From Monocercomonoides exilis PA203 (taxonomy: Eukaryota > Protista > Preaxostyla), in contig LSRY02000022.1 of the NCBI GenBank assembly GCA_001643675.2, positions 1,240,001 to 1,304,000 of the forward strand: a stretch of 64,000 nucleotides of DNA, read 5' to 3'. Position 1 is the first letter of the stretch. Every line of letters begins with the position of its first letter. Below, piece by piece: positions 1 to 64,000 of the stretch. Both the position numbers and the translations under genes were made by a program. The notes below the pieces were generated by a model. The model made no database searches, was not told the origin of the DNA, and saw nothing but the letters and a program-made list of their open reading frames with translations.

Positions 1-329
1 TTTGAAAGAGAAAAATCATAATATTTGCGTTATAAGAAATGCTGCTCACTTCATGTATCACTTCATAATGAATTTTTGTTTGCATTATTCATCGATTTGA
101 AAATTAACAAAAAGGTTTAAAAATTGAATCATTAAATTAAAAATTACGCTTTTTGCACAAGAGAAATTAGAATGTATCATTTTTATTATTAAAGGACAAA
201 AAAGGAATTCTATTGTACATCTCTTTATTTTTCCAATCCAAACACAAATCGCGGCATGAAAAAATCCACCCTTAATATCTCAATCGAAAAGGGAAAAAAC
301 AAATAGCAGTTATTCAAGGCGGAGATTAA

Positions 330-3300
330 ATGGACAATGGAGCCCCTCTTAATTTTGGAGATTTAATATCAGTTCGATACTCCGAAGAAACAAATCATTC
401 ACTTCTTTCTATTGCCCATGGATGCTCTGCAATGTTTTTTCAAAATGATGGTATTCGTCTTAATAAAAGATATCATTTAACACATTTATAATTTTTCAAT
501 ATACTTTTATTTGTTCTATAGATTCATTATTTCCTGCATCTGATTTGTTTCGATATTTCGGACAAAATGTGTGGGAAATTGTATCTGCTTCAAATGCTTC
601 AACTACAAACACAAATGACACAAATTTCACAGTTCATTACGGCACAGTTTGCAATTGAGACTATTTTATGACACATTAATATTTGAAATTCTTAATATTT
701 AATGTTTAAAAACAGACTATAAGTTTAAGGTCTTTTTACGAGAAAAAATATTTAGGAATGAAGAAAGGCGACTTTGGAGGAGAAATTACTGTGAGTCAAT
801 CACAAGATTTTGCATATTTTATTATATTGCCTGCGTCATCTTCCAAAGAAATAGGTTTGTGAATTTTTGTTAAGAAATATTTTAATGAATTCTGTGTCTG
901 TTTAACTTTTCAGGTGATCCTGTGAATACGGGAGATACGATTTATTTAATAAATACTCTTCTTAATTTATATTTTTGTATTGATCCCAATCATGGTCTTG
1001 GAGAATCCGTTAAAAGAAATTCAGACCATGAACAGCCTTTGTGGGAAGAAAGATACGTTCCTCTTCAATGTACGACTATTGTCGTTTTAATAACTAAAAT
1101 TATTATCGCTATTTATTTTATTTTATTTTATTTTATTTATTTTAAATATTTTTTATAGGCACACCTGACAAAACCCCTTGGATAATCCAGCGATTTGGCA
1201 GCAGCTTTGCTGATCAGATATTTCTTCATGTTGTGGCAACAGAAATATTACCCTCAACACACAACCAAAGAAACAGGCAGATAACTTCCGATCCAATTTC
1301 TGACAATGCCATCGCCAAACCCGAAGCTAGTGATGTAACTGAACTCACAAACAACAACACGGAAGATGCCACTGACAAAAGCGACTCTTCCATTTCAACA
1401 GACCAACTTTCCTTGCCTTCTGAACATAACATCTCCAGCAGCCGTCTTCCACACCGAAGGCTGTCTCGTGAGCCGATCTCATCCAAGTTCCTCTTCACAT
1501 ACTGCATCATCCGCTTGGAGCGTATTTCTGCTGGGGCGATTTTGTCTGCCTCTCATTCGCCTGTGTTTAATGTCATCCTCCCTCCCTTTGTGGCTCCTTA
1601 TTGTGCAAGTGATTACGTCCCTCCTTCTTCTCAACCTTCTTCTTCTTCTTCTTCTTCTTCTAATCAGAAGCAGCAAAGACTTCAAAAGAGAGCTTCTTAT
1701 CATTCTTCTTCTTCTTCTTCTCCCTCTCCTTCTCCTCCTTCTTTCACAAATCACCAAACTTCTTCCTCTTCTTCCTCTTTTTCCTCTTCTTCCTCTTCCT
1801 CATCCAAAGACCAATCACACAAACAACCCCTTTCCCTTCCTCCACACTCATCTAAACCATCAGTCAAGACACCCCCCGAGAACAAAGGAGCATTCAAAAG
1901 GAGAGTGAGGAAGATGCTGATGCTTATGCGGTGTGTCAGGCAGGTGGGGAAGACAGCGATGCAGCAGAGAATGACAAAGCAGATTGTCACTCAGAAGAAG
2001 TCCCTGTCTGATCCACACATGATTTCAGCACCATATTCAGCTATTCCTTTTATAAGGACGATGTCTTTATCTTCATCATCGTCGTCTTCTTCCTCTTCCT
2101 CCTCTTCTTCTCAATCACATGGGAGTGATCAAGCTATTCAGAAGAAGGAGAAGCCGTTCAGTTCCCTTCCACCCGCACAGCGTGTGGCAAAGGCAGTTGA
2201 GCAGAGTTTGGGTGAATATTGGGTCATTGAACCTACTTTTGTGCTGTCTTCAAGATTGCATTCTTCTTCTTCTTCTTCTTCTTCTTCTTCTTCTTCTTCT
2301 TCTTCTTCTTCTTCTTCTTTAAATTCTTCTTTTCCCTCCACTTCATTATCTTCTTCATCCTCTTCATCTTCCTCTTCCTCTTCCTCTTCCTCTCCTCCTT
2401 CTTCTTTATTTCCCACTGTGTCATTAAAAGAACTTACGCAAATGAACAAAAACCCATCATCATCATCATCATCATCATCTTCTTCTTCTTCTTCTTCTTC
2501 CACTTCATTTTCTGATCTTTTCAATGCTTTCTCTCAAAACGCAGGTATTTTGCGGTGGAAAGACACATTTCTCATTCGCCACTTCGTCTCTGGCCTTTAT
2601 TTGACTGTTCTTCCATTGGACATATCTCATTCATTGGAAACTGCTTCTTCTTCTTCTTCTTCTTCTTCTTCACAACACAATTTCTTGACTGCATTTAAGC
2701 AGATTGCTGACTCCTCTGCTTTATCTTCTTCTTCTGATAATCCTTCTTCTTCTTCTTCTTCTGATAGCATTTTGTATCGTCTTCGTCTTCTTCCTCTTCC
2801 TTCTTTTTCTCCTTCTTCTTTGCCTTCCTCCTCCACATCATTCCAACCTTCCTCCAATCAGCTCTTCTCTTCCTTTCTTCCTTCTTCTTCTTCTTCTTCT
2901 TCCTCCTCCTCTTCTTCTTTCTCTTCTTCTCTTTCTCAACCCGACCCTTCCTGGTTCCTGTGGTCGTTCAAGCCCCTCCACATCACCTCTTCTCTCGAAC
3001 ACCCCATCCGAATGAACGAGGCAGGGATGCTCTGCCACAGGGCAACTGGGCTTGTTCTGAGGCATGCAACGCTTGCTGGATCACAGAAGAACATATCATT
3101 GATCAGACAGCCAACTGAAAGAGGAGGAAGAAGAAGCGGAGGAGGAGGAGGAGGGAATACAATATTTGCATTGCAGAAGAGGAGGTGGAAGAAGATGGAG
3201 GAGAAAGATGGAGGAGAAGGAGAAAGAGAAAGAGGAGAAAGAAGAGGAAGGATGGGGAGAGGAAGAGGAGGGGATGACGATGATGAAGAAGGAGAGGAAG

Positions 3301-6300
3301 ACAATGGCGATGAAGATGATGGAAGGTTGCTGGATGATGAAGGAAGCGATGAATTTGAAGATGAATATGAAGATATCAATGGAGAAACAGAACTTTTTTC
3401 GCCTTCTTCTTCTTCTCCTTCGTCTTCTCCTTTTTCTTCTTCTTCTTCTTTTTCTTCTTCTCCAAAATGTGTAACACCAAAAGAAACAGGCAAAAAACAA
3501 AAAGATGGATTGAATAACGACAAGTCTCCAATTTTGTCTTCTTCTTCTTCCTCTTCTTCCTCTTCTTCTGATAGTCCACATCATAACTTGCTTAGTCCTG
3601 TTGATTCATCTTCATCCTCTTCTTCTTCTTCTGTATTCACTTCATCATCATCATCATCATCATCTTCTTCTTCTCTTTCAACAGACAATAATTCCACCTC
3701 ATCCACTTCAATTAAGCCATCTTCTGATGCAAATGAGCCCAAAACGCGTTTCCGCTTCAAAAACCTCATTCTTCAGGCATCACGAAAGGCAAAGACATTC
3801 CAAATGAACTCACAACAAAACCAACAAGAAATGGATGGAGTGCAATCTTCTCAAATGCCTTTATCTCCTTCCAGTTATGATCAGAACAATGGAAAACCTC
3901 TGCCTTATCAGCAGCTCCAACAGCTTCAACATCCAACATTTTTATCTTCTTCTTCTTCATTTTCTTCCTCCTCCTCCTCTTCTTCTTCTTCTCTTCTCAC
4001 CCACAAGTCCATCCAAACGCAAGCCCTGCAGTTCATCCACTCCTCCCAGTTCTTCCACACCATCATTTCCACCTACCAGCCAGACCCTCTCTATCTCCAG
4101 CCCGACCTCACAAGCCTTTCTTCCACCAATTTTGTCTCTTTGTATTCCCCCTCAGATGAAAAGGACGCATGGAGAATGACGTCTGCAATGCCCTTTGATT
4201 CTCTTGTGGTGTGTGAGTGTTTGCAGACAGGAAACAGAATTTCGAAGGCAATTGCAGAACACGAGGCAGTTATGACAAGGCTGATTGACCAGGCGAAGGA
4301 GAAGTTTGAGGGGTATATTGCAATGGCATTTCCTGAGGATGATGATGAAAACAATAATAATAACAACAATAGTGCAGGTATTAATGGGGGAGAAGGTGTA
4401 GAACATTCAATAATGTCTTTATCATCATCATCGTCAGCATCATCAACATCTTCTTCTTCTTCTTCTGCCTTCTCTTCCTTCAACAACAACAATAATAATA
4501 ATCCTTCTTATAATTCATCCATCCACATCGACAATGCCCAACCAGCTGGCCACACCGCCTTCTCTTCCTTCTCCTCTGCCAACACATTCGCTGCCATCAC
4601 CTTCCCTCTCCTCCTCTTCCCCACCCACCACGTCCTCTCCTTCCTCTCCCTCATCTCGTCCTCCGTCCACAAGATCCTCACCCTCGTCTCCTCTGAGCTT
4701 GAGCCTTCTTCCCATCTCTTCAACTTCGAACTGGCTGCGTTCCTTTCAAACAGCCCTGTCCTCCTCCGCTGGCTGCAGGATGTGCTGTGTGCGTCTGGCT
4801 TCATCCGCCAGTGCATCCGCATCATTGCCCATCTGGTGGCACTGAATTCGCTTGTCTCTGAGTCTTCCAGGGCTTCTTTCCATCACCCGCCTGTGTTATC
4901 CAAATTCAATCCGATGAAATACTCGTTCTCCTTCAGAGGAAACACGAAGAATGTCGAAGCGATTGAGAAGGAGATTAGAACAGCGTTGCATTCTGTGTTG
5001 TGCCTTTTGAGTGTCATCTGCCTGGCCAACCAGAACATGACAAGGGCTGTGATGACTTCTGTGCTTGTCCTCCCTCCCAATGAAGAGCTCTCTTTCTCTC
5101 TTGACAGCAGACACACGTCGCTTTCTGTGTCTTCCCAGCTGTCGCTCACCAATCTCCTTGTGCAGGCGAGTGAATTAGACAGCCTGGCTGTGTTTTCCCT
5201 CTTCACCTGCCTCTTCTGCACGGACAGGTTGTCGGCTGAAAACATCCCAGCAGACATTTTGGTGCAGCTGCTGTTCAAATCGAACAGAATGTTCAACCTA
5301 AACAGGCTTCTTTGTTTGCCTTCTGTTGCTTCTTCTTCTTCTTCTTCTTCTTCTCTTTCCCATCAGCAAGGCAATCAACTAATGCCATTTGTCTCTCCCT
5401 TGTCACCTCTTTCTCCTCTTTCTCCCTCTCTTTCATTCTCTGACCCTTTCAAAGGAAGAGAAAAAGATCCATTTGATCTCACAACACCACACAATTTGAG
5501 TGGAGGAGGAAACGAGCAAACAGAAGTTGTACAAGTTTCTGCCCTTCTTTCGAATCACAAGCCAACAATTTCACCTCCTCACCTCATTTCAGGCTCCTCC
5601 AGCTCACAATTAATGTCTTCTTCTCCTTCTTTCTCTCTCTCTGCATATCCTTCCTCTTCTTCCTCTTCACTACTTCCTGTCTCTTCCCTCTCTGATGCAG
5701 TCACTGCCCTTGAGACCTCTATCCACATGCTCCGCTTCCTCTCATCCCTCTGCAGAGAACCTTCTCCCAACTGCATCATCTTCTCCCTCTCCACCAGTGC
5801 TGCCCCTGACTTCATCACCCACCACACCACAGGCGCACACGTGGCTATTGAAGACTTGAGGCTGCAGACAGGCTCGCTCTATCCAGACGATGGGCAGTGC
5901 ATGATGATTGGGGAGAAGATATTCAACATCATCAACTCTTCCATCGCCTCTTCAACGACAACAGCAGCTGCTGAGCAGATTATCGCAGCAGATGCAGCGG
6001 AGGCGGTGGAGATGAGGAAGAGAGGCAGGAAAGGGGTTTCAAATAGGAGCAGTGGAAATGACAAAGGAGAAAATGAAGGAGCAGAAGGAGGAGGAGAAGA
6101 TGGAGAAGACGGAGATGAAGAAGGGGAAGGCGAAGAAGAGCTCAAAACAGTTCCGAAGGATGCGATGCATGCGACCAACCGATTCACCACATTTGTGCCT
6201 CCACCAGAGGAAGCAGTGAAATGCTCCCCGTTGGCTGCCGAGTCCTTTTCTGCAGACAGAGCCATTGCTCGCAATCAGACGATGGTGGGTGTGTTGTTGT

Positions 6301-9300
6301 TTGGGCAGCACCAGGAGAGAGTGGCGAATGTGGCGAAGAAGCTTTTCAGCGCAATGAGGATGAAGTCGGCTGCTGCTTCTGCTGCTTCTCGATCGCCAAA
6401 GGGAGGGTATATTGCGAGTAATCCGAATGCATCATTAGCTCCTTTGTCTTCTTATGCGCTTTCACCTTCTGCCAATCCATATTCAATTTCTTCTTCTTCT
6501 TCTTCTTCTTCTCACTTTTCTCGCTTCTCCTCCTTCCCTTCTGCCTCTTCTCTCTTTTCTGCCTCTGCCCTCTCCTTCTCTCGCATGCTCTGTTCTGTTG
6601 TGGAGTTCAAAGTCACCACTGACCCTGCTGTTATATCAAGCTCAAAGAATTACTTTCCCATTTTGGATGATTGTGCGAATATTCGTCTGTTTAGCCAGAA
6701 AATGGATGGGAAAAAGACGAATGATTCATCTTCGTCTGCTTCACATGCACCTTCTGATTCAGTAATCTCTTTAAGCAACATTATTTCTTCAGCGTCTTCA
6801 TCCTCTTCTTCTGCTTCTTCCGCATCCAATTCATCTTCTTCCTCTTCCTCCTCTTCCTCTTCTTCTTCCTCTTCTTCTTCCTCCTCTTCCTCTCCTCTCC
6901 CCCATGTTCCCTATGCCTCTGTCACCCTCTCCACCATTGCAGGTGAAGTAAGTCTCCTCACTTTGTGTGGCATCGACCGCTCATATGAGCACAACCCCCA
7001 TCTCCATCCATCTCAAAAGCATCTTCTGTCTCTTCTTCCAGAGTACTTCATCTTCTGCCTCAACCTCATGCGTGATTTGTGTATTGGACAGCACTCCGCG
7101 AATATTTCCCATGTTAATCGCATTCTCCCTCCTCATGTGCTCCTCCACATCATCAGAAGCAGCTTCATCCCCCTCAAAATTCGTGCGGCTGCTTTGTCTC
7201 TCTTCCGCCACTCGTTCCTGCTGGCACCAGAGAGAGAGCCAGTCAAATGGACATGGATTAAGATATTCAGAGAAGAACACACATTAAATGGAGATGATGA
7301 TGAAGATGGCAGCAGAACACTGATGAGGAATACAAGATCAGCTGTTGGTTCGAAAGCGCTTTCTTCATCAAATTCTTCTTCTTCTTCTTCATCATCAAAC
7401 AATGAAAGAAGTGAAAATAACGATGAAGACGAAGAAGAAGAAGATGCCGAGTTGAAGACAGAGGTGCTGAAGGAGTGTGTGATGCACCAGTTTCTGCTGT
7501 GGGTGCGTGGGATGATGAGCAGAATATCCAACCCTATGATAGACAACACACTCCAATACAATCCAAACAATGACGCATTCAATGATGGAAGCAATGGTGA
7601 ATTGACTGCAGGGCAGACGCCGAAGACGAGGAGGAGGCACAGAAGATGCAGTTCAGTTGCCTCGACTGCCTCGGCCAGAGTGGAAGACACGCCACTCGCA
7701 AAGGCGCTGTTGAAGCAGACACAAAAGGAGCATTCAACAGAAATGGACAGATTGGTGGGGAAGTCGCAAACACTCAGAAGTTACATTGAATCGCGTGTTC
7801 CTGCTGCATTTCCGCCGTATTGTACTCCTTCGAATGTGTCAGCAGTGATGAATGTGCTGAACAAAGCGAGGGATGAAGAGGCAGGGCTGGCAGTGGGTGC
7901 GAGTGTGGAGCAGGCGAATGGAGGAAGCAATCAAACAAGTGATAACAGCAATAACGGTAGTAGCAGCAGCAGTAACATTCAGAATGGAGGAGAAAGAAGA
8001 AGAGAAGCAAATGAACAGCTTGTGAAGTGTGAGGACAACAGAGAAATAAGCACAGAAGACGATTTTGTGTATTCTGAGGCAACAATCCACCACTCAGCAA
8101 ATGAGCTGTTACGTTCTCCAGAACACCTCATCTTGGTGAAAGAAGTGATTCACTGTCTGTATGTGTTATTATTGACTAAGGTTATTTCCTTTGATGCATA
8201 TGAGAGTGAGATCAGGAGTGGGGTGGCGACGATTATGGTGCTGTCACCCCTGCTGGATGAGCACTTCTACACACTCACACTGAACAAGCAGGCACTCAAT
8301 GCATATGGTGCAGACAGGACAAAGTACAAGAGCATCGTCTATTCCATTGCAGACTCGGCGGGGGCTGTCACACGCAACACATTGTCATTGGCTGCTGACA
8401 GGCTGCACAGAACACCTTCTCTTCACTACACGTTTGAGGCGCTGCAGATGCTGGTTGTGTCATTCTTGCTGTTGGGGCAGGCGACGGTGTGCAGGTCGAA
8501 GGTGGATCTGATTTGGAGGCTGTTTGTGAGTGGGATAGGGAATGCGTGGAAGATGAGGGTGAAGATGATGAACGGGATGGAGGAGAATAAAATGTTGATG
8601 CAATCATCATCACCATCATCATCATCTTCTTCTTCTTCTTCTTCTATATCATCTACTGATAATAATAATAATAATAATAATTCAGGTTCTGAACTGAAAC
8701 GCAGAAGGATAGCAAAGACGTTGACAGATGCTGACTTCAGGAATATTCTGCAACATGCAGCTGATCCCTCTCCAAATACAAGCAATTCACAAGGTTTATC
8801 ATCAAATTCATCAACAAAAATTGCAAAGTCCAATCAATCTTCAAAGAATTCATCATCAAATTCATCATCGTCTTCCTCGTCTTCCTCTTCCTCTTCCTCT
8901 TTTTCAACCGCCCTCTCCCTCACCTCCAATGACTTCACCCACACACGTCTTGTCTCATCCCTCCGGCGCAGCATCGACACACCCCCCTTCATCACCAACC
9001 GCTGCCAGGACTTCACCTTCCTCTCTCTCAACCACCTCGGCATCAACAAGCGAAGACTGCAGTTTTACGTGTCATCCCTCAACAGCAACGCGGCTGTGGT
9101 GAACATGCTGAGGAACCTATCAGTCACCAGCAATGGAGACCTGGGGGAGAAAGAGAGGCAGCTGAAGAGGACGATCTGCTTCCTCCGGATGGTCATGCAG
9201 AGGCCTCCGACGAAGGAGAACAGGCAGCTCGCATCGCTGCTCCTGCTGAATGTGTGCGACTTGTTTGAATTCGAGCCAGAAATAGAGTCATACACACGAT

Positions 9301-12300
9301 GCATCCACAGGCAGAACGAAGAGAGCGAACGATCGAAAGCGCCAGAGAGGTTGCTGTCGCCTGCTGATTCACTCGCTCCTGTCATGTCTTCACACACAAA
9401 CAGCAGAGAAACCAAACAGAGCCAACAACCTCTTCGTCCGTTTCCCATCCACCGGATCGAATTGAAGCCGTTTGAGAAAGGGAAAGGGAAGAAGTTGGGC
9501 GATGATCAGGACTTAGCTGATTCGTGCATGTTGTACACACGCACACCCAAGAGAACACACAACATGATCACAGCAAGGATCAAGGGATTGACACTGGGGC
9601 TGTACCACATTGTCATTCAGCATGTGCAATTTCTTGCTTCTTCGGTGGATGACATTCTTCATCAGGTGTCGAGATTCTCACCTGTTCCACTTCAACTGCC
9701 ATCACTCACGAATAATATTCTGAACAGAGTGTCTTCTTCTTCAAATTCTTCTTCTTCTTCTGATATTAGCAACACTTCATCATCATCATCATCATCTTAT
9801 TCTTCTTCTTCTTCTTCTTCTTCTTCTTCTTCTTCTTCTTCTTCTTCTCCCATCAACACCTCAAGATCCACACCTTCTTCTTCCTCTTCCTCTTCCTCTT
9901 CCTCTTCCTCTTCCTCTTCAACCAACCCAGTCAATCTTCACACCAACCATGTCCAGCTTCCCTCTCTCCACATTCTCCACTTGTCTGCTTCATTGGATAT
10001 CCCCCACCTTCTCATCATGTTCATCCAGCAGCTCCCTCGCATCAAGCCCAACCGCCCCCTCTTCTCCCTCCTCTTCCTCATCTCTGCCATGTTTGTGAAT
10101 GCACACAACAGAGAGAACGAAACAACCCTTCCCTTGCTGTACCTGCCCATCCTCTCCACCATCTTCTCTGAGATTTCTCTGAGTTCTGTGCCTGCCATGC
10201 TATTGCTGATAGCTCTGTTGGGCTGTAAGGAGTTCAGAGAAACGCTGAGTCCAGGACACGTGGCGACGATTGTGGGGCTGGTGGAGGTGTCAGCAAAGGC
10301 GAGGGAGACAGAAGCAGCTCAGAGGGCGAGGATGAGAGGGAAGAGGGGTTCTTCGCTGAATGAGATGGAGATGGAGATGAGGAAGAGGATGGCGAATACA
10401 GTGAGGGGAAAGGAGGAGGAGGAGGAAGATGAGAAGAGGAAGATGATGGTAGATAATGCTTTGGAGAGGAGAAGAGAAGAAACTAAATCTGTTGTTCCTT
10501 CTTCTTCATCTTCATCCACCCCTTTTCCATCACCTTTTCCTTCTCGTTTTCCTTCTCCCTCTCCTTATCCCTCTCAATCATCTTCTCCTTCTCCTTCTTC
10601 CTTCCGCATTGCAGAAGCAGCATCTCCTCCTCTTCGAATGCAGACACCCTTTGACGATGCAATGGGCGGGACAAACCTTCAAAGAAGCACACCTTCTTCA
10701 CGAATAGCAACTCCTGCCCTCTTCCAAAATCCTCTTTTCTCTTCTTCTTCTTCTTCTTCTTCCTCATCTTCCATTTCTTCTTCTGTTTCTGCTTCTCCAA
10801 CTGCAATGTATCCAACTTCTCCCACAAATGTGAGGAAAAATGAAGCAAACTTTGCAACTGTAACACCAGCCAGACCAGTTATCATATCACCATCAACTGA
10901 AATAAACACTTTATCTCAACCATCATCATCAACAACAGCATCTTCTTCTTCTTCTTCCTCTTCTCTCACCTTCCTCACTGCCAACACTCCCTCCGAGTAC
11001 TTTTCATGTGTCCAGTCAAACTTCCTCCCTCTTCGCGACCCGCCTTTCTTCGGAGTCTCTCTCTTCTGCGAGCTTCTTTCTTCCTGCTGTGGCAGCCCCA
11101 ACACAGCTGCCCCTCGTTCACTTCTTCTTCCAATTGAGAGAAATCAGCAGATTGTAAGGAATACCATCTCCAACCCTGTGGATGTGTTCACAGTGAGGTA
11201 TGAGGAGGAGCAGGTGAATGATATTTTGGAGAGGATATGGCTGTTGAGGAGGCAGATGATGAAGAGGGAGAGGATGAGGGAGGAGGCGATGAAGGCGTAT
11301 GTGTTGCAGCATCCGAATGCGAAACACAAGCTGATGCAGATGAAGGCAGAGGGAGAAAGAAGAAAGTTTCCTGTGCTGTCTTCAATGACATTCTCCAGAG
11401 ACAAATCAAAGTATCGGCAGATGAAGGCAGCTGGAGTGGCTTATGCTGCCCCGTTTTCTTCTCTTTCTTCTTCTTCTTCTTCTTTTCCTTCTCCAAATGC
11501 ATTTAGTTCATCATCCTTTAATAATAATAATTCCAATAATATCAATGTGAATAATGATTTCCTTAGCATGAGCGCTGAGCTAAGCACAGAGCCTCCTCTC
11601 CTCCAACTCTTCCTGTATGCTTCTCCTCAATCTCTCTCTTCTTCTTCTTCTTCTTCTTTCTCTCAAATGAATTCCTTTGCCAATTCCTCCTCCTTCAGAC
11701 AAGAGAGCTTCTTTGCCAAGCCTTTGGCTGCGTGTCGCTTAGCCCGCCTTGTTCTGAATGATCTGAGTGCCCTCTATTCATTCATCGACCCTAACAGCAC
11801 TGTGGAGAAGGCAGATGCTGAGAGAATGGACCCTGCTCTGCTGCCACCCAAGCTGAGCATGTTGGGAGAAGGAGGGGAAGGAGGAGAAGAAGAGGCACAA
11901 CAGATCGCTTTTTCGCTGTTTCCGAGGAAGATTGTGGCGTCATTAGTGAATGATGTGGTGATTGACAGGAGGTTGGATAAATTACACAGAAACTTCCACT
12001 CACTGATTGAGGCATCAAGAGCGTTGGATGCAGAGACGGAGGAGTTTGGGAATGGAGGAGGAGGAAGAGGAGGAGAAGGAGATGAGGCTGGGAACAACGG
12101 AGGCAGCTCACCAATCTTCCCTCCTTCTCATCCGGGGACACACAAAAAGCACACAGCACTGGCAATGGCAAAGGCCAAAGCGAAAGCTGCAGCCATTGCC
12201 AAAGCGAAAGCCAAAGCGAAGGCGAAAGGAAGAACACTTTCAATCCAAACAGAGTCAGCTGTGATGGCAGAGATGGAGGAAGGAGAAGGAGAAGAACAAC

Positions 12301-15300
12301 ATTTGGCAATGGCTGCACAGGAAGTGCATTATGAACTGACAGAAGATGAGAAGGAGGAGCTGAGAAGAGAGAAAGAAGAGTGGGAGGCAGAGAGTGAAAG
12401 GTATCTGCAGCAGCTGATCTACCTTCATCGCACACTCCTTCGCCATCTGTCCACTTTATTGACAGACGCTGTCTCACACATCAACTTCATCAACGCCCTC
12501 ACCCGCAGAGATGCCACACCGGATGAAGTGCTCTATGAGTCAGACGCCGATGCTGCCTCTTCTCCCCTCGTGCTTCTTCGGCAGATCGCTCCCTTGACTG
12601 ACATCACCCCCCTCCTGCTGAATCATTCGTCAGAGCTGCCTTATCCTTTCTTCTCTGCTGTGTGTTCTCTTTTGACGTCTGTTGTGCAGTCCACGTCGTT
12701 TGCGAGGATGCTGCCGTTGGAAAGGCAGAGCGTCACCCACATCGCCTGCTGGTGCTGCAAACAGTGCGAATTCTGTTCAGGTGCCCTTTGCGAGCTGATC
12801 GGCTTGTCAGCGGTGCCGATGCTGAGAAAGGCGTATGTGGCAATGAATCGTTCATCATCTGCAATGAATGGTGATGAAATGAGTGGGAATGAAATAGTGA
12901 AGAACTCAAAGACGAAGTCAAAGACGAAGAAAGGTGCGATGACAGCAGCACGCATCGAAGCAGCGAGGAGAGAAGGAGAAAGGAAGTTTGTTCAGCAGGT
13001 GGGCAAGTGGAAGGACGAGATTCTAACATCGCGTGTGACTGAGGTGCCTGTACTGTATCATTCCTTCAGACACGGCAGACTTATCAGGGCAAACACAGAA
13101 GAGTTGTTTGGAGTGCGGCAGAAGAAGATCAGCCTGGTGGAAGAGCTGTTCAACAAGTACTGTTCAGGCGATGACAGCAATGAAGACAACTTCGATTCTC
13201 CCAATGAGAGAAACTTTGATGGAAGCAGCAGTGTTTCTGCGCAGCTGCAGGCGTATTTCAATGAGCTGATGAATGTGGGCAAGACAGAATATCGTGTGGT
13301 GTATCTGCAGGAGCTGAAGCAGAGCTGTGCTGCTTCTTCTTCTGTAACTTCTCCTTCTCTTGCTTCTGCTTCTGATAGTTCTGATGGTTCTGGTGTTGTT
13401 TTCTCGAGTCCTACTCCTTCATCTTCATCTTCATCTTCATCATCATCTTCTTCTTCTTCATCCTCTTCCTCTTCCTCTTCAACCAACATCAGCATCACTC
13501 CATATTCCCAGAGGAGCCTTTCCAGTGCTGACTACGCATCCCACTCAAAAACAGGAACTGATCCTCCGCTGCTGATATCCAGGCACATTCTGAGTATGCT
13601 TCTTTCTCTTCTCTTTTCAGACCTCCTGCCGATGATGGCGCCGCTGTGTCAGCTGTTCATCCCGTTCGTTGAAGCACACTGGAAGAAGCAAGGGCAGCTG
13701 TTCTACTCATTTCTAGCGATGAAGACAGCGACGGAGATGAGGCAGAGGAGGAGGAAGCGGATGGAGAGGAAGAAGGCAGAAATAGCAGAGATGTTGGAGA
13801 AGCAATCAGCAGAAATCAAAAAGATGAAGATGAAGGGAAAGAAGCAGAGCAAGAATCAGAAGAGCACAAAGACTGGACTGAGCAAAGAAGAACTGCACCG
13901 TCTGTATGATGCAGAAGCGAGCAGGCAGTCGTTGGAGATGTATTCATACTTCTCACTCACTCTGCTTGACGAAGAGGAAGATTATCATTCGGATCCTGTT
14001 CAGTTAGAGGCAAGGCACAATGCTTTGCTGGATTTCTTGTATCCATCTGGCAATTTGGACAACATTTCCTTTAAGACAGCACAGCAGGTGAGGATGTCGA
14101 TGCTCTATGGGAAACCTCAGATGATCAACATGCTCATGAAAGGGATGAAGACTGGGCTGTTTCCTCTCACAACATCGCAGTCAAGTGGCTCTGGTTCTCC
14201 ATCGCCTACCCCCACGCCTTCACTCACACCCACTTCTTCTCCTTCTCCCACCCCCACTCCCGCTCCAACACCAACCCCGACTCCTTCTCTGCTAACACCT
14301 GCGCTTGTTGTGAAGGACAAGCCAAAGATTTTGAAGTCATCACTGGGCGATGTCAGCTGCATAGCCCACTCTCTCCGCTTTTGTGCTGCTGCCAGTGAAT
14401 CTTTGCTTCGCACGTCGTGTTCTCTGCTCTTCTTTGCCAAGATGCTAAACAGAGTCAATCCTTATCTCCCGTTCATCCCCTCTGGTGATGAAGACCTGCG
14501 CTTCTGCGGAGAAGACTTCTTCGTATCGAAAGCGATTGGCGTGTGGGAGCCTTCAAATAGACACAACAGACGGCAGCAGCAACAACAACAGCTTCAGTTA
14601 CAGCAACAAGAACAACAAGAGGGAAAGGGGAGTCGAAAGAGCAGAGAGGCAGAAGAGGAGAAGAGTGGAGTCATCGGAAAAGGGCAGATAAAGCAGAGGA
14701 GAGCCAATTTCATCACCGATCAGATGCTGTCTAACACAGAAGAAGTGAGAAAGATGATGCCGAGACGGATGATGGCGTTTGAGACGAGCGACGGCTGTGA
14801 AGAAATCTCATCAGCTGTCTCTGCCATCCGCCAAAGATTTGTCAATGTTAACTTGTCAAATGCCTCTTCCAGCAGTTCTTCTTCCTCCTCCTCAAAATCG
14901 TCATCTTCTTCTTCTTCCTCTTCTTCCCGTCGGTCAGCTGAGCTGTCGAGCATTGCCTCCTTTGAAGGAATAGGCTCCTTCTATTTTCTGCACCCAGAGC
15001 TGACAGAGAGGGTCATTGGCATCATTGGTGAAGACCCCACAGTGGCAGACAGCATCACGCAGATCATCTCGTTCTCTCTCAGAAATGCTCTTCATCTGCC
15101 TTTTGTGAGGCTGCCACTGGAGTTAGAGGAAGAAATGACTTTGTTTGCGAACGATGCTGCCTTGTTTCACAAGCTGAAGAGACATGTGGCGAAGAAGAAT
15201 GTGTTAGAGAGCAATAACAAGAATAAGATGAACAAGAATAAGAATATGAAAGTGAAGAACAATAAGAAGAGCAAGCAGTGTGGAGATAATGAAGCGATTG

Positions 15301-18300
15301 TTAAGCAGAGCAAAATTCATTCAGCCAACAAAATAGCACCATCTTCCACACCTTTGATGCTTATCCAGCAGTCAACCAATTATCAGCAGCGGCAGCAGCA
15401 GCAAGAAGAGCAGAAGAACAAAAAGCCCCTCACACAGCTCGTGTTTGAGAGCTGGATCCGCTTCACCATTGCGATCATTCCTGTCCTCTCGTCAGTCACT
15501 TCCTCCTCTCAGAAGAAGTCGATGTCGATTCTGCGTTCTCTCTCTTCTTCCCCTACTCGCCTCCTGCAGTACACATCTCTTCTTCCCAAACAGATCATCC
15601 AACATGAGTCTCCCCTTGCCCTGCACATCCTGTCAGCCATCAGAAACATCGTGATGAGCGAGCGCAGCCTCAACAGCAGAGACGCCCTGCGCATTCGGCT
15701 GATGGAATCGGGCTGTTTGTGGAGAGTGCTGTTGCAAGTGTCTTCTCCTCTGAAGCTGACTGCCATCTATGCAATGAAGGCGATGATCGTGCTGGTTGGA
15801 GGAAACCCAAATGCAGATGAGGAGGATGTGAGAGGGAGAGAGAGGGAGAGGGAAGGGGAGAGGATGAGAGTGGGAACGAAGACACAGCACTTGCAGAAGG
15901 GCGCAGGTACAAGTGTTAGTGAGAATGGCATTAATGGAACTGATGGGGATGAAGATGCAACAGTTCAGCTGTATCGAGACAGAAAGATAGCGAATTTTGC
16001 AGAGAGAGACACGCCTGTGCCGAAGGTGCTGAATTATGTGACACAGCTCATTGCTCTGCTGGCGAAGAAGGGGCTGTTTGTGTTTCCGCAGCACTTCTTC
16101 AGAGAGATAGACAGAATAAGCACACACTACAGCTCCCATGCGAAGTCGATGCGGCCGAGGAACGGACAAGGCGGGGGAGGGGCAAATGACAGGAGTGTTT
16201 ATGATGAATTGCTGGAGGACGATGAAGAGGAAGGATTTGCGTTTGATATATTCAGAATTGATGAGCTGACAGCTTATCAGAAGAGGCTGAAGAAGAAGAA
16301 GATGGCTAAGATAGAGAAGAGTGAAGCAGCACAAAAGAATAAAAGCAATCAAAAGGGCAGCCAAAACAACAATTCTGGTACAAAATCTTCTTCTTCTTCT
16401 TCTTCTTCTTCGAGTTCTAAGTCAAGCAGATCTTCCAAACAGAAGCACAGTTCATCATCATCTTCTTCTTCCTCTGCTTCCTCATCCTCTTCAATCAAGC
16501 AATCAGCTGCCATGCTGACTGAGAAGCAGCTGATAGAGCAGTACATCCGAGCGTCCCTCGCCTTCATCCACGTGCTCTGTTCAGGCACCAACCAGCTTCT
16601 TCAGGGCATGTTGGGGCCTGAAGGCCTGCTGCGCGTGGAGTCGCGTTTGCGGGCTGTTCCTCCTTCGCCTGCTGAGCAGATCTTCTCCAGCTGCCTCTCC
16701 TCTGTCGACATGGAAGAGCTCATCAAGAACCAGAAGGCAGCAGACAAGAAGAAAGCAGAGGAGATGAAGGCCAATCCGAACAATTCTTCAAAGGGAACTG
16801 CTGCTGTGTCGGTGAGTACGATGAATGGAGAGCAGACGTCCTTGCAGATTCGCTCTCCGCTCTCGAGCAATCTGACGACGTTTGTGCCGAAGAGCTTTGT
16901 GGAGGATCAGATTCTGAAGGCGAATGATGCGCTGGAGAAGATGTCGTATGTCATCAACTACACAAAGGAGACTGCGCTGCCACAGGCTGACGGGGCAGTC
17001 TCAACAGCAGATGGCGGGGAATCTGGATTGAGCACTTCATCTGCAAGCACTTCATCATCTGCTGCTTCTTCTTCCTCGAGTTCTTCGTCATCATCATCTT
17101 CTTCTATGAGTCTATCATCTGTCAACAACACATCATCATCATCATCATCTACTCCAAATGTGCAACTTGATGAGATTGACTTCGTTCTTCTTCTTCTTGT
17201 GCTCATTTCAGTCACTCTGCCCCGCCACCCGCGCTTTGGCTGGTCGCGCAGCTGCAACACAGCCATTGTGAGTGCTGCACTTTCTCTTCTGATTGACCTC
17301 GTGAGAGGACCCAACCTGGCCAACCAGCAGCACTTTGTGCAGTGTGGTGGGCTGAACATCCTCGCCCGCTTGTTCCGCCTGCCGATGAGTTTTGAGCTTC
17401 CCTTGCTGCATTCTGTGCGGAGGCTGGTGCTGCAGAGGGAGAGAGAGGCCGCGCAGAACCAGTTGCTGAGCGGGGCGTTTGGGACGCTCTCGTCGGGGAT
17501 AGACAAAGTGGTGGGGGTATTTTCGAAGGCGCTAAAAGTGGAGCAGAGTGGGTGTGTGCTGTCGATGAAGGACTACAGCACTTACGTCGTGCACAAGAAG
17601 AAATGGCCGCTTTCCTGTTTCTCTGCCTCTGACTGCTATCACAAGTACTTCTTCACAACAAACCACTCGTTTTTGAGCAAATTCAAGCTGGCGAGCTTCC
17701 ACGGCAAGACTGTTAAATCAGTCGTGTCTGAGCTGACAGACAGCCAAACAGGTGTGGCAGAGAGAGAAATCATGAGCAAGGCGTGCCTGCTCCTCAGGTG
17801 CATGATGGAAGGCGAGAAGTCGGAATCACTCTGTGTCTCCATCGGAGCCTCGCCTGTTCCCATTGCGCTGCAGCGGAAGATGCTGTCGTATCGCACTGCG
17901 ATTGACTATCTGAAGCAGAGTGACTCAACTGTCCTGTCAGCTCTTTCATCAGCTGCCTCGAAGACAGTCAACGCAGCCACGCTGGGACTCACAAAGGGTG
18001 CAAGCACGATGACTCCCAAGCAGATCGCGAAGATGATGGAGGAAGAGGCGCTGCCATTCTTTGTGGCATCGTCGACACTCCGATTCGGTGTGAGGAGGGC
18101 AGCAGTTTCATTGAAGATGGCGCCTGTGAATGCAGTCAGCGCAGAAATGTCTCGTTTGTTCAGCCCACTCTTGTTCCCGTCGTTTGCATCGCGGCTGGAC
18201 TTTGTGGAGGTGATGCGGTTTGACAGAGAATTGCCTTATTTGTCTGCGTTCTTCTTTGCCAGACACCCTGTCTCTTCGCTGGCGAGCAAGAAAGCACAGA

Positions 18301-20036
18301 AGAATGTGGTGAAGAAGGCGTGGGATGCGCCTGCTGGAGAAAGAATTGATGTGCTCCACACACAAATAGCAACATTGAATCAGACCGTCCTGCTGACAGA
18401 GAAGAAGAACAAGCTGAGTGTTGCTAAGCTCATCAAGTTCTTTGCACAGCCGTGGATATACATCACAACGAACTTCCTGTCCAATCTGTTTACTCTGGCA
18501 ATCAACGTGATGCTGCTGATTGACCCATTTCTGAACCAGTGGCGCGATCTGATCGACAAAATCAACACGATTCTGTCGCTGCTGAACTTCATCTTCATCG
18601 CCATCCGCTACGGCCTCTTCCTGCTGGGCAAGAACACCGACGTGTACTACGAACAGTGGGCGACGTATTGCACGAAGCAGCGGCAGCTTGTGGTTGGGTG
18701 GACACCGGAGCAGATGAACCCGGCGAAGAAGATGGCGGTGAAGCTGCGCTGTCTAATGTCTGGAAGGCACGTGTATCTCCTCGTGCTCTTCCTCATTGCG
18801 CTGCTCGGGTGGCTGTGGCAGAGGAAGCTGTACTGCTTCCTGCTGATTGACTTCTTCATCGACTCGCAGACGCTCAACACGATCATCCAGACATTCGGGA
18901 GAGGGTGGAAGATGTTCAGTGTCACGATCTTCACATCCATCATTGTCATGTTTTTCTTCGGCCTGGTGTTCTTCTTGTATCTGAAGGGGCTTGTGGCGGA
19001 GGAGTTGGATGACGAGCACAACCTCAACTACTGCTCTTCTCTTCTGTACTGCTTCTTCTTCATGATCTGGCAGAATCTGTCGCCAGGCGACAAGCTGAAC
19101 GAGATTCTAGGAGACCAAAACGTGTGGCTGGTGATATTGGAGGTGGTGGTGTTTATCATTTTCGGGGTGATGCTGATGAATGTGCTGCAGGGCATCATCA
19201 TCGACGGCTTTGCTGAGATGCGTGCGAGGAAAGACGCAGTGAAGGATGCGATGAACACCCAGTGTCTTGTGTGTGGGAAGATGTCTGATGAGTTCCAGAC
19301 GAAAGCGCTGCGAGATGCGAGCGATGAGGCTGCGAAAGGGATGCAGGAGATGATGCATGTGGACGATGGAGGAGGAGCAGCAAGATCAGATGGAGGAATG
19401 GCATCATCATCATCATCTTCTTCTTCTTCTTCTTCTTCTTCTTCTGTTGGTCCTGGCAAAGAAGATTCCAGAGGAGCTACTCAGCAAGATGGGAATGGTG
19501 GTTCATCTGCAACTGAAAAGAGCAATGGAGATGAGCAAATAGACAACGGAGAAGGCGAAGAGGAAGGTGCTGGGGCGAGTGTTGATGAAGAGAAGCAGAA
19601 GGGAGACTATGCAAACAGACTGTTTGAGTATCATACAGAGCACGAGCACAATCCTTTGTCGTACTTCCACTGCTATTGCGCAGTGATGAAGCTGAAGGAG
19701 CAGGAAATGACAGGAACGGAGCGGTTTCTGCGTCTTGTTTACACGCACTCAGAGATTGACCCAGTGAATGTGTATCCGCTGAACCGCTCTCTGACGCTGG
19801 AGGAGGATGTGGCAGACATTCAGGAAGACGCCGACAAGCTGAAAACAATGGCAGACAATCAGACAGCACTCAAAATGAGCACTGAGAAGATGAGCGACAC
19901 GGAAATACATTTCAACGGGCTGATTGCATCGCTGGGGCTGACAACTGAAAAACTTTCTTCGCTCAATCATTCTGTTGCCGAAATCACAGACTCAATCAAA
20001 TCGACCAAGCTGATTGTCTCAAATGCCCCCAGTTAA
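330..20036 (+). CDS. Giant inositol 1,4,5-trisphosphate receptor / ryanodine receptor family channel (~6472 aa; exons 330-450, 522-646, 716-854, 914-1069, 1159-20036)
   Basis: Four GT-AG introns (451-521, 647-715, 855-913, 1070-1158) join in frame to the 6267-aa ORF. The spliced N-terminus has IP3R suppressor-domain-like motifs: PLNFGDLISV, VHYGTTISLRSFYEKKYL, EIGDPVNTGDTIYL, TPWIIQRF. Further motifs: MIR-like WKDTFLIRHFVSGLYL; RIH-like LRFLSSLC, LNLMRDLCIG, IPLKIRAAALSLF; RIH-associated FIHVLCSGTNQLLQ and LIDLVRGPNLANQ; a C-terminal multi-TM channel with GIIIDGFAEMR; and a C2H2 signature CLVC...FEYHTEHEHNPLSY. Confidence 0.9.
2261..2318 (+). repeat. (TCT)n microsatellite encoding poly-Ser (one of many such tracts in the channel gene)
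   Basis: Uninterrupted TCT run of about 19 units; dozens of similar TCT/TCA/TCC tracts occur between 1600 and 19450. Confidence 0.9.
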
Positions 20037-21090
20037 TTCATTGTTTTTATTGTATTTTATCTTGTTTTAATTTAATTTAATTTATTTTTTATTTCGGATA
20101 AGATCTTAATTTGAATTTGATTTTCTTGGAATGTTTGTTTTTTTGAGAGAAGTTTTTTGCTTAAAAAGTATTCAATTCTTCAAAATGGATTGTTTGAAAA
20201 GTTTTTGTTATTAACAAATTCAGATAAATGAATTTTTTAAGAAATTTTTTTGTATTTTATTTTTTTTTATATCATCTTCTTTTTGAATTCAATTTTTTTT
20301 TTCCTGATATCTTTTTTGTGAAAAAGTTATGTTTCAGTTTTCTTTTTAAGTTTATTGCTGTTTGTCAAACCTCTGAAATCTAATGATAATCGATGTAAAG
20401 CATCACTTTATTAGTGTGAGTGTTTTATAATGTTTTTGTTTCCTAAATATTTTCTATCATTAGTTTTTGTTTTTATCCTTACAATAAATCATATTTGCAT
20501 CATGCAGATCTGAAGGCTGTCACATCATTCTTTTCATTTCAGATTCATTTAACATGAATTCTTTTCATCTTTATGTGTTCTAAGAGTTACACCTTATGAT
20601 ACTGTTTGATAAAGTAGTTATGAAATTCTTGCGAAAATTATTCAATCAATAAGAAAATATGAAAAATAATAAATGTTTGCTTGCCAATATCTTTCAATTA
20701 TTCAAATGAACGATTCAAAGTTTATTAAAAACTTTATTTGCTTTAAGTGAATCGCATCAAATTCAATAGAGCAAGTGAAATTTTCTTTTATGTGTGAAAA
20801 AACAACTTTTGTCATTTTTTTTGTTTGCCAAATGTTCATATTCGTAATTATTTTTTTGATTTTCAATTTTTTTAGAACCTTGAATCCTTAATAATTTTTT
20901 AAAGAATATTTTTTTATTAATTTTCATCCTCCTCCCCTCTCACCCTCATTTTCCTTTCTATTTAATGCACAACTTATTATTTATTATGTTTCACAAAAAT
21001 TGCTCAAATGCCAAAATAAATGAAAATATAATACAAAACCAAAAAATAGACAAAAATATAGGGTATGACTAAATTCTGTTGTGAATTCTT

Positions 21091-21411
21091 CTACAATGTA
21101 TTGTAGAATGTGTGTCCAACTCCCATCTTCTTTTTGCAGCAGGCGCAAGCCCATTCTCCTGCCTCTGCAATGGAGCGTTGATTACTGATAACTGCACCTA
21201 AAAGTTTGCTTTGCGCAGTGGCAGAGTGTTTCTTTGATGGATGGAAATAGCATGAAATAATTCGTTCACCGTCAGAATATGAAATCCAAGTTCCGCCATC
21301 AGCAGACTGCTTTTGATAGTTTGTTCCTCCGTAAATAAATTTAAATGCTGTATTAAATAATTCGTTGACATCGACATTTACGTTCAGCTTAATTGCAACA
21401 CTTGTTTCCAT
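21091..21411 (-). CDS. Lactococcin 972 family bacteriocin-like protein (106 aa, no evident signal peptide)
   Basis: Compact intronless ORF in AT-rich DNA. Pattern GGTW...ISCYFHPSKKHSATA...AEAGEWACA...HTFYNT matches the Lcn972 mature-peptide pattern (GTW...YSxYxHxSKxHSAT...AGxWAxA...FYY). The ATG is at 21411; the ORF track starts one codon earlier at a GTG. Confidence 0.8.
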   Translation of the reverse strand: METSVAIKLNVNVDVNELFNTAFKFIYGGTNYQKQSADGGTWISYSDGERIISCYFHPSKKHSATAQSKLLGAVISNQRSIAEAGEWACACCKKKMGVGHTFYNTL

Positions 21412-21895
21412 CACGATAAATACAAGGATATTTTAATAATGGGTGTTATCAAAACACCCATAAGAATATTTTTTGGTTCATTTTTCTGTGCTATTTCATT
21501 TTAACAATAACAATAAAATAAGAGAAAAGGGTTGAAAAAGTCATTTTTAATGTGTCAGCATGTTGAAGCTTTGTTTTCAAATTTTTTGATTACTCAGATT
21601 TATTGTTTATTTTTAAAAAATGAACAATTTTCAGTGAAAAATTTGATTTTTGTTTCTTAAATTTCATTGATTTATGTAACATTTTTTAAATGATGAAAAA
21701 ATAAACAGACACGTTCATTTATTGATGTATATACTTTTTTATGTTTATTTTCTGAGACTATTTTCAAAATTTAACAAATTAGACCCGTTGCTGCTGAATT
21801 TTTTGTTTTTGTTAAAGATAGTGAAGTGTTAGTGTTTCATTTTATTTTTTGTTTTTGAATGTTTTCTGTGCTGCCATTCCTTAATTGCATCATTT

Positions 21896-21896
21896 T

Positions 21897-21948
<52 letters not shown>
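21896..21948 (+). repeat. (CTTT)n microsatellite
   Basis: About 13 tandem CTTT units. Confidence 0.9.
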
Positions 21949-22179
21949 TTTTGATGTTGTTCGAAAATTCTTGATATTTCAACTTTTGAATAAAATAAAA
22001 ATATCCAAAAATTATATTTTTCTGTTGATTGAGTTCTGAATTGATGAAATTATTGTTAAAAGAAAGTTTGAAATGAATTTAGAAACCAATCAAATTAGAA
22101 AATAACCCACAAAACAATCTGGTGGAAGAAAAAGAAATGAAGATGGAAATAAGCCAAATTTTTCATTAAAAACTTTCCT

Positions 22180-23592
22180 TTATAAAATAGAAGCGTAAAT
22201 TTTCTGAAAACTTGTGATGATATCTTCACATCCAATTTCTTCCATCTTTTGTAACACCTCTCTCTTCGTCTCCTCCCAACCAACTTCGCTGTATCCTTCA
22301 TCATCATTCTCTCTCAGTCTTCTGGAAAAAACACGATAAAACATCATGCAATCATATGTAATCATATCATCCGATGTGTTTTGCTGTATTTCCTCTAGAA
22401 ACAGATCAACAACTCCACACTTCCTCATTGCATCTATTCTGAAAATCTTCCAAGTTGAAATGAGCTGAAAAGCGCTGGTGAGCGATCTGTATATCTCTCT
22501 CTCGCTTTCTCTCATTGCTCTTGCCAGCTTGGCAAGATAACTGATCAGTTCAGCATATTCCTCTTTCCAAGACCTGAGATGCAGATAAAATGCCTCCACA
22601 GTTTTTATCCACTTCATCATTATTGTCTCCGCTTCATTCATTTGTCGAATTTCTTCTGTTTTTTCTTCTCTTTTCAGATTCACACATTTCGTCAGTTCTC
22701 CAAGTTCTCTTGCTGCGTCTCTAACAAAGTGCAGCTCGTTTATAACAACGTCATCCAAACTTCTATTTATGCGTGATTGATTAACCAATAACCCCCAAGC
22801 AGATTGATATGCAAGTCGTGTCAGATTGCGATGCTCCTGATGATATTTGATGATTTCTTTGATTTCATTCAAATACAGTTCTCTTTCAATTTCCTAATAT
22901 AAAAAGGAGAAAGAAACTCAAAAACTTTTAAAATGAAGCATAAAGTTCTTAAACATAATGGTCGTATATGCTACTCAAAGCAAGCAAAGCCATCTCCACT
23001 TCTTTTTGAATGTCTTTATCCTCCTTTCTGTTCAATGCGACCTTCAAAAGGCAAGGCACACAAATTGTCAGAAATTCTTTTGGCGGGTCACCCATTTGAT
23101 ATCTTGTGAAAAGAAAACATTCACAAAGATCCGCCAGATACTTCCCATTCTTCATTTCTTTTTTATTCTCTTCTTCCAAAATCATTCTCTTTATCCTTTC
23201 GCACAGCAAAGAATCGTTGTAGCCTTTTCGAGAAAAGTTTCTCAGATTCATCAAACGTCCTACCCCCTTTAGCAGCAATACAGTGCTTTCCTCTCCAAAT
23301 TTCTTTTCATCAATCATTTTATCGATTCTGTTGCATGCATCTTTTGCGAAAACTGAATAAAATTCGAACGAATTCATTTCCTCCACCAATCCTATCATCT
23401 TCTCGATTTTCTGCGTTTGCTCATTTTCCGAACAATGCTCCAACTCCATTACCATTTCTTCAGAATGCATCAAAAACAATATTTTTAGCTTCTCAAATAG
23501 GAAAAAAAACAAGAATTCATACTCGAAAACTGTTCGGTCACTTGAATTTCTTTAATCATACCAACACATTTATCATCTGATAGCATCTTCAT
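22180..23592 (-). CDS. Lineage-specific expanded family protein ('YHQEH/NLTRLAYQSAW' family), copy 1, 3 exons
   Basis: Exon 1 MKMLSDD...EQFS, intron with AAG acceptor, exon 2 KMVMELEHC...LADLCEC...EVEMALLALS, intron 22894-22954, exon 3 EIERELYLNEIKEIIKYHQEH...MEEIGCEDII. Confidence 0.75.
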
Positions 23593-23849
23593 TTCGTTTT
23601 TATGCATAAATGTTTTATCGAATTTCGAAGGAAAATTTTTCAGCCAACAGAAAAATCGATAAATATGAACTTCGATTACAATCTTTCAAAATGACAGTTT
23701 GAAAGTTACAATACCAATTAATATTTTGAAAATATAGATATGTATCAGATGCCACAACGATTCAATGACATTATGTTGTTAAATGATTAAGTGTAATTTC
23801 TTGAATTTTTCTTTTGATCAGACCAATTTATGGTTTTTTGTCAAAAGAA

Positions 23850-25070
23850 AAATTTCTGCTGAAATAAAGGAGGCTATTGTTTCTGAATAGTTCACCTGAT
23901 TGCAGTCATAATGCAGTTGAATACAAAATGAAAGAATTCTTTTAATAATTTCTTTGCCTTTTTTCAAAATTGTTTGAAAGGTTAGAAGATTCTGATGAAG
24001 AGAATAAAAAGAGAAAAGAAGAGAAAAGTCACATAAACTTTCTTGTTGATCTTTGTGATTGTGATGTTTCACTATATTCAAAATTCCAATTGTTATTGCT
24101 TTCGACATGTGGCTTTCTCTTCTGAAAGCTGCATTAAGCAAAGAGGAAAACGAGGATACTCAAGATGAAGCAAAAATGGCTTTTCTACCTTTTGTCGCAT
24201 CAATATTGTTTGGATTTGAACATTTCTATTTCACAAATGATATTATTTTTTTATTTTTCATTGTTTGATAAATAAAGTGGAATTAGAACTAACCTGGATG
24301 AAACCAAAGATATAATCCGATATCATCATGAGAATTACAACCTTCTAAAGCTTGTATATCAGAATGCTTTGCCGTTTATGATCTTCATGCTACCATAAAT
24401 AAAAATGCTATTCAGGTTGTTTTCAATAATATTCTTCTTTTGTCGAAGGAGGCAAAAAGAGATCAAGAAATGTTAACCAGAAGTGTTGCTTAAAAGAGAG
24501 GAAAATGAGAGGAGAAAGATAAAGAAAAGAATGAAGCGAATTTTTCAATGAGATAGAACCAAACACTTATTTTTTTCTTCGGCGTTAGCCAAAAGAGGAA
24601 CGAAGAGAATTGTGACTTTTTCAACAGCATTGTCCGAGTGCTTCGAGTGTCAAATGATGATAAAAAAATTTTTTCATTTCCCTTGTACACGACCTTTAAA
24701 AATTGCATCAGGAAATAGAGCTGTGATGATTGATGACTTGTTTTAAAGTGGAACAATTAATGTTATTTTGGAGGATATGTGGAGGCCAACATTGGATGAC
24801 ATGATAACATTTGGCAACTTAAAATTATTTAAGTCCATTTTATGGCGAGTGAAAGGAAAAAAGAAAGTTGGAATGGAAGAAGAAGAGGAAGAAATAATTG
24901 AAAAAATAAGAAAGAAAGACAATAAAAAGGAAGATATTTGAAAAGTTGGAAGAAGATGGATATGAAGACTGCGTTGTCAAATTTTTGAAGTTAGGTCTTA
25001 ATTATATGTTTGGAGATGACAATACAGTAATAACTATTGAAGATTTTTTATGCATCTGTAAAGCGAAGGC
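23850..25070 (+). pseudogene. Decayed copy of the YHQEH family
   Basis: Frame-broken fragments FLVDLCDC, LKAALSKEENEDTQDEAKMAFL, KDIIRYHHENYNLLKLVYQNAL and EEDGYEDCV lie in the expected order, with many stops and frameshifts. Confidence 0.65.
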
Positions 25071-26536
25071 TCATTTCGATTCCATTCCTTTTGTTGAAGT
25101 CACAGAAAAGCAGCAGCAGAAGAATGGAATGAAACGAAATGTCAATAGAGTCACAGAAGAGGCATATAACAGTAAATGAACAAACAAAGAGAAGAGAAGA
25201 GAGAATTACATGAGAGAAAATGTTTCAATCTGAAACAGCATCTTTGTCTGAGAAAAAAAGCACATCCAACTCAAATTGTGGATTCTTCATTTATTTCAGT
25301 CTGCCTTCTCATTATCATCATCTGCTTCAACTTCTTCATTTCATCCTACCTTTCTCTCACAAAGCAACTATCAACATTTCACAATTAATCCATCTTCTTT
25401 TTCTTCTTTCTGTCTGTTTGTTAATGACATTGCACTTTTTATTGAATTCCATCAAATCTCATGAAGTTTTGAATAACCATTCACAACCTCATTTTGGGTG
25501 CATCATCCCTAAAACATTCACAATTTCAGATCTTCATCTTCCTCATCTTCATCACAATGAAAACAGTCATTTCACTTCATTTTTTGTGGTCATTGAAGAA
25601 GTGACACATATTTCAAATCCTTCACAAAAAGCCCTTCAACAAACATGAAAAACAACACAGGCAATTTATCTTCGCTCTTCTTCTTTCTCCTTTTTTCTCA
25701 GTTCCATCATCAATTTCGTGATCATCAAAGAAAGCATTTGATTTTCAATTAGAATTTTCTTCCTCTTTTGCATTTTGATAAAGCAACCTCATCCTTTCGA
25801 AATGCGTCAAAAAAATCATGTATTCTGAGGTAACTGGATTGTCAAAGAATGAAGGAAAAAAAAAGCAAATGAAGACATTTGGACAGAAAATAGCAACCTC
25901 TCAAGAGAATGTTGTTTCTTCGTCTTCACTTTTTGTGAAGCCTTCTTTTCTCTTGCTCATTTGGAATTGAGTGTGGACATCATGTTCTGAATGACTGTTT
26001 GGTGAGGCATGCAGGAAGGGAAAGAGAAGGTGGGGCTTTGGGAAAGATGGACATTTGTGGAATTGAAGCAGCAATTGGCCAGCCAGTTGACAAAAGAAAG
26101 TCTGATATTCTTTTCATTCACATTCGAATTTCAAATACTCTGATTGTGAAATGGTTTTTGTTTTGTCTTCTTCAGCTCAATGAGATCAAGTGAAAATTGG
26201 AAAAACAAGAGAAGAAAATGGTGGAACGAAAAAACTTCTCAAAAGACATTAATGAGGTTGCAGACGATAAATAAACTTTTTCAAGAGTTTTTATTTTTTT
26301 TTTTCACACAACTTTTGAGTTGATAAGTCCTTTGAGGAACATTAGTTTTGGAAGAAAATTGAAATTTTATCTTTTTTTCTATTTTTTGTTTCTTCATTTT
26401 GATGAAATGAAGTGGAATGAAAAACAAAATATCTTAAAAAATATCATTCAAATGAGCGTTTGTTTTCGCTCTTGTGAAATGATAAAAAAAAAAGAATAAA
26501 ATAAAACTGTCGAGTTACAAAATTCAATGCGTTTCT

Positions 26537-27950
26537 TCAAATAAACACAAAATAATTAAAAATGTTTGAAGATAATTCATAAAAATATTTTTGTTGAAGA
26601 AAATCAAATGTTTCATGAAAGCCAATGATGATATCTTCGTATCCTTCTTCTTCCATCTTTTCAAACACTTTCCTTTTCAACTCTTTTCTTTCCACTTCTT
26701 CCATTTCATCTTTCTTTTTATCTTTCAATTGAATGGAGATCAATTTAAAGAATTTCAAGCAATCACTTGTCTTCTCGTCATCAAGTGTTTGTTCCTGAAT
26801 CTCCTCCAAAAAGAGATCAACGATTCCTTCCTTCAAAAAAACTCCAATTTTCACAGTCTTGTTGAATGCTGCTCTTGAAAAAAGTTCAATGCATCTGGCC
26901 CGAAAGAGTGTGTATTTTTTCTTTGATGCTAGAAATAACTGAACAATGTTGTGAATAAGTTCAGCATATTCTTCATTCCACATTTCGCATTGACATAAGA
27001 ACTCTTCAATTGTTTCAAGCCATCTCATCGAAACATCCTCTTCTTTCATAACTTTTCCCACTTCAATTTTTTCTTTCTTTTTCAAATCTATGCTTTTCAT
27101 CAGCTCTTTCACTTCTCTTCTTGCCTCTCTCGCAAAATGCAGCTCATTCACTATTACCATTTCCAAACTTTGTTCAAAGAACAATCTTTTTATTAAAAAC
27201 TGCCACGCTGACTGATAAGCAAGTCGTGTCAGATTGTTGTGTTCCTGATGATATTTGATGATTTCTTTAATTTCAGTCAAAAACAGCTCCTGCTTTATTT
27301 TCTAATAAAAAAAGAGGGAAAATAAATTACAGCATAAAAATGAAATTGAAATGCTCATACAAATTCTACGATCATGCTCAAAATCAGAAAAATCATTTCC
27401 ACTTCCATTTGCGTTTCTTCATTCTCCTCTTTCTTCAATGCAGCTTTCAGAAGGCAAGGCACACAAACAGCTAGCAATTCTTCGTTAATACTGATGAAGC
27501 ATAACATAAGACTGCATTCGCAAAGATCAATAAGCAGCTTCTCGTTCTTTTCTTCTTTCTTCTTATTTTCTTCAATTATCATCCTCCCAAATCTTTTGCT
27601 CAATGAAGAATAATCAAATCCATCAATAAATAACTCATTCAGCACATTGCAATATCCGACATGCTTCGGCAGCAAAATTGCATTTTTTATTGACATTTTC
27701 TTTTCTTCAATCATTTTTTCTATTTTGTTGAATGTTTCTTCTGTGAAAACGGATTTGAATTCTTCTTTATTCATTCCATCAATCATTTTATTCATTTCAA
27801 CGATTTTTTGTTTCTGTTCAGCTTCAGTGATTTGTTCCAACTGTGAAAGTTTCTCTTTAAAAAAATTGAAAAATCAAAAAAGAAAAAAGAAGCATTTATT
27901 TTTAAAACCAACTATTTCTTATTACATTTTGCAAACCGTAAAATATTTGT
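26537..27950 (-). CDS. YHQEH family protein, copy 2 (start codon not resolved)
   Basis: Exon 2 (~27361-27855) KLSQLEQ...LIDLCEC...EVEM; intron ~27302-27360; exon 3 KIKQELFLTEIKEIIKYHQEH...EEEGYEDII, stop at 26537. Confidence 0.7.
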
Positions 27951-29719
27951 TTCGTTGAAGGTGACTATGAAATCGTAAAATGATTTCAAAACAACAAATA
28001 AATTCGTTTTCGAAATTTTCATGGCGTAATTGAATCAATAGAATTAAAAACACCAAATCAATTATCAAACAACATAAAAGTCCATACGTCTTCGTGTTTC
28101 ATCAATGGTTTTTGCCTCAAAGAAAGAAAATTCATGAAATAAAAAAAACTTGTTTTTGAACAAATAAATAAGGGTTAACAGCCATAAATTATATAAGTGA
28201 AGATTTTTGATAAATTATTTGCTGCAGCCAGAACATATTTGAGCTGCTTAGTTGCAGGGTTTCAGATGCACCCATGTGAGTTATAACATTGCAGAAGAAC
28301 AGGGATTTTTTATTTCCAGATGAAGGAGCGAGCTGCTGTTTGCATCAATTGCTTATGAAAAGTGAATTGGCAGGGGAAAATCAGCATGAAATACGAGCAT
28401 GGTTATTTATTGCAAAGTATGTGATGCAACATCGTCTGTAATATTTTGAATGAAAAATAACTCAAGCAAGATGAAGAAAAAGCGAGCAGAATATCTGAAA
28501 GATTGAATTGAACCGTTTTGTCATTTTGTGGGAAATACAGTTTATTTAGAATATCTTTTGCGCAGGATTTATTTTGTGGAAAAGGAAAGGGAATTGGGGA
28601 TTGAACAATGGAGGAAGCGAGCAGAGCGAAACTCTCAGCAGGCCTCAATTACAATCGCATTTGCATTTTGCACAAAGCATGCTGGTATGCTATCGGCAAA
28701 GACTTAACATTGAATAAGTCCTTGAATAGGAGTTCATTTCTTGTTTATTTGGAGAACATGAATTTTCACTTGACTTCATAAGCAGTTTTACAATGGATTC
28801 TAAGAACAAGAAGACCTGTTGGATCGATAATTACCAATCCATTGGAGATGGGAAAATTATTCTAGATCAAGAAGATGGTTTGGCTTTTTTTCTTTCATTC
28901 ATGTTTCTTTTAAGTGTTCTTTGAATGAATACAGATTGGTCATGAACAGGAATGCCATCGAAAGAAAAGCCTTTTTATCCTTTTTCAAAAGAACCAGAAG
29001 TTTTGAGATTATTCTTGTTTGGATTGCTTTCAACGATAACATCCGTGACTTCTGCCATCTGTTATGCATGCTGCATAGCCTTACAATGCTTGACATGAGT
29101 TTGCAAGAGAGAGAAAAGCAGTTTGTTTGGCTTATTTGTTGAGAGTGTTCGGCAGAGGCGAATCTTTCATCAGAGATGATGAGCTGACAGGGTACTCTCG
29201 TTCACAACAAATTCAACTTTTTTTGTCGATCAATTTGAATTGGAAAAGTTGACATCTTCTATTTTTTTTCACCTTCTTCTTCACCTTCGCTATCATTCTC
29301 AACAGTCTCGCTTCAACAAAAGATGCTCATTGCCAGAATCGACACATCAATCACATGATCAAAAAATTCGTCATTTTCTTCTTATTTCATTTGAAATTTT
29401 TGCAATTGAAGTCAACTTCTTCAATCGTCAATGCTTTCTTCGATTTCGAATTCTTCTCTTCCAATATCCTCACAATGCATTAAATTCTTTGAACTGTTAA
29501 CATCATTGGACAAAGATAATTTTCCTTTTCTGAGGGAAAAACAGTTCAACCACACAAAGGCAGTCAACGATTTGTAGATTTCTATCTTCATCAGTTTGCA
29601 TCTCTTTCCCTTTCACATATTTTGTGATAAAGATTGTTTATTTCATCTGAAATCAACTCATCGAATGATTTGTTTTTATCAATCGACGTCACTAAAATCA
29701 TTTTCAACATCTTAATTTT

Positions 29720-31312
29720 TTGTTTTGGGTATATTTCACTATTCTCAATCACTCAGCCTTCTACACCTTTTTCTTCACCTTTTTTCTTTTCTCCTCCTCC
29801 TCTTCTTCTTCTTCTTCCACCATCTTCTCCTCTGCCTCCACCTCTCCTCTTCATCCTTCTCTTTATTCTCCTCTTTCTCTCAGCCCTCTTTTGGATGTTT
29901 CATATTCCATGCCTCTCACACTTGATTCTACCCCTCCTCCTCCTCCTTCTTCCTTTTCTTCTTCTTCTTCACTTTCTCCTCCTCCTACTTCCTCTTCCTC
30001 ATCCTCCTCCTCTTCCTCTTCCTCTTCCTCTTTTTCTCCTTCTCCTTCTCCCTTTTCTGAGTTTTCTGAGTTTTCAGAGTTGTCTTTGAATGACTGCTGC
30101 TTTTGGGAAGCGGAGAATGAAGAAGAAATTAATATTGCTGTTAATTCTTCTTCTTCCTCCTCTTCTTCTTCTTCCTCTTCCTCTTCTTCTTCCTCTTCTT
30201 CAAATTCTAATTCGAATTCTTCTTCCTCTTCTTCTTTGAATTCTTCTTTAAACTCTTCTTCCTCTTCTTCCTCTTCCAATGTTTCTGATTCTATTGTTGA
30301 CTGTGATAAAGTCAATATAAATACAAATAATAATCATAATCATAATCATAATAATACTTTTAATGCAAATCATCCATGTTCTTCTAATTCTCCTTCTTCT
30401 AATTCTTATTCTTCTGATTCTAATTCTAATTCTGTTTCAAATTCTTCTAAACCTCTTTTTTCTTCTTTATCTTCATTGCCTTCTTCTTCTTCTTCTTCTT
30501 CTTCTTCTTCTTCTCTTTCCTTTCACAAAGATATTCATATTTCTCAATTGAAGGACATTAGTGAACATGAGGAGGAAAAGGAAAAAGAGGAAGAGAAAGA
30601 GAAAAAAGAGAGAAAAGAAGAAGAAAATGAAAAGGAAAATGAAAAAGAGAAGAAAGAAGAAGAGAAAGAAAAAGTTGAAAAAAAAACCGAAATTCAATCA
30701 GAAGTGAATATTTCAAACAAAACATCGGGAGAAGAAGAAGACAAAGATAAAGACAAAGAATTTATAAACGTCAAAGATGAAAAAGAAAAAGAAGAAGAAG
30801 AAGAAGAAAGGAAAGAAAATGAAGAAAACAGAGAAGAAAATAAAGAGAATAAAGAGGAAAATAAAGAGGAAAATAAAGAAGAAAATAAAGAAGAGGAAGA
30901 AAAAGATCCGTTTTGGGAGCTATTTCCTCGGAATGTGTGTGTTCACAGGGCAGGCAAGCGCAGACAGCAAGGAAGACGTTCTATTTCTCCGAACCGATTG
31001 GGATTTCGGAGAAATTCGGAGAGAGAAGGGAGAGAAGGAAAAGAAGGGAGAGAAAGAGAAGAGGAAGAGGGAAAAGAAAGAGAAAGAGAAAGAGAAAGAG
31101 AAAGAGAAAGAGGAGGAAAGGAAGAGAAAGGAAGAGAAGAAGAGGAAGAAAAGGGAGAAGGAGAAAGAGAGGGAGAAGGAGAAGGAAGGGAAATAGAATT
31201 TGAAGGAGAAGGAAATTTCAGCAAGGGATGTGAAGGGTTGTTGAATGAGGTGGAGAAAATGATGGAAAGAGGAACATTTATGGAAGAGAAGAAGGTTGAT
31301 TGCTTGTGTTGA
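29720..31312 (+). CDS. Low-complexity Ser-rich / Glu-Lys-rich hypothetical protein (5' end uncertain)
   Basis: 530-codon open frame built from the same poly-Ser and purine-rich blocks as the channel gene, with short unique islands (LNDCCFWEAE, DPFWELFPRNVCVHRAG). No domain recognised. Confidence 0.35.
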   Translation: MFWVYFTILNHSAFYTFFFTFFLFSSSSSSSSSTIFSSASTSPLHPSLYSPLSLSPLLDVSYSMPLTLDSTPPPPPSSFSSSSSLSPPPTSSSSSSSSSSSSSSFSPSPSPFSEFSEFSELSLNDCCFWEAENEEEINIAVNSSSSSSSSSSSSSSSSSSSNSNSNSSSSSSLNSSLNSSSSSSSSNVSDSIVDCDKVNINTNNNHNHNHNNTFNANHPCSSNSPSSNSYSSDSNSNSVSNSSKPLFSSLSSLPSSSSSSSSSSSLSFHKDIHISQLKDISEHEEEKEKEEEKEKKERKEEENEKENEKEKKEEEKEKVEKKTEIQSEVNISNKTSGEEEDKDKDKEFINVKDEKEKEEEEEERKENEENREENKENKEENKEENKEENKEEEEKDPFWELFPRNVCVHRAGKRRQQGRRSISPNRLGFRRNSEREGREGKEGREREEEEGKERERERERERERGGKEEKGREEEEEKGEGEREGEGEGREIEFEGEGNFSKGCEGLLNEVEKMMERGTFMEEKKVDCLC

Positions 31313-32356
31313 AGAAGGATATTTGAATGAGAGAGAGAGAAAGAGAGAAAGAATGAAGGTGAAGAAGAAAGAAAGAGAAAGAGAAAGAGAAACAAAGGAA
31401 AAGATAATCTGAGTGAGCAGCTGTTCTTTGCTGTTTTTGGCGGATATGCAGAAATAATGAAATTGTAATAGAATGTTATACAAATATTATTTTATAACAT
31501 AGTATTATATTTGTTTGTTGGTTTGTTTTCTTTAATTTATCAAAATGTGAATCATCGTAATAGTCATTTAGATTTGTGCACTTGACAACACCAGGAAAAA
31601 TTAATTATTTTATTATATTTTTTATTTATTTTTTTCGACTCAGTATTAGACGAATGAACACTTGTGCATATCTTTCAATCTTTTCTGAATGAATGATAGT
31701 CTTATTTGCATTGTTTCGGTGATGGACTTGCTTGTTTATTCAGAATAGTTTTTTATATATTCGCGTTTTATTTTGAATAATACATCCTATTTTCCAAATC
31801 TTTTTTGATTAGTATTCAAGATTGATTTTTCTTTAATAATATTAAACAATAAATTTCTTTGTATTTTTTCCTAATTTGCAACACTTTTTATTATTTTGAA
31901 ATTAAATGCTATTTTATGAAGTTGTTTGTTCCTTCTTTTTTTCATTTTGTTTTTGTTTCTCTCATTTTCAAATATTGCATGTTTATCACATTGATTCAAA
32001 TAACGATTATTGCACAAATAGAGTGAGAACAGCTTGAATTTTCGGAATGTTTGGGGCGAGCAAATTTATTTTTATTTGATCTTTCAGACATCTTTAAACA
32101 TCCTGATGTGAAACAATGCTGGATTTGAAAATGTGCTGATTTTGACAATTCTGTGAGATTAATGCACATTTCTTCTTTATGTGACGCCTTGCTTTTATGT
32201 TGAGAAAAAAAGACAAGTTTTGCACTCATAATAAAATCCACAAAGATCAATGTTCCTTTTTGAGGATTATTCAAGTTTGAAAATGAAACCACCAGAGTAC
32301 ATGTTGGAAGTTTGGTGTTGTTATTGTGTTTTGCATCTGACAATTTGATTTGCACA

Positions 32357-33927
32357 ATGGACGTGATTTCAACTTCCATTTTCCTCATTTCAACAAATTT
32401 GTTTGTTGCAAAAAAACTGACGGATGCAGTTCGAGCCAATGCCAGACGAACTGGAAAGCATGTCAGATGTTTCAGTTAGACATTTCATCATTTTGTTGTT
32501 GTTTTGTTTTTTTCAGAAAAGCTTGATGAGATTAAGCAATCTGAAGGTGATGCCCAAATTCAAAGCATTGAAGAGTTTTTTGCTCTTCTTGAGCAAGGTG
32601 ATAATGAAACTGTGGAATCCGCAATATCTTTAATGTTTTTTATTGAAATCAATGATGCAATTGAAAACGGGCACTTGCGTTTGGAGAATTCGATTTTATT
32701 GCTCAAGCGGATTGGCTTTTGCAAATTGTTGAACGTGTGTGGATATCTGAATACGACGAATGCACTTTACACAAAAGATTCGAAAAGTTGGTGCTGGAAG
32801 AAGAAAACAAGAAAGGGGAAAAGAACGAAAAGCTGATGATCGACCTTTGCGAATGCTTTCTTGCTTTGTTTGAAGGAATTCCAGACGCATCAAAGGATAC
32901 CGTTGCTGTTAGTGTCCGTTGTGTGATGAAGGCTGCAATGAGCAAAGAGAAGGATGAGAAAACTCAAAAAGAAGTGGAAATGGCCTTGCTTGCTTTGAGC
33001 AATGCAAAATATTTTGATGTGTGAAAGTTTGTTCATTGATTCAATAATTCGTTTGTTGGTTTGTTGTTTTTTGAATAGTGTGACAACAGGGTTCAATTCC
33101 TTGATGAAAGTGTTGAAATCATCAAATATCACCAGGAGCATCACAACCTCACCAGACTTGCGTATCAATCTGCTTGGTGTTCCATTGTTAATCAGGCAAG
33201 CAATGACGAGAAAATGGGGAAAACGGTTGAAAATGAACTGAATTTTTGCAAAGAGGCAGAAAGAGAATTGGATGAGCTGTTGAGGTGTGTGAATTGGAGG
33301 AAAAATGAAAAGGAGATAGATGAAAATTTTGAGGTTCGCCTGATGAAAAGATGGCTTCGAATAATCAACGCATATTTCTTCAATAACACTTTGAGAGGAG
33401 ATGAAGTTTTGAGGCTGATTGCATGTGTTGTGAGACTTTGTCAGACTGTTAAGAATTCGAGCAAAACAGCTTTTGGGAGTGGAATGTTCATTTTCCAAAA
33501 GATAATCAGAAGTTGCTTGGGAAACGTTGATTTTTTGCTGAGAAGGGGAGCAATGGATTATCTTTTTCAGGAGCTGATCCAACCGACATTCAGATGTGAC
33601 ACTTTTGGAAAGTGCATGCAGTTCTTTTCAGAGCTGTCAATTGCGTTGCACGGAGAAAAAGTCAACACGAATGTTGAAGATGATGAAAGTGAGGATTTGG
33701 ATGTGTTTGAATGGGAAGGCGAAGGTGGTCAAGATGATAAGTGTGATGAATACAATGATTGCGATGAAAATGGCAAAGAAATTGACAATGACGAAGTGAT
33801 AAATGCCGATGAAAATGAAAAACCCAATGGCACTGATGAGGCAAAGAAAATGTTGATAAAAAGAGTAATATTGAATAAGTCAGAGGAAGAAGGGGATGAA
33901 GATATTATCTTCAGCTTCGAAACTTAA
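32357..33927 (+). pseudogene. YHQEH family copy 3, frameshifted in exon 2, with an acidic insertion
   Basis: Family homology switches from ORF 32504 (LLLKRIGFCK) to ORF 32719 (LHKRFEK...IDLCEC) near 32740. Exon 3 (IIKYHQEHHNLTRLAYQSAW) continues into ORF 33214..33927. The frameshift could be a sequencing error. Confidence 0.6.
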
Positions 33928-34448
33928 CTTCCATGGTTAAAGTGTTATTCATTTGCATCGGGCGATGCAAGTGATTATCACATTTGAAACTGAATCAGGA
34001 GATTCTGATTGAGGTCAGTGATTTTATGTTTATATCTCATGAGAAGAGCATTCACGTTGTCTGTACAGATGAGTTTAAATATGAGTTTATTGTTTCATTC
34101 ATTAACATTGTTTATGCATTTTCTTCTTTTATTTTCTCCTTTAATAATCTGATTATTGTTGATTTCAAGTTGTGTATGTTAAATTATGAAACTCTCTTGA
34201 AAGGAATAAATGTCATGTTTTCAAACAAGTGACAAAATGAGAGAATAGAAAATTTATTTTTTTTTAATTTCAACATCGAACAATTATTTTTGTATTATAG
34301 CTTTCTTTTGGCTTTTATTCACAAAGTTTGAAGAAAATCTGAAAAATGAATGATTGCACTATTCTGGGAAAAAAAATCAAAAAATTGAACGAAAAAAGAT
34401 TTGATTGTTTGGCAACACAATGATTTCATTTGAAAAATGAAGATAATT

Positions 34449-36491
34449 CTGTGTGGACGATATTTGCACACAACGAATATCTTTCACTACACAAAAAATC
34501 ATGATTGGGAAGAATTGAGTAAAAAGGCAAATGTTATTTTATGAAAAAGATATTCTAATAGTGAAAGAAGAGTTTTATTTTGTCTGATATTTGTGATCTT
34601 TTTGTTGCATCAACGAATATTTTGGAATGAAAACTATCGTGCAGCTTTTTGAGTTATCTTTGTTTATTTTTCATTTTTTTTATATTTCACTCATCGAAAT
34701 AATTGTATCATAAATCGTTTTTATTGATTGAAAGCTGACCGACATTTTTTTATTGATTTTTTGATAAACATCTTTAGCATTTCTTTCATGATTGAAAATC
34801 GTTTTTCATAATGATACTTATTATTATAAAGAATTATGTTAATCAACAGTTTTTTCTCATTTTTCAAATGAGCTTGAAAAGAAAAATGATATAGTTCTAT
34901 TTTTAATTGTGGCAAACATGTTGCTGATCCTTTTTGAAATTAAACTTTCGTTAAAGTCTTGATCAAAATTTTGTTTTCAGTAGGATTTTGAAAAAAAAAG
35001 AGTTTGAACTGAAAATACTTGTTGTTTATGATATAGCTATTGCAAAAACTAATTTTGATTCAAATCCAATTGAGATTAAATTTTTGATCAAAACTCAAAC
35101 GAAAGTATGATTTGAAAAGGATCAGCCATGTAATCTACAAGATCAACAAAATAAAACATTTTTTTTTCACGAATTCTTGCAGTTAATATAAAAATGTCAC
35201 ACTCAACGACATAGAGAAAATTAAAATTTGAAAATATTCGAAGATTTGAATTCAAGTTTAATGTGACAGATCGATTATTAGTATTCATTAAAATATATGA
35301 TGTTTCATGTCATCTGAAGATAAAGTATTATCAACGTTTCAAAAAGAAAAACACATTTTTTCAAAAAATGAAAATGCAGAATAATAGCAATAATCTCATT
35401 TTTATCGTTATCGTTTTGATTGAATTTTTCAAAAGAAAAAAAAGGAATATGATAGGAAATAAATACAACATTTGGATTTGTTTCAAGTGCAAGTTTACCA
35501 TCAGTTCCGTTCATGTAGTTATTGTTGAAAATAAAACTGAAAAACAAGCTGAGAGTTACTCTTTGTTTTTTGTTCATTCTTCGAAAAACATCTTTTTGAC
35601 ATGTTTTTTTGACATTATCTTTTAAGAGAAAAAAGATTTTTATTCGAGCAAGTGGGAGATTGTTTTTGAGATCTTAACTTTTTTCGGGTTGTTTTTATTA
35701 TTATTCATTGTCATTTGATTTTCAATTCTCATTCTTTTATGAATTGCTAATGTCTCGTTTCAAGAGACATTGTTTAACAAGAAAAAAATTGAGGAGGAGT
35801 CAATAAATTTATCTTTCACTTTTCAGTGTTTTTTTATGAATATTCATAACAAATATTCCTATAGAAATTTTTGATAGAAAAAATATGATATCAAAAACAA
35901 TCACACAAGTGTTTGGATGAAAAACGTTATCAGTGTTCGGAATGATAACCAGAAAAGAATTGGAGGACAGGAGATAATTGTGAAGATAAATGAAGCTCTG
36001 TGAAAATAAAAAAAATAATCGTTAAAAAAATCATATGAAATATCGATTTTTGTTTAAGTCGAAATGTCAAAAGGCAAAGGCAGAGGTTCAGGTGATTGAT
36101 CAATGATGAAAATTTCTATTGAAAAAACTGAATTTCATCCAAAATTGATACAAATAATAACTCGAATGAATGGATATCGGATCAATGACAAAGCTCATAT
36201 CGTATCATATGCAATATAGTCAGTTACAGAATATGGTTTTTTTCTTTTTCTTTTTTTTCTTTCTTTTCATACAGAAATTGAGGACTTCGATAAATCCTTT
36301 GAAGGATACTGCGAAGTTTTGAATTTCTTTTTCTATCAGTCCGGAAAGAGAATGAATGACTAACTGATCAAATTGCGAAATTTCTGTTTCTACACTCATT
36401 GTCATAACATATAACGATGAAAAATTAAAAACTGTCATTTTATGAGTAAATAATGAATTGAATTAAGTAATAATGAAAATTTAATCGAAAC

Positions 36492-36539
<48 letters not shown>

Positions 36540-37648
36540 AAATCATTAACATTGCTTTTGAATTTTGGAATGATAATTTGCATTAAATATTTTTGAAATG
36601 AACAATGAAAAATCAAAACGTCGTTTTCATTGAACATTGAAATGTATTTGTTTCAAATGTTGGTTTTCTAATCGATTGTGATTTTTGAGACTCTTTCTCA
36701 TAAAACTATTTCAAAAATTTACACCCTTTATAAAGATATAATATCAAAAATTATAACTTAAATGAATGAAAATGTTTCTGATTTCAATATTATTTTTCCT
36801 GAAAATAGAAATGATAATGATTTCGATCCATTTGGAGCAGAAGATGAAAATAAGTATGAAAGTTCGAATTTTCCCCTCATCTTTTCTATGTTTATAATAT
36901 TTTGGAAACTTCCTTTCAAATATATCCAAAGACGCTTCAATTTTTTTAACAATAATAATTCTATCAAAAACCAAATTCCTCCATTTTTCAACTAAAGTTG
37001 AAATATATTTTGTGCTCTCATGATGACTTTTGTGATGAAATAACAAAAATTCTTTTGTTTTGGAAGCGCTCCCATTAGCCCAGAAATAATGTCTATTCAT
37101 AATCTTAAGATTCAGTCGATAGAAATGCTTTTTCATAAGCAAAAAATGAGAAAAAAAAAAAAAGACTTATTTTCCGCTAACAAAATTTACTAACGTACGT
37201 GAAGACAAAATTATCTTTACGTCACATAGGCTTTTATAAACACAATAAGGTATTTTCGATGAAGAGTTTATTTTTTTTTTTTTTTTGAAAATGATGATAC
37301 GTCTTTTTATTAGAAATTCTGATGCAGAAAACATTCAAAAAAGAATTTCCTAAAAAAAATTATCAAATGCGATGGAATTGTCCAAATCCAGAAAGAAGTT
37401 TATTATTTCATTAATAATCATAGACTTTTCATTGAATATTCTGTATTATGTTCGTTTATTCAAAAAAAAAAAAATTCATGAAATCGAAAAAATTATGGAA
37501 ACACCAATTTATCAATTATAATTCATTGAAAATCCTTTTTCAATGAAAAAACATGATTTTATTAAACAAAATGTATTATTTTAAAAAAAATTTATCAATT
37601 CTTTTTATGGAATGAATTAATTTGCTTTGTGAATTTCGTTCCACACAG
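34449..37648 (+). mobile_element. Highly decayed Merlin (IS1595/ISXO2-like) DNA transposon
   Basis: 35953-35997 translates KRIGGQEIIVKINEA, resembling the Merlin KIGGxGxIVEIDES motif, followed by stops. Upstream CFKC; downstream HTEIE. Degenerate inverted termini CTGTGTGGA(A)CGAxATT at 34449 and 37648. TGAAGAT lies a few bases outside both ends. Confidence 0.45.
36495..36538 (+). repeat. Poly(T) run (44 nt)
   Basis: Homopolymer seen directly. Confidence 0.9.
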
Positions 37649-37946
37649 CGCTTTGAAGATTTTTCTCAACAAATTAATATTTCAATATTTATTTTGCGTG
37701 AGAATGTCAGAATTACAATTATTTGATTGCAGAAAAAGTTTGGAACAAATCATTGAATTTTTCATAAGTGCAAGAAATACCACAAACATCAAATGAAAGA
37801 TCATTAAAGAATGCATAACTTTTTTTTGAGATTTCTTATTTGATAATATTTTGGAGACCAATTTTTCTTTAATTTATATCATCCGGAGATAATCGCTTCA
37901 GTGTTTATTTTATCTTGAAAATTGCAAAGAATTAGCAACATATTTT

Positions 37947-39357
37947 ATGGATAATTTTGAAACGAGAGAATCTGGAATTGTGACACAATCGGCAAAGCGA
38001 AAGAAACCTTTTGAAAGTGTCATTTTTATTTATTTCACTTTCAATGCTTTTTCTTTTTGATTTATCTTTCAAACAAGTGTTGTTGAATGAACTTGAAAAG
38101 TGATCTTGTTCAAAGCAGATTTTTAAATTAGATGAGATTTGTAAATCACTTGAAGAAATAGATCGGAGCGAAATTAAAACGATTTTGAAAGATAAACTTT
38201 TAGAAAATATAGAAGCAATGATTGAAAAAAAGAAAATATCATTGAATAATGCTATCTTTTTGATGAAGCATATTGCATACAATGCATCATTGCAGGACAT
38301 ATTTCCTCCTTGTTTTAATGACTCGCATTTGTGTAAACGCTTTAAATTGATGATTATTGCAGAAGAGCAGAAAAAAGAAGGAATAAAAGGAAAACTTTTG
38401 ATTGATCTTTGTGAATGTTACCTTTTGCTTTCAAGTTTTGAAAACCATTCACCGGGAAAATTGATTTCTGTTTGTGTGAGTTGTCTTTTTAAAGTTGCAT
38501 TAAAGAAAGAGGAAAATGAGGAAATAAGAAAAGAAGTGGAAATAGCATTGCTTGCTTTGAGTCGAATACTTCAGGTTTTCATTTGATTAATTATTTGAGA
38601 TTTATTTTTGATGATTAATTATTCTTTAACACAGAAAATTGGCAAGGAGTTATATCTGAAAGAGATCAAAGAGATTATCAAGTATCATCAGGAACACAAT
38701 AATCTGACACGACTTGCATATCAGTCAGCTTGGCAGTTTTTGATAAACAGAAAGAATTCAGAAAGAGAATCGGAAGATTTTGTTGTGAATAAGTTGCAAT
38801 TTGTGCGAGAATTTACGGAAGAATTGGAAGAGCTCGCAAAGTTCGTAAATTTGAAGAAAAAGGAAAAGAAGGAGAAACGCTTCAAAGAAGAGAAAATCAT
38901 AAAGAGATGGTTTATTCCTCTTCAATATATCTGTCTCGGTTGTAACTTGAGATGCATCAAAGAGAAAGCTGAGCTGATAACATGCTTTGTCAGAATGTAC
39001 TGGGTAGGAAGTGCTTTTGAAAAAAGGATAAGCAGATTATGTGTGAATATTTTCGATGGAATGATAATTTCAGATGGTATTTCAAAATCAGTTTTTGTTG
39101 AATGCAAAGCGGTTGAATGCATTTTGTGCGAAATGTGTCAATCTTCATTGGACGACAACACAATTGCGCTATGCACTGAAATATTTGACACACTCTTGGA
39201 AAGAACGAACACATTTTCAAATGAAGTGAAGATTGAAGAATGGAAGAAGATGAAAAGAATGATGTTTGAAGTGATGGAAGAACGAGGCTTTCAAGATATT
39301 ATTTTGAGCTTTCATGAAACTCCAAAGTCCCTCTACGAAATAATTGGACGACGATAG
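37947..39357 (+). pseudogene. YHQEH family copy 4, 3 exons, single in-frame TGA at 38101
   Basis: Exons 37947-38016, 38078-38574 and 38635-39357 splice in frame: ...PFEMLLNELEK*SCSKQ...IDLCECY...IKEIIKYHQEHNNLTRLAYQSAW. Confidence 0.65.
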
Positions 39358-40549
39358 AAGGAAAAAATATGCTCTTTCATTTTTCAATCTTCAGATAAAC
39401 TATCAATTTCCGTTTGATGAATCACAAAAAAAAAGCTTCAAATAAACATACTTGAGAAGTTTATTGAAGACTTTTTCACAAAAATTTGTAATTTCAAATG
39501 TATTGAACATTTTTGGACATTTCACAATCTTTCATGAAATAATAGTTTAAAGTTGCTTTTTTTTTGAGCTTCATGGCTTCAAAAATGATCAGACAAACAA
39601 GAAAAAATAAAGCCTTCACTTTTGTCACATATTTTCATTCATCTCACATTGATACCCACTTCATTCCTAAGCTTCTTTCATTCCTTTTATTTTTTCTTAT
39701 TAAGCATGCACTTTTCGTTTAATATTTTCCTCATTATCACTTTGAGAGTGTCTGTTCAGTCGAAATCCATCACTTCCAGCTTACTCTTCTATTTTACCTC
39801 ATGATATCCAACCAGTTTATTCTTCAGCATTATTCCAAAAATAATTCCATTTTTTCATTTCCTACTCCGTTTCAATATTGTTTAAGGCTTCACATTTCTT
39901 GCCTATTGGTTGAAGATTCACACTTTTCGATCAGCTCTTTGTGATTTCATTCTCAGTTAACCTTGGGAATTGAATCACCATTTACATTTTTAAGCCAATA
40001 AATGTCAGTTTTCATCAACTTATTTTTATTTTTTTTGAACTTATTTTTCAATTAAGTGATGTTGGTGAGTTCAATTTTCGATTATTTTAATGTTTTCAAC
40101 TTTTAAAATTTTGAACTTTATTATTCGTTGTTAACAAAAAAGAATATACAGAGAGAGTTTTATGCATTATTCGAAAAATAAATTCCAATCAGAATTGTCA
40201 AGACGATTCACATGTTTCGAATGTATTTTAAATTTCTTATTTATTCTAATATCTAACATCATCAGTTTTTCATTCAGTCATGGAAAACGATTTTTCATTT
40301 TCTTTTCAATCTTTGTTGAAACCGTTATTCTTCGCCTTTTCTTACACGAATTCGTTTTTATCTTTTCTTTTGAAATAATTGATCAAAAATACCAAAATGA
40401 AGGTTCATTATTTCCCGAAAAAAAAATCATTTTCTAACTTTTTTAATTTTCAGGATTTTCTGCAATAACACTGATTGTTTGAATTATTTTGTGATATGAT
40501 GAAGTAAGTTTACGAATGAAATTTCTCGTTTAATCAAATTAAGTGACAA

Positions 40550-42019
40550 ATGAACAAAATGAACATTTTGTGTCGATGCAAGCCAAAGGTTGAAATTGGT
40601 GAGCTTTCATTAACAAAAAAATTTGAAGGTTCGTATTGGCTTTTTTGTGAACCTTTTCATTTTTCGTGTATTTTCTAATTTTCCTTGAATGTTATTTTAT
40701 TTTTTGCTTGCTTCAAGATATGCTGAATAATCTTGGGAAATACACAGACAATGATCAAAAATTGAAAATTGAAGAAATGAATGGATTGATCGATACCATG
40801 AAGTTGAAAGAACTCGCAATCATTTCTGAAAAAGAAACATTTGATCAAGTGGAGAAAATGATTAAAAGAAAGAAATTGCGTTTGGAAAATGCACTTATGT
40901 TGTTGAAGCATTTGGGATATTGTGTAAAGTTCAAATATGCATATGATACATTCCTTGAATACTCTCCATTGTGCAATAGATTTGAGACGATGAAATTCAA
41001 CAATGTGAAAAAAGCAAAAAATGAAAAGCTTCTTATCGACGTTTGCGAATGTTATCTTCTTCTCTGCAATTCGTGCTCCATGGGAGACTTTTTTTCAATG
41101 TGTATATCAAGTCTTCTGAAAGTTGCCAAGAGGAAAGAGGAAGATGAGGAGACACAAAAAGAAGCGGAAATGGCTCTGATGACACTAAGTCACCAGAATG
41201 AATATCAGGTTTTAACATCTTGTCTTCGCTAGACTATTGATTTTTGATTATATTCAGTCTATCGAACAAAAACTTTATTTGAACGAGATAAAGGAAATTA
41301 TCCAATACCATCAACAGCATAACAATTTGACACAACTTTCTTATCAGTCTGCCTGGCAATTTTTGATTGAGAGATTACCTCAAGGAAGCAAACTTGCCAA
41401 AACGACAGTGAATGAACTTCATTTTGTCAGAGAGGCAACCAGAGGATTGAATGAGCTGATTGAATGTGTGATCTTGAAGAAAAATGAAAATGCACAAGAA
41501 AATTCAAAAGAATTGAGAATAATGTTGCGATGGCTATATTCGCTTGACAAAGGGTTTAGCCATTGCAATTTGAGTTGTGAAGATGAATTTGCTGCTTTGA
41601 TGGAATGCTTAATTAGACTGTACAGGTTAGCAAGGGGTTATGAATTCGAGATTAGAGGAAAATGCATAAAGGTGTTCGAGTCACTGATAGGAAAAGGCAT
41701 TGCTTTGGTTTCTATTTTTGTAAAAAGAGGAGCCATTGATATGATTTTTGAGGAAATGAGAAAACAGACACTGGAAAATAGTCCAATTGCACATTGCCTC
41801 GCATTATTCTCTGTGCTTTCAGAAAGATTGAACCGAAGGAAGAATGAAAAATGCAGCAAAATAGAATTGAAGAAGATGAAAAGAGAGGCATTTGACAAAT
41901 TAGAAGAAAATGGATATGAGGATCTCATATTGAGTGTCCATGAAATATACGTTTGCAAAACCATTAGAGATGGATTTATCTTTTTAAGAAAATCTTCCAA
42001 TTATTTTATTTATTTATGA
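40550..42019 (+). CDS. YHQEH family protein, copy 5, apparently intact, 3 exons
   Basis: Introns 40629-40717 and 41209-41257 give an uninterrupted frame: SLTKKFEDMLNNL...IDVCECY...IKEIIQYHQQHNNLTQLSYQSAW...EENGYEDLI. Confidence 0.8.
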
Positions 42020-42535
42020 AAGAAAAATGCATTTCCATTTCAAGAGTTCGTTAATTCTTATTACAAGAAAAAAAATGAAAGGAAGAATTTTGAGTTCTTT
42101 TTCCATTTCTGAAACAATTGAAAAAAATTGAAATCTCAAGAAAGTCAGAGATTTCATTTGAATAAATGCTTATCGACAAACATAAAGCGTAAATTTATTG
42201 TTTCTTGTAAGTTATAATAACTTTAAATGTTATTTCGTAATTCAAATTTCACACAATGTTATTGACTGGAAGTAACAGTGGTCTTATCATTTTTCGAAAA
42301 CCAAATCAAATCTTTATCCTAATCAAATAACAGATTTTGAATGGTTTTATCAATACTACAAATACGAGATAAAATACATTTTGATACGGAGATTTTTATA
42401 CGAACACAACTTTATTTGATCAATTTGTTTCGAGAAATCATAATACAAATGAATCTCATTATAAAAAATATGGAAATTGATCATCGATAAAACCTCTTGC
42501 ACAGATTGAATTTGAAGAAAGGAAGGTCGTAAAAA

Positions 42536-45500
42536 ATGATGAAAGATGAAAGCATGTCTATGAGTTCAACTTCAAGTGGGATGTCAATTGATTATTCACT
42601 CGCAGAAAATTACAGCAGACTAGAGGCAATTGGCTTTTCGATTTTCACTCCACTTTACCACCAGCCGAAGCATCCAAGCAAAACATGGGAAATTTTCGTA
42701 TGGGCTGTAACAATGCTCCAATTAGTCACATTAAGTTTTTTTCGAATCGATAATATAACTCAGAAAGTGAATAATATTTCATACGTTTGCAGTCTTCATT
42801 TATATTCTTATAATTTTTGATTTATATTTTATTTTGTTATCCTGATTTTAACGACGATATTTTTCTATATGATTTTATTTTAACACATACCAGTACATAT
42901 GTTTTCCAGACGGAACGTCTCTTGGATACCTTGCAGGAAATTTTATACAGATTGTAGCTATGGGATGCGTTGGTTATTTTGCATTGCTTACTGCATACTT
43001 ATTGCTTGTCTCAGTTTTTCAAAGTGTCATTGTTAAGTCACAACCATGGATCATTTCATTACTAAGATGGATAATGAATATTACATTTTCCATCTTGTTT
43101 ATCCCGTTTATTTCATTATGTATTACTACTTTTGATTGTTATGAATCAGGAGGAAAACTGGTTCATCGTGGATATGATAGCAATTCCTATGCTGACTTGA
43201 TTCCATTATTAGGATTTGTTATTGCCATTGTCACACTTGTTTATGTTTTATTATCTTCATTTATAATAAATAATATGATTTTTAACCACAATCCGAAGCA
43301 TGGAGGTTTGTGGTCATCACCGCGTGGTTTGTGGCAAGCAGTTGACACGTCTTTTGTGTTTGGGTGTGTGTTTGCAATGCGAACACTGATTGAATGGCCA
43401 TTCTGGCGCGGAGTGGTAACTGTTGGATCTTCTTTGGTGATGATGGTGTATTTTGTGTATATTCAGCCGATATACAAACTGAATGGAAACCTTTTGATGG
43501 CGAGTAAATGGTGCATGTTTGGATGTTTGAGACTTATTGATGAAATTGCGTATGCAATTGAAGGAGCGACAGGAAACTGGACTATTACTATTGTGCTTCA
43601 AGCTGTTGGTGTGATTGCTGGAATAGTTATGTGCATTGTGCTGTTACCTAAGATTGGACGAAAAACAAGAGAAAGGAAATATCTCTTATCAGCTTTTGAA
43701 AATCAACTTTCAGACATTTGTACTAAAAACCCTTCTTTGGCTCTGCCTGCGATGAAGAAGCCTGAAAGAGTGGAGCCGTCATTGCGATTTGTGCAAGAGG
43801 AGAACTACCAGTCGATGATTCATTTGACATTTGCTGATTATGTGTACACGCAAGCACTTAAGACGAACATGAATAACAGTCTTCTGTGCTTTCAATATGC
43901 GACGTTTCTGTCGGCTTATCGCAAAAACCACATGAAAGCACACACGCTTATCCAGAAGGCGCGGACGCTTTCGCCAGACCTGTTTCTGCGATTTGTGCTG
44001 ACGTGCAAGGCGAAAGAGAACGGCGGAAGGGCAAACGGAGAGAACGGCGGGAACGGGGCAGGCGGGATGAATTCGCTTGTTTTCACTACTCTACTGGCAA
44101 AGGCAGAGAAGCACCACGAACTGGCTGTGAGTGCAATGAAGGACTTCTTTGAGAATGTGACAGCGATTATTGTTGACTACAAGTCGATTCCTGTTCTGCT
44201 GAATTCGATTGTGAACAACGAAGACATTGCACGAAAGAGCTATGAAGAGCTGATTGCATCGCACGGGCAGAACACGGCTGTCTTAAGGAGCTACGCACGT
44301 CTTTTATTAGACATTCACAACGACGAAGAGCAGGCGGACATCATTCTCAACCGGGCGGATCTGATTGAGGAAGAGTCAGTCAGCTCAATTAAATCTCTGA
44401 CACGCGCACACGCTGCGGCAGGGCTGCACGATGTGTCGCTTGGGATGGGCGAGGTGGACGAAGTGGACAACAGGATGAGCGAAGGCAGTGGGAAGTTCAG
44501 TCCGACGGGGGAGCATGACATTGAAGGAGAATCAAACTACTTTCGAACAATTCGCCAAGAAAGCTTTGAGGTTAGTGCAAGAAGCGTTCAAGAGAGCACA
44601 ACATCAGCATCAGAAAAAGGAGCAAACATGAAGTTGGCAGCAAATTCGTCTTCGTACGATTTGCAGAATTTCGATGGAGAACACGAAGGGATTGCAAAAG
44701 GGGAGAAGCAATGGCAGTCTGCCAGCGATATCAGAAGGAACCAGCGGAACGACCGAATGAAGAAGAGGAGGAAGAAGAAGGATGCAGTCATTATTGATCT
44801 GTTTGTGGGCAAGCGCAACGAAAATGGAAGCTATACGAGCAACTTTGTTATTCTGAAGTGCAGCATCATAACTCTGCATTTTGTGAACATCGTTGCGCTT
44901 GTAGCAGCTCTCGTGGTGTATGTTATAATGACGAATTCGTATCAGAGCAACCTGCAGACGCTGCGAAATGTGTGCGACTTGTCGTATCATTCAGCGCGTT
45001 CAGCGACAATTGGGTACAACTTCTTTGTGTACGACAAAAGATACAACTTCTCAGACCCGCCTGTATTCGACGATTGGCCGTCGGGGATGATCCAGAAGAA
45101 AGATCTGATGAAGATGCTGAAGGAGACCTCAGAGAACTTGGCATCGATGCTTGGGAGAATTCACCAGTCGACTGCAAACTTGGAGGTGTGGGAGACTGCA
45201 GACATCAGCACGTATCTGTTTATGATCACGACGAAGGAAGAGGTACAGCCAGACGGAAGTGTGGAGGAAGTGATAGACACGAAGAGGCAGACACTCCACT
45301 CGTCGTCGATGCTGCAGGTGATTGCAACCGTTTCGCAGATGACACATCATCTTTATCTTTCGAACATATCTTCTCGTCCACAAGACCCAGAATACATCGC
45401 AAACATTCAGTATTTGGTGTTCAATTGCCCCGTGCCTATCTTGGATGGCGCAAAGAGAGTTATCATATACTATTTTGAGCTGATGAATACGGACTGCAAC

Positions 45501-48398
45501 ATGATTATCACTGCCTTTATCCTCATCATCACTCTCTTCATCACTCCCTTGTCGATTACGCTGCTCATAATATACATAATATTCACAAGAAGGGCAGTGA
45601 GGAACCGGATGAAGGCGTATCAGGCGATGCTGGATGTTCCGAAGAACAAGATGCAGAGTGTCATTCGCAGACTTCTGAGGGACGATGATGCAGACGACGA
45701 GGAGTTTGACATGAACCAGGCGATGCACTACAACCAGGACACGAAGCCGAGTGACAGTTGCATGAGTGGAAAGATCGAACACTGGGACGAAGTTGGACAG
45801 CTGCTTTTGGATGAAGCAGCAGATGAAGAGGTGATGCAAAATGAGAAGGAGAGCGAGAGTTCGAAGAAGACAGAACCGAATTCTGAGCAGCAGTCGTGTC
45901 TGGAAGATGACAAGCGGGCAGCAGATGTGCTTGTCAATTCACCAGGAAGCAGAGTGGCATCGCAGGAAGCGTCGCCGAAGAAGACGCCGCTGGTTATCAG
46001 CTCGTCTGTGTTGGACATGTGCGCCGGAGAAGCAGTCTCTCCAATGCTTTTGGAGAATGAGCCTCTTCTCGAGTCTATTCAGGATGCTCCTCTCACACCG
46101 CATTCGAACAAGTCCTTGTTTGGCGAGCAGACAGCCACTGCATTCACTATTGCACCGTCACATTTACAGTCCCCCAGAGTCAACGAAGGAAACGTCAAAG
46201 GAATGCAAGCTGCTGATCAGAATTCAAACCTGAAAAGCAAAGCAAGATTGCTGCAGTCAAACAACGATCCTTCTTCGAATTCACCAAAACATGAAGGAGA
46301 AGGCTCAGTAAATGAGCTTCCGTCTTTCCCCTCCAAAAATGAGGTGTCTGGTGCTGGGCATTTCGGATTCAAATCGAACGGAGTGGGATTTGTGGAGCAC
46401 GACAACGGGATGGCAAGGAATGGACAAGACGAAATTGGGCCACTCGGAATGAGCATGATGCAGAAAGGGAACATGTCCAAAGCACAGCTGTCTCCGATGT
46501 TTGGGGGCAATGCATATGCTCAGATGCACATGAGCAAGTCGCTTCTCAACAACCAGGACGAAGACATGATCAATGCGTCGCAGTCGCCCTTGGCGATGCA
46601 TTCTTTCCTTTCAGGGAATCGGAGTCCGTCTCATTTCGGGCTTGTTTCGACAGGCTCGATTTCCATCCAACACGCGATGTCTGAGTACGAAACGGGGTCT
46701 ATTTTCAACTCTACGCAGATGATACCGCCTCTCTCACCGACCAGCCTGTACCAGCAGAAAAATCCGATGATGTTCAGCCAGAACCTTCCGTATGCACAGT
46801 TGGAAAAGCTTCCTACGATTCCCTCAGAAAATGTAGGCTCAGCGAAAACAGGTGAAAACACATCAGACAACAGCGAGCCTCTTGTTCTGTCGTCTCAGGT
46901 TCCGCTTCTTGGCTTGCCTGATCCAAAACTCTCTTACGAAGACGAAGATGCCGACGAAGCAGAAAAGAACAAACAGAGGGGATTGGTCAGAAATGCTGTT
47001 GAGGATACAGCTTGGGAAGAAGGGATGGAGAAGGAGATAGAGAAGCATTCAGCAGCATACCAGCAGCTGCCCAGCCCAGTCAACAACAAAATCATCATCA
47101 CGATTATCCTTTCTGTTCTGCTTGGTCTAGTCGCTGTTGCTGTTCCTGTCACTCTGGTTTGCTATTACGTCAGCAATTACAAGCCAACCACAGCCAATAT
47201 CATCCTTTCTGGAATGCGTGCTTCAATCTTGTTCCAGATCCAATTCTTACTCACATCCATTCTTCAGCCTGTGCCTGTGCTGCAGACTGACCAGTCAATC
47301 ACGTTTCCGAGGTCGCGCAATCCCGTAATGTATAATTCGTCCCATTGTTCAGGCTCTCAGCTGACAGCGCGGGAAATGCTGGTGCCGATGTCGAGGTATT
47401 TCGAGGCAGTGCATCTCGACTGCCACTTCGGCGATTCTAAATACACAACGACGAATGACTACACGTACGATTCAGTGCCTGTTACCCGCATGAACACAGG
47501 ATTCAACACAGAAGTTCTGCTGAAGGAAACAGAGTGCTTTCTGGCTGAATCTGATGACTGCTCTCAGATGAATCCGATTCGGATGTATGGCGTGACAGGC
47601 AACATTCACGGCCTGACGACGCTTTTATCGCGGATGAGGATCAATCTGGAGAGGATTTCAAAGATGGAGATTGAGGACATCACGTTTACCACGGGCGAGG
47701 CACGCTTCGTTTTGAATGCTCTTCGAAACGACATTGTGGGAGGCATAAACAAAATGACGAATATGATTTTGGAGACAGGAAAGAAAGAAGTCCAAACTTC
47801 AGTCACCATATTGATAATTGTCGTTGCTGGCTTCTGTGTTCTTTATCTTGCTTCAATGATTGGAAACGGGCTGACCTGGATCAATGAAATCATGCACATT
47901 GAGAATGTGTCTGAGAAACTGTTTGAGCTGCTTCCAATCAAAGAAGGCGAGAAAGAGATATCGATAATGTCATCAATGATAACAGGGCATGCCTCATTTG
48001 ACAAAGGAAGAGAAGCAATTCTCGATGCAGCACAGCAGCTTCTCACGTCAATCAATCAATACGAGCAATTTGAATCGATGGTGGAAACATTCTACCAGGT
48101 GACATCGACCGCGCTAGCAGTGTTCAGTGAGGAGGAGAAGGAGATGGAAGCGAAGAACTATGCGAACATTGAGAAGCACAAGAGAGAGCATTTGCTGTTG
48201 AGGCAGCGGCTGACGCTGATAGGAGACCAGCTCCGCTCAAAGAACGATGCAGTGAAAGCTGTCGGGAAGAGGAAACTTGTGTCGCTGTTTGATGTGCACT
48301 TCACGGATGAAGATATCACCTTTGCAGATGCTGTTTATGCAGCAGATATCAAGCGTAAGAATAATGATGAAGACGATAACAACAATAATAACATGTAA
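42536..48398 (+). CDS. TmcB-like multi-pass membrane protein with C-terminal hemerythrin-like domain (~1917 aa; intron 42785-42893)
   Basis: N-terminal multi-TM block; TmcB/TmcC helical-repeat-like segment (YEELIASHGQNTAVLRSYARLLLDIHNDEEQAD); two TM-loop-TM modules; terminal TG..FD...VFSEEEKEM...Y...HKREH...HFTDED hemerythrin pattern. A phase-0 intron joins ORF 42536 to ORF 42960. Confidence 0.8.
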
Positions 48399-50054
48399 AA
48401 GTTATGGACAATGACTGTTTTCTTTTTTCTTTTCTTATCCTTTTTTTTTTAATTATTTTTGTTCAAAGTCTTCCTTGCTAATTATTGTTAGCTGCATATA
48501 GTTTTGCAGCCGCTTTATTTTTTGGGATATTACGTAGGTTAAAATTTGAAAAGTTGTATTTCTTTCTTTCTTTCTTTCTCTCTCTCTCTTAACTCATGAT
48601 TATTTTTATTTATTCCTTTTTTTAAAAAACAATTTATTTGAATTTCTCATCAAAAGCATCCGCTGAAATGTTTGTTTCAGCATGCTTTGTGTATTTCTCT
48701 CTCTGTATATTTATGATTATTTTGATGATTTGCGAAGGATTGGGATGAATTGGTTATGAGATTAGTATTTCGATGTTATGAATTTTGATATTTTTCGTTC
48801 GCTTTGTATTTTCTGATTTTCATTTCTATGTATTTCTTGGTAAAAATTAATTATTTTTTGCTTTCAAACAAATAATTCATTGTTGCGTTTTCAATAACTT
48901 TTATTGATAATTCCTTTTTTGAAAGATGTTTGTTTTTGTTTCGTTATATTTCTTTCTTTCTTTCTTTCTATTTTGACATTTTTTTATTTCCGTATTGCGA
49001 TAAGCATAAAAGACGAATTGCTTTTTGTTATTGTACTTCTCCTTTTGAAAAATAAAAATTGTTGATTGTTTTGCGTTTTGCGTTTTGCGTTTTATAAATA
49101 TGTTTATTTTGAAGTGATTATGTGCTTTTTATTCAGACCATTTATCAGAAGTGATTGTGGTGTCTGTATTTCGCGATATACACATATTTATATTTTATCC
49201 TTCTTTTATCTTCGAAATTCATCTATATATTGGAAATGTTTTATTATAATTTTCTTTATATTCATCATATTTTTCATACCAAAATAAAACAATGAACAAT
49301 ATCAATTGGACATAATAATTTATGCAGCGGTAAGTGAAAAACATAATCAAAGTTACCAAACAGTTTTATTTCTTGGAGTGCTCTCGTTTTTTTCTGATCT
49401 TTTTTTCCACCTTCATAAATTCGAGATGGCTTGGTCTTCGTTGAAGTCAATAATGGTGAAATAATTCAACGTTTTATTCATGCATTTTTGAGTTACAATT
49501 GATTTTCTTTTTTAAAATTCAACGCTTTTTTACAAAAAATCTCAATGCTTCAAATCAAATGGAACGTTGATTTTTTTTTAATGTTTTCATTATCAAACGA
49601 ACCTTTCCCTTTTCGATTGTTTGAGTTTGAGTGAAGTTCAGAGCAGCAATTCGTCACGTATTAAGTTGGTTTGTTTGAATCGAATGTGTTTCACCCCAAA
49701 CAGAATGTCGAACACAAAAAACGAAAAAGAAAAGAAAAGTTCATCACTTTCGATAGACTTTCATTCTTTTAGAGAATTTCTTTTTTTCTTTTCTCTTTTT
49801 CCCCATTTCGAAAAAGTTTAAAAAAAGATTTTCAACAAAATTATAACAAGTGTTTGTTTCGCTCTTGCGAAATGAAAAAAAAAAGAAAAAAAAAAGAAAA
49901 AAAAGAAAGAAAAGAAAAGAAAGAAAAAAATAAAATAAAACTGTTGAGTTACAAAATTTAAGGTGTTTCATTTAATAAAGCATTCACTAAATATTCTGAA
50001 ATATAAACAATAATTCTCCATAATCATTTTTGCTCATAAAATCCAATATATCTT

Positions 50055-51384
50055 TCAAAAGCTTGCAACGATATCTTCATATCCTTCTTCTTCCATCTTT
50101 TCAAAAACCATCTTTTTCATTTCATTTCTTTTTGTTTCTTCCGTTCCATCATCTTCCTCTTTTTTCAATTTTTCTGCAACATTCAAAAAAAAATCCAAGC
50201 AACGCAATACCACATTTAAATCCAATATGGGTTGCTGCATCCCCTCCAAAACAGCATCAACTGCACCTTCTTTCAACAATGAATCAATTTTCACAGCTCT
50301 GTTAAATGCTGTTACTGATAAAGAACGAATGCATTGATCGCTAATTTCTCTGAATTTGTCCTTTGCTGCTCGAAATAACTGAACAATGCTGCATATTAGA
50401 TCAGCATATTCTTCAGTCCACAATTCGCATGAGGATAAGTAAATTTCCAATGTTTGGAACCATTTCATCAAAAGTTTCTCTTCTTTCGTTTCTTTTCCTC
50501 GTTCCTCATCTTTCTTCTTCCAATTCACACAATTTGACAGCTCTTCTAGTTCTCTTCTTGTCTCTCTCACAAAATGCAGCTCATTCACCATTACCATTTC
50601 CAAACTTTGTTCAAAGAACAATCTTTTTATTAAAAACTGCCACAGTGACTGATAGGCAAGCCGTGTCAGGTTGCGATGTTCTTGATGATATTTGATGATT
50701 TCTTTGATTTCAGTAAAATACAGCTCTTTTTCCACAAACTAATAAAAAAAGAAGGAAAAATTTTAACATTATCAAAAAGAGAACAAAAACGCCACACATC
50801 ATATTTCCCAAAATTGCACAAAGCCAATAAAGCCATTTCCACTTCTTTCTGTGCTTCTTCGCTTTTTTCCTTGTTTAATGCAGCTTTCAGAAGGCAAGGA
50901 ACACAAATTGAAATTAATTCGGGTAGGAAGCCGTAACTTTGCGAAATATAGCATTCGCAAAGATCAACCAAAAGCTTTTCGTTCTTTTTTTCTTTTTTTG
51001 CATCATCTTCAACAATTATCTTTTCAAATCTTTGGTTCAAGGAAGAAATTTTAAAGCTCTCCAAAGAAATATCTCTTAATAAATTGTAATGCCCAACATG
51101 CTTCAACAACAAAACAACATTCTCTGTCGAAAATTTCTTTTCTTCAATCATTTTGCATATTTTGTCGAACAGTTTTTCTGAAAAAACAGATCTGTATTCT
51201 CTTTTACTCATTTCATCAATAATTTCATTCATCACTTCGATTTTCTGTTTCTGTTCATCGCTGGTGCAATGCTCCAGCTCAGAAAATAATTCTTCAAAAA
51301 TCACAAAAAATATTTTGTGTTTTGAAAGTTTCATCAAAACAAAAAAATACGCAAACTCAAAAACTTCTCAGTTTTGTTCATCAT
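50055..51384 (-). CDS. YHQEH family protein, copy 6, 3 exons (C-terminus shortened by a likely indel near 50057)
   Basis: MMNKTEKFL|KLFSELEHC...LVDLCECY...|FVEKELYFTEIKEIIKYHQEH...EEEGYEDIVASF. Family-like tail residues continue out of frame to ~49975. Confidence 0.7.
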
Positions 51385-54300
51385 CTGCGTTCTTTCTTCA
51401 TACTTTTCATTATCGCGTACACTCATTCTGCTTATTGTAAATAATATTCAAAATAAGGGGTGGAGCTTGATAAGAAACAAAAAAATTGAAAATTCAAACA
51501 TTGTTGATTATCTTGCAATATAACAAAGATCTCAGTACAAACTATTTTTCTTTTGCTATATGAAAAGAAGTGAAAAATTAAATGCAAAGAAGTCTCAGGA
51601 TTGGCTTTCTGAGTGCAAAAATGGAAATCTTTTTTCTTTTGATCTAACCAACATAAATTAATTAATCTCATGATAATCATTGTGTTTGATTTTGAGGGAA
51701 AATAACACACTTTTTGGTTTGAAATTGAGTATGAATATAGCACAGAAACGGAAATAGGTATAAGAAAGAATGAAAACACAAAATCAAATTTCAAAAAAAA
51801 AATATCTTTTTTGAAGATAAATGAAACAGATTCAGATTGAAAAAAATGGAAACAAATGTTCGCATGCTCAATGAATTTTGTTGTTTTTTTCTTTCTTTCT
51901 TTTGTAATTTTCAGTTTTCATTCAAGATGATACTTCAGATTTGTGAAGGAAAAAAGGCGAAAAACCAAAAACCAAAATGAATTGACGATTCAATTTTAAT
52001 GTCAGTCAAAAAGTGAAACGAAATGGCAAAATGGATTTGCAGCGAAATGAATAAATAAGAAAATTCTTGAAGGTCATCCAACATCAAGGATGGCAGAACA
52101 AATGATTGGTGGATCGATGGCTATGATCAAAAATGACATTTTTCTTTGGGATTTTTTTTTTCGCTTTTCACATTAAAAAGCCATTTGATTTCAATTGAAT
52201 GATGATCAGATGAGAAATGTCGCAAAGGAAGCTGTACAGTGAGAAGAATTCCAGAAGCAGAAGAATTCAACAATTCCTTCAATTGTTCATCAAAAACACA
52301 GAAGAAAAGAATCAGAGAGTTCTGCTGCTCTGCCAAAAGAATGAAGAGAGCGGAAAAGAATTCCAATTCAATGTCCAAATATTTTTTTTGCACACATTTT
52401 TTCTTTTAGAAGCTAATAAGAAACTCAATTTGGACTTCACGATCACGCCCAATCGCAATGAATTAAAATGTGGATGAATAAATCTTTTTGAATGTCTCTT
52501 CAATCTTTTCTTTTTCTCTTTGTCAAAAAGCACCACAGGCATCAAGAAAAAAGCTTGTCTTTTCAAAAATTTCTCATCTGACACTCTCGGAATGTTTCAT
52601 TTACTTCATTAAGTTATTTGCATTGTATACTATTTTGCTCTCATGTTTTTCAACTTTTGAAATCGCATTGATAAGAAAATGACCATCTCAACAAAGGCAA
52701 TTGCTTGTTCCAATATCAGAATGCACAATCTGAAATCTTCTGTTTGAAACATAAATGGAAAGAACTCTTCAATTTTCTTCATTCATTTTGTGCGATATTG
52801 ACATGATTATCTGAATGATATTCGCATTGATTCATCATCATCACCACCTCCTTCTTCCAATCCAAAATTAAACGCATTTTCAAGAAATAAAAAAAGCGAT
52901 TGCCCATTGCTTCATTTCACAAGATAATGACGAGCTTTTGAGGCTGATTGGCTTTTCCAATGTGAATGTGGATGTTGTGTTTGCATCACAGTAAGAACTG
53001 TTGTCTGATACAAATTTTCGTTTGAATGAGTTTCTTGTTTCAATTGAAGCATGGTTTTTTTCTCCTTTCTCAGCATATTCAGTTTTATCCACTTCTTCAA
53101 TCAAAATACTGAGATAAAAAGCGAAGAAAGTGACTGGAGGTGAAAGGTCATCCCCATCATCCACTGCTCCTGCAATTGAACCTTCAGAAGTCTCGACAGT
53201 GAAGGGATCAGACATGAAGGCGGTATGGATGAAGGACATCAATAGACGGATGTGGATTGTTGTTCCCGAAGAAACTGGGGTGCATGCAAATCACATGAAG
53301 TTGTGACCAAGATCGCTGTAGATGTTATGGGGATATGTTATCACTTGGTCTTCTGTACGTTTCGAGAGCAATATGAACATACGATTTGTGGAGCTTTCAA
53401 AGATGCTTTCAGTTAGGCCGGTGACACTTCTTCTTTTGCTTGCAGCATTTATGGGAACGAATTCTTAGAGCATTTGATCTTTTCAGTAGCAGATGAGAAT
53501 TCGCTCACTTTGATCCACTATCTGTATGATTTGCAGCTGCAACCGTGTGAGATAATGTTCCTTGTGCAGGGATTGTCGAAGTGGGAGCGTGTGGTGGTGA
53601 AGCTGGAAGATGAAGTGATGAGGAAAAGAATGGCAATGCGCAAAGCGGAAGAGATAATGGAGAAGGAACTGTCAGAGGCTGTGTTGAGGATATATGACGT
53701 TGTTATTTCGCTCAGTATGATTTTGAAAGATGTTCTGGAGGAACGAGAAGAAGCAGAGAAAGGGGAAGGAAATGAGGGAAAAAAACTGACCTAATGTGGC
53801 AAAGAAATTCTTTTTAAAGAATAAAATCAAATTTGGGAAAGTTCGGAAAAGAAAGGAAGCCGTTGTTCGTTGAGAAGTTCATTTGAAGAATAAGAAGAAT
53901 GGAGAGTGGATATTGGTTTGATAAAGGTACAAAGTGGTCATCATTTCACAAAAAATAAACTCATTTGCATTTTGCATCCATTTGTTATTTTATAGAGAAT
54001 ATGAAAACAGGTGAAAGTTAATTAGCAGCATAAGAAGCATATTTAAGCAGAGATTCACAAAAACATGAAAATGTTATCAAACTTGATTCTGTTCTATCGT
54101 CCACCTCAATAACTTCGTGCAAAATAAATCAAGAACAAGAGAGATCTCTTTATTAATCAAAGAGAGAACAAGGATCGAAAAATGTTTTTGGAATAAGGGT
54201 TTATTGGACAGATAAATGAAATCAAACTTCTTCTCTAAAACTAACGCAATACTTAAATAATGCAAAAAATGGTAAAAATAAAGATATTTCCCTCATCACT

Positions 54301-54758
54301 AATAAAAAACAATAGTTTTTTATTCAACCGAAAATTAAATTCTATTGTAGAGCGAAAAAAGTTGTATAATCAAAGCAAATAATCATGAAAAATTCAATTT
54401 TAAAAGAAAACCTTTTGTGGAAAGTTCAGAATAAAATAATGTTTAAATAAAAAATTTATCAAACAATTTAATTAAAATACCTATGATTTTTCGCAACTTC
54501 ATTATTGTGACTTTTGTAACAAAAAGAAAAATAAACATTTGTTTTGGGCGATTATTTTAACTTTTCCAAAAAAATTGTGGTGTTGCATTAAACAATAAGG
54601 AAAAATCATTATTATATGTAACTGAATTTTCATTTGTTAACTTTATCACATTCTTCAGATGATTTTCAGTTTGATTCAAACCGCACTTTGGATTAGGTTT
54701 CATTTGAATAAAGGATATGTTGATCTGTTGTGATTTAGAAAAGTGAGCATCAAACAGA

Positions 54759-54841
54759 ATGTTTTTTCTTTTTGCTTATTTCCTTACTATTTCATTGGCA
54801 TGCACGCAAAAAATAAATAATGCAACATTGACAGAAGTTTT
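54759..54841 (+). CDS. 5' part (signal peptide) of a surface-protein gene interrupted by the DIRS element
   Basis: ATG 54759 encodes MFFLFAYFLTISLACTQKINNATLTEV, which joins in frame to 60871 when 54842-60870 is removed. Confidence 0.85.
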
Positions 54842-54923
54842 GGTAGAACGCAGTGAGACAGGTTTTGCTCCGAAATAATGAGTTTGATCTTAAATTATGG
54901 GTGGTTTGAGTGAAAAACTTCGC
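54842..54923. repeat. 3' inverted terminal repeat of the DIRS element
   Basis: 54874-54907 is an exact 34-nt inverted copy of 60788-60821, flanked by imperfect matches on both sides. Confidence 0.9.
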
Positions 54924-55509
54924 CCTCCCCAATGACGTGGAAAAAAGGGCGAGATGAAAAAACAAAACAATAACATTAAGAATTAATAATAATAATAAAA
55001 TAATGCATTGTCCGCTTCACTTCACCACCGACTTCGCCTTTTGCCATGGTCTCGAAGACCAGAGGGCAGGGAACATTGCCCCTCGGAGCTCCCTCCTGCA
55101 GGCTGTGCAGGGATCCGGTGAGGCGAAAATTAAAAACGGAGCAGAAAGAAAAACCACTCTCGCTTTCGCGAGGCGTGGAAAAGAAAACTGCGTGTATTAT
55201 GCTCTGCCTCCCACTCTTCTGCTGCATCAGCAGAGCAGCCCCAATCATCACACACTGCATATTTAATATTCAATTCTTCTCTGTAAAAACAATACTAATC
55301 TTGTAAAGGAGTAGGATCATGCTTGAACTATTTATTTGTTTCCATGTTTCTCTAAACAGGTTCTAGGTGCACTTGATATCTCTGGACGGATTATCTCTTT
55401 CTATCTCCTCTGCTATCTCGCCACTTTTTTCTCGTCCTATTCATCACTCTGTGTCTCTCTCTCATCTCGCACCCAGCCGCTCTGAGTCTCTCCATCCGCG
55501 TTAGTATTT

Positions 55510-55602
55510 TTTCGGAGCAAAACCTGTCTCACTGCGTTCTATCAATTCGCAATAGAGCGAATATCCGAACGCAAGGAGCAGGTTTGCTCCTCAATAATGA
55601 GT
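55510..55602. repeat. Internal complementary region (ICR) of the DIRS element
   Basis: 55510-55545 is the reverse complement of 54840-54875 (1 mismatch). 55544-55602 is the exact reverse complement of 60812-60870. Confidence 0.95.
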
Positions 55603-55712
55603 CTTGAAAACCCTCGTTCTCTTCTCTCCTCTGATCTTACACCCTCTTGCCTAGCACCTTGTCGTGCGGCGGATGAACAGAGGGACTGCGGATGAAGGTG
55701 CGGCCTCTATTC

Positions 55713-58700
55713 CTACTCCCTCCCCCTCTTGCGCTGTTTTCGGGGGGTTCTCGATCGGGTCTTCCGTACTTGAGCGGGCATAATAATTTGTCCTATGCTT
55801 CTCTCTTCGCGTTTCCTCCGATCGGTCTCGAGTTTCTTCTGCAAGGCAGGTTGTCTGCCCTTTGCCAGCTCCATGATGCTGCGGGGAATTATGGAAGGTG
55901 TCTCATCACACCTGGTGGGTTGTGTTATGTCGTCCTCATGATGCGAACTCTTCTCTCGAGTCGGCCCTCGTCTCTTCGAATTCCTTCTCTCGCTCGTCTC
56001 CGCTTCTCCCCCGGATTGTGATGTTTCTTCAGGTAATTCCTTAGTTTCAGATTCTGTATTCTCAACTGAAATTTCTTTTTCCTTGCTGTCCTTCTCCGAC
56101 TTTCCTCCCTTCTCTGCCAGGGGTACTGGGCCACCGATTGTCTCCAGGATCCATCTCGTGTCCTGAACTGGTAACACGGTGTAATACTCCTGGGCTACTC
56201 TAGAGCCTGGCGCCCATCTCGCGTACGCATTGATTGCTTTCCAATCTGCAGCTTGTTGTCTTGCTAAGTGCGTTATCACAGCGTGTCTTATCGAGTACGA
56301 GGTAAATGTGTCGGGTATTCCGTTCTCTCTCAGGACAGCCACTAGTTCTTCCTTAATCCTCTGCAAATTTGCAGGTTGCCTCTCTCTGATATCGAATCAC
56401 ACACGTTCGTCTCTAAGGGTTGTCTTTGTATAATCCATCCAACGTTGGAGCACAACAACCGCATCGATACGTGGGTTTGGATGCTTATTTATAATAACCT
56501 TAACAGTCTCTCCCCCTGATGTCTTTGTTTGTACTTGTGTCTGGACTAGATTCTCTTTAAATATCGTTGTCCCTCTTCTCATCCTCTCCAGCTCTGCTGG
56601 TCTTAACGCACCAAATATCATAGTTAAAATGAGAGCCCTCCTTTGGAGGGTCTGTGGGTCTTTCATATCATGAGTGGCTTCTGCCCATTTCGTGATGATT
56701 GTCAAGTCCCACATCGATTTGGATCGATTGCCTCTTCTTGGTTTCTCCCCCACATAGGTTTTAAGAAATATCTCTATGTCTTTCACGTCAACCTTAGTCT
56801 TCCTGAAGAGGTTAATAGAATCCAGTACCTTCCGTACTGTCTGATTTATCACTCCGCTTGAGAGGTTTGTATTCGAGAGTGTTTCGATGAACTCTGCCAT
56901 AATCCATTTAGCATCTTTCGTTGTGAGGGGGTCAGTGTCATCCATGCTCTCTCTATCTAGAAATTGCTTGAATCTTCGCAGGGCTCTCCACGTATCTCTC
57001 TCACTCTTCTGATTTCTAAGTATTGCTGCTGCTATGTCTTTTGCTCCAACGTGTTCTCCCCATGTTAAGAAGAGGTCTCTCCCCTGAATATTCTCTTCTC
57101 CAGTATAACGCTTATTACCTCTCCTGGGGGTAATTTCCAGCCTTCCCTTCTCATCTTCGTTCCCGGTATCATGCACTCCTGAAAGGTCCCCAGGGTCCTT
57201 GTCAAATACCCAGGCTGCAGTAGCGGGGTCCAGGTCTGCCCCCGCCAGGCTGGCAGAATCAGAATCGTCAGATTCCTCTGAGCTTCGTTCATCTTCTCTT
57301 TCATCACTCGTCCAATGTTTCTCAGGAACGGGTGGACTAGGACTATGTCGTCTTCTGGTGTTCCTTTCTCTCTCTTCCTTCTCATGGAGGATAGTCTCCA
57401 AGTACTTCCGCAGGGCACCGGCGCAATCTGTTCTGAAATTGTATCTAGTGTTCTCGGTGCGATTGTCTGTAATATCTCTGCGACTCCCCCCCCCCCCCCC
57501 CCCTCTGTGCGTCGTCCGGCTTTTTCGCCATCCGGCTGAGTGCATCTGCTTCCGTGTTCTGTTCTCCCGGGAGATGTTCCGTTTGTATCGTAATGTCCAG
57601 GCTGTTCAGTTTCTTCTCCAATGCTCTCAGTGTTGGAATGAGCGATGGTGCTCCCCTTTTCTTCTGGATTGTCCATCTCGTGGACATGTTGTCTGTCTTC
57701 AGACGAATATGATCTATCTTCTGTTCTTTCAGCCATGCTCCTTTCCTTTCCAAAGTCCTCAACACTGCTCTGGACTCCTTCTCGTTTATCGCTAATGCGC
57801 TCTCCTGGAGGGTCCAACTCCCGTGGACATATATCTTCTCCTCTTTGTTCTCTGTTGGTATTGTTAATACTGCACCCCATCCCAGCTCTGACGCATCCGT
57901 TGTCAGCTCTGCTGGTCTGTTCCTTCTCTTCAGACTCCTTGGTCTGTTCTCTCGCAGAGTTTTCCTCCAATGTGTTAATTCTCCTAACATCATTGGGTTG
58001 GGTATCACTGTCCCGCTCCAGCCTCCGCGGGCTATTGCCTGCCTCAGTATGTATTGCATGCGTTTCATCCACAAGCTTGCTGGTGGGTGCTGTAACCTCA
58101 CGAAATTTAACCTCCCGAGGAGTGCTGCTAAATCCCTCGTCTTTTGTATTCTCCTCTTCTTTGCATGTGCTATCCACTTTAGCACATCCTCCAGGAGCAG
58201 CACTCTCTTCCTTTCTTGGAGCGTCACGTCCATCTTCTCTGAGTTCCAACTCCATCCCAAAAACTCCACGCTCCTTGCGGGTTCTAGCTTCAGCTTCTCC
58301 TCCGACAGTATCCAGCCCAGATTTCTCAGGAACTGGGCTATCTCCTGTGAGATCGATCTCAAAGCATCCCTGTCTGGGTGCATGAGGAGGATGTCGTCCA
58401 GATATATCACCAGCTTTACCTTCCAATGTTCTCTGATATATGACGCTGCCCGTCTCATTATCTTCGTGAATACTCTGGGCGCGTCCTTTGCTCCAAATGG
58501 CATCCCCACGTAAGTGTAGCATTGCTTTTGGAAGCTGAAGCACAGAAAGGGACTGAACTGCTCGTCCACTTTGACATGTTGATAAGCACTCGATATGTCG
58601 AGCGTAGTCATCCAATCGTTCTCCTCCAGGAGTTCCACAACTGTCTCCTGGGAATCCATCTTGAAGTGTTTCCCTAGCACTTCCTCGTTTAAAATTCTGC

Positions 58701-59029
58701 AATCCAGAATCTTCCTCCACTTTCCGTTCTTGTTTATTACCATGAATGTCGGGTTGAACCACTTCACCTCCGACTCCTGCACGGGCTTCACCACTCCGTC
58801 CTTCAATTCCTCCTCCATGAGGGATAAATAATTGTTCGTCATTTTTGTCGTACCCCGAAACTCCTGTTTGTGTTTTCTTTCCTCGAGTGAGATTGGGGAT
58901 TGGGGATCTTTCCATCGGGCTTTTATACCACGGCTCACAAGTTTGTCTCCCCCAATCTTCCTCCACTCGCTCAGCCTGTTCACCAGTCTCCCAGGAAGTG
59001 GCTCCTTCGGTAGTCCCACTGCTACGCAA
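55713..59029 (-). pseudogene. Tyrosine recombinase ORF of the DIRS element, overlapping pol; broken by the G18 frameshift and a TGA at 56397-56399
   Basis: Motifs FGALRPAEL, TKTS, TSYSIRHAVIT, ARWAPGS and QEYY. ORFs 56397..57545 and 55713..56366 share one frame, separated by a single TGA (ERV*FD). Confidence 0.85.
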
Positions 59030-59502
59030 CTCCCCACTTCTGGTGTCCTTAGACCAGTCTGGATCTGTGCGGTCTCTTTCCCTTCGAGAGTATCTGCAGT
59101 AGCAATCTTCCAGCTCTCCTCCAGGACGCTCCCAATTAGGGACTCGATAACAGTCCCAGAAGCTCTCAAGGCTCTCTTCACTACCTCCCTCTCAAGTTCC
59201 TGATCGTTCATCTGTACTGTCCCGTGGGGATATACGGAGTCTTCCTCTGTGTTTTCTCTCCCTGTTCCCATCTCGCAATCTATCGAGCTGTCTATCTCAA
59301 TCCTCTTCTTTTGGTCGGAAGGGCTCAATGCCTCTTCGCTGTTCTCGCAAGCTTTCACGGGTTCCGCCTCTGTGATTGTCTGTCGATTGAATGGGAATAC
59401 TTGTTGTGTTGTCACTCTTTCGGGAATAAACAACTTTCTGTCTATCTCTGTCTCGCGGCAAAGCACGGTTCTCTCTTCTCTTTCTGTCTCTTCTAAGCCC
59501 AT
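57065..59502 (-). pseudogene. pol of the DIRS element: reverse transcriptase, RNase H and methyltransferase-like domain (frameshift at the G18 run)
   Basis: RT: WRKILDCR, TLDISSAYQHV, MPFG, IYLDDIL, FLGW. RNase H: TTDAS, INEKE, TDN, HLPGEQNTEADALSR. MT-like after the frameshift: LVHPF..IGRV...ILILPAWRGQTW. Confidence 0.9.
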
Positions 59503-60745
59503 TGGCTCGATCCAGTTGCTGTTCCTGTTGCTGATTCTCCCTGTATCCTCGGGGGAGCTGGAGGAAGGGGGACTGTGAACAAGGGCGCTCTCCCAGCTGT
59601 AGCTGGGGCCTGTTGTGGTCGAGCTTGTGTTGACCTTTTTCTCTGTTTGAAATTTGAGAAGCTCCCTTCGAAACCTTGCTTCTGGAATTGTCTGTAGGCA
59701 AAACCTTGAGCGTTTCTGCCTGTGCTGTACCTCCCTGAGCGCCCGCCCCTGACTGGGGCGAGGCCGAAGGTTGTGGAAGAAACGGGGGATGCTCCATACC
59801 CTGGAGCGTCCCCCCCTGGACGAAAAAAGCTGGTGCTATCCACCAGTCTCCTGAAACTCTCTGGGATGTCCTTGGACATTCCCCCGTCCAGAAAACACTT
59901 CACATTCTCCCAGCTTGACTGAGGGATAACTTTCAGCAAGTTTATGCGGCTAATACAGTCTGCTATTAGGGCGTACGCGCAAAAGAGCCCCCTCAGTCGC
60001 TCTTTCTCTTCTTCCTCTAGGCGCGTCTTTTTCAATTCTCTTGTAGTGAGGGCTGCAATCGCCTTCGCGGCTTCCAACCCCGATTCCAGGGCGGGCTGAA
60101 GCAGCTCGATAACCCGAGCGGCTTCTGGAGAGTCTTTTCTTCCCTCAGCAGTGACCCCCGTCACTGCTAAGGCGTTCCAACTGATGTCAGTGTGTCTTGT
60201 AAAAAGTTCTTCTCCGTCTCCGGGATAAAAGTGTTCAGGATATCATCATTTATTCTGATAGATACGGCTTTGCAAAAGTCCATGAATCTCTTCAGTTCTC
60301 CTGCTTGTCTCCTAGGCGTTAACCATTCGTCTGGGAAAATTCCCAAGAAATCTTCGGATCTATCTTGCTCTTCTTCCCGCTTTTCTGTGTTTTCGGAATC
60401 GCTCTCGCTGGTTTCTACATCGTCCCATTTCTTCATCTGGTTACGTCCTCGACTGCCCCTCAATCGCTGTCTGTGTCTTTTCTTTGCGATCATCTCTGTG
60501 TCATCAGATTCGGACTCAGATTCGCTTGATCTCGATAGAGATCTTCCTCTTGGTCGTTCCCTCTTCGTCTTTCTCATTGGTAATATTCCTACTGCTCCCG
60601 AGCGACTCGGAACTGCTCGGCTTCTCGCCATTTCCTCAATCAAATTTTCTACTCTTGAAAGTCTAATTGCAAGATCAAATCCTCTGTCCTCGCTGTCACT
60701 GGTTTCCATTCTAACAGGATCTTGTGTCATTATTACTGCGGACAA
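59493..60745 (-). pseudogene. gag-like ORF1 of the DIRS element, split into two frames near 60170-60245
   Basis: Position upstream of pol. ORFs 60167..60745 and 59493..60164 merge if one base is added, for example in the T5 run at 60201-60205. The stop overlaps the pol ATG (ATGGGCTTAG). Confidence 0.65.
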
Positions 60746-60772
60746 TGGTGTGTAAGAAAGGTTTATCTGTTA

Positions 60773-60870
60773 GCGAAGTTTGATCTTAAACCACCCATAA
60801 TTTAAGATCAAACTCATTATTGAGGAGCAAACCTGCTCCTTGCGTTCGGATATTCGCTCTATTGCGAATT
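60773..60870. repeat. 5' inverted terminal repeat of the DIRS element
   Basis: Inverted partner of 54842-54923, with a unique outer extension that is mirrored in the ICR. Confidence 0.9.
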
Positions 60871-62110
60871 CGTAAAGCAAAGCGGAGATGACAGTAACAG
60901 CGGAACTGCGATCGGTCAGGAAAAGAAATCATCAAAAGGTGCATATGCTCAATTGGGATATAACAATTCATGTGAGATTTATGTTGTTAATGATGATTCT
61001 CCACTAATTTCAGAGGAAATCACACTGAGCAAGGAACAAGGAATAACAATTGAAGGAGTCAATGCAAATGGAGATGAAAATTCAGAAGTTGCAATTGATT
61101 GCAATGTCAATGTACCAACGCAATCAATCAGGTCAGCTCTATTCACGTGTTATGGAATTATTGAATTCAAATATTTAGCATTCAGATTTTCAATGACAAA
61201 ACATTATTGGCCCAGGTTAATCTATTCAGGAACAAAATCCTTGAAAATAAGCAACTGCCAATTTGTCAGAGTTGGATCAACGTTTCAAGGAGGAACTACA
61301 TCAAATGAAGGAGCATTCTATTCTGTAGCATCTTATCTTGTTGAAGTGAATGGTGGAAAAGTCATAATGAATTCAGTGAAATGCACAGATGAAACATCAT
61401 TTGTCACATTTTCAAATTCTCTGTTTTGGTTTTACGGACCAGAGGAAGTGAAATTGAATGAAGTGGAGATCAGCAAAGTGAATGTTGTTGATGCCTCGGC
61501 AATCAACATTGATGAAATAGGTTTTGCTGTAAAAAATATAACAATAGAGGGATTGAATATTCAAGAAGTGAATTCAAAAGATGGACATGTAGCTGGTTTA
61601 TATATTTATTTAAATTCAGCTGGATCAACAGTGTCCATTGGAAGGACGAGCAAATGCACATTCAAGTCATGCTCCGCATCAAACGGATATTCTGGCGCTA
61701 TTTATCTTGATATGAAACAGACAATGTTTCACCTGAAACTTCCAGCTGCATTCAACTTGGATATCGACAACTCAAATACAGCAAAGTCGAGCACAACATC
61801 AATTTTCATTATGGCACCAGATGTTAAAGCTTTTTGTGAGCAGGAAGACTCCTTTGAGTTTGCAAACGAATACGACGAATCAGCTGCTGGATGGATTATG
61901 GGGGCTAAAGACGAAGATTCAGATCCAGTTGATTTGTTCGAAAAGTTCATGAAATCTAGGCAAGAAAAACAAAAAGAAGAAGCCCAAAAGAAAAAAGCAG
62001 GGACAATTGTTGCAATTGTAGTGCCAATTGTTGTCGTTGTGGTTGTTGCCGTTGTTGTGGTTGTTGTTGTAATCATCGTTGTCAGGAAAAGGAAATCAAA
62101 AAGTGGTTAG
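60871..62110 (+). CDS. 3' part of a type I membrane surface protein (probable pectin-lyase-like beta-helix ectodomain; ~440 aa when rejoined)
   Basis: (F)VKQSGDDSNSG N-terminal motif; beta-helix-like strands (LKISNCQF, CTFKSCSA..SGAIYL); C-terminal Val/Ile-rich TM helix followed by RKRKSKSG. Confidence 0.85.
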
Positions 62111-64000
62111 GAAAAGCAACAGGAACAGGATATGAGCAGTATTGGAAGCAAAAAAAAAACACGATTCTATTATTCGTCATGTTTGATAACCATCAATATT
62201 TTTGATTTTGTATTTCCATTTGTAGTCATCTTTAACTCATTTTTGCAAATGGGTTCTCTTTTTTGTTTTCTTTTTGATTTGTTCTCCAATTCAATAATGT
62301 ATTTCATCCAAAAGCCCACATCACTTGATTTAAAAAAGAACTTATATTGGGCAATGAAAATGAAAAACAAGATGGAAAATGGCTGATCATTCACAAGGAC
62401 ACAACTCTAACAATTGCATTTTTTCGAGCTTTTTTTCTTAAGTTCTATTACAATTTCAATTCCATTTCGTTTTTGAGATGGAACTTCACTCAATTGTGAA
62501 AAAGAATATCATTTGTTTGAAAAAGATTGATAAATTGTCTGGACAATGTTCAATAGTAAGCTCTGTTTCATCAGGCTTCAGAGTTCCTCTGAAGATTGTG
62601 GTATTTGTCTTATCTTCACAAATAATGCATTCATATTTTGAATGGATTCATCAAAGGTTAATTCATAACATTTGGACACAATCACAGAAGAATTCAAGAA
62701 AATTTCACCAAGTTGAACTTGCATTATCGTCAAGTCAAACCACCTGTCAGTCAAGAAAATTCTCATATAATATCTCAAGAAAAAACCTAAGAACAAAAGT
62801 ATTTTCGTTTATTCAAAATCGAGATTGCCACCATTTCCACAACAATTGGATTTTTCAATTAATATCAGATTGAAAGAAATTAAAATCAATCGGAATTCTT
62901 GCAAGTGTGAATGTTGTTAAAAAAGAAATAATATTCAATTCATCTTTCATTGAAAGTTCGAAACTGAACAAACTTGAACACTTCAAGATTTCACTTTTTT
63001 AATTTAAGTTCTCAAAGAAAAATGAACAAAAAGGATTCAGACTGAATATGAAACAAAGGATGTGCAAATTGATTAAGATGATGAATGAAAAAAGAGACTT
63101 TTTATATATTAACAATCAACAAGACCATCAAAACGAAAGAAGAATTTTTTTGTTGAAGATTAATGAAAGATAAGTTAGCACACAAACACATTTTCATTAC
63201 CGAATCAGTTATTTTAAGAATAATTGATCACAATGAACAAAGAAGGTTCATGATACAGAATAATAACACACTCTCAATTTTCACACAAATCGCTTGATGA
63301 AGAAGATAGAAGGAAGGGAAAAATTCATCTTTCAAACTTTTTTTTTTCAATATTGCTATCAAAAGATCAGGATTTATTTTGATACTGTGCTGAAAAGTGG
63401 AGAAGTGCAAGATAAACGGAAAAATGAAGATGAAGCAAAATATGGTTTTTTTCAATTTCCAGGAACAATTAAAGACACTTTTTAAATGAATAATTGAAAG
63501 ACGAATTGAATGAATCTTGATGATCATTGGATTGGTTGAAAGTGATTTTTCAAACCGTTTTTAATTTATGAACGAAAAACCACATATGGGAGGCTAAGAT
63601 TGTCCTGAATGAACTTATATAGGGTCAGTTATTTATCGGGACACTTTTTTTTAATAAAAACCTTGTTTTTTTTATTTTTGAAAAAAATTAAAAAAAAACA
63701 CAAATGACAAATCCAATTTATGTATAACTTTTCTTTTTTTTTTTCCTTTCAATTTCATTGATTTTTTCCTGTTCATTTTCATGATCATCTTCTTTCACTT
63801 CATATTTTCTCTTTATTTTTTCATTTCAACCAAAGACTCTGATACACTATCGTCTTTTTGATCTGCTTTTTTCATTTCTTCTTAGGAATTCTTTTCATCA
63901 TCAACTTTTTCTTCTTTTTCAGCTTTTTCTTCTTCTTTTATTCCTAAATGTTCACTCCAATCATTCAGAAGCTTCTCATCAGTTATTAACTTTCCATTGA

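Follow-up and report, generated by a model that had tools for sequence, protein, structure and literature searches.

A lactococcin 972-like gene on a eukaryotic contig

The window, a 64,000-nucleotide stretch of the Monocercomonoides exilis PA203 genome, corresponds to positions 1240001 to 1304000 of a 1.38-Mb contig (C17) in an assembly of 82.3 Mb in 101 contigs. On its minus strand, we found an open frame at window positions 21091 to 21414, with an ATG at 21411 and a stop codon at 21091 to 21093. The single-exon coding sequence (CDS) of the lactococcin 972 (Lcn972) family contained in this frame (21094 to 21411, with the last sense codon ending at 21094) was present in the ORF list, was matched by Pfam PF09683, and was covered by RNA contigs with 0 mismatches. 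It encodes a 106-aa product (METSVAIKLNVNVDVNELF...GHTFYNTL). A sequence-only reading of this locus had described an intronless ORF of this length, bearing GGTW, YFHPSKKHSAT, AGEWAxA, and FYN motifs and four cysteines, in what it supposed to be a gut protist. All of these points were borne out: the host is M. exilis, the RNA contigs show no splice joints, and the product contains GGTW, YFHPSKKHSAT, AGEWACA, and a C-terminal TFYNTL, together with C54, C89, C91, and C92. A conserved disulfide was considered and dropped, as none of the four cysteines is conserved in an alignment of 37 relatives (alignment A1).

The Lactococcin_972 domain (residues 38 to 103), a β-sandwich, lies at 21103 to 21300 on the minus strand, as placed by Pfam and by a six-frame search of the genome (C17:1261103-1261300), and contains the motifs H57-x4-H62-SAT and G85-x-W87-A88. 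It is preceded by an N-terminal module (residues 1 to 27; 21331 to 21411, minus strand) with the motif KLNVNVDVNELF and with a predicted strand (residues 3 to 7) and helix (residues 15 to 23). Downstream of the stop codon, a 435-nt RNA contig of run X1 places a 3′ UTR of at least 20961 to 21090 on the same strand. Upstream, an inverted repeat with perfect 9-bp arms, ATGGGTGTT-ttgat-AACACCCAT, is found at 21439 to 21461 (minus strand), 28 to 50 nt from the ATG and just past the furthest RNA contig end (21422). This repeat is the same in both copies of the gene (see below) and absent from the rest of the 82-Mb genome, and it is possibly a promoter or a gene-specific regulatory element. Further upstream, the intergenic spacer carries a (CTTT)n microsatellite of about 18 units at 21886 to 21958.

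The product belongs to the lactococcin 972 family

The family had been proposed from motifs and their spacing, and the profile search agreed. The PF09683 model (Lactococcin_972) scored 37.2 bits against a gathering cut-off of 22 (E = 4.3e-9) and was matched in full (positions 1 to 62) at residues 38 to 103 of the product, with the same result in the six-frame genome search as in the protein search. The NCBIfam subfamily model TIGR01653, which takes in the bacterial leader region, fell short of its cut-off (27.6 versus 32.1 bits) and was matched at model positions 18 to 95 only. Searched with the sequence alone, the PDB gave 9hkj (E = 3.6e-4) and 2lgn (E = 0.21), which are formosin D, a "lactococcin 972 family bacteriocin," and lactococcin 972, respectively.

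The fold prediction pointed to the same two structures. An AlphaFold2 model built from alignment A1 had a mean pLDDT of 94.4 and a pTM of 0.87, with no segment below 70, and Foldseek matched it to only two PDB entries at E ≤ 1e-3, namely, 9hkj and 2lgn. After realignment, 9hkj gave a Z score of 10.2 over model residues 28 to 106, and 2lgn gave a Z score of 8.0 (rmsd, 1.8 Å; 65 of 66 residues) over model residues 39 to 106; the next PDB entry, which is unrelated, gave 4.1. H57, H62, G85, W87, and A88 are invariant across alignment A1, and the H-x4-H-SAT and G-x-W-A motifs are likewise found in actinobacterial members of the family. The profile match, the fold, and the invariant residues together establish membership in the family, and we conclude that the ORF is almost certainly a true lactococcin 972-family gene, of bacterial origin and genuinely belonging to the host genome.

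The gene is duplicated and kept under purifying selection

The gene lies between eukaryotic neighbors, as the sequence-only reading had stated. On one side, an uninterrupted 6267-aa ORF (1233 to 20036, plus strand) is extremely rich in poly-Ser and has an Ion_trans match (PF00520; E = 4.7e-7) in its last ~1300 residues; judged by this match, it is a putative giant cation channel. On the other side, there is a member (22180 to 23512, minus strand) of a multi-copy host family with no Pfam hit, paralogues of which are also found in the window at 24908 to 27822, 32927 to 33320, 38350 to 38889, and 49910 to 51590. No ABC-transporter or immunity genes, which had been reported missing, were found among these neighbors, i.e., the Ion_trans ORF and the host-family ORFs.

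A 3.9-kb segment (20848 to 24779) that includes the Lcn972-family gene and the neighboring gene of the host multi-copy family is duplicated in inverted orientation at C17:738188-742088, with 92.5% identity over 3937 nt (blastn). The second copy of the gene is located at C17:741635-741832 on the opposite strand, 520 kb away, and its product, MONOS_18623, annotated with 106 aa and 95% identical, is the sole near-identical protein in the database. The location on a 1.38-Mb contig and an inverted duplication shared with a host-family gene confirm the eukaryotic chromosomal setting. The GC content of the CDS is 40%, compared with 38% for the adjacent host ORF and 23% for the intergenic flanks. Beside the paralogue but outside the duplicated block, a stretch at about 2090 to 2170 of locus L001 looks tRNA-like by eye (…GGTTCAATTCCCACTAGACCC…, reverse strand). 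It was not called as a tRNA by ARAGORN and may be a tRNA-derived repeat.

The two coding sequences differ at 12 nt in 11 codons, with 6 synonymous and 5 non-synonymous differences, and four of the five non-synonymous ones fall in residues 1 to 37. Their identity is 96%, versus 92.5% for the whole duplicated block, and the Nei-Gojobori dN/dS between them, calculated from these few changes, is 0.18 for the whole CDS and 0.13 within the domain. The Lcn972-family gene is kept under purifying selection.

The transcript is short and the product has no Sec leader

Expression was assessed with the assembled RNA contigs of four runs, all from a single 2024 study. The 435-nt contig of run X1 spans 20961 to 21395 with 0 mismatches, and other contigs end at 21412, 21417, and 21422, i.e., 1 to 11 nt upstream of the ATG, although such contigs give neither the strand nor the true ends of transcripts. 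Together, the contigs of the four runs cover 20961 to 21422 without a mismatch, and this RNA can be assigned to the window copy rather than to the paralogue because the match is exact and the paralogue differs at 12 CDS positions. RNA depth was zero in all four runs over the flanks at 20605 to 20846 and 21452 to 22056, and no splice joint or link to an upstream exon was seen in the contigs. The picture is that of a short unspliced transcript whose start lies a few bases before the ATG and whose 3′ UTR measures at least 130 nt, with no hidden exon that could encode a signal peptide. The sequence-only reading had also denied a Sec signal at the N terminus. In line with this, residues 1 to 38 contain no hydrophobic core of a signal peptide, with a top 9-residue Kyte-Doolittle mean of 1.31, and the 106-aa product has no Sec leader.

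With the Lcn972 profile and fold, purifying selection, and transcription in hand, the proposal of a horizontally acquired and domesticated gene holds.

The N terminus is predicted to form a conserved module

A motif of the form h-N-h-N-h-D-V-N-x-L-L ("NxNxDVNxLL") is conserved through alignment A1 in the N-terminal part of the protein. A loose pattern of this module matched 47 of the 74 non-bacterial single-domain relatives; the module lies within 12 residues of the initiator Met in 39 of these 47 rows. In P0036, P0022, P0038 (Piromyces), and P0063, it comes after a signal peptide, which indicates that it is a part of the mature protein. The AlphaFold2 model gives the strand and helix of the module with pLDDT values of 90 to 94 over residues 1 to 30, and the solved bacterial structures align only after it, from model residue 28 (9hkj) or 39 (2lgn). 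The module was absent from the 8 actinobacterial members sampled, and all seven full-length ones have a Sec leader followed directly by the domain.

Residues 1 to 27 are thus conserved and not a signal peptide; they are predicted to be a confidently folded module, which is shared with relatives in both named and metagenomic eukaryotes. One may go further and propose that the module (the strand plus an amphipathic helix) is a eukaryote-specific addition to the mature protein, that it defines a pan-eukaryotic Lcn972 subfamily taking in oxymonads, parabasalids, anaerobic fungi, and numerous uncultured eukaryotes and going back to a single old transfer or to a few, and that it enables action without a leader or exit without Sec. 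We put this forward tentatively and consider it rather doubtful; if true, the module would be something new in both structure and function.

Named relatives are all eukaryotic

Word-index searching with this one protein returned the paralogue only. When 1.84 billion representatives were searched exhaustively with HMMER, on the other hand, 69 proteins reached E ≤ 1e-3. All relatives that bear names are eukaryotic: Streblomastix strix, Histomonas meleagridis, Trichomonas vaginalis, Piromyces sp. E2, and Polysphondylium violaceum, with the T. vaginalis proteins TVAG_266310 and TVAG_097990 and the H. meleagridis protein being retrieved by a profile built from the relatives. Three metagenomic contexts of relatives were likewise all eukaryotic, the surrounding genes encoding ankyrin, protein kinase, zf-MIZ, EMG1, and P4-ATPase proteins as well as a eukaryote-type glycogen debranching enzyme, a PCI proteasome-lid subunit, and UCH.

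Tandem Lcn972 proteins with 2 to 5 domains and 335 to 701 aa (P0002, P0003, P0005, and P0012) were also found in eukaryotic contexts. P0002 lies at positions 760 to 2865 of a compact eukaryotic metagenome contig (L018), where it adjoins GH3, PCI proteasome-lid, and UCH genes. We found no mention of such a multi-domain architecture in the available text of two papers on eukaryotic Lcn972-like genes (PMC12612818 and PMC8106346).

A search with the eukaryote-type motif (alignment A2) found no close bacterial relative in species-representative genomes, and tblastn (E ≤ 1) found no match among 72,556 plasmids. A looser pattern (alignment A4) found one locus, in Amycolatopsis sp. NPDC049868 (L009, about 3971 to 4144). 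It is an open frame of 57 aa that scores 57.7 bits to PF09683 at model positions 14 to 62 only, with a stop just upstream and a long ORF on the opposite strand alongside; by these features, it looks like a 5′-truncated relic of an Lcn972-family gene. PF09683 was present in 8 of the 401 genomes in a sample of Actinomycetota centered on this locus.

A maximum-likelihood tree of 82 domain sequences (72 columns), in which the outgroup consisted of Actinomycetota only and Bacillota, including Lcn972 itself, were left out, was poorly resolved and grouped the M. exilis pair with the metagenomic P0004 rather than with Streblomastix. AU tests failed to reject oxymonad monophyly (P = 0.345) and likewise failed to reject one single split of bacteria from eukaryotes (P = 0.475). 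Given the poor resolution and these test results, we claim neither a donor lineage nor a count of transfers.

Possible functions of the M. exilis protein

In the explanation that we favor, the M. exilis gene is one of two paralogous, transcribed, and host-adapted descendants of a bacterial lactococcin 972-family gene, belonging to the laterally acquired "AMP-Lcn972" group of Metamonada. Its leaderless product is predicted to consist of the strand-helix module (residues 1 to 27) packed onto the Lcn972 β-sandwich (residues 28 to 106). By analogy with lactococcin 972, the lipid II binding of which is attributed to Martinez et al. 2008 in the available text of PMC12612818, the sandwich may bind lipid II of the bacteria that the protist eats or competes with and, in this way, may block their cell-wall and septum synthesis. 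The protein might reach the bacteria by an unconventional export route or when cells lyse, or it might act on bacteria within the cell. Having no peptidoglycan, the producer would need no immunity or ABC-transporter genes, which would explain why the gene stands alone. Taken as a whole, from descent and group membership to the two-part protein and the lipid II mechanism, we give this explanation a somewhat better than even chance, and to the antibacterial mechanism, drawn from Lcn972 homology, a roughly even one. In its favor, a T. gallinae gene of the group responds to E. coli in coculture, and recombinant Trichomonas domains impaired the growth of E. coli, the latter being an indirect sign (see below). 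The missing signal peptide, the lack of any sign of an upstream exon, the TIGR01653 score below the cut-off, and the identity to Lcn972 of only about 29% count against it.

The main competitor is a repurposed domain, i.e., a leaderless cytosolic protein that has ceased to act on bacteria and binds another ligand of the protist itself, such as a polyprenyl-pyrophosphate-sugar like a dolichol-linked precursor, or has a structural or regulatory role. It would account for the missing signal peptide and for transcripts that do not reach upstream, as well as for the conserved extra N-terminal module, which is missing in the bacterial members sampled, and the prevalence of leaderless proteins among the eukaryote-type relatives (the 39 of 47 rows above) fits it too. 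However, P0036, P0022, P0038, and P0063, which are close relatives in the same clade, have clear signal peptides before the module, pointing to an extracellular role of the fold. A secreted Trichomonas gallinae member responds to bacteria, according to the available text of PMC12612818, and no alternative ligand is known. We therefore regard repurposing as unlikely, although it deserves more weight than the idea that an old transfer left the gene behind as a relic with no present function, evolving neutrally or decaying. The very small size of the gene, its lack of known partners, and its non-conserved cysteines would suit a relic, but both copies are intact, the dN/dS is low and the CDS better conserved than the block around it, the gene is transcribed between silent flanks, and all family-invariant residues are retained, making decay very improbable.

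Least probable of all is bacterial contamination or a chimeric assembly join, which we consider virtually out of the question even though members of this Pfam family are typically bacterial. AT-rich intergenic DNA (23% GC) and host genes surround the gene in the middle of a 1.38-Mb contig, and its duplication took in a host-family gene as well. The closest relatives belong to other eukaryotes, with no close bacterial match in the species-representative genomes or plasmids searched. The contig setting, the inverted duplication, the match in GC content to the host gene, and the RNA cover make an artefact untenable, and even the relic and the artefact taken together are improbable.

Under the favored explanation, the locus is a further confirmed case of a bacterial weapon gene that a gut protist has adopted and retained, and it agrees with the laterally acquired anti-peptidoglycan toolkit already published for Metamonada. 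The added value is modest: the locus genuinely belongs to M. exilis, exists in duplicate, is transcribed, and is under selection, and its extension is predicted to be a folded module. The module sharpens the question of how leaderless eukaryotic Lcn972 proteins reach bacteria or whether they have another role.

Comparison with described systems

Bacterial Lcn972-type proteins are exported through Sec, and their genes lie next to those for ABC transporters or immunity. The M. exilis protein shares the β-sandwich and the YxHxxKxHSAT and GxWA motifs with lactococcin 972 (2lgn) and formosin D (9hkj), although its identity to them is only about 29 to 30%. Unlike the bacterial proteins, it is leaderless, has the extra N-terminal module and four cysteines, and is encoded by a solitary gene in a eukaryote.

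Lcn972-like "bacteriocins" have been described in anaerobic gut fungi (PMC8106346; PNAS 2021), which, like M. exilis, are eukaryotic gut microbes and for which horizontal transfer was likewise invoked in the available text. The fungal proteins, found by antiSMASH at relaxed thresholds, are reported there to be longer and to have signal peptides. In the P0038 protein of Piromyces sp. E2, we found the same N-terminal module as in M. exilis behind the signal peptide.

The closest described counterpart is "AMP-Lcn972," a part of the laterally acquired antibacterial toolkit of Trichomonas (PMC12612818; Mol Biol Evol 2025). According to the available text of that paper, each Trichomonas species has two paralogues, for most of which no signal peptide is predicted; coculture with Escherichia coli upregulated one T. 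gallinae gene, most E. coli that expressed the recombinant domains grew defectively after induction, and Actinomycetota are tabulated among the bacterial BLAST hits to a Trichomonas AMP. M. exilis and Streblomastix strix are listed as carriers, with an M. exilis accession in a supplementary table. The gene is therefore of an already described kind, in a species already named, and the statement in the sequence-only reading that no such system had been described, which both this paper and the gut-fungal one contradict, was wrong. That reading is partly supported overall, its central idea being correct.

The M. exilis gene resembles the metamonad AMP-Lcn972 genes, as presented in the available text of PMC12612818, in encoding a protein of about 100 aa with a laterally acquired C-terminal Lac972/PF09683 domain, in having two paralogues per species, and in the H-x4-H-SAT motif and the mostly unpredicted signal peptide. 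Its own product is short and has the Lac972 domain at the C terminus, and the profile of its relatives retrieves the Trichomonas members. On the other hand, the M. exilis pair is not placed beside trichomonad sequences in our poorly resolved tree, and the M. exilis genes themselves are not analyzed in the text available to us of PMC12612818. The N-terminal extensions are interpreted there as "likely to contain SP," with no N-terminal motif described in that available text, and it is this reading of extensions as signal peptides that would make the module new. What is novel here is the conserved N-terminal module and the leaderless state: where the published account sees likely signal peptides, residues 1 to 27 of the M. 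exilis protein are predicted to form a folded module.

Follow-up and report, generated by a model that had tools for sequence, protein, structure and literature searches.

A defective DIRS1-like retrotransposon inside a predicted membrane-protein gene of Monocercomonoides exilis: a probable insertional knockout with the ordinary integration footprint

Organization of the locus

The window is the whole stretch of DNA that was analysed, 64,000 nucleotides long, and corresponds to C17:1240001-1304000 of the Monocercomonoides exilis genome (82.3 Mb, 101 contigs). Within it, an otherwise open gene of 440 codons is split by an insert of 6029 bp. The GC content is ~30% in the host flanks versus ~50% inside the insert. 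The following features were identified, with the basis of each given in brackets:

54759-54841, plus strand: N piece of the host gene, with ATG, hydrophobic signal-peptide-like stretch, 27 codons and the TT of codon 28 (frame, paralogue N-termini)
54839-54841: start trinucleotide TTT (NTT) at the left junction (comparison of copy ends; PMC3266345)
54842-60870, minus strand: DIRS1-like retrotransposon copy, 6029 bp, defective (Pfam, repeats, sister copies)
54843: private A>G in the element's second base (GGTAGAAC, versus GATAGAAC elsewhere)
54864-54910: left ITR, which is the 3' ITR in coding orientation (47 nt, 94% complementary to 60785-60831)
55506-55602: ICR of 97 nt, equal to the circular junction (left and right ends, each as its reverse complement, directly joined)
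55713-56366, minus strand: C-terminal remnant of the tyrosine recombinase (match to positions 110-168 of the Phage_integrase profile, E = 0.014)
56397-57545, minus strand: upstream part of the recombinase frame, shifted by an 8-bp insertion (ORF, sister comparison)
57445-59502, minus strand: pol ORF encoding reverse transcriptase and RNase H (RVT_1 95.3 bits, RT_RNaseH 36.3 bits)
59493-60745, minus strand: gag-like ORF1, in two frames (ORFs, sister comparison)
60785-60870: right end of the element, 5' ITR and its extension, with ...GCGAATT as its last bases and ATT as the final trinucleotide (ITR pairing, end comparison)
60871-62110, plus strand: C piece of the host gene, from the third base of codon 28 through 412 codons to the stop (frame, paralogue comparison)

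The host gene starts with the ATG at 54759 and runs through 27 whole codons to 54839, followed by TT (54840-54841). Its reading frame resumes at 60871, a C that occupies the third codon position, and stays open for 412 codons up to the stop at 62108-62110. The insertion point thus falls in codon 28, the fifth-last codon of the signal-peptide exon. When the frame is read from the N piece into the element, a stop is reached after 12 more codons. The C piece encodes a predicted beta-rich ectodomain, followed by a TM helix and the tail RKRKSKSG. An earlier note on this DNA was right to describe the interrupted gene as coding for a protein with signal peptide, ectodomain and TM segment, and both halves of the gene are open.

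Each flank of the insertion (401 nt on the left, 400 nt on the right) was searched separately against the genome DNA. Three paralogous loci were matched by both flanks, at 75-79% identity, and in all three the partners of 54841 and 60871 lie side by side, with zero gap or overlap:

C17:1134372/1134374: partners of 54841 and 60871 adjacent (flank searches)
C17:955722/955724: partners adjacent (flank searches)
C39:392261/392264: partners adjacent (flank searches)

At the homologous site, four paralogues read TEVYVKQSGD across the junction; the host gene reads TEV, the split codon TT plus C (Phe), and VKQSGD. The phenylalanine was considered as a Tyr-to-Phe scar of the insertion and rejected, as paralogue P0019 likewise carries Phe. 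The paralogues share the same N-terminus and, in addition, a conserved upstream region of ~350 nt. Removal of the insert would indeed leave a whole host ORF, as had been claimed: both pieces are open and their ends have directly adjacent counterparts at the three loci.

Anatomy and classification of the element

The insert is a textbook DIRS1-like retrotransposon, matching the published definition point for point. Its reverse transcriptase and RNase H (RVT_1 95-98 bits, RT_RNaseH 36 bits) are of the Ty3/gypsy-related type according to Pfam, and ITRs were found in all copies compared. The ICR consists of two halves. The first (55506-55545) is the reverse complement of the left end over 40 nt at 95%, the second (55544-55602) that of the right end over 59 nt at 100%, and the two overlap by AA. 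The assignment to a DIRS-type element made in the earlier note is therefore sustained by the RT/RNase H, ITRs and ICR at the positions listed above and by the recombinase of a sister copy, L001.

This sister copy is intact and shows the coding capacity of the family: gag (425 aa), pol (890 aa, carrying RVT_1 and RNase H) and, overlapping pol, an ORF of 1431 aa. In L001, the ORF at 973-5265 overlaps the one at 1181-3850, an optional trait of DIRS1-like elements, and the YR domain (nt 4255-4741) is located in the non-overlapping 3' end; its Phage_integrase match scores 31.6 bits, at a cut-off of 27.1. The family has this tyrosine recombinase in place of a DDE integrase. A single gag ORF of 425 aa is present in several sister copies. 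For a methyltransferase domain, which typically follows the RNase H in the pol of DIRS1-like elements, Pfam gave no match in the pol ORF (E ≤ 1) or in the YR ORF (E ≤ 0.1), and ~150 residues after the RNase H carry no assigned domain.

At least 18 near-full copies exist in the genome. The motif shared by right end and ICR occurs 225 times genome-wide, versus four times for a control motif, which suggests a family of ~100 copies in M. exilis. This organism harbors a well-preserved DIRS1-like family that was apparently active recently.

Junctions and integration signature

The TT of the left junction is the sole sequence common to both junctions; this observation of the earlier note was confirmed at each of the two. 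Of the 17 other full copies, 16 have NTT ahead of GATAGAACG; the exception is L018, whose end is mutated. On the right, GCGAAT forms the end in 16 of the 17, T is the next base in 10 of the 17, and 12 further right ends all finish in GCGAATT. At the second base of the element, the window copy carries its private A>G; its own ICR and 16 of the 17 others have GATAGAAC at this position.

The termini are therefore NTT...ATT. The flanks being adjacent in the paralogues, there is no target-site duplication, in agreement with what had been noted before. DIRS1-like elements recombine at a common NTT trinucleotide without duplication, and their termini, NTT and most often ATT, are complementary to the circular junction (PMC3266345). 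Because recombination at NTT creates no duplication, any DIRS1-like insertion looks scarless. The common TT and the scarless look are no peculiarity of this locus; they are the published integration signature of these elements (PMC3266345) and the normal footprint of the DIRS1-like superfamily. In this respect our result is corrective: the clean junction follows from DIRS1-like integration and is no sign of a switch.

The locus is best explained as a moderately young, DIRS1-like insertional knockout of a redundant family member, fixed in the sequenced culture, to which reading we give a probability of about 85%. A circular cDNA of the element would have integrated into codon 28, by a crossover of the circle-junction ATT with the TTT of the target, adding and removing nothing. 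Since such integration chemistry leaves no trace, the host flanks would continue to match. The element is in antisense orientation to the host gene, and translation from the ATG would end 12 codons in; this stop inside the element would thus knock the gene out. The circular intermediate is inferred, as are a crossover at NTT and the gene's loss of function. The copy in the window would since have lost its own gag, the 3' end of pol and the recombinase, the host ORF remaining open simply because too little time has elapsed.

The host protein family

At least 101 scored members were counted among 620 candidates for the family of the host gene, and all named homologues of the host protein come from M. 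exilis. The best explanation is a lineage-specific family of type-I membrane proteins with at least 100 members. An AlphaFold2 model of the C piece, based on 22 family members (pLDDT 85.8), predicts stacked short strands and a long C-terminal helix. A Foldseek search of the PDB with this model gave no match at E ≤ 0.001; the top matches, at E of about 0.05-0.4, are all right-handed beta-helix enzymes and tailspikes. The Atlas neighbours of the host protein, with scores of 0.83-0.87, belong to Beta_helix and Chlam_PMP clusters. A surface protein with a beta-helix-like ectodomain is thus a reasonable lead from modelling, and the family, as the predicted surface repertoire of a gut protist, may merit closer attention.

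Defects and age of the copy

The window copy differs from its sister copies by five private indels. A 1-bp deletion near 60200 splits its gag, and an 8-bp insertion near 57486 truncates the 3' end of pol and shifts the recombinase frame. The recombinase domain is moreover cut by an in-frame stop at 56397-56399. Private substitutions amount to 72 in 4150 well-conserved columns (1.73%), and the terminal branch of the copy is 0.028 long, compared with 0.0005-0.0017 for the youngest copies, so that its private divergence lies at ~1.7-2.8%.

This divergence was rejected as an unreliable basis for dating. Some strongly diverged copies, L006 for one, agree fully with their own ICR, and part of the divergence of the window copy therefore reflects its source lineage and not its age. 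The ends of the window copy show two mismatches in 99 nt to its own ICR, one of them the private A>G at the second base; most copies show zero or one. Used as a clock, the ICR suggests roughly 1% per lineage, with a wide error. The term recent, used in the earlier note, can be kept loosely, but five private indels, 1.7-2.8% private substitutions and the two end-ICR mismatches in 99 nt speak against a very strict use of it. The best reading is a moderately young insertion.

The survival of the host frame was assessed by simulating neutral decay of both pieces. The probability that both are still open is 0.61 at 0.5% divergence, 0.38 at 1%, 0.19 at 1.7% and 0.07 at 2.8%. With such neutral probabilities, the open frame needs no special explanation. 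If all of the 1.7-2.8% post-dated the insertion, the values of 0.07-0.19 would create a mild tension, and residual selection on the gene could then play a part. The C piece has changes in 3 of 82 columns with family-conserved residues; none of the 14 members has fewer (3-18 in the 13 paralogues). So few changes fit a young insertion and do not amount to significant evidence that selection on the gene continues.

Contigs, reads and annotated models

The right junction is crossed by contigs that span 60841-61377, assembled from Illumina DNA data of one sample, obtained in 2016 and 2022. They reach 30 nt into the element, which is the limit of a 31-mer graph before a repeat. In run X2, the depth of the junction contig is 38.8, versus 35-46 in neighbouring single-copy contigs. 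These data bear on whether a chimeric long read merely placed the element at this locus. Such an error may arise in a Nanopore-based assembly with a repeat of ~100 copies; the independent Illumina-derived contigs of both years nevertheless cross the right junction at ordinary depth, and the annotated models MONOS_1875 and MONOS_1876 already put the element beside the gene. An assembly artefact is very unlikely at this locus.

MONOS_1876 covers the C piece of the host gene and starts inside the right ITR. MONOS_1875 matches the pol ORF of a sister copy at 73%; from this match and its name, we infer that it lies over the window copy. Both models are filed in EukProt, and both look like artefacts of the insertion. 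Segments that are coding in all paralogues are removed as introns in MONOS_1876, and these introns are probably prediction artefacts. RNA runs X5 and X6 ("synthetic metagenome") were considered as expression data and rejected, as their matches are just 18-47 nt long, with sequence unlike the window beyond them, and the runs are of another organism.

The private A>G at 54843 creates a GT dinucleotide (54843-54844), present in the window copy only, so that 54842/54843 reads TTG/GTAGAA. Together with the AG at 60876-60877, this GT might allow the element and two codons to be spliced out. Joining 54842 to 60878 keeps the frame (TEVL/QSGDD), and the gene would still work. MONOS_1876 has the same acceptor, and the family-conserved residues are well kept in the host gene. 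However, the intron would measure 6035 nt, versus a mean of 119 nt in M. exilis (PMC8767320), its donor is weak and no clear pyrimidine tract precedes the acceptor. The introns of MONOS_1876, including as they do segments that code in the paralogues, lend this acceptor little weight, and one substitution is unremarkable in a terminus that is 2% diverged. Conversion of the element into an intron is accordingly very unlikely, and the insertional knockout remains the preferred reading.

Other insertions and the possibility of a switch

The insertion survey covered 29 right ends of the ~100 elements. None of the 17 other full copies splits a family member. L015 interrupts an unrelated open frame of 172 codons, and L004 sits 146 nt upstream of the start codon (ATG) of one family member, with which it shares its orientation. 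At the 12 further right ends, no family member was found within about 2 kb, and none of the 29 right ends is at the homologous codon of another family member. Two of the 29 are thus near the family, which may cover 1-2% of the genome; this is at most weakly above expectation. The idea that other copies aim at the same gene family is not borne out by these 29 ends, L004 being the only case besides the window copy.

The earlier note had raised the possibility of a recombinase-controlled on/off switch, in which recombinase supplied in trans by intact copies would precisely excise and re-insert the defective copy and so toggle the surface protein. Tyrosine recombination is chemically reversible, both termini of the window copy are present and the host ORF is intact. 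Some copies, notably L001, also keep all three long ORFs open, on terminal branches of 0.0005-0.0017. A DIRS retroelement acting as a reversible on/off insert in a eukaryotic surface-protein gene would be the consequence if this were true.

Several observations stand against it. The flank searches revealed no empty or second allele in the assembly, with nothing closer than 79% elsewhere. The contigs of 2016 and 2022 contain the occupied form only and no empty-site form, and among the contig ends listed there is no loose end at 60870/60871. The continuity of the junction contig in both data sets is a weak test, as contigs drop rare variants and rare molecules are invisible to them. The window copy has decayed in place: its own recombinase is broken by the 8-bp insertion and the stop, and a private substitution sits in the left end beside the crossover trinucleotide. 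The 2 of 29 right ends near the family include none at the same codon. Excision of DIRS elements is not described in PMC3266345, where the string "excis" occurs zero times. With a broken recombinase, no empty allele seen in the assembly, the same junction in 2016 and 2022 and no recurrent site among the 29 right ends, the proposed switch is not supported, and we regard it as very improbable; the insertional knockout accounts for the locus.

Comparison with known systems

Some bacterial genes are restored when an inserted element is excised by its recombinase, as with the Bacillus skin element in sigK, the Anabaena nifD element and the Listeria comK prophage. The window copy resembles these in lying inside an ORF, where an exact join by site-specific recombination is possible, and such systems are the model for the proposed switch. 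The bacterial elements retain a functional recombinase with undamaged sites, and their excision has been seen. The window copy, by contrast, has a broken recombinase and one mutated site, and no product of its excision was observed.

Among retroelements, Ngaro, PAT and VIPER also combine RT/RNase H with a tyrosine recombinase. They possess split direct repeats and usually no ORF overlap (PMC3266345), unlike the M. exilis element with its ITRs and ICR. The closest agreement is with Dictyostelium DIRS-1 and the 28 DIRS1-like elements of PMC3266345. ITRs and an ICR complementary to both ends are shared, as are ICR halves that overlap at a short circular junction, and NTT...ATT termini without duplication. 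The gag, YR and pol genes, the long YR/pol overlap with the catalytic YR part in the non-overlapping 3' end and the size of ~6 kb correspond as well.

The Excavata were regarded as unconfirmed for DIRS1-like elements in a survey of 2011 (PMC3266345). No literature on DIRS or transposable elements in Monocercomonoides was found; of the M. exilis genome papers, PMC8767320 does not contain the string "DIRS", PMC6759080 contains neither "transposon" nor "retrotrans", and the family is named in neither. The element described here differs from the known DIRS1-like elements in its oxymonad host and in the undetected methyltransferase domain. It differs further in two stretches outside the ORFs, a GC-rich spacer of ~600 bp between the ICR and the 3' ITR and a 36-bp minisatellite between gag and pol.

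Gene annotation at the interrupted locus

One public gene model covers the interrupted surface-protein gene, and a second apparently covers the DIRS1-like element that splits it:

60746-62110, MONOS_1876, 342 aa
54842-60870, MONOS_1875, 1489 aa

The start of MONOS_1876 is placed within the inverted terminal repeat (ITR), and its "introns" cut out stretches that are coding sequence in every paralogue. The broken transposon seems to lie beneath MONOS_1875, and both models look like annotation artefacts. A stretch of about 350 nt leading up to the host-gene ATG (window 54441-54758) is 75-79% conserved relative to the upstream regions of three paralogues, and a GTTGATCTGTTGTGATT..AGAAAAGTGA block immediately precedes the start. 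This stretch may be a common promoter or 5' UTR.

Organization of the element and its relatives

A spacer of ~600 bp (window 54911-55505), GC-rich from about 55000, separates the internal complementary region (ICR) from the 3' ITR. It carries short overlapping ORFs on both strands, and the published DIRS1 scheme has no counterpart to it.

A 36-bp unit sits close to where the gag ORF ends; it is single in the window copy and expanded to arrays of 1.4-2 kb in others. Because of these expansions, some copies reach lengths of up to 7.5 kb.

Window about 59441-59490, single 36-bp unit (element position about 4600-4649, window orientation)
G000:C7:476445-478506, expanded array
G000:C30:257778-259189, expanded array

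In the following regions of the genome, occurrences of the right-end/ICR motif form pairs spaced just 3.7-4.3 kb apart, which suggests shorter derivatives within the same family:

G000:C18:822736-832379
G000:C25:2158784-2162767
G000:C35:857354-861264
G000:C58:274684-278763

Two further copies lie in mutually opposite orientation, with identical flanks and near-zero branch lengths:

G000:C1:236718-242863, L014
G000:C1:258945-265091, L013

A surface-protein family gene is found 1.9 kb from each (C1:244757-245986 and C1:255826-257055), and the arrangement resembles a segmental duplication, some 30 kb in size and palindromic.

A second open frame (38 + 133 codons) is interrupted by the copy at G000:C30:253084-260639 (L015, L031, L032). 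The junction in this frame reads TT|C, as in the host gene of the window, but the split gene bears no relation to the surface-protein genes.
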